Part shown: positions 1 through 64,000 of the stretch, piece by piece | Position numbering within the stretch: position 1 is the first letter of the stretch | How the letters are laid out: each line of letters starts with the position of its first letter | Assembly: GCA_951406725.2 (NCBI GenBank) | Contig: CATOCA020000001.1 | Coordinates: 3,100,001 to 3,164,000, forward strand | Origin: Octopus vulgaris | Lineage: Eukaryota | Reading direction: 5' to 3' | Length of the DNA: 64,000 bases | Notes under the pieces: model-generated | Seen by the model: only the letters and a program-made list of their open reading frames with translations | The model's database searches: none | What the model was told of the DNA's origin: nothing | Position numbers and translations under genes: made by a program

Positions 1-40
<40 letters not shown>

Positions 41-51
<11 letters not shown>

Positions 52-430
52 ATGGTAACCTTGCTCCACAGCCACACACTTTCTAGTTCAGTCCCATAGC
101 ATGGCACTTTGGTGAGTGTCCTCTATTAAACACTTGGGGTGACCAAAACCTTGTAAGTGAAAATAGTATGTAGAAACCGAAAGAAAGCCGCCGTATTTAA
201 GTATGTATATATCTGTGTGTGTGTCTCTGTGTGTGCACGCGCCCCAGCTACAGCTTGGTAACCGGTGATGGTATATTTACTTTCCCGAAATTTAATGATT
301 CAGTAAAAGATACCAATAGAATAAACAACAGGTTTTTTTAAAAAAAAGTAATGTGGTCGATACATTCCAGTCAAAATTCTTCAAGGCTCCGCACCAGCAT
401 GGCCTCAGTCTATTACCGGAAACGATGAAA
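41..430 (+). mobile_element. Degenerate tRNA-derived SINE (same family as 7588)
   Basis: Diverged copy with gttcagtccc B box, gaaaccgaaagaaagcc core and ccagcatggcc tail. Confidence 0.7.
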
Positions 431-739
431 GGATTATATATTGTGTTTCGTTAACCAGATGGAGAAAGTATCCTCCTAGGGTTAAAACGATATAGTAATA
501 TTGTTGTATGCAGAACTACCACGTTGAGGTGGTGACACGCATTAGTTTTTCGTAGTGTTACCTAGGTTACCTGGGTTACTACTGTTCTTATTCAGATTAG
601 TAAACAATAAATATAAAGAATATTACTTGTCAGTACAACTACTGAGTCGATCTTTTATATTCTCATATTTATTTCAAAATTTCTAGATTTTATTGAGCAA
701 TATTCAAATGGTAATGATAACAGAATTTAGAACTGAAAA

Positions 740-1400
740 TCTGTCAATGTTGAAGCACCCCAGGGTAAACAATATGCATTCTGGACTTTTTTGTTGGTGT
801 CGAAATTAAAGATAATTGTTGCTGCTTCGAACTCGAGAGCAAGCAACATAGCGTTGCCCGTGGGAGAAGCATGTTATCGAGAGATCAAGTCCAACTAGCT
901 TGAAGGATTGACACTGAGATTTGTTAAATGTAATACCAAAAATTAGTTTGACTGGAAATTGAAGCGTCTTAAATTCAAATGGAATATCTGTGGGTGTGAG
1001 AGGAATCTTTGATCTAAAGACATTTTCTCCTTTGTGATTGTATGAGATGGGACTTCACGGGAGTAAAAATTAAGCGAGTTCCATTACACGGGTGAGATGG
1101 TTCAAGAATCCTAAGCAGCAAAATGGGAGCACCGGGTTTTAGTGTCAAATTATGCGGTGGCGTCCCAGTGGGTTGAGAAATTCAACAGGGTGTTGAACAA
1201 CCTCATCTTGATCGACTGTTGTCAATTGATCGAAAGTCATTTTTCTTGTACCTGTTGAATTTTGAAGAATTTCATTATAGAGTTTATCGACCGTTTCATT
1301 AGTGGGGGGGGGGTAGAGCTGTTTCACATGGCCATTTTACATCAGTGTAATTGGTTGATAAATTAGGAAATACTTTACCCATAGATCCCTAAGAAAAAGT
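740..1400 (-). mobile_element. Helitron remnant (PIF1-like helicase C-terminus, frameshifted)
   Basis: Minus-strand fragments HPVEFLNPLG, PPHNLTLKPGAPILLLRIL..CNGTRL, RFQFPV, ITFNKSQ, CFSHGQRYVACSRV. Confidence 0.8.
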
Positions 1401-2207
1401 ATCATTTGACCGCATGTAATTTGATGTAGTTGAATCTTATAAATATATATATATATGTATATGTGTGTGTGTACAAGTGTATAATTATATGCATAAGCAT
1501 ACATACATACATACATACATAAATACACGCGCACAATCTTCTCTCTTCGCTCCTTTACGCCATTTGGGCTCAACTCTCTCCCCTTCCCTCCTACTTCCTC
1601 CCACCCAACTCTCTCCTCTTGTCCCGTCTCCTACTTCTCTTTACCCCTACTCTCTTTCCCTCTTCTCTCTTACTCTTTTTCTTCTCTCTTTCTCTCTTCT
1701 CTCTTACTCTTTTACCCTCTCTTCCTTTCTCTCTCTTCTCACATACCCACCTTCCCCTCCCCCTTCTTCGTCAACCGTCCCCCATAAGCCTACCCCAACC
1801 CTACAAATTCCTACTCTACCTTCCCTATCATTCCCATCGGGGCATAAATAAAAATTATTAAGTATTTTAGCTGTAAAAATGACAAAATATATGTTAGCTG
1901 TGCGAATAAGAAAAAAAACTGTTTGGACAATTTTAAAGTCTAAATAATTTAAAATTAAAGTACGTAAAACACATATGATACATAAAGTAAGCTAAATTTC
2001 TATACTATAATCTATATTCATTACTTTATGCATTTATTTTATAAACTTCTTAGTTTAATCTTATTCTAATTATGTAATATACACTATATGATTACGTGCT
2101 AATTTATACACATTATACTCCTAGAAATTATAACTACAACAATTAGTATCATAAAATAGGGTTTACATATTCACACAAATTAGTTAAAGTTATTATATAA
2201 GTAATTT

Positions 2208-2383
2208 AAATTATAACCTTTCCTATTATTAGAAGTCGACCTTATGTAAAACGCATTTCAATTATAACCTTTCCTATTATTAGAAGTCGACACTATGTAA
2301 AACGCTTTTAAGTTATAACCATTGCTATTATTAGAAGTCGACCCTAAGTAAAACGCATTTAAATTATAACCTTTCCCATTATT
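2208..2383. repeat. ~54-bp minisatellite, ~3.3 copies
   Basis: Repeated aattataacctttcctattattagaagtcgacc..tgtaaaacgcattt. Confidence 0.8.
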
Positions 2384-2514
2384 ATATATCAAAGTCACTA
2401 CACATTTATAAACTACATCATCAAAATTAATTTTTTTTTTTGATGAGGTGAATAACGTCTTTCACTATTGAATTTGCTTAATAAAGGTTTTTCTTTAAAT
2501 AATATATATATATA

Positions 2515-4282
2515 TATTTTTTCTAGTTTCAGCTCAGAGCTGCGGCCATGCTGATGCACCGCCGTTTTGTGCTACACTATTATTACGACGAACCTCGTCT
2601 AATATGTGGCACTTGGTGAAGAATGGAGTTTGATATAGCTACTCTCATTTGCACCTCTTGCCGTGAGGTAGGTTCATCTGGGACTCTCGACAGGAAGATG
2701 TCCAGCTTTGATTTAAAAACCGCTACATCTACTTTGTGCAAGTTCCTCAGACTCTTTGGGAGAATATTAAAAAGCTGTGGGCCCTTGAAATCCAGGCTGT
2801 TGCAGAACCTGGTCGTGAAGCATGATGGCATTGCTGGGATCTTTGGCACTATGCAGTGTCGTCCCGTTCTAGCATTGGTGTAGCTTACAATGCCAAAATT
2901 TGGCACAATTCCTTCCAGGATCTTCCAGACATATATTACTGCATACCTCTCCCGTCTTCTCTCCAGGGAGTAGAGTCTTAGCTGTTTCAACCTTTCCCAG
3001 TAGCTGAGCTGTTGCAAAGAGACGATCTTCTTTGTGAATCTTCTCTGGATTGCTTCAAGGTCCGCTGTTAATTTTACACTGGTGGGTGACCATAGCTGTG
3101 AGCAGTAATCCAGGCGACTGAGGACGATGTCCACCAGAGGACCATCATGGTTTCCTTATTTCTGGTTCTGAATGTTCTTAGGATCCACCCAGCCAGTCGT
3201 CTGCACTTTGTCGCCATCCTGGTAATGTGCACTTGGAAAGAGGTATCATCACTCATGTCGATACCCAGGTCCGTCACAGACTTAGGCTCTGGGATTGAAA
3301 TTCCCTGTGGACCGGTGTATCCTGTAAGTTTAATATTGAGTTTTGGGTGCTGGTAGCGCAGGGCCTGGAATTTTTCAGCATTAAACTGCATATTATTATC
3401 CTCAGCCCATCTGTAGATTGACTCCAACTCCTGCTGCAGGTGTGCTACATCGCTGGGGATCTGTATTTTCTGCGAGACTTTCGTATCGTCTGCATAGCTG
3501 GCCAGAGTGGCTATCCAGGCATTTGAGGGCATATCTGAGAGGGCCACTATAAAAAGCAGTGGTCCCAAGACAGTGCCCTGTGGAACACCGCTCACTATTT
3601 GTGTGTTCATAGAGGTGGCTCCATTAACCACTACTGCCTTGCTCCTATCTTTCAGGAAGTCATGCAACCACACTCCAAGTTTTCCAGCTATGCCGAGGTC
3701 ACGTAGTTTGTGGCATATCATACCATGATCCACCTTGTCAAAAGCTTTTGCAAAATCAAGGTAGATTACGTCCACATTTGATTTGTTGAGTAACTGCCTC
3801 AACACCCAGTCATAATGCTGTAAGAGCTGGGTCAGGCAGCTCCTACCTGGTCGAAAACCATGCTGGGTATCACTCAGCAAGTTATTTTCCTCAAGGAATG
3901 CGACTAGTTTCTTTCTGACTATCCGTTCCATGACTTTGCTGATGTGTGAAGTGAGAGAGACAGGCCTATAGTTTTTGGCATCTGCTCTACTTCCCCCTTT
4001 ATGTATTGGGCATATTATTCCCTCCTTCAGGTTGCTTGGCAGTTTGTCATTCGCAAGAATGCTCTGGAAGAGAATCTTGAGGGGTTTTGCCAGGGCATGC
4101 TTACACGCTCTGAGGTGGATGGCTGGGAAACCGTCTGGACCAGCAGCTGAGTTTGTGTCCACTTCATCTATGGCTAGTAGGACATCTTATTCGCTAATAT
4201 CAATACATTCTATTGTAACCGCCTCACTGGTTATAGGGGACGCGGCAAAGAAGTCCACTGGTTCGTTCACTTGTCTGTGTTC
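2515..4282 (-). mobile_element. 5'-truncated CR1/L2-type non-LTR retrotransposon (RT domain, one frameshift near 3130)
   Basis: ORFs 3074-4162 and 2583-3134: AGPDG, NYRPVSLTS, QHGFRPGRSC, YLDFAKAFDKV, SGVPQGTVLGPLLF, YADD, LYSLERRRER. Short 3' UTR at 2515-2582. Confidence 0.93.
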
Positions 4283-4377
4283 CAATATATATATATTTAT
4301 TATATATTTTGAAATTTGATTCAGAATTCCTAAATTGAATTTTTCCCAGTAAGTTTGGAATTATATTCCCTAACATA

Positions 4378-4516
<139 letters not shown>

Positions 4517-4687
4517 CCTGACTTCAGACAGAAGGTAGACAGTTTTTACTTAAAACGTCTCCTGATAATTTGATAAGATGAAATACATCGAAACCGGTAA
4601 TATTAATATTTTATTTATATAATCTTTTATTAAATCCCCTCTGAAATTGAAATGTCTTTGAACAAATTCTGTGCTATTTCCACCTTC

Positions 4688-4744
<57 letters not shown>

Positions 4745-5019
4745 TAGGGAGTAAATCCAACTTACAGGTAAAAATTAGATTTAGGATTAATATATATATA
4801 TATATATATATTAAAAATTTATAAAAAAATATTTTAAAATTTATAAATATAAATTTAAAAAATTTAAATCTAAATAATTTAAATTTTAAATTTTATATTT
4901 TATATATTTTGTATATTATATTAATTATATTTATTTTTATGTTTTGGTTTATGCTTTTCACTGTTTTATTTGCCTAATAGTGGTTTTATCTCTAATTGAA
5001 TTTATATATATATATATAC

Positions 5020-5050
<31 letters not shown>

Positions 5051-5867
5051 TGTATGTATGTATGTATGTATGTATGTATGTATGTATGTATGTATGTATG
5101 CAAATACACATATTTCCTCAGAATATCAGACTTTTGTCCCAAGCTGTACATAGTCCGAATGGAAACAGGATTGAGTGAACAATCGAACAAAGCCATGGGT
5201 GAGAAGAGGCGAATCTTCAACACTGATGCAGTGTTCTTGTTATAATATGTCGCCCTAGGAAGGATAAGCTGAGGAAACGGTCCCACAAACAGTTCTATTC
5301 CCTTAAGAATGGTGACAGCCAAGAGTGGCACCACAGCAGTCAAGTGGAAGGGTCTGGTATTTGTAACCACATGGGTCCAAGTTCAGTCTACTCCGAATCG
5401 GAGCTAATGGATTATGCGAGAATTCGATTGACAGCAACTGAAAGTAGCCTGATGTATGTATGTGTGGGTTTGTGCCCCGGGGGATGGGATTTCGACGACC
5501 ACTGCTTGACCATCGGTAGGGTTCTGGTTACGTCCCTATACTGAGATGTTCAGTAAAAACAGAACCGATGGGGATAAGGAATAGAATTAGCAAGTAGATA
5601 CATCGAGTTGTTCCACTGAAAACTTCACGGAGCTGCCCCAGTCTGGCCGCAGTCCAATAACTAACGCAATTAAAGAAAAATGTTATATTTATACATGAAG
5701 AGACTTGATAATATATTCAAGTCTATTCCTATTTTCAGTACACACACACACACACACACGCGTACTCACATGCATAAATACACACATATATATACATATA
5801 TATAAACATAAGTGAATATACACACTAACATACATATACATACACAGCTCTATGCTCACATATTTGC

Positions 5868-5950
<83 letters not shown>

Positions 5951-6400
5951 ACGTATATATATATATATATACATATATACATAAATATATATATAAGTAT
6001 GTATGTATATACATATATACGTATATATATATGTACATACATGACTACACATGCACCCGTACATACTTATATGAGAGTGGGTTCATACTTTCCTTAACAA
6101 CCCATGAAAGTTATAAATGAGTGCCTGGGATTATTTCCCAAATCCCATTGCTACGCACCCATTTATCCGCTCGATGTCACCATCATAAAGCTGTTTCCAT
6201 GGCTGTCATTTCATAACTTCCTGTGCTGTGGCTGAAATTCATCTTCTTCCTTTCATTCTGTATTTATTTTCTCACACTCCTCCTCTACCAACATTTTAAT
6301 TACAGCATTTTGCTTTTGCTAGCTTTCAAATAAATTGATATATTTTTTAAGTGGTCATTTATTAGTATTGCACCATGACTACCAAGATAGAGAGAACGTG

Positions 6401-6493
<93 letters not shown>

Positions 6494-6888
6494 CGCGCAT
6501 GTTAATTGCTCCTGAAGTGCCGCTCATTAAATGAGTGAAAACTTATTTTGTCTTCAACGCATAATCGTGAATGTCGTATAAGAAAGTATTTAATAAATCC
6601 CAAATAAATTCTGTAACATTTAATTCATTTTTGGCTGTTCCTAAATTCCCTGATCTGGCTTTATTACAGCCAAAAAGCTTCGTAAGACCCGGTCCAGTAT
6701 AACCATTGCAACTTCGATAATTAACACGAAACTTCATTGCGCTAAACGATAATGCGCTTGCTTTGAATCATAGTAAAGGTAACACAAGAAATATAAAAAA
6801 TAAAGTATGTAGTAGGAAATTATATGTACACAGAAACACACACACACACACATACATACATATATATATGTATATATATGTATGTATG

Positions 6889-6954
<66 letters not shown>

Positions 6955-6958
<4 letters not shown>

Positions 6959-7155
6959 GTTACATTTACTCAATAGTCAAGATAAAACTCTGAGTTCCAG
7001 ATGCCGAAGTGGAAATCCACAACACCATCTCTTCGGTTATCTGGCCATCTGAAAAACGCTATGAAAAAATAACCGAAGAGATGGTGTTGTGGATCTCCAC
7101 TTCGGCATCTGAAACTCAGAGTTTTTTCTTGACTATTGAGTAAATGTAACATATT
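6955..7155. repeat. Near-perfect ~85-bp inverted repeat (hairpin/MITE-like)
   Basis: gttacatttactcaatagtcaag...ctcttcggttat pairs with ataaccgaagag...cttgactattgagtaaatgtaac; ~28-bp spacer. Confidence 0.9.
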
Positions 7156-7232
7156 ATTTTATAGATAAATTTCCTCTATTAACATAATATTGAGATCTCT
7201 TTCTTTCTTTTCTTATCTTACCGTTTTTACCA

Positions 7233-7307
<75 letters not shown>

Positions 7308-7587
7308 CCTGTCTATTTCTATATATGGAAAACTTGCTTCGCAGCGACATGCTTGCGAATTTAGTCCCATTGCATGACACATTGGTGAGTGTCCTCTACT
7401 CTACACTCGGGGTGACCAAAACCTTTTAAACGGAATTAGTAGATAGAAACTGAAAGAATTCCGTTGTATTTAAGTATGTATATATCTGTGTGTCTATGTG
7501 TGCTACCCCGCTTAAGCTACCGCTTGGCAACCGGTGCAGGTTTGTTTACGACCCCATCAGTCAATGGTTAAGCAAAAGATATTGATA

Positions 7588-7986
7588 GGCGCAGGAGTGG
7601 CTGTATGGTAAGTATCCTGTTTACCAACCACATGGTTCCGGGTTCAGTCCCTCTTCGTGGCATCTTGGGCAAGTGTCTTCTACTATAGCCTCGGGCCGAC
7701 CAAAGCCTTGTGAGTGGATTTGGTTGACGGAAACTGAAAGAAGCCCGTTGTATACATGTATATATGTATATATGCGTGTGTGTGTCTGTGTGTCTGTATT
7801 TGTTCCCCTAGCATTGCTTGACAACCGATGCTGGTATGTTTATGTCCCCGTTACTCAGCGGTTCGGAAAAAGGGACTGATGGAATAAGTACTGGGCTTAC
7901 AAAAGAATAAGTCCCGGGGTCGAGTTGCTCGGTTAAAGGCGGTGCTCCAGCATGGCCGCAGTCAAATGACTGAAACAAGCAAAAGA

Positions 7987-7992
<6 letters not shown>
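7588..7992 (+). mobile_element. Full-length tRNA-derived SINE, nested in an older SINE copy
   Basis: GGCGCAGGAGTGGCTGTATGG A box, GGTTCAGTCC B box, central (TA/TG)n, 3' ggcggtgctccagcatggccgcagtcaaatgactgaaac; followed by (GA)n. Confidence 0.85.
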
Positions 7993-8039
<47 letters not shown>

Positions 8040-8249
8040 AATAACAGATTTTACAAAAAAGTAATGCGGCCGATATATTCCAGTAATAATTCTTCAAGGC
8101 TCTGCCCCAGCATCGCCGCAATCCCTAAAAGAATAAAGAGGTTATATATATATATATATATTGTCGCTAACCAGCAGGAGGAGGCTACGATTGTAGTAAC
8201 ATTATTCTATGCAGAACAACCACGTTGAGGTGGGGAGAATTCTCTCTTT

Positions 8250-8453
8250 CTCTCTTTTACTCGTTTCAGGCATTTGACAGCGGCCATGCTGGAGCACCGC
8301 CTTTAGTCGAGGAACCCACCCCAGGACTTCTTTATTCTTTGTAAGACGAGTACTTATTCTATCAGAATCTTTTGCCGAACCGCTAAGTTACGGGGACGCA
8401 AACACACCAGTATCGGCTGTCAAGCGATGTTGGGAAGGACAAACACAGACACA

Positions 8454-8455
<2 letters not shown>
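8250..8455 (-). mobile_element. SINE 3' half
   Basis: Reverse complement of the 3' half of the 7588 SINE. Confidence 0.75.
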
Positions 8456-8527
<72 letters not shown>

Positions 8528-8588
8528 TACGACGAGAGAAAAGAATGAAAAACAAGATATATATTAGTTTAGCGATATATATATATCT

Positions 8589-8628
<40 letters not shown>

Positions 8629-8888
8629 TTGTTTACCATTAAAAACACCGAAACGATGCATCGTATAAAGACGAATTAGGGTAAACGTTTTTAAATTTTC
8701 ACCTAATTTCTGAATTACTACTACTTAGCGGTTTGAGTTCTGGCTGCTCTTTCTAGTGGACGAATGGCCTATTAAGGCCATTCCTAAATTGTTTAATTTT
8801 ATATATTTAGTCATTGACTATTTTCTCTTACCCACTAGACCGCTGGTAGCGATAAATTTCTATTGAATTTTTTGCTACCCTAAATTGA

Positions 8889-8947
<59 letters not shown>

Positions 8948-9007
8948 CAGATATATATATCGCTAAACTAATATATGTCTTGTTTTTCATTCGTTTCTCT
9001 CGTCGCA

Positions 9008-9045
<38 letters not shown>

Positions 9046-9069
9046 TATGTGTGTGTGTATGTATGTAGG

Positions 9070-10303
9070 TATCGGATTGGTGCACAAGTAATGTCCTATT
9101 GAAAGATCTAAGGTAAAGATGAATAAGTCAACGACTTTGGAAGTATTTATTCCTTAACTCACTCTCAGTTGGTTTCAATGACCTTATTCCATCTTTCAAA
9201 AACCTCATAAATGCCTCGCTTTTAAAATTCTGTAGGTTTAGAACGAAAATATGAATCCAACTCATTTTCAATCTTTTCTCTGGTGGTTAAGTCCATCAAA
9301 ATAGTTCTGTAGTCCTTGGAACGAATGGTAATCAGAGGGAACAAGGTCAGGAGAATATGGAGGATGAGGCTGTATTTTCCAACCAAGTTCTTCGAAGAGA
9401 GTTTTCGTTAGTCGTGCTGTGTCATGATGGAAGATGACACCCCTTCTGTTAACCAAGGGAACTTGATTTTTGGCTCAGAACTGTTTTCAAACGACGAAGT
9501 TTGTCACAGGAAAGCTAAGCATTAATTGTTTGGTTGTTGACCAACAGTTCACAATGAATTACTCCTTTGATATCCCACCATACACTCAACATGATCTTCT
9601 TTGTAGGATGTCCTGCTCTCGGTTGTTGAACTGGCCATCCTCCTCGACTGATCCAAGAACGACAGCGTTTAACATTATGGTAAAGAATCCACTTCTCATT
9701 ACCTGTAACGAGCCTGTCTAAATATGTTGCTTGAAAGTATCGCGAAAGCAATGATTGGCCACAAGCAGCATGCTGTTGTTGATTCTCTGGAGACAGCTCC
9801 TGAGGGACCCATTTTCCAGGCACTGAAACCGGCCCAATGTGTTTTAGCTGGCGTACCCCAATTGTATGGGCCATGTTCAACTGTTCTGCAAGTTCCCTAG
9901 TGGTAACGGTAAAGTTCTCTGAAAAAAGAGCTTTCAACATTTTGGAATCAAGTTTTTTTGAATGACCCACTTTTGGCTCTTCTTTCAAAGGGAAACCACC
10001 ACTTTGGAAATCACCTCTTGCAACTTCTTTCATCCCCATAACTGCTCTGAGTAGATCTTGCTGACGCACTTGCGTTTAGACCTTTATAAATCTCGAAGAG
10101 CATACCATTTCCTATGTGACCTTTAGAAGGGACAAACATGGTAGTAAAGGTTTTTGAGAATTATGGCCAGAAGTTTGATAATCTTAAAGAAAATAGTACA
10201 AATAAGACACAGAGATATATTAAAACTATAAGAAATGGTTTAAAAATTGATAAATTCGCTCTGAAACATTTTTTCTAGAAATCTGACATTACTTTTGCAC
10301 CAA

Positions 10304-10306
<3 letters not shown>
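9070..10306 (-). mobile_element. Mariner (Tc1/mariner) element remnant with TIRs
   Basis: TIRs attggtgcacaagtaatgtc / gacattacttttgcaccaat; transposase motifs WVPQEL, VTGNEKW, MLSVWWD, HHDTAR, PYSPDLVPSDY; frameshifted. Confidence 0.9.
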
Positions 10307-10344
<38 letters not shown>

Positions 10345-11775
10345 CCTGACTGCGTCCTTGCCCACCTAGTGACTTCCCTCCCCTCTCACATCCATGACAC
10401 CAACCATGCACTTCATTTGTTCAACTCTTTCTCCTTCCCTCCTGGCCCCTCAAAATTTCTCTTCACTCTCGACATCCAGAATCTTTACACGGTAATCCTT
10501 CAACTCGAGGGGCTGCGGGCACTTCAACATTTCATTGACCTTCGACCTAACCCCCAACCCAACACTTCCACACCCATTCGTCTGGCCGAAATTGTTCTTT
10601 CACTCTGATTTTCGTTCGCTGGTGCATTTTACCAGTAGTTTTCGGGAGTGGCCATGGGAACGAGAATGGGTCCCAACGATGCGAACCTGTTCGTTGGCTA
10701 CGTTGAGTCCCAAATATTCTCCGGTTTCACTGGTCCCACTCCCGAACTATACGGTCGTTATATTGACGACTGTATTCGTGCGACCTCACTCTCCGGCGAA
10801 CATCTAGATTCCTTCCTCTCTTTTGTCAAATCTTTCCATCCAGTCCTCCACTTCGCCTGCACTATCTCAGACACCTCTGTCACCTTTCTTGACGTTTCGG
10901 TCAGCATCCATCACTCCACTCTCACCACCTCCATCCACTACAAACACACAGACTCACACTCATACCTCAAATTCACCTCCTCCCACCCTAAACACATTAA
11001 TCTTGCCATCCCCTATTCTCAATTCCTCCGTCTACGCAGGTTCTGTAGTGACGACCTTGACTTTGAGACTCAGTCTCAACTCATGGCTCGCCAGTTCATC
11101 CTACGTGCATATCGCCTCACCACTATCCACACCACCCTTGCCACTGCCCGTTCGATGGATCGTGCATCTGTTCTCTACCCCGCACCAGCGCCGCCGTCCG
11201 CCGTCTCCCATTTCCCATCACCGACCCACCACCACCCCATCTCTCCAACACAACATTCTCGGAGACTTCCAGCGATTCCAGTTCGACCCCTCCACTTCGC
11301 ACATCTTCCATAACCGACCCCTCCCCTTCTTCAAAAGAGCCCACAGCCTACAAGACCACTTGGTATACAGCTTCTTCGCGAACCCAACCTCCCAACATGG
11401 CTCGTTCCCTTGCTCCCGCCCACGCTGCCGCACTTGCCCTGACCTCCCCAACATCAGCCTCCTCCCCGCCACATCGACCCTATCGCATCACCGACTCCTT
11501 CACCTGCACCTCTACCAATGTCATCTACTGCATCTCCTACTCTCTCTGCCCTTCTCTATACATCGGGCAAACGGGACGCCGCTTGGCCGACCGTTTCGCG
11601 GAACACCTCCGAGACATTCGACTCGGCAATGACACACCGGTCTCTCGCCATTTCCGCTCTACCGGTCACTCTTTGCAACACATGTCTGTGCTTGGATTGT
11701 CCTTGCACAGGGGCCATCCGGACTCCCGTTTGCGCCGTGAACAGGGATTAATCTTCTCTCTTCACTCCCTGGTCT
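10345..11775 (+). mobile_element. Penelope-like element remnant (RT + GIY-YIG endonuclease)
   Basis: AMGTRMGP, RYIDD, FLDV, YKHTDSHSYL..SSHP, IPYSQFLRLRR; then NVIYCI..YIGQTGRRL..RF.EH (GIY-YIG); several stops and frameshifts. Confidence 0.9.
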
Positions 11776-12179
11776 CCCCTCCCCTCTCTCCCCCCTCACA
11801 AATACTTCCCATCCACCTGATCTTTCTTGCTCCGACTTCTACTTCTTCTCTTCACTCCTTCTCTCCCTTCTTCTCTTCACTCCTACCCACCTTCTCCCTA
11901 CCCCTTCATCGTCACCCGTCCCTCGTGACCCCACCGCACCCCTGCACAATCCCACCCCACCTTCCCAATCCATCCCACACCATCTCTCACACCCACTTCC
12001 ACATACCGCACCTCTACCGCCACCATCAGCCTAAACCACACCCCACCCTAGCTTTCCCCGCCTCTCCCACCTCCCAACACCATCACACCACACCACATAC
12101 CACTGCACTATACACCACCATACCACACGACACTACACCGCATCGCATCACACCACCACGCACACTACAGCACTGACCA

Positions 12180-12920
12180 CTTCCGTTTATAAAGAGAATC
12201 ACAGAGTTGAGTGAGAAGAACCTTTTCGATCGCATTTCCATCTGTGATTCGCTTTAGAAACGGGATGAAAAGGTGTCTTTTTAAAGCAAATTGTGACAGG
12301 TGATGAGAAATGGATTATCTGCCGAAATGTTCGGAGAAAGCGATCCTGGATTAAGCGACATGAGTCACCTGTAGCCACCCCAAAAGCGGGTCTTTACCCT
12401 AAAAAAGTCTTGATTTGTGTCTGGTAAGATTGGAAAGGAATTCTGTACTATGAGATTCTCCCAAGTAACCAGACTCTTAATTCTGACAAATACTGGACAC
12501 AACTGGACGAGTTCAAGAGAAATATCCAGAATTGTCCAACAGGAAGGGTGTTGTTTTCCAACATGATAATGCAAGACCACACGTTTCTTTGAGAAACAGA
12601 CAAAAATTGCTGCAGCTCGGTTAGGATGTGTTACCCAACCCTCCATATTCACCAGATATTGCTCCTTCGGATTTCCACTTATTCAAGTCTCTGCAGAATA
12701 ATCTTAATGCTAAAAATTTTAATTCCTTGGATGATGTAAAAACATACCTTGATGAATTCTTTGCCATGAAAACACCCCAATTCTGGGAAGAGGGTATTTT
12801 CAAGTTAAAGGGAAGATGGAAACGCATTGTGGTTCATATTTTGATGATTAAAAATGTAATGGCAAGTATTTATTGACCTTTTTCTTTCCTTTAAGAATTG
12901 GCACGAACTTTCCAGACAAC

Positions 12921-12925
<5 letters not shown>
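12180..12925 (+). mobile_element. 5'-truncated mariner remnant
   Basis: VTGDEKW, QHDNARPH, PPYSPDIAPSDFHLF; right TIR gaactttccagacaac. Confidence 0.85.
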
Positions 12926-12991
<66 letters not shown>

Positions 12992-13457
12992 CTGTAACTA
13001 GCTAGCTAGAGGCGGTGGCCTCTTGGAGCTAATCAGCGACAGCTTTAGTCTCATATTTATAAGACTGCCATATTAGTATGGCGATAGCTATTAATTTCCA
13101 GTAACGCTGCCGTAATCTCCTTCAGAGAGACTTAGTAATTTTAATATTTCTATTATATATATATATATATGCCTATATAACAGTCAACTAACAAATCTAC
13201 CTGTGTATCTGTGTATCTGTATATAGTGTGGGATTGGGGTGTCACTACCTTCTACGATAAAATGCGGGTGTGAAGTCGGCCTAGTGTACCTTCAGTTCGG
13301 TTTTTTGGGCATGTTGGTAGAATATGGAGGACTGTTTATTTTTTGTTTTCATAAGTCTCAAATGTACATTTAATCTTTCCTAAATGCTTCTAGATCTCTC
13401 ATCAATATATGTCATGTTTTTCTTTTTTTAAACCGTCCTCCTTGCTCCTTGTGCGTA

Positions 13458-14704
13458 TACTAGGTTGTCCGGAAAGTTGTGGGGGTGTTTAAGCTAAATC
13501 TTTTAACGCTTCATTGAACACACCTGAAACGTAACACAATCGAAACTTTGGCGTTGCTTGAAGTGGTAGTGCCCCTATTCTTTGTTCCTGGCTAAAAATA
13601 GATTTATATTTCATTCTAGTTACCCTTTATTGACATTCGGATTAGATAACCGAAAACTGTATATTCCCATTATAATGCTTTTCTTAAAAAAAAAGGACAA
13701 AATTCTGCAAAGACTTTCAAAAACATTTGCGAAGTTTAATTGTGACCATGTTGTAGGTGAATCAACGATTCGAAGGTGGTTTGCAAAATTTGAAGCTGGA
13801 GAGTTTAGCTTGAAAGATGACGGCCGCAGTGGAAGACCTTCAACATTGGATGAAGATGATTTGAAGGCAAACTTCGAAGAGAGCTCAAATATCACGACTA
13901 GAGAACTTGCAGAGGAATTGGAAGTTTCTATAAGTACAGCTCAGGAACACCTAGGGAAGCTAGGATGCATTTCTCGTTATAATGTATGGGTCCCCCACAG
14001 ATCTGAGAAAAGAATTGCTTGGACTGGTATTCCATTTGTAATATGTTTTTGAAACGAAATGAAGAATGCTTTTTTAAGAAACTTGTGACTGGAGATGAAA
14101 ACTGGATTGTGTACGAAAACGTTGTGCCTAAAAGATCCTGGTATTTGCGTGATAATCCCTAAAACAGCTGCCAAAGACGAATATCCACACCGAAAAAGAT
14201 ATGCTTTGTGTTTGGTAGGATCACAAAGGTATTATTTATTATGAGTTTCTCCCACAAGACCAGACCATTAATTCTGATGTGTACTGTCGTCAGTTGGGTA
14301 ATTTGAATCAAAATAACCAAGGACTTGAGGCCGGAAATTACCAATAGGAAAGGGGTAGTGTTTCAACCAGGCAATGCCCGACCGCATGTCTCTTTGGATA
14401 ACCGAACAAAGTGACATGAACTTGGCTGGGATCTCTTACTTCAATCAACCATTGTCATGTTTTTGTCTCTACAGAACTCATTGTAAGGCAAAACATTTAA
14501 CGATTTAGATGGAGTGAAGATGTTTTTTTTCTTTTCAAAATCAGTCAAATTCTTTACTAATGGAATATCTAAATTGCCAGATAGATGAGCAGAGGTCATT
14601 AATAAAAACAGAAAATATTTCATTAAATACAATTACTTAAAAGCTAAATTATTTATAGCCTTTCTGCTTATTCAAATCACTCAGAACTTTCCACACAAAC
14701 TTAT
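13458..14704 (+). mobile_element. Mariner remnant with degenerate TIRs
   Basis: Left ggttgtccggaaagtt and right aactttccacacaaac; HTH (RRWFAKF..G.FSLKD..RSGRP), WVPH, VTGDENW. Confidence 0.88.
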
Positions 14705-14751
14705 ATATATATATATATACATACACACCCACACACATACACACACACACA

Positions 14752-14844
<93 letters not shown>

Positions 14845-14869
14845 CAGTGACACTCAGTTAGTTACAATA

Positions 14870-15122
14870 ACAAAGGTTCCACGGTGTCCGATCGACGGAA
14901 CAGCCTCCTCGTGAAATTATTGTCCAAGGGGCCGAACACTCCACAGAAACGTGTACAATTAACGTAATTCTGAGGGAGAATCAGCGTGACACAGAGTGGG
15001 ACAAGGCTGGCCCTTTGAAATACACGTACTACTTATTTTTACCACCAGATTGAACTGGAGCAACGGGAAATAAAGAGTCTTACTCAAGGACACAATGCTT
15101 TACAAGGAATTGAACTCACGTG
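14870..15122 (-). mobile_element. SINE fragment
   Basis: ctcaaggacacaa..ggaattgaactc is a reverse-complement tRNA-like B box region. Confidence 0.5.
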
Positions 15123-16235
15123 GACCAAATAAGCCACTGACATTCAAACAACTTTGCACACCACTTCAAATGTTGAATTATCTTATCTTCTTTCTACTAA
15201 CATTATTTACATAATGACTTCTGTTAGGAGCGGCAATGGCCTTCCCCGCTGGTATATACCATGGCAGCCATGCAACACAAGAGGAATGTCATAAACACTC
15301 GACCTAATTTCCAGATAAAATACTTCGTCGCTTTTGCGAGATTAAATTTACAACGCTGACAAAAGGCTTTACTTACAAGCAGAACAGGACACACACACGG
15401 AACACACACACACATACACACACACACACAAACACACACACACATACATGGGCATACATGCACACACACAAACATACACAGAAGCATGTAACGATTGGAT
15501 TTGTGGGGTTCATTTGATCTACAAGAAATAGCAGCCAAAGTTTAGCCCAAATCTCACCTTAGTCATATATCGTATGACAGATTACATAGTGTAATTCTAA
15601 ATGCATGTAAATCATCAAGATGGTCGTGGATGGAATGCTTGTGATCATGTCTGCTCGATCAACGATTATGTGCTTCCAAATGTGTCGGTGTGGTAAGAAG
15701 TTTGTTTCACAACCAAATGATTCCTGGTTCAACCCCACATTTGGCAATTCTCTTCCATTATAGTTGTGGCCAACTACAGCCGTCTGTGCCGATTGGTAGA
15801 TAGAAACTGAATGAAACCCTTTGTGTGGAGCATATATATATATATATGTATTCACATGAATTTATTTATGTATCTACCTTCCGACATCTATCTATCTATC
15901 TACCTATGTGTGTGTGTATGTAAATATGTATATATGTATATACACTCAAATACCATATAAATTTATATACATACATAGACATGTATAGGTATGTATATAT
16001 ATATATGTATATAAAGAAAGGCACACATGCACATATATAAACACACTACCAACATCGGTATACACGGTCTATAACCGAGTTTACAAAGGAAGTTCTAGAA
16101 AAAATAAACAATAGTTCTGAATTACTGAGAAGACAGAATTCCTTGTCTTTATCAAAAGGGATCGAAATTGAGAGAATCAACCAATCTAAATTAAATTGTA
16201 TATTGTGGTCGACTTACATGCATACATAGATACAA

Positions 16236-16305
<70 letters not shown>

Positions 16306-16307
<2 letters not shown>

Positions 16308-16709
16308 TCTTTTACTCTTTTACTTGTTTCAGTCATTTGACTGCGGCCATACTGGAACATCGCCTTTAGTCGAGCAATTCGACCCCGGGACTTATTCTTT
16401 GTAAGCCCAGTACTTATTCTATCGGTCTCTTTTGCTGAACCGCTAAGATACGGGACGTAAACACACCACCATCGGTTGTCAAGCAATGGTGGAGTGACAA
16501 AAACAGACACACAAACATATACATACATACATATATATACATATATAAGACGGGCTTCTTCCAGTTTCCGTCTACCAAATCCACTCACAAGGCTTTGGTC
16601 GGCCCGAGGCTATAGTAGAAGACACTTGCCCAAGGGTCCACGCAGTGGGAATGAACCCGGAACCTAGTGGTTGGTAAGCAAGCTGCTTACCACACAGCCA
16701 CTCCTGCGC

Positions 16710-16710
<1 letters not shown>
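16306..16710 (-). mobile_element. Full-length tRNA-derived SINE
   Basis: Reverse complement of the 7588 family from head (cctgcgcc) to tail. Confidence 0.85.
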
Positions 16711-16774
<64 letters not shown>

Positions 16775-16875
16775 TATATTATATTATATTAAATTATATT
16801 TTGTGAAATTTGATTTAGTACTTCTAAATTGAATTTTCCCCTGTAAGTTAGGAATAATATTTCCTCAAAGTATTA

Positions 16876-16922
<47 letters not shown>

Positions 16923-17024
16923 CATATATATATATATATACACACACATACACGTAAATATATATATATGCATACACACATATATATGCATGTACGTGTG
17001 TGTGTGTATGTATTCTATTATTCT

Positions 17025-17334
17025 TTTATTTGCTTCAGTCATTTGACTGCAGCCATGCTGGAACACCGCCTTCAGTTGAACAAATCGACCCCAGAACATA
17101 CTATTTGTAAGCCTAGTACTTATTCTATGGGTGTCTTTTGACGAACCGCTATGTTACCAGGAGCCACGAACATCGGTTTCCACACGATGTTGGGAGGACA
17201 AATATAGACACACAAACATACACACACACATGCACACACACACACACACACACAGACACACACACTCACACACACACACGCATATATATATATATATGTG
17301 AGTGGATTTGAATGGAAACTGAAAGAAACCTGCC

Positions 17335-17378
<44 letters not shown>

Positions 17379-17540
17379 GACAGTTTTCTTTCAGTTTCCA
17401 TCTACCAAATCCACTCAGAAGTTTTTGGTCAGACAGAGGTTGTAGTAGAAGACACTTGCCCAAGGTGTCACGCAGTGGGACTGAACCAGGAACCATGTGG
17501 TTCCTAAGTAAGCTACGTACCACACAGACACTCCTGCGCC
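17025..17540 (-). mobile_element. tRNA-derived SINE with internal inverted fragment
   Basis: Same family; includes a short inverted core fragment at 17297-17336. Confidence 0.8.
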
Positions 17541-17594
17541 TGTATATAAATATATATAAGTATATATACATACATACATATATACATATATATA

Positions 17595-17653
<59 letters not shown>

Positions 17654-18554
17654 GTGTATTATGCTATACATTACATATATGGTATCTGCATATGTACATA
17701 TAAATATGTGTGTGTATGTGCGTATCCAAGTATTTTCCTTTATTTACCTGCAGTGAGAACATGGCATGCCTAGAAACACACATATACATAAATATATGCG
17801 TGCACACATATAGATATAATACACAGACACACACACAGAACGTTTACTGCTATAACTGTTGTCAGGATTTAGCATTTGTCGATGTGATTAAATAACAGAA
17901 CGGATTATGTGTAGGGTTTACAACACACACACACACACACACACGCGCACATGCATAGACACATATACATACATTCGTAGACTCACATATGCACATACAT
18001 ATTCTTATCTCGAAATAGACACACGCACACACAAACTCTTATCTCAAAATTTAACGTCTCCAAGTCTCATAACATCAATATAAATAGACAAAATTCAACA
18101 CATTTCTTTATTCGTTTGCTGTTCTTTGAACTCACTGAACGTGGAAGATATTCCTAACAGAAAAAACTCTTCAGATTCCAACTGAAAGAAATTAATTATT
18201 CAGGTAGATATTATTCTTCTATTGGTTTTAATTAACACAATATTTTCTTACTCTTTAATATTGTCAAAGTTTCATTATAACAATTTCCAACGCAGACATA
18301 CTTTTATATGGAAATTCGTTTTATTTTCAGAGAGTATTTTATATATCATTAATATTTCCAGGATATAATATAAGGTATAGTTTGCTTAAATCTGTGGAAA
18401 AGCTATTTGATGGAATTTAGTCACAATATTCATCTAATTACACAGTATTTTCGAAAATACAAGGACAGATTGTATGACGTTTAGCCAGCAGGAGATGTTG
18501 TCTCCTGGGGCTAAACGGTAGTAGCATTTGTCCCAACCGAGATCGCCAAACTGT

Positions 18555-18627
<73 letters not shown>

Positions 18628-18934
18628 TACTAACAATATAGGATGGAGTCCCTTTCTCTACAGAAAAAGAATCCATCAGAAAGCGTGGCAGTATATTAAA
18701 AAAACCGTTACGGTTGAAGTATAAACATCATATAATTAAGGGCTAAATAAGATTATTCTAAAGCCAATACACTGATTTATCCACTTATAATCCACTTGTT
18801 ACAGAAAAATTGAAACTGAAAACGGGCAAGTAACCTTTAGAAAATTTTAATTTCGTTATCTCTATATTGAATCAATTTCGGAATATAAGTGGATAAATCA
18901 GTGTATTGGCTTTAGAATAATCTTCTTTAGCCCT

Positions 18935-19015
<81 letters not shown>

Positions 19016-19153
19016 TAAGAGAGTGGTCACTATATGGCTCACTCTAGCACCAGTTAATTCAAAAGGTTTCAACCACGAAAATACATGTTTCCCATGAAAG
19101 TCAGTACGATTGTTAGCTCACACGGACAGGGCAAATAAAAAATAACAAAAATA

Positions 19154-19250
19154 CAGATTATTTTGGGACAATTGTTTCGCTATTAATGAATTAAATGTAA
19201 TTTTACTTACAAAAAAAATCCATTTGTAGCTCGTCAGCCAAAACTATCTG
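19154..19250 (-). ncRNA. Type I hammerhead ribozyme, copy 1
   Basis: Minus strand reads CAGAUAGUUUUGG-CUGACGA-GCUA...UAGC-GAA-AC-AAUU-GU-C-CCAAAAUAAUCUG. Intact core, stem I 12/13 paired, GUC cleavage triplet at 19169-19167. Confidence 0.88.
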
Positions 19251-19689
19251 GATGAAATCCACTCAATCACACGCCAGATTTTACCATAACGATAAATACG
19301 CGTGTGGTTCAATTGATTACATCCGACGTTATAATTCAAATGCCCCAACTAACAGCGCGCCAAACTTTCACGGAAAACAAATACAGCATTTAGAAATAAA
19401 TGCAGCATAATTATAATTAATTAATAAGGGTGAGAGAATTAGATACTAATTTAATAGTATATCTATTCAACACCAAGTGGCCTAGTGCTACGAGAAACCT
19501 GGATTATTATAATATTTTATAACATATTATAATATTTTTACAAAATAAATATAAGAGAGTGGTCACTATATGGCTCACTCTAGCACCAGTTAATCCAAAA
19601 GGTTTCAACCACGAAAATACATGTTTCCCATGAAAGTCAGTACGATTGTTAGCTCACACGGACAGGGCAAATAAAAAATAACAAAAATA

Positions 19690-19786
19690 CAGATTATTTT
19701 GGGACAATTGTTTCGCTATTAATGAATTAAATGTAATTTTACTTACAAAAAAAATCCATTTGTAGCTCGTCAGCCAAAACTATCTG
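19690..19786 (-). ncRNA. Type I hammerhead ribozyme, copy 2
   Basis: Same sequence as copy 1, offset +536. Confidence 0.88.
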
Positions 19787-20225
19787 GATGAAATCCACTC
19801 AATCACACGCCAGATTTTACCATAACGATAAATACGCGTGTGGTTCAATTGATTACATCCGACGTTATAATTCAAATGCCCCAACTAACAGCGCGCCAAA
19901 CTTTCACGGAAAACAAATACAGCATTTAGAAATAAATGCAGCATAATTATAATTAATTAATAAGGGTGAGAGAATTAGATACTAATTTAATAGTATATCT
20001 ATTCAACACCAAGTGGCCTAGTGCTACGAGAAACCTGGATTATTATAATATTTTATAACATATTATAATATTTTTACAAAATAAATATAAGAGAGTGGAC
20101 ACTATATGGCTCACTCTAGCACCAGTTAATCCAAAAGGTTTCAACCACGAAAATACATGTTTCCCATGAAAGTCAGTACGATTGTTAGCTCACACGGACA
20201 GGGCAAATAAAAAATAACAAAAATA

Positions 20226-20322
20226 CAGATTATTTTGGGACAATTGTTTCGCTATTAATGAATTAAATGTAATTTTACTTACAAAAAAAATCCATTTGTA
20301 GCTCGTCAGCCAAAACTATCTG
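20226..20322 (-). ncRNA. Type I hammerhead ribozyme, copy 3
   Basis: Same sequence as copy 1, offset +1072. Confidence 0.88.
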
Positions 20323-20861
20323 GATGAAATCCACTCAATCACACGCCAGATTTTACCATAACGATAAATACGCGTGTGGTTCAATTGATTACATCCGACG
20401 TTATAATTCAAATGCCCCAACTAACAGCGCGCCAAACTTTCACGGAAAACAAATACAGCATTTAGAAATAAATGCAGCATAATTATAATTAATTAATAAG
20501 GGTGAGAGAATTAGATACTAATTTAATAGTATATCTATTCAACACCAAGTGGCCTAGTGCTACGAGAAACCTGGATTATTATAATATTTTATAACATATT
20601 ATAATATTTTTACAAAATAAATATAAGAGAGTGGTCACTATATGGCTCACTCTAGCACCAGTTAATCCCGTGGTTGAAACCTTTTGGATTAACTGGTGCT
20701 AGAGTGAGCCATATAGTGACCACTCTCTTATATTTATTTTGTAAAAATATTATAATATGTTATAAAATATTATAATAATCCAGGTTTCTCGTAGCACTAG
20801 GCCACTTGGTGTTGAATAGATATACTATTAAATTAGTATCTAATTCTCTCACCCTTATTAA

Positions 20862-20908
<47 letters not shown>

Positions 20909-21441
20909 TTAAGGGACATTAGTCATTTCTACCAAAACTTTTACTAATCCTACCCAATGCAATTTATCTCTAATTTAATATATATATATATATATATATA
21001 TATTAAATTAGAGATAAAACCACTATTAGGCAAATCAAACAATGAAAACCATAAGCCAATACATAAAATTAATTAATTTATATTATTTTTAAAATATATC
21101 AAAAGTATTCAAAGTTTAATAAAATATAACGAGGCCAGTCGGGGTGGCGCTGGCAACGGCCACATTCGGATGATACTCTTACGTGCCACCGGCACTGGTA
21201 TCTCAGCTGCAATTTCCATTGATCAATTCTGATTCTCACTATCTTTTAATACTTTTGATATATTTTTATTATAATATAAATTAATTAATTTTATGTATTG
21301 GCTTATGTTTTTCATTGTTTGATTTGCCTAATAGTGGTTTTATCTCTAATTTAATATAATATAATATATTTATACTATAAAATTGGGTTTAATCCTAAAT
21401 CTGATTTTTCCCTGTAAGTTTGGATTTATTCCCTAATACTT

Positions 21442-21492
<51 letters not shown>

Positions 21493-21965
21493 CATGTGTT
21501 GCAAGATTCCTGGTTTGAAACCATGAGTTTGAAACAGGTATTGTTGTATTTCGGGATGGTCATTATTATATTTTAGGGGCTAATTAAACAGTCGAATTAT
21601 TTATTCGTTCTTCACTCCACGGAATGAGCAGAAAAGGAGCACACATGGGGGGCGGAAAGTGTCGCTGAAGAGGCCACAGATGTGTGACGAAGGATTTCCT
21701 GACAATGGACATGAGTTAAAATAAGAACATTAATAAACGAGTAAAGAGAACGAATATATAGAGCATATGTTTATTTGGCAAGAATGACCGAAATACCACA
21801 ATACATATATATTGTGAGATTCCGATGGTTTTGGAGCTTTGGCTCTGATTTTAGCAAGTGGTATTATATACCCTACTGAATCTAAATTTAGCTTATAATG
21901 TGCCAGTAACCGTGTGAACTTGCTAGCCACCTTATTATTACCTTATTAATATCATTAACAACAGA

Positions 21966-22125
21966 GGGCGGCGAGCAGGCAGAAACGTTAGCACGTCGGG
22001 CGAAATGCTTAGCGATATTTCGTTTGTCTTTACATTCTGAGTTTAAATTAAGCCGATGTCAACTTTGCCTTTCATCCTGCCGTGGTCGATAAATTAAGTA
22101 CCAGTTGCATACTGGGGTCGAAATT
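21966..22125 (+). mobile_element. Second SINE family (MetaSINE-like core), partial
   Basis: ggcgagcaggcagaaacgttagcacg..ctttgcctttcatcc..gtcgataaattaagtaccag; same family as 30597. Confidence 0.7.
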
Positions 22126-22377
22126 CTCAGCGTCTAAACTGATACTAGTAAGATATAGAATGTTATGCAAACAACGTTGATATAAAGAGCATACGCATTT
22201 GACAGGAAGAGGAAAACAGAGAACAGCCTTTCGGAATAAGGTACAGGCCCATGACTAAAAATTAGTTTCTTTGAAGCAGGATTTACTGGTTATACATTAC
22301 AATTAAAGAAACTAATTTTTGAAAATACACAACTGGGAAACGTTGCAGAAAGAAACTTGCGAAAAGACGCGAACGAT

Positions 22378-23417
22378 ATGGAAAGATACTTGAAATCTGA
22401 CAGACTGAATACAAACTGAAATTCTATAAATGCTGATAAAGTTTTTAATCACTGGTTTAGAACTTTCACCAACTTTATAGACTCACTACCAGGGCAGGAA
22501 GGTAGGGTTATCGATAAAGGCAATCTTTTGATTAATTATGTGGAACCGAACGTATACGAATTCATCAGAGAAACTAAGAACTACGAAGAAGCTGTGAATA
22601 CACTAAAGATTGTGTACATTAAACCAAAGAACATCGTAATGGCACGCCATCTTTTAGCCACAAGGAAACAGAAACTAGGGGAATCTCTAGACCAGTTCTT
22701 AAATGAACTCAAAATATTAGCGAAAGTCTGTGACTTTGTTGCAGTGAGTGCTGAGCAGTACCGGTCTGAAATGATTCGAGATGCATTTATAAATGGTCTC
22801 ACTTCGAATCAAATACGACAAAGACTATTAGAAAACAAAAGTGCCGACCTCAGTACAGCTTATGATCAAGCACGTTCCCTAGATGTGGCGCAACATAGTT
22901 CCTGTGTATTTGTAAACGCTGAGGGTGCCAAATTCAGTCCAACTGCATCCATTGTAGCTAAGCCAATAGATTCCCCAAAGCAGGGAGGAGACCCCTGTCA
23001 ATGTTGGCTTTGTGGCTATTCCAGACATCCGCGGACTCACTGCTCTGCGTGGAAAGCAGTCTGTCACAAATGCCCAAAATAGGGCATTTTGGAAAACTAT
23101 GTAGGAGCACCGCAGCAACTGTAACACAGGATGATGGTGAAAATTATTTGCGATTGGCAGTATCAGCATCAGCAGGTTCACACTTCCGAGTAACCTCCAA
23201 GGTTATACTGAACAATAGCTATAAAGCCGAAGCATTAATTGATGGCGGTAGCACTGACAAGAGCTTCATTAGTGAGAAGCTAGAGAACACACTCGACATT
23301 ATCACGGTCAAATTGAAGAGCGTCATTGGTATGGCTTCTGCATCACTTTCTGCGGAATCCAAGGGATACTGCACGGTTTCACTAACCCACAATAATCAGA
23401 AATACTACCATGACTAG
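22378..23417 (+). mobile_element. Ty3/Gypsy LTR retrotransposon gag-protease remnant
   Basis: Gag (ARHLLATRKQ..ESLDQF, IRDAFINGL..IRQRLLE), tandem Zn knuckles CWLCGYSRHPRTHC and CHKCPK*GHFGKLC, aspartic protease ALIDGGS; internal stops. Confidence 0.85.
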
Positions 23418-23439
23418 TATTCCTCCTCCTGCAGTCTCT

Positions 23440-24890
23440 AAGTACACTTTAGTTTATCAAGAATTGATCCTTGGTACTTCTGCACTTACGCTTGTAACCT
23501 TTCTGCTCATGTGGTAGGACTCCATTTTTTCCAGATGTTCGGACATTGCGAGTATTCCAGTCAATAATTTCCACATAAGTGGCAAACAGGATATCGGCCT
23601 GTAATTGTCTACCGCATTGCCTTTTTCCATGTTTTTTTTCAGGCACAGCACTGTCCTACCCAATGCCAACCTCTCTGATATTACTTGGTCGGCATTTAAC
23701 AGGTGTTGAGTTGCGCAGCTATTCGTGCATGACATTCACCAAATTTTTTGATCCAGTAGCCTTGGTCCCGGGGCCTTCCAGTTGCTCATTTTTTTTGCTG
23801 ATTTCCTTCACTTCCTTAACTGAAATGACTAGTTCTGCTTGTTTTAGACAGACTACTATCCAAATTCTTTGGTCGTATCTTACCATCTTTGCTTTCTTTG
23901 CAACGAGGCGCTGTTTCAGTTCCCCCATTACTACTTTCAGGCCATTTCTTTCAATACTATACTTTCTTTAAATCGCCCTGTATTTTTGTTTTCTTTGAAG
24001 CTCACCTTTCTCTTTTCGGTCTACCACAGAGATTTCCTTCGAGAGCAAGTCTGACCCTGTCCGTGTTCTTCTTTACCACCATGGATCTTTTCTTTTGCCA
24101 TTCCCATTATGTATTTTTTCTTGACATCAACGCCCAAGTTTTCTGCTACAACAATACTTGCTGCCTTGATCAAATTATTTTTTTCTGTGATGTTGTTTGT
24201 TTTGATGTATTTCTGAATTTCATTGACATTTTTCGTTTCTTGGTTCAATTTCCATCGATCAACCTTTCTAAGGTAGCAAATAATGTCGCTATATCATTCT
24301 CCTGTAGTCCTACCTTTATTCTGTCGTAGATCTGTTCATCTGTCATGTCGGCATTAGTTTTATTGTCTTCTTTTAGATCGTCTATATGTCTCTTATCAAG
24401 TAGACTACCACTGCTCCTTTCCTGTTCTATGAATTTACTCTTATTAAGAACTGTATTTTCCTTGTTATCTCTGCTACTATATTCCATGAACCGTCTTTTG
24501 ATAGCTTCGAGCTCTACTTCTGTGAACCAACAAGTTTTTTCTTATTGCTCTAGCTTGACCACATAGACTCTTTTCCGTGAGTTGAATCAATCCCTTTTCT
24601 CTCCCAGGATCATACATACATTATGAGTAACCCCTAGTTTGAGCACCATTTTCATCTACCGCGCTGCTCAGGTACTAACACTCCATGACCACAGCATTAA
24701 TTTGCTTCCTCAATCTACGCCGTGTGTGGTAGGCCCTTTCTGGATATGGGCAGGCTGGAGCCGGACCAGAATATCTTAGCCTACCGGGTGTAACACTGTC
24801 ACAATCATTGGCTTCAGTTTCATTACCACCGTTATTCACGATATTTTGAATTTTCATTGTCACACATATGAGGTAGCGATTATCAGGTTG
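23440..24890 (-). mobile_element. R4/Dong-like (RLE clade) non-LTR retrotransposon remnant
   Basis: [37 protein letters not shown] and N-terminal WFTEVELEAIK fragments, heavily frameshifted. Clade assignment is inference. Confidence 0.65.
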
Positions 24891-24927
24891 CGCAATTACC
24901 AGTGTTTTTATTGTGACACCATCACCA

Positions 24928-25357
<430 letters not shown>

Positions 25358-25998
25358 TCTGTTCATTGCTTGGGTGCATTTCAATTACTAAGTGCTAGCA
25401 TCTATGAGAAACTAGTCACGCGTGTGTTTTTTCTAAAGTTTCATAAGAGACGGGTTCTTAGACCCAGTGCATAAGCTAGGTTTATGTAGAATATTCCTAA
25501 TAGGAGTATGGAGTAACATACCCTTGGTAGACAAAAAGCGATGGGGTATTCCTATCTATACCGGTCTATACTCAGCCCATGCAAGCATACATACATATAA
25601 CTACAGAACCACAGATGCACCTATACTACCACTAACCAGATATACATTCACACCCATATACATGTGCGTACATAATTATATACATGCATATCCAAACTCG
25701 CTCATACACACACCCTTATCACCACACATGCGCACACACGTATATATCCATTTCCAGACCTTTGGATACATATTTATGTAAACACCCAGAAGCCCATGGC
25801 TTCTGGCATAGCCTCTCATATATACAAAATATATATATAATATATATATAATATATATACATGCTCATACATATGCCTATATATGTTTATATACACACAC
25901 ACTTGGAACTAGCACTTGGGTAAGAATAATTGCGTACACTACAAGCAGTATATTGGACAGACACTATCACTTAGTTGGTTTCTCAACGTCTATCACAG

Positions 25999-26072
<74 letters not shown>

Positions 26073-26609
26073 GGTGATATATAAAATCCATTGATCGGTG
26101 TGTAGGGAAAACGATCAAAGACAATAGTGCGTTATTGAAACGGAAGTTTCGGTGTTTTTACGTATCGAAGTTCGAAACGTTTAAAAAAATTTCTTTTCCT
26201 ATTTCTCGGTAGGCGATTAGGGTTGCCCGGTGTGCGAATTAGAATACAAGAGTTAAGGAATGGAGTCGATAGGATCCGGGTTACATATGTTTCATAGCAA
26301 GCAGAACCTTGGAAATGGCAAATGACCGAGATTGTTGTATACTGGAGGCTGCTTTTCAAGGCCAAAGATATCTTGATTAAATGAAAGTTTACATTGTCGC
26401 AAGGAGGTATACATACTTGTGTCAGTCGACTGTGGCCATACTTGGGCATCGCCTGGAAAGATTTTAGTCGAATGGTGAATAGACCCCAGGACTTATTTGT
26501 TTAGCCTGATACTTATTCTATCAATGCAGAGCCGCTAAGTTATGTCGAGGAAAATGGACCACCACCGGCTACGAAGTGGATGTTGCGATACACACAAACA
26601 CTGAAATGT

Positions 26610-26675
<66 letters not shown>

Positions 26676-26784
26676 ACACACACACATACACACACACACA
26701 CACAAACAGATTTAGAAAGACAGTTAGAAATTCAGGCAGACAGACAAACAGACAGATAGATAGACAGACAGACAGAAAGATACA

Positions 26785-27860
26785 CAGGTGCTGGTGGGTG
26801 ATGTGGGCTGGTCACTGAATCATGATTTATCCGCCCGCCTTCAAAATCTCTGCAGTGATAGTGTAGATTCCAAGGGTTTTGCTGTTGTTGAGCTTCTTTG
26901 GGGTGGCCCTGACCACGTCGGGGTGATAGGACACAACCTGTAAGTAATGTGGTTGCGGATGAGACTATAGCGACGGTTAGGCTGCGATGGATGGGAACAG
27001 TTGGGTGATGAAGAAGAAGGCTAAAGTTCTCCTTCCAGCGTTTGAAGCAGGTGGTTTCCTTGACTACGGCGTTGTCATTGGTATCCTTCACCTGTGCTGT
27101 CTTGAACTGGAGACAAGCACACGCTCTTTGGAGCATGTTCAACACCTGGTGTATGTCGTCGCTCATTGATGCTGCCTCCAGACGTTCGGTTTCTTCTGCC
27201 CAGAATTTCCCTCTTTTATCTGGGATGGGCATTGCTGCATTTCGGGTCGATCCTGCTGTACTCATTCATGTCGCCACGCATTCGGGCCTCCCGGTGGTAA
27301 TTGATTACCTTCAAGATCCTTCGGAAGAAGTATTGTGTTTACTAGGAAATAATGTGCAGACTGGTTGACATTTGATTTGAAGATCTCTCAGTTGACAGTC
27401 TCATTGTCAGCCAGGGTAATGAAGCGATTGATCAAAGAACCCGCGAATATTGAGGCACGATGTTAGGATCATGCAGACAGGAGGAATCATGGCGGGGATG
27501 GTTCTTGGTGACGAGATTCACTTGCAACTTAAATATGAGTGTCCCAACCAGTAATAGAAGGTTCTCAAGCTTGTCGACGCGCCTCCCAAGATCACCACCC
27601 TGTTCCAACAGGTGTATAGCAGTACCGAGTGCTGCATCCGGGTGAACGGCAAGGATTCTAACTGGCTCTCCATTAACAGGGGATCAAAAAGATTGAAAGG
27701 CCACCCTTGATCTTTTCAACTGTGTCATCGATTGTCTGATGGCCAAGGTCTGTAAGAAAGTATCTGGTGGTGCCTTCGAGACTTAACCATTTTACCAACC
27801 TGGCGTATACGAACAACACTACTCTATTGAGCAAATTGATCGACCCGGTCGGGGATGCAC
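26785..27860 (-). mobile_element. RTE-like LINE remnant
   Basis: Degenerate KRWKENFSLLL and LNNSKTLG..ITAEIL fragments typical of the EN-RT linker. Confidence 0.5.
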
Positions 27861-28225
27861 TGACCATACACAACTTATAAGGCTTTGGTCAGCTCACGGC
27901 TATAACAGAAGATAATTGCTTCTTGCCACAGTTACTCTTGTGCCTACGAACGTGTGTAATATGTGTGTGTATATGTGTGTGTGTGTTTGTGTCAGTATCT
28001 CTTTCTATATAAAGGAATAAGATACAGGTCTGTAAGCGTCAAGCAGTGTGTGGCAGGTTTTTGTAGAACAAAAGAGGACAGTGTACATTAAGAAACAGTA
28101 ACAATGTGTTGGCATCGAGATTTGTACACTTTTTTCCCAAATCAATTTTCCAAGGAAATTTCGATAAACTGACGGCTTCTATCGCAACCAGAGCTGTAAC
28201 AAACATGAATAAAAACCCAGGTTGG

Positions 28226-28344
<119 letters not shown>

Positions 28345-28504
28345 TGCGTGTGTGTGTGATAAGAAGCTTGCTTAGCAACCAAATGGATCTGGGTTCCACT
28401 ACGTGGCACCTTCGGCAAGTGTTTTCTACTATAGTCTCGGGCCAACCAAAGCCTTGTGACTGGATTTGGTAGACGAAAACTGAAAGAAGTCCGCCATATT
28501 TATT

Positions 28505-28545
<41 letters not shown>

Positions 28546-28797
28546 TTGTGTGTGTGTGTGTAGTATGTGTGTGTAAGTGTGCGTTAGTGTTTGTGTATCT
28601 GTGTTTATCCCCCTGCCAATATCGCTTGACAACCGATGCTGGTGTGTTTACATCTCCCTAATTTAGCGGTTCGGGAAAGAGACAGAGAATAAGTAATAGG
28701 TTTACAAAGAATATATCGTGGGGTCGATTTGCTCGCCTAATAGTTGTGCTCCTGCATGGCCGCAGTCAAATGACTGAAACAAGTAAAAGAACACAAG
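28345..28797 (+). mobile_element. tRNA-derived SINE
   Basis: Same family as 7588, lacking the first ~15 nt. Confidence 0.8.
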
Positions 28798-30224
28798 AAT
28801 ACATTTGACAGTTTTCACAAAAGGAAAATAAAACTCCTTATCACATCCAAAAAAAAGCATTTTAAAAATTCAAAACCTGTCAAAACTAGGTTTTGGCTGA
28901 GAGATAAAGGTTTACTGAAATTATCTGCCCTTCACTTCCACCACAGCCTCAATACATCTTCAAAGCCTGGCATATGCGTTCCTCACTGTGTCCTTGGGGA
29001 GATTTTCGAATCCCTCTTTGATCTTGGTCATCAGCTTGGACTTAGGGCTGGGGAAGTCGTAGAAAATCTCCAACAATCACGTCTGGTTCCTTCCAGTGGT
29101 ATGACGAAGAGATGAATCTTGCTGCCACACATATGACCTTCCAATGGCAATCCTCTCCAGCCAGAGTTTGATCCCAGTCTATAGCAGTTTCACAAATCTG
29201 TCTGTGTAGAGCGTAACTCACTGCCTGCTCAACGATGTGGCAATGAATTGTGGTGTGGTGCAGACACAATCAGAACTCCTACTATGTCCCTTCCCAGTAG
29301 CTACAGATTCGCAGTCTCATGCGTGTATCACATCTCACAGCCTTTACAGTATTCACAGAGCATTGAGCATCAGTCTTGATGTTGGCATTTTGATATCCAC
29401 CAAAAATTACAATGATACAGGAAACTCTTTTCAAATATTCAGAAATTTAATCTCCATGGTCTCCAACGCTGTTGACTGTTCACTGATGCATGTAGCTCTG
29501 GAGGAAAAGAAGTAGACTAAACAAATCACCAAATTTGTGTATTTATAATATATACAAGCGCTCACCCGACCTTTGACCCAGTGTGTACTCTACACAAATG
29601 TATTCATAAAACATCTATCGTAATGCTTATGTATTAAGATCTTAGTTAAAGGTTACTAGTCGCTCCTCTCCAAAAGATAAAGTTCTAAATTCCAACCTGA
29701 CTTGTCGTTACTTTGATGTTTCCTGTTCTCTGGAGCAGGCATTTCTATCTGCGTTACTTTGAAGTAGTTCTGTTAACATATATTCTGTTAAGCTGGCTTT
29801 TCTAATGGCTTGAGACTCGAACCTCTGTCGTTTCTTCTCTTGGGAAAGGAAGGGCATTGCAAGAATCAAACCCACGATCTAGCTCTTGTGAGGGTAACAC
29901 CCGAATCACTATGCCATACAGCTACTCACACATGCACACGAGTATGCACATAAATAGACTTATATATGTACGTTTATGCATATAAAGCAATAATTTTACA
30001 CCTTTTCTCCATACTAGCATGGGTTGTACGACTATATTATTGATCCATTCTTTTTGCATCTGGATCCCCTTTATGTTATTAACCCTTACCTGTTGTTCAA
30101 GGGATCACTTATTCCAATGGTTTGTCTATTAGCAGGGACAATGATAATCTAATCGTTCATAGCTGAGCAATTTTCAGTAAAAGCAATTGGAAGCATACAC
30201 ACACACACACACACACACACACGT

Positions 30225-30255
<31 letters not shown>

Positions 30256-30596
30256 CATATATGCACACGCACACACACACATACACACACACACAAACAC
30301 TTCATTTTGACAGTTTTTTCACTGGTCCTCAGATTATGTCCAGCGTTGTGCGATGGGCTTCTCTCAGATTATCTCTATTTAATCCACTCAGAAGACTTGA
30401 TCAACCATGGGATTTAGAAGAAGGTACTTGCCCAAGGTGTCATACAGTGGGACAAAACTGGTGGTTGGCGTTTGGAAGGGCATCCAGCAGTAAAATCCCT
30501 TTCCTAAATAGACAATAGCCCAGGGTAGTTTTTTTCTACCTGGACGGCTCCTGTCGTCCATCTTACTCTTGAATGCATGGAAGGTGAACAGTATGT

Positions 30597-30824
30597 GGTG
30601 AGCTGGCAGAAACGTTAGCACGCCGGGCGAAATGCTTAGCGGTATTTCGTCTGAGTTACGTTGTGAGTTCAAATTCCGCCGAGGTCGACTTTGCCTTTCA
30701 TCCTTTCGGGGTCGATAAATTAAGTACCAGTTACGCACTGGGGTAGATGTAATCGACTTAATACCTATGTCTGTCCTTGTTTGTCCCCTCTGTGTTTAGC
30801 CCCTTGTGGGTAATAAAGAAATAG
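30597..30824 (+). mobile_element. SINE of the second family (tRNA head + MetaSINE-like core)
   Basis: gagctggcagaaacgttagc A-box-like, gagttcaaattcc B box, gcctttcatcctttcggggtcgataaattaagtaccag core. Confidence 0.8.
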
Positions 30825-31389
30825 GTATGTGGTGATGATGATGATGATGATGATGTTAGTATATATATATATATATCCATAATGGAAATTTATTAAATAA
30901 TTATGAAATAGTCATGAAGATATTTGCAACAATCTATAAAGTAAGATCTTGTTGATAGTGTGTGTCGTAAGTAGATGAGATCAAATCAAAGATCAATACA
31001 GGAGGTTTTATTGAACAAACTCTGTTTCATTGATTCCTTTGCTAATTTTCATAAATTTACCTTTCTTTAGAGAATCAATTTGTTTTTTATATAATGTGTC
31101 CCCCACCCTAGCTGGGGTATGATCCACAGATTTATAGCTCAAGATGTAAGCAGAGGAATGTAGCTAACTTAAAGACACAACACAATGACTGTTGTTAGGT
31201 TTATTAGTGTCAAGAAGAACATTCAGCTATGAATAATAATTTAGATAAACTGAAGGTTACAATATCAATGTTATCTTTTGCAAGATTTTAGAACCATCAA
31301 CTTCTGTTTATTGTCGTTTAACTTATTTTATAAGTTTTTAAAAACTGATTTGCTTTCTTTCTTTTTTTGACTGATTTTATTCAAAAGAC

Positions 31390-31467
31390 ATGGAGGATAT
31401 CATACAGAAAATTGAGAATGATGACATTGAAGGGGTTAGAAATATAGTAAGAACGAATCCCACAATA
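31390..31467 (+). CDS. Ankyrin-repeat + RING E3 ligase-like gene (Mind bomb/MIB2-like C-terminal half), coding exon 1
   Basis: ATG at 31390 after a pyrimidine-rich acceptor (ttttattcaaaag|ac ATG). Encodes MEDIIQKIENDDIEGVRNIVRTNPTI. GTAAGT donor at 31468, phase 0, matching exon 2. Confidence 0.7.
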
Positions 31468-32024
31468 GTAAGTTGTTCTGTTTATTGCCTTCTCAAATTT
31501 GACTGTTTATTATTTTATACACAATATGAAATGTTTTATACACAATATGAAAAGTAGCCACATATATTTGTCCATGATATTTCATTTCTTTCTTCACCTC
31601 TTTTCTCTAATCCTCATCATCGACATTTTTATAAATATTTAACCAAACATTGAGACATGGCAGAATTGATGGAATGTGAGTGAGAAAGAAATCCATCAAA
31701 CACTGCAATGGGGTGTTCATGCAGGAAGTATTCAGTCCAAGAGATGAGAGACAGATGGAGCCGATAAATGGATGGTGACTTTATAAAGAAGTCCTCTTGC
31801 CATACAAAGTTGAAGGTTTTATTGGTGTCAAGGGCTACACCATTTTTTATAGAATTTGTTACACATATGAAAACACTGCTGTGTCACATAGGAATCAAAC
31901 CCCACTTTATAAAACTGTACTGGTGTTCATTGAATCCAGAAAGACACCTAAAGGGACAAAGGTGATTTTGTTTATGACGTTTTACTTTATTATTGAAACA
32001 TTGGAAGTTAGAATGACAGGATGG

Positions 32025-35000
32025 CAGAAAAAAGCCTGAGAGCGAGAAAGGAAGGAGAGAGAGAGAATGAAACGAGAGGAAGAAAGTGAGAAATGAAAGA
32101 GTGATAGAAAGGAATGAGAGAGAGAAAAAGAAATGAGAGGCAGAAGGAGAGAAATGAAAGAGTGAGAGAGAGAAAGAAGGATAAAAAGAAGGGAGAGAGA
32201 AGGAGAAAAAAGCTTTGAGCGCAAGAAAGGAAAGAGAGAGAGAAAAGGGAATGAGAGGAAGAAAGTGAGAAATGAAAGAGTGAGAGAGAGGAAGAATGAT
32301 AAAAAGTAAACGAGAGGGAGACAGAAGGAGAAAAAAGCCTGAGAATGAGAAAGGAAAGAGAGAGAGAAAGAAACGAGAGAAAAAAGAGAGAAATGAAAGA
32401 GTGAGAGAGAGGAAGAATGATAAAAGGAAAACGAGAGGGAGAAAGAAGGAGAAAAAAGCCTGAGAGCGAGAAAGGAAGGAGAGAGAGAAAGAAACGAGTG
32501 AAAAAAGAGAGAAATGAAAGAGTGAGAGAGAGGAAGAATGATAAAAGGAAAACGAGAGGGAGAAAGAAGGAGAAAAAAGCCTGAGAGCGAGAAAGGAAGG
32601 AGAGAGAGAAAGAAACGAGTGAAAAAAGAGAGAAATCAAAGAGTGAGAAAGAGGAGGAATGATAAAAGGAAAACGAGACGGAGAAAGAAGGAGAAAAAGG
32701 CCTGAGAGCGATAAAGGAAAGAGAGAGAGAAAGAAACCAGTGAAAAGAGAGAGAAATGAAAGACTGAGAGAGAGGAAGAATGATAAAAGGAAAACGGGAG
32801 GGAGAAAGAAGGAGAAAAAACACGAGAGCGAGAAAGGGAAGAGAGAGAAAAAGAAACGAGAGGAAGAAAGAGAGAAATGAAAGAGTGAGAGAGAGGAAGA
32901 ATGATAAAAAGAAAACGAGAGGGAGAAAGAAGGAGAAAAAGCGAGAGAGCAAGAAAGGAAAGAGAGAGATAAAAAGGAATGAGAGGAAGAAAGAGAGAAA
33001 TGAAAGAGTGAGAGAGAGGAAGAATGATAAAAGGAAAACGAGAGGGAGAAAGAAGGAGAAAAAAGCGAGAGAGCGACAAAAGAAGGTGAGAGAGAAAAAG
33101 AAATTAGAGGAAGAAAGAGAGGAATGAAAGAGTGAGAGAGAGGAAGAAGGATAAAAGGAAAACGAGAGGGAGAAAGAAGGAGAAAAAAGCGAGAGTGCGA
33201 GAAAGGAAGGAGAGAAAAGTGAGGGCGCGAGTAAAGAAAGAGAGAGAAAGAGAAACAAGAGAAAGAAAGAGAGAAATGAAAGAGTGAAAGAGGGGAAGAA
33301 TGATAAAAAGAAAACGAGAGGGAGTAAGAAGGAGAAAAAAGCCTGAGAGCGAGAAAGGAAGAAGAGAGAGAATGAAACGAGAGGAAGAAAGTTAGAAATG
33401 AAAGAGTGAAAGAGAGGAATTAGGATAAAAAGAAAACGAGAGGGAGAAAGAAGGAGAAAAAAGCGAGAGAGCAAGAAAGGAATGTGAGAGAGAAAAACAA
33501 ATGAGAGGAAGAAGGAAAGAAATGGAAGAGTGAGAGAGAGAAAGAAGGATAAAAAGAAAACGAGAGTGAGAAAGAAGGAGAAAAAAGCTAGAGAGCAATA
33601 AAGGAAAGAGTGAGAGAAAAGGGAATGAGAGGAAGAAAGAGAGAAATGAAAGTGTGAGAGAGAGGAAGAATGATAAAAGGAAAACGAGAGGGAGAAAGAA
33701 AGAGAAAAATGCGAGAGAGCGAAAAAAGAAGGAGAGAGAGAAAAAGAAATAAGTGGAAGAAAGAGAGGAATGAAAGAGTGAGAGAGAGGAAGAAGGATAA
33801 AAAGAAAACGAGAGGGTGAAAGAAGGAGAGAAAAATGAGAGACTGAGAAAAGTAAGAGAGAGAAAAAGAAACGAGGGAAAGAAAGAGAGAAATGAAAGTG
33901 TGATAGAGAGGAAGAAGGATAAAAAGAAAACGAGAGGGAGAAAGAAAGAGAAAAAAGCGAGAGAGCGAGAAAAGAAAGAGAGAGAAAAAGAAACAAGAGA
34001 AAGAAAGAGAGAAATGAAAGACTGAGAGAGAGGAAGAAGGATAAATGAAAACGCGAGTGAGAAAGAAGGATAAAAAACCCTGAGAGAGAGAAAGGGAAGA
34101 GAGAGAGAATGAAACGAGTGAAAAAAGAGAGAAATCAAAGAGTGAAAGAGAGGAAGAATGATAAAAAGAAAACGAGAGGGAGTAAGAAGGAGAAAAAAGC
34201 CTGAGAGCGAGAAAGGAAAGAGAGAGATAATGAAACGAGAGGAAGAAAGTGAGAAATGAAAGAGTGAAAGAGAGGAATAAGGATAAAAAGGAAACGAGAG
34301 GGAGAAAGAAGGGGAAAAAAGCGAGAGAGCAAGAAAGGAATGAGAGAGAGAAAAAGAAATGAGAGGAAGAAGGAGAGAAATGAAAGAGTGAGAGAGAGGA
34401 AGAATGATAAAAAGAAAACGAGTGGGAGAAAGAAGGAGAAAAAGCGAGAAATTGAGAAAAGAAGGAGAGAGAGAGAAAGAAACGAGAGAAAAAAAGAGAG
34501 AAATGAAAGATTGAGAGAGAGGAAGATTGATAAAATGAATACGAGAGGGAGAAATGAGAAAAAAGCGGGAGAGCGAAAAAAGAAGGAGAGAGAGAAAAAG
34601 AAATAAGAGGAAGAAAGAGAGAAATGAAAGGGTGAGAGTGAGGAAGAAGGATCAAAAGAAAACGAGAGGGAGAAAAAAGGAGAAAAAAGTGAGAGGGCGA
34701 GAAACGAAAGAGAGAGAGAAAAAATGAGAGGAAGAAAGAGAAGATAAAAAAGATTGAGTAAGAGAAAAAGACAATGAGGAAATGAGAGAGAAAGAGAGAA
34801 CAGAGAGCGAAAGAGAGGAAAGGAACAGATAGAGAGAGAGAGAGGAAAAGGAAATAGAGAGAGAAAGAGAGAAAAGGAAAAGATAAAGAGAGATAGGGAG
34901 AAGGAAAGCCAGAAAATAAAAAGAGAGAGAGATGAAGCAGAGTGGGAGAGAACGAGAATAGAAAAAGAGAAAGAAGGAGAGGAAGAGAGGAAGATGGAAG

Positions 35001-36516
35001 ATAAGAGAAGAAAAAGGTACTGAGAGAAATAAAGAGAGAAAATGGGAGAGAGAGAGAGAGAGAGGAAGAAAGATGAAAAACAAACACTGAAAGAGAGAGA
35101 AATGAGAAAGAGAGGGTTAAAAGAGACGTAAAAGGAATAAAGAGAATGAGAGAAAAGAAAGTGAGAAGGCAAGAGAGGAGAAAAAAGAAAAAAGTAAGTC
35201 CCTTAAAGGGAGAAAAGGAAAAGGGGGAAAGAAGAGAAAAAGGAAATGACAAAGAGACAGAAAGAAAGAGAGGGATAGGGAGGAAGAGAGAAAAGGAAAG
35301 TGGGAGAGCGAGAGAAAGAGAGAAGAGAAAAATTAGCAGAGAAAGGAGATAACAGAGAGAAAGAGGAAGAGAGGAAAGAAAGAGAGTGATAGAACGAAAG
35401 AGAAAAACGGAAGCAAGTAAGGGAGGGAGAAAGAAGAGAGAATAGAAAAAGAGAGAAAAGTAAAGCAGGAGAGAAAGGTAAAAGAGCGGGGTAAAAGGAG
35501 AGAAGCGAAAAAGAGAGGGGGAGAAAGAAGGAAGGAAAGGGGGGAAAAGAAAGTGAGAGATAAGAATAGGAGAGGAAGAGGAAGAAAAAAGAGACAGAGA
35601 GGGAAAGAGGGGAATATACGAAAGAAAAGAGAGTGGGAAATAGAGAGAGAGGTTAAAAGATAGAAAAGAGAGACAGACAGGGAAAGAGGGGAATATAGGA
35701 AAGAAATGAGAGTGGGAAATAGAGAGGGAGGAAGAAAGATAGAAGAGAGAGAGAGAGAGAGGAAGGAAAGGGAGAGAAAGAGAGAGCAAAAAGTAAGAGA
35801 CATGGAGAGAGAAAGATAGAAAATAAAATGTGAGAGAGTGAAAGAAGAAGAAAGGGAGAGGAAAGGGAGAGAGTGAGCAAAGGAAAAGAGAAAGGGCGTC
35901 AAAGAAAGAGACACAAGCAAAAGAGAAAAGGCAAAGAGAAGCAGAGAGAGAAAGAGAGAGATAGAGATAAAAGTAAAAGAGAAAGAGAGACGAAAATGAA
36001 AATGATTGGGTGAAAGAGAGAAAAGGAAAAGTGAAGGGGACAGAGAGAGAAAGAAAGAGAGAAAAGTAATAGAGAGAGAGATAAAGAAAGAGGAAGAAAA
36101 CGAGAGAAATAGAGAAAAGTGAAATAGAAAAAGAGAGAAAAGAATGGGGGAGAGAGAAATAGAGGGAAATGAGAGAGGGAGCAAGAAAGAGAGGGAAAAG
36201 AGAAAGAGAAAGAAAGTAAGAATAGAAAGAGAGAGAGAGAGGCGGAGAGAAAATGAGAGAAATTGAAAATAGAGATGAAGAAAGATAAGAGATAAAAGAA
36301 AAAGAGAAAGAGGAAGGAAATGAGAGAGAGAAAGAGAGGAACGGAAAAAGGGAAAAGAGAGAGAGAGTAAAAGAGACACGGAGAGAGAAAGAGAAAGAAA
36401 GATAGAAGAGAAAGGGGGAAAGAGAGAGAAAGTGAGAAAAGAAATAGAAGGAAAGAAATGAAAGAGGGAGATAGAGAAAGAAGGAGATAAAGAGGAAAGA
36501 AAACGAGAAAGAGAGT

Positions 36517-36547
<31 letters not shown>

Positions 36548-36552
36548 AGAGA
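32025..36552. repeat. 4.5-kb polypurine (GA-rich) tract; first ~2.7 kb is a ~121-bp minisatellite
   Basis: aaaaaagcctgagagcgagaaagg..aaatgaaagagtgagagagaggaagaatgataaaa recurs about every 121 bp (32335, 32456, 32577, 32697...). Confidence 0.95.
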
Positions 36553-36598
36553 AAATGGAATTTCTCTATTTCACATGTCCTCACTTTCTTCATTACAG

Positions 36599-36759
36599 AT
36601 TCACAAACGTTTTGGTAGATTTGGAAAAGCTCCTTTAATGTTGGCCTGTGAAGTGGGCGCCGATAGAAGAATAATCGAAATATTAATAGAAGCTGGAGGA
36701 GATGTGGGAGCAAAAGACTCCTTCTTTGGTCAGACAGCTTTACATTGGGCTGTGTATTG
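36599..36759 (+). CDS. ANK-RING gene exon 2 (ankyrin repeats)
   Basis: cattacag acceptor; IHKRFGRFGKAPLMLACEVGADRRIIEILIEAGGDVGAKDSFFGQTALHWAVY(W); GTAAGT donor, phase 2. Confidence 0.9.
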
Positions 36760-36949
36760 GTAAGTTGAGAATCAAGTAAAATCTGCAGATGTGTTTTTGT
36801 TTGTAAATTTGTTGTAATTGCAGACACAGGTTCAATATCCAAAGAGGCCATAGTAGTGGCAGTGGGACAGCAGCACAACAGCAGACTAGCAAACAACAAC
36901 AACAACAACAACAAGATTCTCTTTAGTCATCGATCCAATTCGTTAGTCA

Positions 36950-37080
36950 TTATTCAATCATAACAATCCCGATGATGATGATGATAACGGCGATGATGAT
37001 GACGATGACGGTATTGATGATGTCGATCGTGATGATGGTGTTGTTGATGATGATGATGATGATGATGGAGGCGATGATGG

Positions 37081-37115
<35 letters not shown>

Positions 37116-37206
37116 GTGATGGAGGCGATGATAATGATGATGAAGTCGATGATGATGCCGATGATGATGATGAGGATGATGAAGATGATGATGATGATGA
37201 TGATGT
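36950..37206. repeat. Degenerate (GAT)n microsatellite
   Basis: Direct observation. Confidence 0.9.
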
Positions 37207-37275
37207 TTCGTCTGAAAGCCAAAACAATTAGGTGTTTAATGTAAATTAGTCAATGTTTCTATCTTTTACTCTCAG

Positions 37276-37429
37276 GCGTCGTCTTGAAGCCGTGGAAGTC
37301 TTTCTATCTCGGGGAAGCGAGATAAACGGAAAGAGCGATGATGGCTGGACTCCTCTCCATTTGGCTGCAATGTCATATCCGGAATGGACAGATGGTGTGA
37401 AAGAATTAATGAAACACAGCGCTCTTGAG
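37276..37429 (+). CDS. ANK-RING gene exon 3
   Basis: actctcag acceptor; TG+G=Trp joins exon 2; RRLEAVEVFLSRGSEINGKSDDGWTPLHLAAMSYPEWTDGVKELMKHSALE; GTTAGT donor, phase 0. Confidence 0.9.
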
Positions 37430-37490
37430 GTTAGTGACTATATATATGTGTGTGTCTGTGTACTTATATATATGTATTTATACAAATATA

Positions 37491-37556
<66 letters not shown>

Positions 37557-38693
37557 AATAAGATATATGTTTCTCTTCATTCATATTATATTCCGAAATA
37601 ATCCTAATCTTCTCCGAAAGGTTTTTCTCGATACTTTCTTAACAATTTACCCACTTTTTGAAAATTTACGAGGAGACAAAAGATACTCGTGTGAATTTTT
37701 GCTGGACTCTTCTGTAGAAATGGTGTGTGTATATATGCGTGCCCGCCCGTGCGCGCGCGCCTACGCGTGTGTGCAGGCCATACACACACACTACATATAC
37801 ATATATATACACACACACACACATCACACACACACACCACACACACACACATATCTCACCCCCCACGGGCGGGCACGGGCGGGCACGCATATATACACAC
37901 ACCATCCTACCCCCAAAAATTCTTTAAACAACACACATCTATTTTCGCCACCCTGGAACCATTCAAAAACAGCCCCCACTCACACGCAGACGCTTGTATA
38001 CGTGTGTGTGCACGCACACAGGGACACGCACACTCACACCAGTCTCACCTCCATACAGGCACATATATACACACGCAGCACCATGTCTAATGCCATCCAC
38101 ACTCATGCATGCGTACACACGCACGCACACGCACACACACACGCGCACACACACGCACACCATGACAACCACACACACTTGACAAACAGACGCCATCTGA
38201 CCAAATACTACAGACACACAGACACATCTATTCACAACACCACATGTATGTGTATGCACGCACACATACACGCAGAGACACACATATTCACCTCATCCTA
38301 ACCCCAAAATCATTGATGCTTGAAGGAAAGCCAAAAAAAAAAAAACGGGTACATCTTTTTCAATTCTACATTTCTGCTAAAACGGACGGGTCAGTAAACA
38401 ACCTCGCCTTGAATTCATAATATTCTGTACTGACCCTGAGATGTATAATATATTTGTTTTAATCTTTTCTGCCCATTTTTTTCAAATATTCTCATCATAC
38501 TGTTGTATTTTTCATGTCCTTAACATGTCCCTGTTACCAAAGACTGTATATATACATGTAATGTGGCAATTATGTAAAAAAAAAATATTTTGAATTCATA
38601 ATATTCTATGTTACTTTTGACAATCTTTTTCCAAAGAGTGAAACCGGTTAAGTAAATAAACATCTTTTAAATTGCATTTTTAAACCTTCTTTC

Positions 38694-38752
<59 letters not shown>

Positions 38753-39185
38753 CACAGGTGTGGCTGTGTGGTTAGTAGGTTGCTTACAAACCACATGGTT
38801 CCATAAGAAATCGGCTTCTCGATTTTTTCCACTCATCGATTGTTTTATTTTATGTAACCCCACTTTGCCCATGGGTTGAGAACCCTTCCAGCAAGGAAAG
38901 TAGAATGCCCAAAAGGGCTCCTGATCCTCTGTGTGAAAAGCGGTTATGTTCAGATCACAACTAATTTTATATATATGGGCAAAACACACACACACAAACA
39001 TATACGTACATACACCTATTGTATACATGTTTCTGCACGCCTTTGCCCCTGCCACTGTCCCACCACCACCTCCTACCCTAGTAATACCATCAATTGAGGC
39101 AAATTTGGCACCCGGAAGTAAGTTTTGTAACAGGAAGAGAGAGGCCTACCTTCTCCTGCAGAGATGTGAAAGTCATACCTATCCT

Positions 39186-39414
39186 GGTCAAACTAAAGTG
39201 TTTGACCCGGTCATAAAACAAACAAAAAAATTGTGTAATAGGTGTAAAACAAATTCCTCTAAACGAATATGACCAAAAAATGTGCGCTCGCGAAAGGGAG
39301 TGGGGGAGAGGCCTCGGAAAATTCACATCGTGAATGTTACGTGTCTGATCCGGGCACAAAAACAAAAAAATAGTGTAATAGGTGTAAAACAAGTTGTTCT
39401 AAACGATTATCAAG

Positions 39415-39447
<33 letters not shown>

Positions 39448-39625
39448 CACAACTGAATTTAAATAAGCAAGAAAGATATTATCAAAGAAAAGACCATAGG
39501 CCTCTCCTCCCACCCTCCTTTCGCGAGCGCACATTTTTTTGGTCATATTCGTTTAGAGGAAGTTGTTTTACACATATTATTTTTTTGTTTGGTTTTCTGA
39601 CCAGGTCAAACGCTTTAGGTTGACC
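39186..39625. mobile_element. MITE-like element with ~125-bp inverted arms
   Basis: 39186-39314 is the reverse complement of 39498-39625 (..cctctaaacgaatatgaccaaaaaatgtgcgctcgcgaaagg..). Confidence 0.75.
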
Positions 39626-39734
39626 CCTCTCCTTTCGAAAACATGAACAGTTTCGGAACATTGTTTACAAAATAATAGCTGATCGTTTGCGAAGGAGCGT
39701 GTCTACAGTCAACACGTAGGTCTTTTGCTCTGGT

Positions 39735-39850
39735 AACCTCTGCTCTCTCCCATGTTCACGCACGACCAGCTATATATCGCTATGATTAGAACAACGGATT
39801 CAGCTAATTTGGAAATTAGTTGTGGAGAAACGGAGAATATCGTATATGTT
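39735..39850 (+). mobile_element. Helitron helicase C-terminal fragment
   Basis: PMFTHDQLYIAMIRTT...TENIVY matches the FxHGQLYVAxSR...TxNIVY terminus of Helitron PIF1 helicases. Confidence 0.6.
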
Positions 39851-40326
39851 GCTCGTATATATATATACGCACAACATACACACACACAAACATTGCATTT
39901 TTGTGTCTTTTACGCATACATGCTCGCGTGTGTGTATGCGTGACTGAAGCCATTCACACATACAAACATACATAACAACACCTGTCTGTCTGTTATTGCC
40001 AGTAAAAAGACGAAATTATGAAAATCTCTCTCTCTCTATCTCTCTCCATCTCCCTCCCTCTCTTTACACCGTGGCTAGGAGGGGACTTAATTAATGTTTG
40101 CTTTGTAAACAATGGTAGCTTTGGCCATCTTAAAAATTTAGAAGTTATGGCTCCAAATTATTTACCGCTATTAGCGGATATCTCGGGGGAAATTTGACGA
40201 AAATACTGCTGGGGTCGTGACGAATGACCCCCTAAAATTTGAGCGTGCTAATTTGTAGATGTGCATATATTGCAAAAACATATGCACACACACACACACA
40301 TCTTGCCTTATATATATGCAGATATA

Positions 40327-40390
<64 letters not shown>

Positions 40391-40393
40391 TGT

Positions 40394-40459
<66 letters not shown>

Positions 40460-40489
40460 CATATATATATATATAAATGTCCATATATA

Positions 40490-41780
40490 TACGAGGGGCG
40501 TTCAATATGTAATGCCCCTGACCCACTTCCCATAGCAGTAGAGCAACGACACTTGGCACAGTTATTAGTATTTTTTTACATAGGAAGCACCCAGAGATAC
40601 GCATTTCTCCCATTGTTTGATGCAGCTCTAGAGACCGATTTGTAGAAGACCCCAGCTTGGTCCTCCAACCACGACGTGACTTCAGAAATCAAGGCTGCAT
40701 CATCTGGGAAACGCTCTCCTTTCAAAAACAACTTCATGACTGAGAAGAGGTGAAAATCAGAGAGTGCAAGGTCAGGAAAGTAGGGGTATGGGGAGGAGTT
40801 CATAGCCATACACCTGTGCTTCTGATCTGGCGACAAGCGAGTTGTGGACCGGAGCGTTGTCTTGCAGGAGGAGGATGCCTTTGCTGATCTTGCCCCGCCT
40901 CTTGATTTTGATAACTTCTCTTAATTTCCTCAAACGTGAAGCATAATAGGCTCCTGCAATTGTGGTACCCTTTGTCAGGAAATCTGTCATCACTACTCCG
41001 TTCTGGTCCCAGAAGACTGTGAGCATGACCTTGCCAGCGGAGGGCTGCACCCTTGCCTTCTTTGGAGGGGGTGAGTCACGGTGCTTCCACTGCATTGACT
41101 GGGCTTTGGTCTCTGGATCATCGTAATGGACCCAGGTTTCATCCTGTGTAATCAGTCTTTTGAAAAATTTTGACTCATCTTCTTGGCACATCTCCAAATT
41201 TACCCTCGAGCACTCGACGCGTTCTTGCTTCTGGAAAGGCGTGAGCAACCTGGGAATCCATCTGGCAGACACCTTTTGCATATGCAAATGGTCATGAATG
41301 ATAGTTTCCATAGACCCGGTACTAATCTTTACCTCATGGGCTATTTGACGAATAATTATGCGTCGATCTTCCAAAATGGCAGCCTCAACTTGACGGACAG
41401 ATGCCTCATCAATGGCTGAAGGGGCGACCAAATCTGGGAGCTGTTTCCACAGAGTTCCGACCATGTTTGAATTCACGATGTCAGCGTTTTACAAGGTCAT
41501 ATGATGGGGCATCATCACCATAAGTTACTTTCATTTCATCAAAAGTCTCCCGTGGTGTGCGTCCTTTCAAATACAAATACCGGATCACTGCTCGACACTC
41601 AACAGGCTCCATTTAACACTTGACTCGGTTCAAACACCTGTAAATCAGAAACCACAATTAATTCAGTGCTGTAATTTGCCACTTACTCAATAGAGATATA
41701 AATGATTGCACATGCAAAATTTCAGCTAGATCAAAAAATGCAAGTGGGTCAGAGGCAGTACTTATTGAACGTCCCTCGTA
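40490..41780 (-). mobile_element. Full-length defective mariner in intron 3
   Basis: TIRs tacgaggggcgttcaatatgta..ctgacccact / agtgggtcag..ttattgaacgtccctcgta with TA at both ends. Transposase from ATG ~41612 (MEPVECRAVIRYL), WIPRLL, TQDETW, QDNAP, PDLA..DF; one premature stop and frameshifts. Confidence 0.93.
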
Positions 41781-41789
41781 TATATATGT

Positions 41790-41866
<77 letters not shown>

Positions 41867-41899
41867 TGTGCGTGTGTGTGTGTGTTATGTGTGTCTGTG

Positions 41900-42112
41900 T
41901 GTACATGCGCGTGTTTCTGTGTCTGTGTTTGTCCCCAACATCGCTTGACAACCGATGCTGGTGTGTTTACGTCCCCGTAAACTAGCGTTTCTGCAAAAGA
42001 AACTAATAAAATAAGTACTAGGCTTCCTGGGGTCGATTTGCTCGACTGACGGCAGTGTTCCAGCATGGCCATAGTCACATGACTGAAACAAATAAAAGAA
42101 TAAAAGAATAAA
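41900..42112 (+). mobile_element. SINE 3' half
   Basis: cgcttgacaaccgatgctggtg..ccagcatggcc..tgactgaaac. Confidence 0.75.
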
Positions 42113-42438
42113 TGTAACTATGAACACACACACACGCGAACACACACATATACACACACACACACACATTTTGCTGCTCTATGTGTTTATTTATTGAGTT
42201 GTTCATCCTATATGCGTGTGTTTCTGTTTGTGTGTATATAAATATATTTATATGTACACATGTATGTGTGTATATACAATAGAAATCTCTATTACCTACT
42301 CCCCACCCCAATCATTCCACCTGTTTAATTAATTTAATTCTTCTCTTCTCTTTTCCTGTGAGTTTTTCTTTTAATTCTTCACCACCCGACTCCCCTTTCA
42401 GACACCATTTTTAATGTTTTTATTCTTTTCTTTTTCAG

Positions 42439-42593
42439 ATCAATGCACGGTCTAATGATGGTCAAACACCGCTGCACTTGGCCTGTTCGCAGGGACACTT
42501 GCCCACTGTCAACATTTTGTTGGGTCACAATGGCATCGATGCCAATGTGGTGAACAACGATGGAGACACACCACTGCATGTGGCAGTTCAGGA
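42439..42593 (+). CDS. ANK-RING gene exon 4
   Basis: ttttcag acceptor; INARSNDGQTPLHLACSQGHLPTVNILLGHNGIDANVVNNDGDTPLHVAVQ(E); GTAAGT donor, phase 2. Confidence 0.92.
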
Positions 42594-43576
42594 GTAAGTC
42601 CCCATTGGATCTGGAATATCCAAATCTGTTTCTTTTATGTTTTCAATAATGTTTGTTTCTTTTTCATTCAGTCATTCATGTCATAATCCCACCATGGGGT
42701 CATTGTCTTTCTTCTCTCTTTCGCACTGAAATAACACTGTAATCTGCTCCATTAATTAATCATCACCATAATTGTTATTGTTGTTGCCTGACTGGACTCT
42801 TTACTTCATCTCGTTCTCCATTTCCTCAACGTCACAGGTTCAAATCCTCTCTCTTCTTCCTTTCATCCCATCTAGAACTACTTTCTCTCTCTCTCTCTCT
42901 CTCTCTTTCTTCCTCACTCTCTCTCCTTTGTAGTTTCCCTATTTACTCCGACCCTGGGCCAAATACAGAATCATCCCCTTACAGTATTTACATTTGTCTC
43001 TTTTATGTTCCATGTTCAAATCCTACCAGAATATTTACTATCAATCTGGGGTCAATATAATCTGTACCAGTAATACCCAGGGGTTCCTTTACTAAACTGT
43101 CTTCCTTCTTTTCTCCAGTTCTTGTTTCTTATTACTTTTGAAGAAAATAAATGGTGTTATTTTCTTTACGATTTTTATGTTCAGAGTTCAAATCCTGCCA
43201 AGGTCAACTTCTCTTTCTATCCTTTCTAGGTTGATAAAATACAATACCAGTCATGTACTGGGGTTCATATGATTACCTGTAGCCCTTCTTTCCTTCCTAA
43301 ATTTCATGTTTATATAAGCTGTCAGAATTCTTAGCAGTATTTTTCCTGTCTTTACATTTCTGGGTTTACTCAGGTGTGTATATAACATTGTTCTACTGTG
43401 TAGAGTGTGTATTGAATAAATATATATGTGTGTGAGTATGTACGTAATAATTGCGGTAATTAAGTTCTTGTGACCTAATTACATTTGTTTTCTTTAATGA
43501 CCTAATTACTATTATCTCAAGTTGTGTGATGTTTGCTTTTTTTTCATGCTTTTCTTTCCTCATCTATTACTTTCAG

Positions 43577-43613
43577 GCGAGATTATAAATTGGTGTCTCT
43601 ATTGCTGAACCAG
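43577..43613 (+). CDS. ANK-RING gene exon 5 (37-nt micro-exon)
   Basis: tactttcag acceptor; GA+G=Glu then RDYKLVSLLLNQ completes ankyrin helix 2; GTTAGT donor. Needed to reconcile phase 2 to phase 0. Confidence 0.85.
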
Positions 43614-43907
43614 GTTAGTTAATAAATACATATTATATACACTCTCCAGTATTATATTGATCTGTATAATATAAATATTATCAAGGTACCAGTAAAATAA
43701 TGGGGATATATTTAATCACTTGTACTACAAAACCCTTGTGTTTGTGGAGGAATTGTACATTGATCATGTTGATGTTGATATTAGCGGTGTGGACAGTCCA
43801 ACTGACCACCACCACTGATAATAATATCTTTAATGGTGAAATAAAACAAGGCTATTATGAGATGAACCAAAATATAATAGATATCATGTATATACATATA
43901 TATACAT

Positions 43908-43973
<66 letters not shown>

Positions 43974-45233
43974 GTGTGAATGATTGTGTATAGAAGAATA
44001 TATTAATAAGAATTCCAACCTTGTCTGATTTTCACGTTTTATTTACAATCTTATAATGATATATTATAAGATGATATATTATAATTGAATAAAATAAAAT
44101 AAAATGAAATAGTAGAATGTTAAATGTTCATTCTGATTGAACTAGTACTTTCATGCATTGAATTCTGCAATCTTCGGGTTCATGTAGTAGTGTTGACAGT
44201 CATGCTTCACAATTTTTGACTGTAGCAAGATGATTGAATCTGTGCTATAAATACAGCTGGGTAGGCTCCAGAGTGCTAGGTTTTGCAAACTGTATTCTGA
44301 CCAATCAGTGTGTAGTATCACTCAATTACTTAAGCTGATTGGTTGGTTGAGCTGATTGGTCTAGGCATCACGCTTTGTTGGACATGTCAAGAGTCCTGTA
44401 TCTTGACCCTGGCCGAAGCAGCAATTGTTGGGTTATTTTTAGAAATGTTGTAAATATCCTTTGTCAGAGATTTTTATATTTTTATATTTCAATTGTCATC
44501 ATCATCATTGTCAGCACCTTAATTATTGTTGCTAGTGGTAATGGTGGTGGCAATAGAACTTTTAACCCTAAATAAGATAATTTTCCTGCTATCTTCATCT
44601 TGATCACCTTTAGTATTGTTGTTGTTGTTAGTGGTCATGGTCGTAGCAGTGGAAGTAATACCTCTAAGTATTATTATTATTGCTTATTTAGCTTGGTTCG
44701 AATTTATCAATAAAATTCTTTTCTCTGATTCTCCTCTCGATTTCACTTGGGCTGTGTAATTTGTAGAACATAATCTTCGAATTTGGTAAATAATTTTCTT
44801 CTATATATATATATATATAAATTAAGTATTTTAGACATTTGCCTGCGGCCATGCTGGGGCATCATCGAATTTTTAGTCAAATGTATCGATCCCAGTACTT
44901 TTTTTATTTTAACATATCACTTATCCTCTCAGCCTCTTTACCGAACCACTACACACACACACATACACAAACACTCACTCACACACACACACACATACAC
45001 AAACACTCACTCTCACACACACACATAGGCACACACATAGACACACATATGTTATGAAGCTTCTTTCAGTTTTCATTTCCCAAATCCGCTTATAAGATTT
45101 TGTTCAGCCCTAGGTAAGGGTAGAATATACTTGCCTGAGTTTCCATGTAGAGGGATTCAACGTGGAAGAGTGTATGGCTGGGAAAAAAGCTCCTTACACT
45201 ACAACCATATATGGATGTGTGTGTCTATCTATT

Positions 45234-45337
<104 letters not shown>

Positions 45338-45762
45338 ACTCTCTCTCTCTCTCTCTGTCTATCTATCTATGTATATATATACACCCACAGACAATGAACA
45401 CCATCGTACTTGCTTGGCTCAGATAGATTTTCTTGATGCAGATTTACCGCAGCTGGATGCTCTCCCTATCGCCAACCTTCTCTTCTTCTTTTCAAGGAAG
45501 CTAACATTTGCCAAGAACTAGACATGTTCCCGCAGAATGTTGGAAATAAGAGACCCTGCTTATATGACATTGGAACTCATTTACAACTATCACACACATG
45601 TCAAGACAAAATACACTCACACACACATATAACACATACACACACGTATACGCACACACATACAAGATGAATACTCATAAATATATATATATATATACAT
45701 ACACACACAAAGAAGTCTGTGTGTGTGCCTATATATATGTATGGATATATACATACATACAC

Positions 45763-45793
<31 letters not shown>

Positions 45794-45830
45794 GGTGTAT
45801 GTCTATGCGTAGGAATATGTATATATTTAT

Positions 45831-45865
<35 letters not shown>

Positions 45866-46262
45866 CATATGAAGTAAGAAATTATAAGATGAATATATTT
45901 CTTTCACCAGTTACATCGTTTCACAGAAATCTTTGCGTATGATAAATCTTTTTACATGTCTGCATTAGTGTATAGGTTATAAATCATACAGTGCCATCGT
46001 ACAATTTACAAAGTAAAACAGGTATAAATGACAAGCACCTCAGTTCATAGAATATCATGTTTACATCCATTCTTCAATGCAATATACATATACAAGAACA
46101 GAATTTTATTTTCAAAATATTAATGTATGGAAGACACTAATTTACAAAACAGTTTTTTATAGAAGAGAGAAGGAGATTTAGTAAGATATCAAAAAGGAAG
46201 CAGTAAATATACATACATGCATATACACTTATATATATATACATATACATATATATGTATGT

Positions 46263-46780
46263 AAAAAATTGGGGTGGTTTATGGGATTACCCTAGGTTTC
46301 CCATTCATAAAGGGTTTAGCTTTTTACACCATCGTAAGACCCCAAAACCTGTTGGCCTAAAACCTCTTCAAAATATGGAAGGGGAAAAGCCTTGGATTTA
46401 CGTTTTCTGCAAACGATCCTTTTCAGCTCCCTGGCAAGAGATCATCCCAGTGACCATGTGGTTTCTATTAAATACCTCACCATTGAAGCGTTTCTACATA
46501 TTCACTGAAACCATGGGTCTCCCATAAATATGAAAGAATTTGACCTCGGATACTCCAGCAATAACATCCCCACGTCATCCAACGAACTATACACCCGTAT
46601 GCAGCTGGAAAAGTTGCATACTGTATTAGGCGTATGAGGTGAAGGGCTTTTCCACCCTCCATATTTAGAAGAGGTCTTAGGTCAACAGGTTTTGGGATCT
46701 AATGATACGCCCTGAAGCTAAATCCTTTTTGGACCGGAAACCAAGGGTAATCCTGGAAACCGACCTTCCCCAGTTTTAAA
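46263..46780. mobile_element. MITE-like element with ~140-bp imperfect TIRs
   Basis: cccaaaacctgttggcctaaaacctcttc..atatgga pairs with tccatat..gaagaggtcttaggtcaacaggttttggg; ggattaccctaggtttcc pairs with ggaaaccaagggtaatcc. Confidence 0.75.
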
Positions 46781-47954
46781 ATATACACTGCTCTACATCT
46801 TAGAGTGTGCTTCTTCTCCGGATTTATCTTTTCTACAATCAAAACATATATATACATAGATATGTCATTATTCAGTTTATTTGAAGGTATATTATTTTTC
46901 ACTTTATATCAACATCCGCTGGACAGCTAATTTCCACAACTGTGCACAGTTTCTCTATGTATGTATGTATGTATGTATGTATGCATGCATGCATGCATGT
47001 ATGTCCGCACACACACACATACACACACACGTGATATAATTGTCACTTAGTCTACCTCAGGAATTTCACGGTTTTTTGAGTTTAATTACAAATGAGGGAT
47101 TGGGAAATGGAGTATTGACCCATTTTGCATCGGACCCTTGTGGGTTGGATACTGTACAATTGGATGTGTTGCATCATCCGGTGCAGATGCATCTCATCTG
47201 GTGTCTTGTTTTACAGAAGAAACCTCACTAAATATTCTCGGTTTCGCTTGGCATGTTGTTGCCAGGAGGTTGATGGCTATAATGCTATAATCCAAGAACC
47301 TACTGACAACAACAACATACCAAGCGACACTGAGAACTCTCCCACCCGCAAGGAATCGATGCAAGAGGGGTCAAACCAGTTGTTGTGATGAATAAAGTTT
47401 CTCGTGAACTTCATTTTACATATTCCTCATTCAACATATATATTTTTACATCCAACAGTAATGTATATAAATCTCTCTCTCTTTCTCCCTATATATGTAT
47501 ATATATATATATATATATATTTGAGTGTGTATCTGTGTATGTGTGTGTGCACGCGCATTAATTTCATGGTGGTGGACACTAACCACCTCAACAGTTTTAT
47601 GAACCTCTTATTAATTATAGCAACATCAAAAGTATACTTTAGAAATTTCAATTCTTCTTTACTAGTCTTGATCTGTTAATCATGTGTTCACTCGTGTTCA
47701 GCTCCCCTAAAACTTACTATAGTTAGGAAGAAAGGTAGATTAAGCTGAAACAATCTATTTAAGACATCTTTATCCTGTCTAGAACACATTCTCATAGCAA
47801 CATCTAGAGGATCTTACGAAGGTTGATTTTACGGACAAACATCAAATGTACATGATCAGTTTGATCAAGTATACAGTAGAAGACAATAATGACACATTGA
47901 TATCCATCCTGATTTTCATGTAAATTTTCATTTTCTATTTTTACTTCCACAAAG

Positions 47955-48164
47955 GGTTCACTTCAGTTGGACATTAAGAACAAAATGGAAAGGACACCAT
48001 TGCTTGAAGCCGTTTCCCAGGGTCACCTCGGAATGACACACCTGTTAATAGCCCTGGGTGCAAATGTAAATGCTGTTGATGGTGAAGGTAACAGCTGTTT
48101 GCACCTAGCCATGGCAACAGAAAAGTTTAATTCCGAGGGTGCACCCTTGGATTTACTAAACGAA
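47955..48164 (+). CDS. ANK-RING gene exon 6
   Basis: ccacaaag acceptor (an in-frame alternative cttcag starts the exon at 47967); GSLQLDIKNKMERTPLLEAVSQGHLGMTHLLIALGANVNAVDGEGNSCLHLAMATEKFNSEGAPLDLLNE; GTAAGT donor, phase 0. Confidence 0.9.
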
Positions 48165-49795
48165 GTAAGTTTTAAAATTGTTTGTGTATATACATGCGTG
48201 TGTGTCTGTGTGTGTGTGTCTGTGTGTGTCTGTGTGTGTGAGTGTGTGTGTGTCTGTGTGATTTTGTATATTTGGGAGTCTTTGTGGGAGTGTGAGAGAG
48301 AGAGACAGGCAGACAGACAAACTTTGCTTGTCATGTATCAATTCTCCCCTATCAACCCCATCCTCCATTACCATTCCGTGATCCAGTCTCCCCTTGTGAC
48401 CCGAGTGATATTATGTAACAAACAATATTCCATCTCCTTTCACTCTCAAAGATGTCGTCTCACCACGGTCGAGAGGTGACCCATCTCGGTTGTTAGCCAT
48501 ATAAACACAGCCATCACAATGTGACGGAGAAGTGGCCTATTTAATAGAGGAGATATTATTCTCAATTAACAATGATGCAGGATAGAAGAGATGTCTGAGC
48601 TTTATAGTGCTGGTGCCATGGTAAATACATCCAGTCCATTCTATGAAGAATTCTGAGTGAAACTGCTCTCTATCCTACTTCTTGTACACGACATGAATCC
48701 ACTGACTTCTTGTGGACATGTCATAACAATGCTCAATGTTAAGACACTAGAGAATGAATACAATAAATCATGGTCCTCAGTGAGTTTTCCTGTATTTAAG
48801 TTCTGTACTTAGGCACACACACACTCATGCACACATACATACACACCCACACACACACAATCACACAGATAAACACACACAAGTAATGATTTTGAGTTTG
48901 AGTATATATCTTGTAAAATGCTGTTTTAAGCCCGTTTACTGTATTCGGCTATCTGATGTCATCAACAGTATGGACTTCAATACTACTGGACTTTTTGCTG
49001 TCATCTCATAAATGAAGCAGTTTTTTATAATTCTTATATTTTTTCAAAATTAAGATAAACAAAGTACTTTTTTCTGTTGATCTAAAACATATTCTCCTTC
49101 ATTTTCCATCTATCTGGTAGACTTGCAAGTCACCTCTTCCAAAATTCACTTGTCCGTGATTAAAAATACTCCTGTATTACTCTTCTGACTTGACACTAAT
49201 TCTTGCTTCCTTTACTTTACCGTCATCATTCAAAGATGCTTCTTGCTTAATTATGGAAACATTATTGATATGTTTGGTTATGTCTGTGTGGTATTGACTT
49301 TGTTATGTTATAGGTGTTTTTGTTTCTGATATAACTTATGTTCTTTCTTCTCATGTTGTGTTATATTTATATATACAATACTCTTTCTTATGGCCACATG
49401 ATCACCTTTATCAAACCAATTATATAGGTAGGTTCTTGTTGGTTTGTTCTTCCTATATTTGACTTTTCTATTGAATATATTGTGATATTTGTGATTGACA
49501 AGTAAACATTAACTCATTAATTAACAATAAGCTTGATGTTAATCAATACGGTTTGTCCTGCTCAATGTAATGACAATATATTTAAAGTGTGTCTCAGTGT
49601 TGAAAATAAAGTAAAAACATGAAAATGGGAAATGGATTCATTTAAAGATTATGTAGGAACTCAATATTTTGTAATTGCTTTAATTAGTGGATAAACAACC
49701 TATGAGTAAATTTAGATTAACTTTTGTGTAATTAGGGGCATTTGTTTTGAATATTTGTGTAATATTGTCATCATTTTATATTTCATCATTTGTAG

Positions 49796-49971
49796 TGCTG
49801 CACTGCCCTTAACCTGAAAATGGAGGAAAGGCTCTCTGGTATAGTGGTTGCGAGATATCTCGCCAGCAAGGGAGCGGACCTTCACCATAAAAACAACAAA
49901 AATAACACACCATTGGACCTCATTAAGGACCCAAATTTGAGAAAAAAAAAAGAAACATGTTTACCACCACA
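49796..49971 (+). CDS. ANK-RING gene exon 7
   Basis: catttgtag acceptor; CCTALNLKMEERLSGIVVARYLASKGADLHHKNNKNNTPLDLIKDPNLRKKKETCLPP(Q), resembling the last MIB ankyrin repeat (xxFLAxxGADLxxxNxxGxTPLDL); GTAAGT donor, phase 2. Confidence 0.88.
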
Positions 49972-50684
49972 GTAAGTATTTCCTGGCAATGGAACAGATA
50001 AACCAGTACATTTTCTATTTTGTATATAATCATGTTTATATGTTTATTTCGTTTTAATTCTACCAATACATTATACTGTCGCTAGTGTTTTTGTCAAACG
50101 TCACACAATAAACAATATGCAGTTGTTAGGAGATCAAAGAAAGAACATGATTTTGATTACATTCACATGATTCGTAGTGTTGACATTTATACTTCACTGT
50201 CCATCACCACCTTCCTTGCCTCGTTCCCTATTTTAAAGATTTGTGATCAATACGAAAATATAGATCTAAATAATGAAGTGAATGAATTCCATTTTGAAAC
50301 TGTTACTTAGAATTAAGTGGAATTTATCTGTCTACCAACATCTTTTTCTCACTCTTCTAAGTCCGAATCAGTCAATATTACGAATGATTTCATAGAAAAA
50401 TAACCTACAAACACACACCAACTGTGTATATATTATATTTCTGCAAATACTGATGGAATATTGCCACATATCTTCATAGAAAAAAAAAGCTGTCAGGAAA
50501 CGTAAATAATTCAAGTAACACATATACCATTACTAGGTGTTTTAGTCGCCTTTCACTCCCGTATTTTATAAGGTTTGGCAATTTCTTTGCCATACATCTC
50601 TCTGTATTAGCTACTTAAGAAGCAGACACATTTCCCCCTCAGCGAATATACAAAACTTTCTTTGTCTGTTGAAATTCATATATC

Positions 50685-50870
50685 ACTCTTTTACTTGACC
50701 GCGGCCATGCTGGAGCACTGCCTTTAGTCGATAAAATCGACCCCAGAACTTATTCTTTGTAAGCCTAGTACTTATTTGCCGAAACGCTAGATTACGGGAA
50801 TGTAAACACACCAACATCGGTTGTGAAGCGATGGTGGAGGGACAAACACAGACAGACAAATACACACACA

Positions 50871-50910
<40 letters not shown>

Positions 50911-51075
50911 GCGACGGGCTCCTTTCAGTTTCCCTCTACCAAATCCACTCAAAAAGCATTGGTCAGTCCGAAGCTATAGTATAAGTCACTTGCCCAAAAT
51001 GCCACGCAGTGGGACTGAACCCAGAACCATGTGGTTGGTAAGCAAGCTACTTACCACACATCTACTCCTGAGCCT
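50685..51075 (-). mobile_element. tRNA-derived SINE
   Basis: Reverse complement of the 7588 family. Confidence 0.82.
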
Positions 51076-51189
51076 ATTGTTCATAGATATTGATTTTTGG
51101 TCTGTATAAATATTGATCTGTTTTCTTCAATTGACAAGCCTCAGAAGATTTTCTCTACTTTTACAAATGATCGTTTTTGTGAATGTTGT

Positions 51190-51434
<245 letters not shown>

Positions 51435-51923
51435 GCCTATAGAGCGCAGGTGATATTATTGGAAAGGGGCAAAATAAGGGACAGAAAACTAGAACTACAT
51501 GCACGATACATATAATAAAGCATCCCAAAATCATGGTGGAAAATATCTCATCAGCATTGCCCAAATGATGTTGGCATCAGCTTTAAGATATACCCAAGGC
51601 CTGGGCCCCGTATTATCTGCCCACAGCATAAATCAAACTCGCATCACATAACAACAATACGGCAAAATTATTTCACCTCAAGTGGCCCCACTCCATTTAG
51701 CATGACACCAAAATACATTAAAGCAGAAAAAGACCCCCATAAAGTTCAAGAAGTATTTTCAAATATCCTTCAAGAAATCCCGGATAAAACTCCAACACCA
51801 GGATATTTCCCCGTAAACATCAACTCTCTCCTCGAGTGGGTCATGTTGTCCGCATCCTGATTCACCCGGTAGTGGGATTACGTTAAACATGACCTGCGCT
51901 AATACTGGCCCAAACCTATCATG

Positions 51924-51977
<54 letters not shown>

Positions 51978-52711
51978 AGACATATCATCATCATCATCAT
52001 CATCATCATCGTTTAACATCCGTTTTCCGTGCTAGCATGGGTTGGACGAAAATATATATATAAGTAATATTCGTAGGCACGCCAACATGAGTATCTGTCC
52101 GAATAGACTCTACTGCGAATGTTTAACCCCAAGAGAACAACTCCTCTAGCTAATTAATGATGCAGCGGTGCATCCGATTAATTGCGAGCAGGGGATCGAA
52201 CCCCTACCATCTTATAGCAACAGGACCAGCAGACCAGGTCTGATTTCAGGCTATTCCTGCCACTGCTCAGTACTGGACACCTCATCTGCTAATCTGTGGA
52301 GACAGGATGTATATAATAAAGTGTATATAATAAAGTATGTGTATATAAAGAAATCTGTGTAGATATATTTGTTCAGAAGAAATGAGTTCGATGTTAGAAG
52401 TGAAATATATTTCTGAAATATATGCAGTTCACTGTGTGTCAACCAATTTCTATGATGTATCAGGGTCAAGACAAACCTTTATCAATGTATGTATGCATGT
52501 GTGTGTATACTTGTATGTGTGTGTGTGTGTGTTTATGCGTCATTTAACAACACAAAATGCTGTATCTATGTAATTGTTTAAAGAAAAGTTTCTGCTCTAC
52601 TCTTGGTAGTTACTGATGTATCTTATAATATTCTCTATTCCGAACATGTAAATAATATAATATTTGTTATAAATGAATGTTATTGATTGGATATTTCTGT
52701 TTTGTCCACAG

Positions 52712-52854
52712 ATGTTTGCGCTGCAGAAATAAAGCGGCCACAACAAAAGTCCATCCATGTGGACACCTTGTAATATGTAAGGGATGTTCAAACGTTCCAC
52801 TTCAACAATGTCTGAAGTGTTTAAAACCTGTAATAACAGGCAGAGGTCGAGTTG
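52712..52854 (+). CDS. ANK-RING gene exon 8 (C3HC4 RING finger)
   Basis: gtccacag acceptor; CLRCRNKAATTKVHPCGHLVICKGCSNVPLQQCLKC = C-x2-C-x11-C-x-H-x3-C-x2-C-x7-C-x2-C; GTAAGA donor, phase 1. Confidence 0.9.
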
Positions 52855-53945
52855 GTAAGAATATTCTTTGCTGATCTGTCTGTTTGTCCTGCTTGTCCCA
52901 TTGCCCTTATTGTGTAGAATAATATACTTCATGTTGTTATGTAGACAGAGGTCTGCCATAATCTGGCAGATTTATGATAAAAGGTGTTCCTAGTGTCTGT
53001 TCTCTGTAATAGTATATCTCTCACACTACATCCACTAAACATTGACCTTATCCAAGTAGGAAACATGTCACACTTCAAGAGTGTTGTAGTCTGCAACATA
53101 AAGATAATGGACGATTCTGCAAGATAATTAGTGGGTAACTGAAGTATCAATAAATCTCCATCAACTCTATAATTAATTATCAGTTGTTAGAAGATAAGTA
53201 AATACAACAGTACTTACAAGGACATCAGTGTCATCTTTGGCAAAGTATTAAATTCAGTAGAATATTTTAAAGGAGTAAAATTATATGTCACTAGTTTGAG
53301 AGACTTTAACACACAATTCCATGTTGTTATGTTTGTAATTGGAGGATCTTAAGGCTAATAGAGACAGTTTTGTTTGTCAACCAACCAGATCATGAAACCT
53401 TCAAATATATCCTGAATAAGATGACATTCTGGTGAACTGTGAAGTTAAAATTAAAGATTATCAGCAACAATGTTTAACAAAGAGATTAGGTGTATATTTC
53501 TCCTTCTTGAAGTGGTTGTGACATGTATTTGTTGTTATATCTTTGATGAATAAATATGTTGACACTGGAATCAAACAGGTTGTTAGTGAAGATTAGAGTT
53601 TTGAGAATACATTTAGGGTTATAGATATAAGCAAGGAAACCAAAACCTACAGATAAACTGTTATTAGGTGATAATTAAGTGATATAATTACAGCATTGTT
53701 AGATTATGTAGGATATCTTAACAGAGAGAGGAAATTTACAAAGATCAACTAGAGTTCGTTTTGGAGCTAAATATTGGCTATTACATGGGTCCACTGTTGA
53801 AAGTATGAAAATATTGACCAAAACAATTATGATCGCTGGTTGGCCATTGATGGTATGAATGTTTCTCATTAATAAAATATAGATTATTAATAAATATAAA
53901 GGGATTGTGCTATAAATAAATATAAAACTTGGAGACATATTTCAG

Positions 53946-54025
53946 AGAGTCCAAAGTTTGAAGAGAAGGGAGTGCAGACTGTGGCAGAGACAGTTGATGA
54001 GTTTAAAATTAGAGATCTTAATTAA
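53946..54025 (+). CDS. ANK-RING gene putative terminal exon 9 (cassette 1)
   Basis: atatttcag acceptor, phase 1; ESPKFEEKGVQTVAETVDEFKIRDLN then TAA at 54023-54025. Total CDS is 1194 nt = 397 aa + stop. Confidence 0.6.
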
Positions 54026-55356
54026 TTTCTATAGATTTTACATTCACCTCAGCTATTTTGCTTATTAGAATGGTGGAGAACAAATCCCATCTCTAATTTC
54101 CATTTGAAAGTTTAGCTCTAAAGTAATTGTATTAAAAATATGAAATTTCATAAAGTCATGGTTAACGTGTTTGGTAAAAAGGATAAATTAAAAGCCACAA
54201 TAGAGTTAATATTGTCTTCTGGAAGAGGGAACTATAATTCTTTTTTTACGTGTAAACTCCTAAGTTAATAAGATAGTTGTTTGTTTTTCTACTAAGATTT
54301 TTCGTAAGTTTTCTGATAGGTTATTCTTGATGTTGTTATGTCGCCAGATGTCTGTCGTAATATGTTGTATTTTCTGAGGTTGTGTACCCTCAATGTCTCT
54401 GGCTAGAATACATTTTGTAGTTGCAAATTAGAAAATTATAATTAAATATTAACTCTGCATAAGAATATTCATCATGAACTTCATTTTATTAAATGTTAAA
54501 TTAAATATTGAACCGTGAACATCTGTTTATATTTAAACAAATTATTAGTGTTTATACAAAATATACAATCAGAAATTGAATATGACTTGAACACACAAAT
54601 CCCTGTTTGTAACTATATATAATATACACTTATTACATTGTTTGAACAACATTTACCATCCATATAGTCATTCTTTTTCTCACTCTTGTTAGATTTTAGA
54701 TGATATTAATGCTAAAAGAGGCACAGTTTTCTGAGTGTTTCACCCTTTGGTCTTGATTGCGTTCAAATTTTGTCATAGCATCATCATATACCCTTACCTT
54801 ACATTTTATATCTTGTTAGGGATCATGTTGGGGAAGTGTGTATGCAATTTGGCTTGTGGAGATATTTTTAGGGGACAGATAGTGTTGCGGAGTGGAGGGT
54901 ATACACATAAAGGACATGTCTTTATGGGCTCAGTTTCACTTAATTAGAGAGGAATGTTGATTAGTGAATTCTAGAGATGAGAGGACTGTGCCATGCCATA
55001 GATTTGGCACAGTTATAAGAAAAGAAAGACAAAGCTAAGAGAAAACTGTCATCAAGTGTTAATTAAATGAGATAATTGCAACATTGTTAGAATATTTAAT
55101 GTGTTTTTAGAGAGAGAGATAGATATAGAGAGAGAGGGTGGATTTAGAAATGTTAGTCTGTTTTATTGTGGACATATTGAGTTATTACATGGGACCACTG
55201 TAGAAAGTACAGAAATATTGACCAAAACCATAATGGTCAACAGTTGACCAGTAACGACAGAAATTGAATGTCTCACAATAACAAGATAGAGTTTAATAAA
55301 AATAAAGATGAAGAAATTTTATTTTTAAATGCAAAACTTGTAAATGTTTATTTCAG

Positions 55357-55457
55357 CGTCTCCAAAGTTTGCAGACAAGGGAGTGCAAATAGATTTACAA
55401 TTATTAGAGCCTATATCCGAGCAAAGTGTTGAGTATAAAATAAGAGTTCCCAATTGA
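55357..55457 (+). CDS. Duplicated alternative exon cassette 2 (paralog of exon 9)
   Basis: ttatttcag acceptor, phase 1; ASPKFADKGVQIDLQLLEPISEQSVEYKIRVPN-TGA, clearly homologous to exon 9. Confidence 0.45.
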
Positions 55458-58429
55458 TTTCTATAAGATTTAATTTACCTGGGTATATTGTGTTTGAAAG
55501 AATAACTGAAAATAGGATCCACTCCTATTTTCCAATTGAACGATTAGCTGTATAATAATTCTGTTAAAGATATCGATATTACTGAAAGTTTATGAAATAT
55601 CGCTCCAAGTTAGCACGGTCGGTAACAGTGTTGAAAATAGAGGACACAATAGAGTTCATTCTGTCATTTGATCACGAAATTAATAATGCTGTTTAACCCT
55701 TAACTTCCAAACTTTTATTCATACTTTTTGGCTTTGCCTGATGTCTCAGGAGTTACAATAATACATAGTATTTAGATTTTCTTCATATGTGAAATATTTT
55801 GGAAATTATGATAATTGTTTCGATAAGTCCCAAATGGGGATCGCTGAGAAAAAGCATATTTATCTTTTTCTATTCAATTGCAATAATAAAGATTTTAGTT
55901 TTTCTGAAACTAGAGTATCAAATGCGAATGTGTATGAAATATCAATGAATGATATAGAAGGGAAATGCAAGAAAATAAAAGAAAGAACCTTTCAAAACAG
56001 TCAATATTTTTGTAGTTCAAAAATTGCGATTTATGATATAAATGTCCTCTAGAATTAGCCAGAGTTAATAATGACAAAATTTAATTACTAAATATTGCTA
56101 AACACACCTCTACAAATGCAATGTAAGCAAGCAATTTACTTAAAATACAACGAACAACCGGCAGTGAAACTATTTTTATCAGATCCTCAAATGGGGCTCT
56201 TGGCAGGCCATGGGTTAAATGTAAGCAGGAGAATTATGATTTTGTTTGTTTTTCATTCTTACTGTTTATGGATAGGCAGTTATTGTTATTGTTGTTGTTG
56301 TTGTTTAGGCAGATGTCTCTCATAATCTCGCAGAGTTACAATGAAATGTGTTCCAACTGTGAACATACTTTTTTCACTGAAAGTAAATCTATCATTACAT
56401 GCACTAAACGTTGTCTTTGTCCAAGAAGAAGACTTTGGTTTCCTGCTGGGACAACCATTGTCTCACTCTCTTCGGGATAAATATTTGCTGCAAGATACAA
56501 TACAATAAATGACATCGTCCTCATCATTTATCATCTGATTTCTATAACCAGAGGTACCTGGTCATAGCCTCAGTGAAAAACACAGATCTACCCGTCAGAT
56601 ATTCCATTCTCTCATTTTCTTAATCATCACACAAGGAACTGCTAAAATGCAGCGTTTTGTTGTGTACGGCGGATTGTGGTAGCAGTCAGGGTAGAATATG
56701 ATATATCTCCACCCTGCAGTTTGTAATTGTACATCTGAACTCCTTCTAGTGTTAACGACTTTTGTAATGGTCAAGTTAAACATTGCCAGAAAATCACGGA
56801 TTTCTCCCTATAGTACTAAGCTCAACTGGGGTATATCAGTGTTTTTAGCTGGCGAGACGACTGGTGTAGCTATTTCTGTGTTTATCGACAATTCATGGGA
56901 CGGAAGTGTTTTGGAAATGGTGTTGTATGAACTGTGTGCAATATTTTAGTTAAATTAGGAAGATTTGAGTTGTTATATCACGAATTATGTCGGATGTCGC
57001 TGTTACAAAATATTGTCTCTTCAAATCTTTTAACAATGATTTAAAACTTTTATTTTTGCTGTTACTTTTTCTTAGATACATTAAATTTATCGTTCCATCC
57101 ACTAAGCATTGTCTTTATCGAAGTAATGACTTTGGTTTGCTGCTGAGAAACCATTGTCTCTTTCTCTTTCAAGATAAATACTAGCTGCATCTTACAATAC
57201 AATCGAATACATCCTCATCATTTATCGTCTGATGTTCTTTCTAAAATGTATTTGATGGGCGGTCTCTACCCAAGACACTTCCTATTCTGAGATACTATCC
57301 ACCTCCATTGGTTGAGGGACATATGTCTCTCAAAGATACCCGCTTTTCTACCGATTGACTCTCAGGTTCAAGATCTGAAGCTCATTTCTCAACATTTCCT
57401 TCCATTTTTCTTGAGGTTCTCTCCACATTTACAGATCGGTGCTCTTTATACAGCTGATCTTATTCATACATATCACATGGTCATACTGGCACAGTCGTCT
57501 GTCTTGCGTACTACATACATGTGATAACTCTCGACTTTTATCTCAAAACATGTCAGCATTTTATACCTGCACACTGACAGTGACCATCCAGTGGAGCATG
57601 CTGGTTCCATTTTGTTCAAGCCTTGACACGTCCTCTGTGTTCACAACATACATTTCACTACTATGTAGCATACACAGCTGTTCATACACAGGCTGCCCAT
57701 TGGTGATCAGAAACTCCCACAATAATAAAATATATATTATTAATATCTAGATTTAAAATATTTTATTATAAATTTTAAAAAAGCATTGAAATATTTATTT
57801 CAGGGTTTCTCAAGTCTCAGAACAAGCAGGTAAATAGGTTTACCTGAGCTATTTTGTTCGTAGGAATTATTTAGTATATGTTCTATTCCTAAATTTCAAT
57901 TGCACGTTTTAGCTGTAAAGTGATTATATTAAATGGATCGATATTACTGAAATTTCATAAATTGTCCACTCAAGTTAACATGGTTGGTAAAATGGATAAT
58001 TTAGAAGACACAATAGATTGAATATTCTCTTTTTGAAAGGGTATATATAATATGTTATTCTTTATCAGGTGAGTTAATGATTTTGTTTGTTTTACATTTT
58101 ACTACGTTTACTGACTGGTTATTGTTGTTGTTATTCAAGCAGGTGCCTCTCATTATCTGGTTCACTTACAAGGAAATACATTCCTAGTTTGAAACCTTGT
58201 CTTTGTTGAAGACTTGTAAATCTATCACTACATCCATTAAACATTGTCTTTGTCCAAATGGAAGACTTTCGTCTGTTGCACAGACAACCATTGCCTCTTT
58301 CCCATTCATAAATATAAATACTGACTGTATGATGCAATGCAAGCCAATGCATTGAAAGAAATGACACTCGTATTGAAGGAAGAAAGGATACTGAACATTT
58401 TAGATAGCCTAGTTCAATATTTAAAAGAT

Positions 58430-58905
58430 GAGAAGTCATCTTGTTTGTTGTTAACACAACGTTTAGTCTGATATACCCTCCAGCCTTAATCAGGTGCCTT
58501 AGGGAAATTTCGAACCTGGAGGTATTAATAACACGCACCAAGTATGGATTCAGGACATCCGTATACTACAAGCCGACCTTTACTAGACGATACTTCAACT
58601 TCATTTCCCACCATCCATACAGTGTAAAGAGAGGGATTGCTCAGTGCCTAAAACATCGACTACAAAATATAAGTAACGGTCGTGAAACCCACCACGAAGA
58701 AATGATCACGCTAATTAACAATCTATTAAGTAACAACTACCCCAAAATATACAATCCACTCTAATTATGAAGAAAAGAGAGGATGAAACCATTGAACTGT
58801 CCACAGTCTGTCTACCCTATGTGAAAGGCCTCTCCGAAAAGATACAAAAGATATGCGGCCCATATAACATCAGGACATTATTCAAGGGTAATACAACACT
58901 TCTTC
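58430..58905 (+). mobile_element. Penelope-like element remnant
   Basis: FRTSVYYKPTFT..YFNF.SHHP.SVKRGI..L..R and CLPYVKGLSEKI (PLE RT thumb and linker). Confidence 0.75.
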
Positions 58906-59403
58906 CTTCTGCATTTGGTGATGATGTCACTCACACCAGAATTCTCTCTGATCGCTTGATTACGGATATATATCACCGCACTGTAATGTGACATCCGACA
59001 TAATTTAACAATATTGCAATTACTTCACGTAATTATCTCTTTATAACACTGTTTCTCATTAGTTTAGTTTTCCTCTCTTATATCTGTACCTTAAACTCGC
59101 TCAAATGCAGAGAGATACGAAAGGAAAGGCATAGAGGAAGAATACTGTTATAAAGAGGTAATTAAATAATTTCAATCTTGTTAAATTATGCTGGATATCT
59201 GAATACAGAGAGGATAGATAGGAAATTTGCGCATATTTTGAAGGCTCAAAATATTGTGTTAAACAGTATGAGTTGCTCACCAAAGATATAGTGGTCACCC
59301 GTTTACCATTTAAGATATAAATGTCGAAGAAAATCAAAATATAGATTAGGAAATATAACCAAATCATAAAATAAAATGTAATAAATGAAAATATTCATTT
59401 CAG

Positions 59404-59454
59404 CTTGTGGAAGAGGTTTTGCCAAATGGACCCAACCCAGTTCAAAACAATATG
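59404..59454 (+). CDS. Exon-like cassette 4 (51 nt, intact AG / GTGAGT)
   Basis: attttcag acceptor and GTGAGT donor; length is a multiple of 3 and the frame is open; flanks homologous to the other cassettes. Confidence 0.4.
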
Positions 59455-60139
59455 GTGAGTTTAAATTTATATTACCTTATCGATTTCCATAAAGATTCTG
59501 TGATATTTCACTGATAGTAAATTTACCATGACTTTGTATGAGGTAAATTTGGTGTTGACAATTTTGGGGACATCTGACGTTTCTTTCCTCTACACCTGTG
59601 TAGAATTAGTTATTACTCACTTGGGATGAAATCTATTTCATTCAGGGGTCTTCAAATATTTTCTACATTAGATGACATTCTGGTGAACGTAGATGTGGGT
59701 AGTTAAAATCAAAGATTACCAGAAGCAATGTTTCACACAGAGAGTAGGTGCTTGTTGTCTAAAGTGAAGCGGTGTGAAATGTATTTGAAGATAGATATTT
59801 GATGATTAACCTTGTTGACATTGGAAGTGAGCAGAAAATTATAAGAATGTCTGATTAGTGAGTTCTACTGTAGATGTGAAAACGCCATGTCATAGATGCG
59901 TCACAAATACGCAGGTTGATGTGGGCAGTTAAAATCAAAGATTACCAGAAGCAATGTTTCACAGAGAGAGCAGGTACTTTCTGTCTAACGGTAAGTGGTG
60001 TGACCAGATTTTGTAGATAGATATATGGTTATCCACTTGCTTGACATTGGAGTTGAGCAGAAAACGAGAAGTTTGGTTCGTGAGGTTTACTACGGTAGAG
60101 GTGAAAACGTTATGTCATAGATGTGACAGAAATACCACC

Positions 60140-60620
60140 TTGACCATGGTCGACTGACTGAGTGTATTGACGACACCAGAGATCACAGTGCACCTCCACT
60201 TCTGTCTTCATCTTGACCTTCTCACCTACGTAGCATGTCGTATTTCGTCAAACACTCACTTTTGGATTCGCTCTCAGTGACCTCCTCTGCTCGCGTATAT
60301 AACTCTCAACAACTGTGCATCCCTAAATAATTTCAGTGAGCTGGCTACCTGTCCCATCTGAAATGTTGGCATAAGTTTTTAGTGATGATGTCTCTCACAC
60401 CTGATTTCTCTATGATCGCCTCACTCTTGATGTGCAAATTTAGCAACACTCCCAAACCTCGATTTTTCGATTGTGCTTTGGGCCATTATCAGACTCACAC
60501 CCTCCCTCTTCGTCGTGTACCAGCTTTCACACCTGTTGTAAATTGTAGGTAAATAACTGTCGTTGAAGAGGTTTATACGATTGGTCCAATCCAGCTTCGT
60601 TTTGAGATCAACTTTCATAT
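60140..60620 (-). mobile_element. RTE-like LINE 3' remnant
   Basis: Degenerate LFNDSYLP..CESW..TK and GR..RW-type fragments. Confidence 0.4.
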
Positions 60621-61069
60621 ATCAACGCAATGTATTGTGACATCCAACATAATTTAACAATATTGCAATTCCTTCACGTAATTATCTCTTTATAGCACTG
60701 TTTTTCAGTAGTTGAGTTATCCTCTCTTTATACCTGTGCCTTAAACTCCCTGAAAATCAGAGAAATACGGAAGGAAAGAGAAAACAAAAAGCAAAATATT
60801 GTTATAAAGAGACAATGAAATTAAATAATTACAATATTGTTTAATTATATTTGATGTCTGAATACAGAGAGTATAGATAGGAAATTAGTTAATATTTTGG
60901 TGGCCCTTTATATAGAGTTTTGTTATATTGAAAGCTTGCTGACCAAAAGCATAGTGGTCAGCCGTTGACCATTGAAAATAGAAATATGTCACAATAGTGA
61001 AATATAGATTATTAACAAAGATAAGCACATCATGCTATACAACGCAACTCTTGAAAATAGTCATTTCAG

Positions 61070-61156
61070 ATATTCTGACACGAAGTATATTTCAAAGAGC
61101 CAGTATCCGTCACCGTTTAAGATTACCTTCTGGAGTAGATGAATCAGAGGAAGATA
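61070..61156 (+). CDS. Exon-like cassette 5 (87 nt, intact AG / GTAAGT)
   Basis: catttcag acceptor, GTAAGT donor, phase 1-1; DILTRSIFQRASIRHRLRLPSGVDESEED. Confidence 0.45.
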
Positions 61157-62899
61157 GTAAGTATGAAATAATTTCAAGTTACCGATTTCTATACATTTCA
61201 CCTTCTCCCGAGCTTTTGTATGTTAGAACGACTGAGTACAGATTCTATTCCTTAATTAGATTCGAAAGTTTTGTTGTATAATAATTCTATTCAATATATC
61301 GATATTACAGAAATTTCACAAAATATCCAACGAGGTTAGCGTGGTTTGTAAAGTGAAAAATTGAAACGGGAATATAATTAGTATAGTTTTGAGAAAGAGA
61401 GAACTAAGCTAATTTGTTTAGGAATATAAATTTTGAGTTAATGACAGCCGTTTTTGTCACATTTTTTACAAAGTTTACTCGTAGGTTATTATTGTTATTG
61501 TTGTTATTTAAACGGATGTTTCTCATAATCTAGAAGAATTACAATGAAATGCGTTCCAAGTGTAAGCTCTCTGTTATGTTACACTGGTAGTAATTTTATT
61601 ATTACATCCACTACACATTGTCTTTTCCCGAATAGAAAACATTTCTTTGCTACTGTGATAATCGGTATCTGCCTTTCTTACTTCATGAAAGATACAGGTT
61701 GCACGATGCAAGTGAATCACAGGCAACAACCCCGACATTTATCGTCAGATTTCCAGGCTCCTATGGACTAGATGAGTTGTCACTGTCCAAGTCAGTTCTT
61801 CTTCAGAACGAAATTAGTTAATATTTTGGTGGCTCTTAATAAAGAGTTTTGTTATATTGAAAGTGTAAAGCGTGCTGACCAAAAGCATAGTGGTCAGCCG
61901 TTGACCATTAAAAATGAAGATATCTTACGGTAATGGAATATTTTTGATTAATAGATATAATCATATTATAGTGTAAAATGGAAAACTTGAAAATATATTT
62001 TTCCGACACATAGTCGCAAACAATACTGTCTCAAAACTTTCCTATGCTTGAAACAGAATCATTTGATCATGAGTATAAAATATCATTACCTTATCGATTA
62101 CTGTAAATTTTAACTTTACTGAATGACTGACAACATCTTCCAATCCACATTTTGCATTTGAAAAGTTTGCTGCATAATAATTCTATTAAATATATCGATA
62201 TTATTGTAATTTCACAAAATATCCGATGTGGTGAGCATGGTTTGTAAAATGGATAACTTCGAAGACAATAGATTTAATATTTTACTTTGGAAGAGAAAAC
62301 TAATATTTGTAGTTGTTTCGCGATAAACATTCGTGTTAATGACATTTCTCTTTGTTTTACATTTTATAATATGTTTGCTGATAGATTAATGTTGTTATCT
62401 TGGCTGATATTTCTATAAAGATACTTTGAAAAGTATTTCAAGTATAAGCAGTCTGTTTTATTTCACAGATATTTCATTACATACGCTAAACATTGCCCTT
62501 ATCCAACTTACTTCTGTGATAGTTGTTGTCTATATCTCTTACTTCAAAACAGATACTGGTTGAAAGATACTATACAATAATTGACAATCTCTTCATCCTT
62601 CATCGTCTGATTACCATGCTCCCACCTCTTGATCGGATAGCAGACACATCTCAGTTAACCATTCTAGGTTTTATATGAGAGTATAATTTCCTAAAACAAA
62701 CCATTTGATAAAGTGTCCTAAGTGCATTTTATTGTGGTACAAGCAAAAGAAACGCTGATGTCTTTCTAATAAAACCTCAAAGAAAGTCAGGAATTAAACT
62801 TTTAGCTGAGAGTTTGCAGCAAGAAGGGAGGAAAGAGCAAAAACTGCATTATATAAGCATTATATAATAGTAAGGGGTTGTGGTATAAAATTGAAGGGA

Positions 62900-63500
62900 T
62901 TTATGACTGATATAAGGCAGGAAGAGTTCACTTATGAAAGGAATCTGAATCACAATTAATTGGCCAATTGAAATTAGTTTCAATCCTTAATGACAAGCTT
63001 TACGTGGATGTACATGCTAAGAGATCACCTATACACCTACAAAATAATTGATATGTGATGGAAAGTGTGCAGATGACTGGAATCCGCTGACTTTCTTGGT
63101 TTGTAGGACATGAAAATGTCAAACTTGGATCAACACAAAAAGAAGAATTGAAGTAATTTGAATGTTGTATGGCTTGATCGCTCTAAAGCATATGGTTGTG
63201 TACCATGCAAATTATTGATGAAATCAATAAACTTTTTTTACACACTGGGGAAAATTTAAGATCTGATGATGAGCTGTTATAACAATTTCAAAAGGCAGTT
63301 CATTACAAACCATTTTACAGAGACTGTCATCGATATTGGAGCAGGGTGCACAATATTAATCCTTCAGTTTGGAGATATTACTTAGATCAGTTGTCTCCTC
63401 AAAAGAAATGACCCAAGTGAAAGCACCAGACAAGACATTCATGGATGACATAAAAATACTATGTTGAGACCAAAATGTTATGCAAATATTTCTGGATAGC
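62900..63500 (+). mobile_element. Possible highly degraded piggyBac-like transposase remnant
   Basis: Fragments GENL..DDELL..FK.. resemble PGBD G..LxxDExL..FKG; many stops. Confidence 0.3.
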
Positions 63501-64000
63501 CGGGTGGACTGATTACTTTGTCAAGAATTTGACTTAGAGCAAATAAATAATACAATCTGTTACTTGTGGAAGATCAGCAGAACAGAGTGAAGTTCAAAGT
63601 AGCTGGAGAAACTATGATTGATTGATTGATTGATTCTAGTTTCAGCTCATGAGCAGTGGCCATGCTGAGGCACCGCATACATGCATACATTCAGGGAAAA
63701 ACTTATAAAAGTTTCAGACAGTGTTGCGCTGCCTCTTTGTCCAATAATTGTAAGGGCATTAAGATGAAAACGAAAACATGGGAATGGGTTAAAAGAATGA
63801 GAGTATTCGAAACTTCTTGGCAAACGTAAGATTCAATGCTTCCAGTTTGATCTATATTTGCGTCATGCTTATATATGCTTAATTGTCAGTTATTGTGTAT
63901 CATTTCGGATATGTTTATGCAATAGTATGTAGATGACCAGTTAAATGTAGTTAATAAGGTTTTGTGCAAGTGTACAATGTTTCAGGATACCTGCTGTCGC

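What the first reader, a model, noticed from the sequence alone, without database searches (positions are those of the whole stretch)
19154..19250. Unusual hammerhead geometry: minimal palindromic stem III with a very long stem II
Seen: stem III is only AC-AAUU-GU (palindrome ACAAUUGU). Stem II is ~52 nt: GCUA/UAGC, AAUGGAUU/AAUUCAUU, a U-rich internal loop, then UGUAA/UUACA with a GUAAAA loop. Known: palindromic minimal stem III motifs of PLE hammerheads fold poorly as monomers and cleave as dimers. Inference: the tandem arrangement is functionally required, so adjacent units pair through the palindrome and only multimeric transcripts are processed.
Basis: partly seen in the sequence, partly recalled or inferred. 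Interest (0 to 1): 0.7.

Follow-up and report, generated by a model that had tools for sequence, protein, structure and literature searches.

The report
Long-armed hammerhead in Penelope-type retrozyme
This is a hammerhead (predicted self-cutting RNA) motif with one unusually long side arm, repeated in a 536-base protein-free element that has about 2,200 motif copies in this animal genome; it likely cuts best when two copies pair and is likely spread by Penelope-type retrotransposon enzymes, so it is a structural variant of a known kind of element.

Summary
On the minus strand, 19154-19250 is a type I hammerhead with an intact core, a 52-nt helix II and helix III AC-AAUU-GU. It recurs in three 536-bp units of a two-armed insertion in (TA)n. 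The family has 2182 motif copies. The same design occurs 8004 times (control 9) across many families, including coding Hydra-clade Penelope-like elements with helix II up to 85 nt. The helix III loop takes ten different palindromes; only 89 of 8004 have a centre that cannot self-pair. That supports pairing between two ribozymes. Three corrections: (1) this helix III is the canonical metazoan type, not the minimal PLE type, and published invertebrate examples cut as monomers; (2) the long arm is conserved as a fold, not in sequence or length; (3) 'tandem required' is unproven, since 0 of 24 older sister loci hold a same-strand pair and a published PLE hammerhead is protein-assisted and dispensable in vitro. 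No autonomous partner with shared sequence was found; cleavage and circular RNA were not testable. This scan noted such elements before, in this genome and in others. Verdict: new variant of a known kind (non-LTR retrozyme).

The parts
19154..19250 (-). Type I hammerhead motif, copy nearest the 3' end of the sense strand
19238..19250 (-). Helix I, 5' strand (6 bp + G-U, A/A mismatch, 5 bp)
   Evidence: 6 of 7 inner pairs change on both sides among 22 relatives
19231..19237 (-). Core CUGANGA (N7 = C here; A, G, U in relatives)
19179..19230 (-). Helix II, 52 nt: canonical 4-bp base, 2x2 internal loop, extended hairpin
19168..19175 (-). Helix III palindrome ACAAUUGU (2 bp + 4-nt loop as monomer; predicted 8-bp duplex as dimer)
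   Evidence: loop covariation
19166..19167 (-). Predicted cleavage site, after C17 of GUC (unit position 380/381)
   Evidence: hammerhead consensus; not tested
19154..19166 (-). Helix I, 3' strand, with U1.7 at 19160
   Evidence: invariant alignment column in 22 of 22 rows (shifted by one base in 2 of them)
19690..19786 (-). Second identical hammerhead copy
20226..20322 (-). Third identical hammerhead copy
19011..20666 (-). Long arm of the insertion: three 536-bp units plus 48 bp, 32% GC, no ORF; 3' end at unit position about 540 against (TA)n
20669..20870 (+). Inverted short arm (unit 470-536 then 1-135); 3' end at position 135 against (TA)n, i.e. the arm with the roughly 130-nt tail
18935..19017 (.). 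Left (TA)n target
20867..20905 (.). Right (TA)n target

Best explanation
The motif is a type I hammerhead with an intact core, a 52-nt helix II and a 2-bp palindromic helix III, carried by a 536-bp non-coding element that is likely a non-autonomous passenger (non-LTR retrozyme) of Hydra-clade Penelope-like retrotransposons and likely cleaves mainly as a double hammerhead. Shown: sequence, copy number, conserved fold, conserved palindromy, (TA)n targeting, two-armed insertions with two fixed 3' ends, and the same ribozyme design and end pattern in coding Hydra-type elements. Inferred: read-through RNA of two or more units folds each unit into a rod that brings neighbouring palindromes together into an 8-bp helix III; cleavage after GUC releases 536-nt monomers; a ligated monomer has only the weak 2-bp helix III, so it resists re-cutting and serves as template; Hydra RT-endonuclease nicks (TA)n and starts reverse transcription at two internal sites (unit 135 and about 540), running round the template to give uniform arrays and inverted arms. 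The long arm is most likely a tolerated, stably folded extension of loop 2 that leaves a 2x2 internal loop at the canonical 4-bp distance, where the usual loop 1-loop 2 contact could still form.
For: Core and helices: helix I 95.5% of cells paired, 6 of 7 pairs change on both sides; whole structure covariation 0.401 vs 0.169 shuffled and <=0.128 slid (22 related rows, so not independent events). Palindrome: AATT, ATAT, ACGT, CTAG, CATG, GTAC, GGCC, TCGA, GCGC, AGCT; 81 of the first 100 listed are strict palindromes, 15 G-U compatible, 4 broken (counted by eye); purine-purine or pyrimidine-pyrimidine centres 37+52 = 89 of 8004; wobble-compatible ATGT 1194 vs its strand-mirror ACAT 41 (in-register duplex -6.0 vs -3.4 kcal/mol). 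The inner pair of a tetraloop cannot form within one hairpin, so its conservation points to pairing between two copies. Folding model: double -182.7 vs two singles -174.0 kcal/mol; circular monomer z -7.9 against 40 shuffles. Ends: 54 of 56 arms in 35 insertions end at 132-140 or 534-536; 20 of 21 two-armed insertions have one arm of each kind; none ends at the cleavage site, matching the two internal RT start sites shown for an anole PLE (PMC11167929). Arrays: mean 0.85 differences within vs 10.1 between 26 arrays; 200 shared, 38 private, 2 mosaic substitutions; 10 variants shared by all units of one insertion and seen in no other sampled insertion. Hydra link: a long-helix-II motif lies 271-486 nt behind the endonuclease stop in 22 of 30 loci; an intact 955-aa ORF with RWR, DKT, CxCX5C, CxxC and CxH motifs (definition in PMC8557442 section 11) carries an 85-nt helix II motif with an AGCU loop in 9 of 12 loci scanned; both Hydra families show two 3' ends about 155-175 nt apart.
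Against: No cleavage or circular RNA data. Invertebrate type I hammerheads with a 2-bp helix III and tetraloop are reported to cut well as monomers (PMC7229834; PMC7761336 passage). 0 of 24 older sister loci contain a same-strand pair. The anole PLE hammerhead needs protein and is dispensable for insertion in vitro; uncut RNA was the main substrate. Eight of nine Xenopus dimer retrozymes showed no cleavage in vitro (Li et al.). No 5' end lies within 5 nt of the cut site (0 of 56 arms; nearest 374 and 394). No coding element sharing sequence with the 536-bp unit was found among the loci fetched. Two small groups break the palindrome (CGCC/CGTC in L112, L118; ACCT in 5 of 52 rows). Two arrays carry mosaic variants (L089 4 of 12 units, L047 2 of 4), so some array growth is not from a single template. 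The unconstrained fold of the dimer (-186.5) is not the active one. ViennaRNA does not model tertiary contacts.
Confidence: 0.6

Rival explanations
1. The ribozyme cuts as a monomer: tertiary contacts between the helix I and helix II internal loops (and stacking on a very stable helix II) hold the 2-bp helix III, as in coral and schistosome type I hammerheads; the palindrome only adds an optional dimer route.
For: Geometry is canonical (6-bp helix I, 4-bp helix II, internal loops at both), U1.7 column invariant in 22 rows without being searched for; published 2-bp + tetraloop invertebrate motifs cut as monomers; older sisters are single per arm.
Against: Near-strict palindromy across ten loop sequences and the 1194:41 asymmetry imply selection on two-copy pairing; monomer helix III probability 0.000 in the model. 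The conserved UAAUA on the 3' side of the internal loop was partly fixed by my search pattern, though three subfamilies found without that constraint also have it.
Confidence: 0.2
2. Cleavage is protein-assisted and incidental to copying: uncut read-through RNA is the template, two RNAs are paired through the palindrome in trans (or by the RT dimer), and arrays arise from multimer RNA, template re-use or later unequal crossing-over. Tandem DNA is then a product, not a requirement.
For: PMC11167929: hammerhead active only with protein, mutants insert normally, no reads end at the cut site. Insertion ends ignore the cut site. Coding Hydra copies and older sisters mostly carry one motif per arm. 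Mosaic variants in 2 arrays.
Against: Core, helices and palindrome are conserved over many diverged families, which needs selection on the fold; variants private to one insertion fill all its units, as expected from a one-unit template.
Confidence: 0.17
3. An ordinary satellite or DNA-level palindromic repeat with a chance hammerhead-like word.
For: A+T-rich, repetitive context; Rfam gives no hit.
Against: 8004 vs 9 matches; compensatory changes; G-U asymmetry favouring the sense strand (-11.8 vs -7.7 kcal/mol); PLE-type ends; position behind PLE ORFs.
Confidence: 0.02

Closest known systems
Metazoan non-LTR retrozymes (Cervera and de la Pena 2020, PMC7229834; Li, Clavereau and Pollet 2026, bioRxiv 10.64898/2026.07.22.740005)
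   Same: Non-coding tandem units, low GC, one type I hammerhead per unit, highly self-paired predicted monomer, proposed PLE dependence.
   Different: Unit 536 bp (above the 150-450 bp of the 2020 paper, inside the 51-972 bp of the 2026 preprint); helix II 52 nt instead of 4 bp plus a short loop; two-armed (TA)n insertions with two fixed ends; expression and circles not shown here.
Canonical metazoan type I hammerhead (newt satellite 2, axolotl HHR_Amex2, schistosome Sm-alpha; description in PMC4209133 and PMC7229834)
   Same: Helix I 6 bp, helix II base 4 bp, helix III 2 bp with palindromic tetraloop, intact core.
   Different: Loop 2 is opened into a 2x2 internal loop closed by a 40-nt hairpin.
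Hydra-clade Penelope-like elements (Craig et al. 2021, PMC8557442)
   Same: (TA)n targeting, inverted 5'-truncated arm, tail on one end, 3' hammerhead; coding members in this genome share the ribozyme design.
   Different: No ORF; tail about 130 nt vs 30-40 nt; the 26 Hydra-clade rows of File S2 have helix II of 3-7 bp with 3-10 nt loops and a 3-4 bp helix III around 1-3 nt, not an even palindrome; long loop 2 inserts are listed only for two spike-moss PLE-X motifs marked as deviating.
Minimal PLE hammerheads (Cervera and de la Pena 2014, PMC4209133; Lunse et al. 2017, not held)
   Same: PLE association, palindromic helix III region, proposed dimer cleavage.
   Different: Those lack helix III or have a tiny insert, have a 4-5 bp helix I, 6-8 bp helix II and an extra base before 10.1; this motif has none of these.
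Poseidon PLE of the anole (Frangieh et al. 2024, PMC11167929)
   Same: Two internal RT start sites explain a tail; AT-rich targets; both strands extended.
   Different: Different clade; its sites are about 30-40 nt apart and inside the ORF.

Membership tests
Type I hammerhead ribozyme | Core CUGANGA / GAAA / UH with G10.1-C11.1 and A15.1-U16.1 | tested here: met
Type I hammerhead ribozyme | Three helices, helix I open, supported by compensatory change | tested here: met
   helix I 6 of 7 pairs change on both sides; basal helix II pairs invariant or nearly so
Type I hammerhead ribozyme | Loop 1-loop 2 tertiary contact | tested here: inconclusive
   internal loops at canonical distances and invariant U1.7 column; the role of U1.7 is recalled, and PMC6155905 passages mention only a conserved reverse Hoogsteen pair
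Type I hammerhead ribozyme | Self-cleavage | not testable with these tools
   needs in vitro transcription
Minimal PLE hammerhead (min-HHR) | Helix III absent or reduced, short helix I, extra base between A9 and 10.1 | tested here: not met
   2 bp + 4-nt loop, helix I 7+5 bp, no extra base (vs PMC4209133)
Metazoan non-LTR retrozyme | Tandem units each with a type I hammerhead | tested here: met
   3 of 3 units in the window; arrays up to 13 same-strand motifs
Metazoan non-LTR retrozyme | No ORF, GC below 50% | tested here: met
   32% GC; longest ATG ORF 19 aa sense, 52 aa antisense
Metazoan non-LTR retrozyme | Unit length of a few hundred bases | tested here: met
   536 bp: above 150-450 (PMC7229834), within 51-972 (Li et al.)
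Metazoan non-LTR retrozyme | Expressed as linear and circular monomer RNA | not testable with these tools
   only assembled contigs of runs not on record as RNA were available
Metazoan non-LTR retrozyme | Target site duplication | tested here: inconclusive
   hidden by (TA)n flanks
Hydra-clade PLE, non-autonomous passenger | Insertion into (TA)n | tested here: met
   27 of 35 insertions on both sides, 34 of 35 on at least one side by a crude 20-nt test
Hydra-clade PLE, non-autonomous passenger | Tandem/inverted structure with a tail on one end | tested here: met
   20 of 21 two-armed insertions have one arm of each end type
Hydra-clade PLE, non-autonomous passenger | Sequence shared with the pLTR of a coding element | tested here: not met
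   no match beyond A+T-rich 20-30 nt words in the Hydra loci fetched; the search was limited to those loci, so the partner is unidentified
Hydra-clade PLE (autonomous) | RT plus C-terminal GIY-YIG ORF | tested here: not met
   no ORF in the unit; met by a different family, P0001 in L171

The most novel reading that the evidence does not exclude
The long helix II is a selected module of a whole lineage of Hydra-type PLEs and their passengers: a folded handle that the RT-endonuclease binds to pick its RNA and to bring two ribozymes together, so that protein binding gates double-hammerhead cleavage. The 536-nt unit plus the intact 955-aa ORF would then be a minimal, ready system to settle what PLE hammerheads are for.
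Probability: 0.15. Interest if true: 0.65.

Novelty: new variant of a known kind. Interest (0 to 1): 0.36.

Why it matters
The role of hammerheads in Penelope-like elements is an open question (stated in PMC8557442 and PMC7761336 passages). This genome offers unusually strong comparative evidence that two-copy pairing through helix III is selected (ten palindromes, 1% unpairable centres, a 29-fold wobble asymmetry), a very young 536-bp passenger with fixed paired ends, and an intact Hydra-clade enzyme to test it with. It also shows that Rfam models and descriptors with short helix II miss thousands of such motifs. The dimer idea, retrozymes and their PLE link are already published, so the gain is a variant and a test system, not a new class.

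Tried and rejected
Rfam at E<=1 (window) and E<=10 (local): no hammerhead family. Sequencing runs: no RNA holder listed; 19 of 23 rows hold the unit, all as assembled contigs, kind guessed or unknown; 4 of them laid cover the unit and show a 536 go-back joint, which tandem DNA and a circle would both give, so nothing is concluded. Search for an autonomous partner: unit vs fetched Hydra and sister loci found only chance A+T words; the Hydra RT beside L001/L121 is an old, broken element into whose TA tract a copy inserted, not its source. 5' ends at the cut site, a lead from earlier finding e1-8664355: 0 of 56 arms within 5 nt (five starts scored as '1' are artefacts of dropping pieces under 40 nt). 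Pfam gave nothing for the Hydra endonuclease piece and only a sub-threshold GIY-YIG hit for a window ORF. The in-register duplex energies failed and were redone. One insertion (L006-L008, five units) was left out of the 35 because no single locus held it whole; duplicate loci of the same insertion were dropped; 12 arrays (L089-L100) and L047, L048 were picked on purpose, so the share of tandem insertions (29 of 35) is inflated; among the 18 plus the window it is 14 of 18, itself size-biased. Lunse et al. 2017 (PMC5785218) is not held. Literature searches: 'hammerhead ribozyme' + 'long stem II' 0 papers; with 'extended helix II' no listed paper held the phrase (20 of 67 listed); taxon-word searches listed nothing on this motif. 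Subscription papers and bioRxiv supplements were not searchable and may describe it.

Full report
Observation. On the minus strand, window 19250-19154 reads as a type I hammerhead: helix I (7 bp including one G-U, an A/A mismatch, 5 bp), core CUGACGA, a 52-nt helix II, GAA, AC-AAUU-GU and C17 at 19167. The region folds with z -3.37, 0 of 200 shuffles as good. Rfam reports no hammerhead here.

The element. The motif lies in each of three 536-bp units (19011-20618, 99.6-100% alike), followed by 48 bp of a fourth and an inverted 202-bp arm (20669-20870); the whole sits between (TA)n tracts. The unit is 32% GC with no ORF over 52 aa. The genome (G000, 2.8 Gb) gave 40 scored matches, all 100% identical over 181 bp, from 1326 candidates, and 2182 family motifs against 0 controls. 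In 35 insertions with 56 arms, 27 arms end at unit 132-140 and 27 at 534-536 (about 540 with the next few bases), 2 elsewhere; 20 of 21 two-armed insertions have one arm of each kind; no arm ends at the predicted cut (380) and no 5' start lies within 5 nt of it. This is the tandem/inverted structure with a one-sided tail described for PLEs (PMC8557442 passages) and explained in vitro by two internal reverse-transcription start sites (PMC11167929). Units within an array differ by 0.85 substitutions on average and between arrays by 10.1; 200 substitutions are shared by all units of an array, 38 are private, 2 mosaic, and 10 fill one insertion and no other sampled (26 arrays, 98 units). That fits repeated copying of a one-unit template but does not exclude uniform multimer RNA or later homogenisation.

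The long helix II is a lineage trait. A generic pattern with a 42-64 nt helix II region and AC-NNNN-GUC has 8004 matches against 9 controls, in many unrelated families. Lengths seen run from 37 nt to 85 nt. One abundant version lies 271-486 nt behind the stop of a GIY-YIG-type endonuclease in 22 of 30 loci. Another, with an 85-nt helix II and AGCU loop, lies about 2 kb behind an intact 955-aa ORF. That protein has the RWK-like, DKT, CxCX5C, CxxC and CxH features that define the Hydra clade (PMC8557442 section 11), and its RT motifs resemble the Hydra proteins of File S4 by eye. Both coding families insert in (TA)n with two alternative 3' ends. The published Hydra hammerheads have short helices II (File S2). 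No coding element sharing sequence with the 536-bp unit was found in the loci fetched, so the Hydra dependence is inferred from target, end pattern and ribozyme design.

Covariation. Among 22 hand-picked relatives (alignment A1), helix I is 95.5% paired with 6 of 7 pairs changed on both sides; the whole structure scores 0.401 against 0.169 for shuffles and at most 0.128 for slid partners (related rows, so not a probability). Helix II is weaker in a column test (74% paired in the basal and middle part, 2 of 10 pairs changed on both sides; one such pair in the 11 closest relatives) because its distal part changes length and sequence; each version still folds (z -2 to -5 in 13 of the 14 motifs of this superfamily, the exception being a damaged copy at -1.0; several other families score weaker, down to about 0). 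So the arm is conserved as a fold, not as a sequence. The first 4 bp are followed by a 2x2 internal loop, and U1.7 is an invariant column that was not searched for. From recall, U1.7 pairs with a loop 2 adenine in canonical hammerheads; this would let the usual contact survive the extension. That step is inferred.

Is it a dimer? For: ten different palindromic loops, including AATT and TCGA in the same GCUA/UAAUAGC frame; 89 of 8004 with a centre that cannot self-pair, nearly all single-base variants of palindromic families; ATGT, which keeps an 8-bp duplex through two G-U pairs, 1194 times against 41 for its mirror ACAT, although a few founder events could drive that ratio. The inner two bases of a tetraloop cannot pair within one hairpin. 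In the folding model the monomer helix III has probability 0.000, and the double-hammerhead fold of two units is 8.7 kcal/mol better than two single folds, because each unit forms a rod (circular monomer z -7.9) that joins neighbouring helix I strands. Against obligatory tandem cleavage: this helix III is the canonical metazoan form (PMC4209133); a 2-bp stem with a tetraloop is called similar to invertebrate motifs, which cut as monomers at 0.8 and 0.1 per min in coral and mussel, while the axolotl 2-bp version reached 22% in an hour as monomer and more as dimer (PMC7229834); 0 of 24 loci of sister subfamilies (70-80% identical, same AAUU loop) hold two same-strand motifs, which may reflect array collapse, rare master loci or pairing in trans; the anole PLE motif needs protein and is dispensable for insertion in vitro; two small groups lack the palindrome. 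The palindromic helix III of repeat hammerheads and the dimer reading are already in print (PMC3088659 Figure S8 legend; PMC6765202 passage).

Mechanism, with odds. Hammerhead-bearing non-autonomous PLE passenger: about 0.9. Selection for two-copy pairing of helix III: about 0.8. The full path (double-hammerhead cut, monomer circle, Hydra copying from two internal sites): 0.6. Monomer cleavage sufficient: 0.2. Protein-assisted and incidental cleavage: 0.17.

What was read. PMC4209133 parts 1-2 of 4; PMC7229834 passages and sections 13-14; bioRxiv 10.64898/2026.07.22.740005 parts 1-3 of 5 (supplements not seen); PMC8557442 passages, section 11, part 2 of 59 of the supplement (Files S1, S2) and passages of File S4; PMC11167929 parts 1-2 of 4; passages only of PMC6155905, PMC6765202, PMC7761336, PMC3088659; nothing of Lunse et al. 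2017 (not held). Searches for a description of long helix II motifs found none, within the limits of the library.

Earlier notes of this scan describe the same kind of element in this genome and in others; my reading was recorded before seeing them and they are not independent evidence.

Noticed in passing
L171:1914-4781 (+), hammerhead at L171:6813; also L172-L175, L178, L180, L187, L188: Young Hydra-clade PLE family with an intact 955-aa ORF (P0001), a 3' region of about 2 kb before an 85-nt helix II hammerhead (loop AGCU), a 5.57-kb tandem in L175 and two-armed insertions; a candidate source of enzyme.
   Followed up: partly
L051-L086: Second, very abundant Hydra-type family (16739 first-look candidates) with a 53-nt helix II hammerhead and 3' ends about 50 and 210 nt after the cut site.
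   Followed up: partly
window 18737-18936 and 20983-21374: Two further inverted-arm, TA-flanked elements directly beside the insertion (57-nt and 132-nt arms); the second has many relatives in fetched loci. No intact hammerhead core seen in them.
   Followed up: partly
window 10639-12173 (+): Broken Penelope-like element of another clade: RT piece and GIY-YIG piece in different frames (Pfam GIY-YIG E 0.017, below cut-off).
   Followed up: partly
window 16052-16210 (-): Fragment of a Hydra-type endonuclease (54% over 54 aa).
   Followed up: partly
L112, L118; five rows: Small hammerhead groups whose helix III loop is not palindromic (CGCC, CGTC; ACCT): natural controls for the dimer test.
   Followed up: no
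L105-L110: Related family with the same helix II base but a 37-43 nt arm and TCGA loop; one same-strand pair 485 bp apart in L105.
   Followed up: partly
window 22420-23420 (+): Broken gag-like and protease-like reading frames of a probable LTR retrotransposon (motifs seen in translation; label from recall).
   Followed up: no
window 32038-36552: Long GA-rich region with a 121-124 bp tandem unit.
   Followed up: no
window 47913-48170 (+); 41488, 10075, 4186 (-); 13570 (+): An ankyrin-repeat-like exon, three mariner-like transposase pieces and a LINE RT piece (translations; labels from recall).
   Followed up: no

What the first reader, a model, noticed from the sequence alone, without database searches (positions are those of the whole stretch)
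53800..62300. Tandem cassette array of short variable exons downstream of the RING exon
Seen: six exon-like segments at 53946-53996 (51 nt), 55357-55428 (72), 57804-57829 (26), 59404-59454 (51), 61070-61156 (87) and 62006-62068 (63). Each sits at the same position inside a repeated intronic unit (upstream gaccaaaa..tggtca..ttgacca, then aaaacttg/attg..atatttXcag; downstream gtTAgcatggttXgtaaa). Five of six lengths are multiples of 3, compatible with the phase-1 RING donor. The intronic flanks are still alignable while most exon sequences are not. Inference: exon birth-and-death generating alternative or modular C-terminal tails for an E3-like protein, possibly under diversifying selection.
Basis: partly seen in the sequence, partly recalled or inferred. 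Interest (0 to 1): 0.72.

Follow-up and report, generated by a model that had tools for sequence, protein, structure and literature searches.

The report
Octopus splice-tunable LC8 docking exon array
An octopus ankyrin-RING gene carries a long run of tandem-duplicated mini-exons that form an internal linker; most copies repeat a conserved short motif that likely docks the dimer clamp LC8, two others vary far faster than the introns around them, and four of the six flagged copies are broken.

Summary
The array is real, but it is an internal linker, not a set of C-terminal tails. All six segments sit in one repeated intron unit after the phase-1 RING exon; seven more follow beyond the window, then a phase-1 NHL-like propeller exon that is broken in this copy. 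Only cassettes 4 and 5 are intact. Cassettes 1 and 2 lack a GT donor, 3 is a truncated copy of cassette 7, and 6 is dead. Paralogs carry 2-8 cassettes before a death domain whose first exon sits in the same unit; RefSeq isoforms skip them combinatorially, and likely-RNA contigs show junctions. Most cassettes encode D/E-K/R-x-V/T-Q-T at codon 10, matching LC8 rules; the anchor is under purifying selection (pN 0.17, pS 0.71) while the rest drifts. A modelled LC8 complex passed (0.66 versus 0.09), possibly from memory. Cassettes 4 and 5 vary about four times more than their flanks. Best reading: splicing and copy number likely set how many LC8 clamps dimerise an IAP-like RING; binding is untested, and distant subfamilies lost the motif. 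The scan noted this family before on other DNA, without the LC8 reading.

The parts
31390..31467 (+). First coding exon (ankyrin N-cap), phase 0
   Evidence: tblastn with paralog N-termini, E 2e-5; ATG and GT donor read directly
36599..49971 (+). Six ankyrin-region exons: 36599-36759, 37276-37429, 42439-42593, 43577-43613, 47955-48164, 49796-49971; AG/GT bounds, phases chain
   Evidence: Pfam ankyrin hits in P0001
52712..52854 (+). RING exon (C3HC4-type, IAP/MIB-like), phase 2 in, phase 1 out
   Evidence: Pfam zf-C3HC4_3 at 23.7 bits, under the 27 cut-off, over it in 3 of the other 7 proteins scanned; best PDB sequence hit cIAP2 RING, E 6e-4
53946..53996 (+). Cassette 1 (motif EKGVQT); donor reads AT, so it is skipped or read through to a stop 9 codons later as a possible last exon
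   Evidence: AT donor also in 11 of 11 paralog copies; terminal in RefSeq models P0097-P0099; skipped by a RING-to-cassette-2 joint
55357..55428 (+). Cassette 2 (motif DKGVQI), 72 nt; donor reads TT here, GT in 2 of 2 paralog copies
   Evidence: contigs join the RING to this acceptor but carry paralog-type letters
56541..57831 (+). 1.3-kb block duplicated at 95% from just past the window end; about where the locus switches from death-domain-type to propeller-type paralog likeness
57804..57829 (+). Cassette 3: truncated copy of cassette 7 (26 nt, frame-shifting, fortuitous GT)
   Evidence: 3 further truncated copies in paralogs
59404..59454 (+). Cassette 4: intact 51-nt AG..GT phase-1 exon, hypervariable among copies, motif degenerate
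   Evidence: GT..AG joint to 61061 in run X7
61061..61156 (+).
62006..62068 (+). Cassette 6: dead pseudo-exon (CG acceptor, AT donor, stop); same defects in 6 of 6 copies counted, own included; skipped in contigs
53600..62700 (+). Repeated intron unit (about 65-77% identity between units) that carries each cassette; the array continues beyond the window to G000:C31:3,193,478

Best explanation
The array is a set of tandem-duplicated phase-1 mini-exons that builds a disordered linker behind an ankyrin-RING module, and most cassettes carry one conserved motif that likely binds the LC8 (DYNLL) dimer, so that splicing and copy number would set how tightly two chains are clamped and the RING ligase would be switched on by dimerisation. 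Shown here: the unit structure; the phase; 13 cassettes at this locus, 4 of them broken; 2-8 cassettes in paralogs; kinship with death-domain exon 1; purifying selection on the V/T-Q-T anchor; hypervariable cassettes 4 and 5; a downstream propeller exon with two stops and a frameshift. Supported but from models or guessed-RNA contigs: combinatorial splicing, linker disorder, the LC8 pose. Inferred: binding in cells, RING activation by dimerisation (recalled for IAP-type RINGs), a sensor or immune role, and any bait role for cassettes 4 and 5.
For: Position: the motif Gln is codon 10 in 10 of 11 classes compared. Across those classes anchor pN 0.17 versus pS 0.71, outside the motif pN 0.45 versus pS 0.47, upstream flank distance 0.32. 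The residues fit the rules in PMC6607443 section 9 (polar/Asp at -4, Lys/Arg at -3, branched at -1 and +1, Gln at 0, Asp/Glu at +2). My strict pattern matched 22/22, 11/11, 6/6, 4/5, 4/4, 3/3 and 2/3 copies of seven classes, against 37 of 31,800 residue shuffles and 0 in 51,685 residues of the propeller family. The motif is also in O. bimaculoides models P0117 (3 matches) and P0119 (1). AlphaFold2 on P0040: linker 327-394 has pLDDT under 50 between folded ankyrin and death domains. The genome's LC8 is 89 aa and near-identical to DYNLL2 (E 1e-55). Complex model: LC8 x2 with P0030 400-443 x2 scored 0.66 against a best control of 0.09; the interface is 409-421, the DKCVQTE motif, with Gln417 at LC8 62, 63 and 36. 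Runs agree in at least 84% of contacts and partner pLDDT is at least 49. The mark was reached by 51 of 78 solved and 2 of 108 mismatched microbial pairs (eukaryotes: 71 of 105 solved, 2 of 126 unrelated). Splicing: the 12 RefSeq isoforms of one O. sinensis gene carry 0-4 cassettes in varied combinations; joints RING-to-2, 4-to-5 and 5-to-7-like appear in contigs.
Against: No binding was measured. LC8-peptide complexes are solved, so the complex pass may be from memory; peptides are outside the tool's calibration, and the peptide came from a paralog in O. sinensis, not from the window. PMC6607443 Table 1 lists many TQT-containing non-binders, and a hydrophobic +2 (Val in cassettes 1 and 7 here) is disfavoured. 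The 11 classes were chosen partly by having the motif; cassettes 4, 5, 6 and two other classes were left out. The motif is not universal: only 4 of 31 more distant death-domain hits carry it, and several subfamilies have Lys at 0. At this locus the two in-window motif cassettes have dead donors, the live ones (7-13) lie outside the window, the six DNEVQT copies match only the loose pattern, and the propeller exon is broken, so this copy may be decaying. The runs are only guessed to be RNA, most junction letters match paralogs, and the RING-to-2 joint has 30 letters on its short side.
Confidence: 0.6

Rival explanations
1. The cassettes are decayed copies of death-domain exon 1 that act only as a length-variable spacer; the VQT letters are an inherited relic.
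For: Death-domain exon 1 shares the flanks, the phase and the 72-nt length, and 27-38 of 72 letters with cassettes 2 and 7, against about 18 in shuffles. Many copies are dead, and distant subfamilies lack the Gln.
Against: The anchor codons are constrained while the neighbouring codons are not. Death-domain exon 1 has no such motif (0 of 10). The constrained positions are those LC8 buries.
Confidence: 0.22
2. The exons give alternative C-terminal tails: each would end the protein after the RING.
For: Cassette 1 has an AT donor in 12 of 12 copies (11 paralogs and this one), differs less than its flanks (0.011 versus 0.035; Fisher p 0.096 on minimum changes) and is terminal in RefSeq models P0017 and P0097-P0099. 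Cassette 2 could read through likewise here.
Against: The other classes keep GT donors and are internal in models that go on to a death domain or propeller. The terminal models lie on short contigs (the cluster's longest is 16.7 kb) and may be cut. A contig joint skips cassette 1.
Confidence: 0.1
3. This particular copy is a decaying chimeric pseudogene and its array is debris of unequal crossing-over; function resides in paralogs.
For: Four of the first six cassettes are broken. The propeller exon has two stops and a frameshift against a 98.5% identical copy with an open 1,621-codon frame. The locus is a mosaic, switching paralog likeness near 56,540.
Against: All eight upstream exons keep AG/GT and frame. 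Cassettes 4, 5 and 7-13 are open. Joints into 61061 use an AG seen only in this copy among the 5 of 7 cassette-5 copies whose acceptor context was read. A first stop after 358 codons of the last exon could still leave one propeller.
Confidence: 0.3
4. Cassettes 4 and 5 look hypervariable because gene conversion homogenised the introns around older exon variants, or because of a local mutation hotspot, not because of positive selection.
For: Within-exon omega is 2.0 and 1.2, neither significantly above 1 (p 0.17 and 0.45). Synonymous rates are also raised (0.32 and 0.30 versus flanks 0.15 and 0.09; p 0.15 and 0.009). Only 5 and 6 copies were compared.
Against: The excess is confined to the exon bins. 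Non-synonymous rates are 4-fold above the flanks (p 1.5e-10 and 1.6e-7). No copy has a stop, and the one length change is 6 nt. Dead cassettes in the same arrays show no excess. Keeping old variants against conversion would itself need selection.
Confidence: 0.3

Closest known systems
Multivalent LC8 clients: ASCIZ/ATMIN (PMC5963919, abstract and outline seen) and KANK1 linker L2 (bioRxiv 10.1101/2025.07.16.665182, abstract and outline seen)
   Same: Many short LC8-type motifs strung along a disordered region; valency grades activity (ASCIZ) or stiffens the linker through weak cooperative sites (KANK1).
   Different: Here each motif is its own phase-1 exon, so number and order change by splicing, duplication and splice-site loss; the host is an expanded ankyrin-RING family; binding is only predicted.
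Mind bomb MIB1/MIB2 (the name public annotation gives these proteins)
   Same: Ankyrin repeats followed by a zf-C3HC4_3 RING; the MIB1 ankyrin structure 8v0e is among the fold hits.
   Different: No MIB/HERC2, ZZ or MIB-repeat domain in 8 of 8 proteins scanned, one RING only, then a cassette linker and a death domain or propeller.
IAP-type RINGs (cIAP2, XIAP)
   Same: Best PDB sequence matches to the RING exon (E 6e-4 to 0.02).
   Different: No BIR domains; the RING is internal, not C-terminal. That IAP RINGs need dimerisation is recalled, not from a call.
Tandem exon duplication with symmetric cassette exons; hypervariable linkers such as the NLRP1 tripwire or alpha-2-macroglobulin bait regions (all recalled)
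   Same: Same-phase exons multiplied and skipped; a fast-changing disordered stretch in a multigene family.
   Different: Inclusion is additive, not mutually exclusive as in Dscam; no cleavage or immune role was tested.

Membership tests
LC8/DYNLL client (TQT-type motif) | 8-residue motif with Gln at 0, branched residues at -1 and +1, polar -4, large -3 | tested here: met
   met by cassettes 1, 2 and 7 (strict) and 8-13 (loose), not by 3-6
LC8/DYNLL client (TQT-type motif) | Motif lies in a disordered region | tested here: met
   AlphaFold2 pLDDT under 50 for the linker of paralog P0040; a prediction
LC8/DYNLL client (TQT-type motif) | Motif conserved beyond its surroundings | tested here: met
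   on 11 selected classes; lost in distant subfamilies
LC8/DYNLL client (TQT-type motif) | Binds in the LC8 groove as a strand | tested here: inconclusive
   model passes, 0.66 versus 0.09, but like complexes are solved
LC8/DYNLL client (TQT-type motif) | Measured binding, LC8-dependent dimerisation | not testable with these tools
   needs ITC, pull-down or SEC-MALS
Mind bomb (MIB1/MIB2) | N-terminal MIB/HERC2-ZZ-MIB/HERC2 and MIB-repeat domains (definition recalled) | tested here: not met
   absent in 8 of 8 Pfam scans; the gene starts at the ankyrin cap
Mind bomb (MIB1/MIB2) | Ankyrin repeats followed by RING | tested here: met
Mind bomb (MIB1/MIB2) | Two or three C-terminal RINGs (recalled) | tested here: not met
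   one RING; none found in the 51 kb downstream
Octopus ankyrin-RING-death-domain family | Terminal death domain after the linker | tested here: not met
   no death-domain exon at this locus within 51 kb; present in paralogs (Pfam Death over cut-off in P0005; exon 1 in 10 of 18 regions)
Alternatively spliced symmetric cassette array | Same-phase AG..GT exons with length a multiple of 3 | tested here: met
   9 of 13 cassettes at this locus
Alternatively spliced symmetric cassette array | Variable inclusion in mature RNA of this locus | tested here: inconclusive
   joints exist, but runs are guessed RNA and paralogs are 92-98% alike
Active RING E3 ligase | Ubiquitin transfer with an E2 | not testable with these tools
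   zinc ligands present by inspection; activity untested

The most novel reading that the evidence does not exclude
Octopuses have turned a duplicated death-domain exon into a portable one-motif-per-exon LC8 dial: a large family of intracellular ankyrin-RING sensors tunes its ligase dimerisation by choosing how many LC8 sites to splice in, swaps death-domain and propeller ends by recombination within the repeated unit, and in the propeller branch adds two hypervariable exons that act as pathogen-protease bait or a variable recognition strip.
Probability: 0.2. Interest if true: 0.85.

Novelty: new variant of a known kind. Interest (0 to 1): 0.62.

Why it matters
Multivalent LC8 clients are known, but in the ones I read about valency is tuned by occupancy. 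Here it would be set genetically, one motif per exon, by splicing and copy number, in a lineage-expanded family that annotation mislabels as MIB2-like. It gives a direct test of how a short linear motif is born from a domain exon, multiplied and lost, and a concrete handle on a candidate cephalopod intracellular sensor family. Five paper searches listed no paper on this family or its linker, judged from titles and abstract openings.

Tried and rejected
No RNA holder listed: none of the 24 runs is on record as RNA. Depth differences between exon and intron bins were not used as evidence, because contig depth cannot rank parts of a gene; no silent control stretch was laid, and the joined forms could not be checked in DNA runs. 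The public model P0001 joins the RING straight to the propeller, skips all cassettes and splices round the stops; I treat it as a prediction, not as transcript evidence. An AG near 63,985 was checked as a further exon: its phase-1 frame stops after 11 codons; rejected. A death domain at this locus was sought and not found. The tree of unit flanks was mostly unresolved (5 of 21 inner branches well supported), so I do not claim whether death-domain exon 1 or the motif exon came first. The fold search gave only ankyrin matches. Pfam gave no hit over cut-off for the propeller in 6 proteins; the NHL label rests on Atlas features, score 0.93, and is a lead. Flank counts for cassettes 7, 8 and the NRTF class are inflated by rearranged flanks; the filtered pairwise figures are safer (7: 0.025 versus 0.084; 8: 0.084 versus 0.082). 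Two scripts had slips (exon lookup, crash); the affected parts were redone. Six of 18 RING paralog regions showed no cassette in 20 kb. No supplementary files were read; the LC8 motif tables there could give a calibrated score.
Full report
Observation. The unit is real: upstream flanks align in 15 of 15 pairs, exons in 1 of 15, and a unit profile finds nothing in the first 50 kb. Four of six are not usable cassettes. Cassette 1 has an AT donor, cassette 2 a TT donor, cassette 6 a CG acceptor, AT donor and stop. Cassette 3 is the first 26 nt of cassette 7, left by a 1.3-kb duplication. Cassettes 4 and 5 are intact.

The gene. Eight exons from 31390 to 52854 encode ankyrin repeats and one RING, with consistent phases. 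P0001, named as Octopus vulgaris by its source, matches them at 100%. Past the window come seven more AG..GT cassettes (one of 72 nt, six of 51 nt; G000:C31:3,165,499 to 3,193,478) and then a phase-1 acceptor at C31:3,196,682 into a large exon. That exon belongs to a family with 141 genome matches and looks NHL-propeller-like by Atlas features (a lead). In this copy it has two stops and a frameshift, the first stop after 358 codons. No death domain lies within 51 kb.

The family. The RING has 31 matches in the genome. Of 18 paralog regions read for 20 kb, 12 carry the array, with 2-8 cassettes, and 10 reach a death-domain first exon that sits in the same unit. All 8 other propeller loci read carry cassette-8-type exons upstream, and 3 of 8 show ankyrin or RING exons within 50 kb. 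Two O. sinensis models join such a cassette to the propeller exon. The window's locus is a mosaic: like death-domain paralogs up to about 56,540 and like propeller paralogs after it; C31:4.68-4.70 Mb has a similar join. Death-domain exon 1 shares 27-38 of 72 letters with cassettes 2 and 7, against about 18 by shuffle, so one exon unit underlies both. The direction is unresolved.

Splicing. Twelve RefSeq isoforms of one O. sinensis gene include 0-4 cassettes in varied combinations. In contigs of runs guessed to be RNA: a GT..AG joint from the RING to cassette 2 that skips cassette 1 (X3, 30 letters on the short side; matching loose ends in X2 and X11), cassette 2 running into a death-domain exon, and cassette-5 variants joined to the cassette-3/7 start. 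One search adds a GT..AG joint from cassette 4 to 61061 (X7, 44 letters), a 9-letter loose end matching the start of cassette 7 after cassette 5 in 4 of 4 runs (3 studies), and paralog-type joints into cassette 4. Most of these carry paralog letters. The AG at 61059-61060 was seen only in this copy among those whose context was read (5 of 7), and joints into 61061 occur in X1, X2, X7 and X11, which points to this locus or to copies missing from the assembly.

Two kinds of cassette. Motif cassettes: the Gln is codon 10 in 10 of 11 classes, preceded by D/E-K/R-x-V/T and followed by T-E/V/D. This fits the LC8 rules in PMC6607443 (sections 4, 7 and 9 read); passages of bioRxiv 10.1101/2023.09.15.557927 say 49 of 91 known motifs have the canonical TQT. 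The anchor shows pN 0.17 and pS 0.71; codons outside the motif show 0.45 and 0.47. The classes were chosen partly by the motif, and I left out cassettes 4-6 and the TPTSVK and NLKL classes. The strict pattern arises in 37 of 31,800 residue shuffles. Hypervariable cassettes: 4 (5 copies) and 5 (6 copies) differ at 0.237 and 0.159 against flanks at 0.070 and 0.048; minimum changes are 29/51 versus 56/370 and 39/81 versus 38/349 (p 5e-10 and 8e-13), confined to the exon, with no stops. Omega within the exons is 2.0 and 1.2, not significantly above 1, and synonymous rates are also up. Diversifying or balancing selection is likely but not proven.

Mechanism. The linker is predicted disordered. The genome encodes a conserved LC8. 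A two-plus-two model with a paralog peptide put DKCVQTE in both LC8 grooves: score 0.66, best control 0.09, at least 84% contact agreement, partner pLDDT at least 49; the mark was reached by 51 of 78 solved and 2 of 108 mismatched microbial pairs, peptides were not calibrated, and like complexes are solved, so this may be memory. The RING's nearest PDB sequences are cIAP2 and XIAP, which need dimerisation (recalled). I infer that LC8 clamps two chains just behind the RING, and that cassette number sets the strength, as occupancy does in ASCIZ and KANK1 (abstracts only). Against this: the motif is in only 4 of 31 more distant death-domain hits, several subfamilies have Lys at 0, many TQT peptides do not bind, and this copy may be decaying.

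Membership and novelty. It is not a Mind bomb: the N-terminal domains and extra RINGs are missing. It works like a multivalent LC8 client by sequence tests; binding is unmeasured. Searches listed nothing on this family (listings only). Earlier scan notes describe the same family on other pieces, including the death-domain origin of the mini-exons, as a spacer; a word search found no note holding all of the LC8 terms, and the four partial matches were from other genomes. Verdict: real; a new variant of known kinds; interest 0.62.

Noticed in passing
G000:C31:3,196,682-3,201,530 (L050) and 141 genome matches, most on C28: A large unannotated family of multi-propeller proteins with open frames up to about 1,970 codons in one exon; no Pfam hit over cut-off for the propeller in 6 proteins, NHL-like by Atlas.
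   Followed up: partly
window 56541-57077 and G000:C31:3,196,138-3,196,683: The duplicated block is about 75% alike to the intron just before the propeller exon, so older rounds of duplication involved that end too.
   Followed up: no
window 61061-61156: A joint from the end of cassette 5 back to its start in runs X1, X2 and X11, with unknown letters between: tandem copies in other haplotypes or a back-splice.
   Followed up: no
L036-L037 (G000:C31:11,335,551-11,355,550): Two ankyrin-RING paralogs face each other tail to tail, with their cassette arrays converging.
   Followed up: no
P0137: A 1,283-aa protein with membrane-helix-like segments, a pentapeptide repeat and this family's death domain, suggesting the end module was grafted onto a receptor.
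   Followed up: no
window 32038-36552: A 4.5-kb purine-rich array with about 121-124-nt higher-order repeats fills intron 1; some public models translate such sequence as a false N-terminus.
   Followed up: no
window 9518-12173 and 22420-23079: Transposon remains by inspection (labels recalled): a mariner-like transposase piece, a reverse transcriptase with GIY-YIG-like end, and a gag-like frame.
   Followed up: no
G000:C31:3,199,558 region: An in-frame trinucleotide (AGT) length difference of 15 nt inside the propeller exon relative to a 98.5% identical copy.
   Followed up: no
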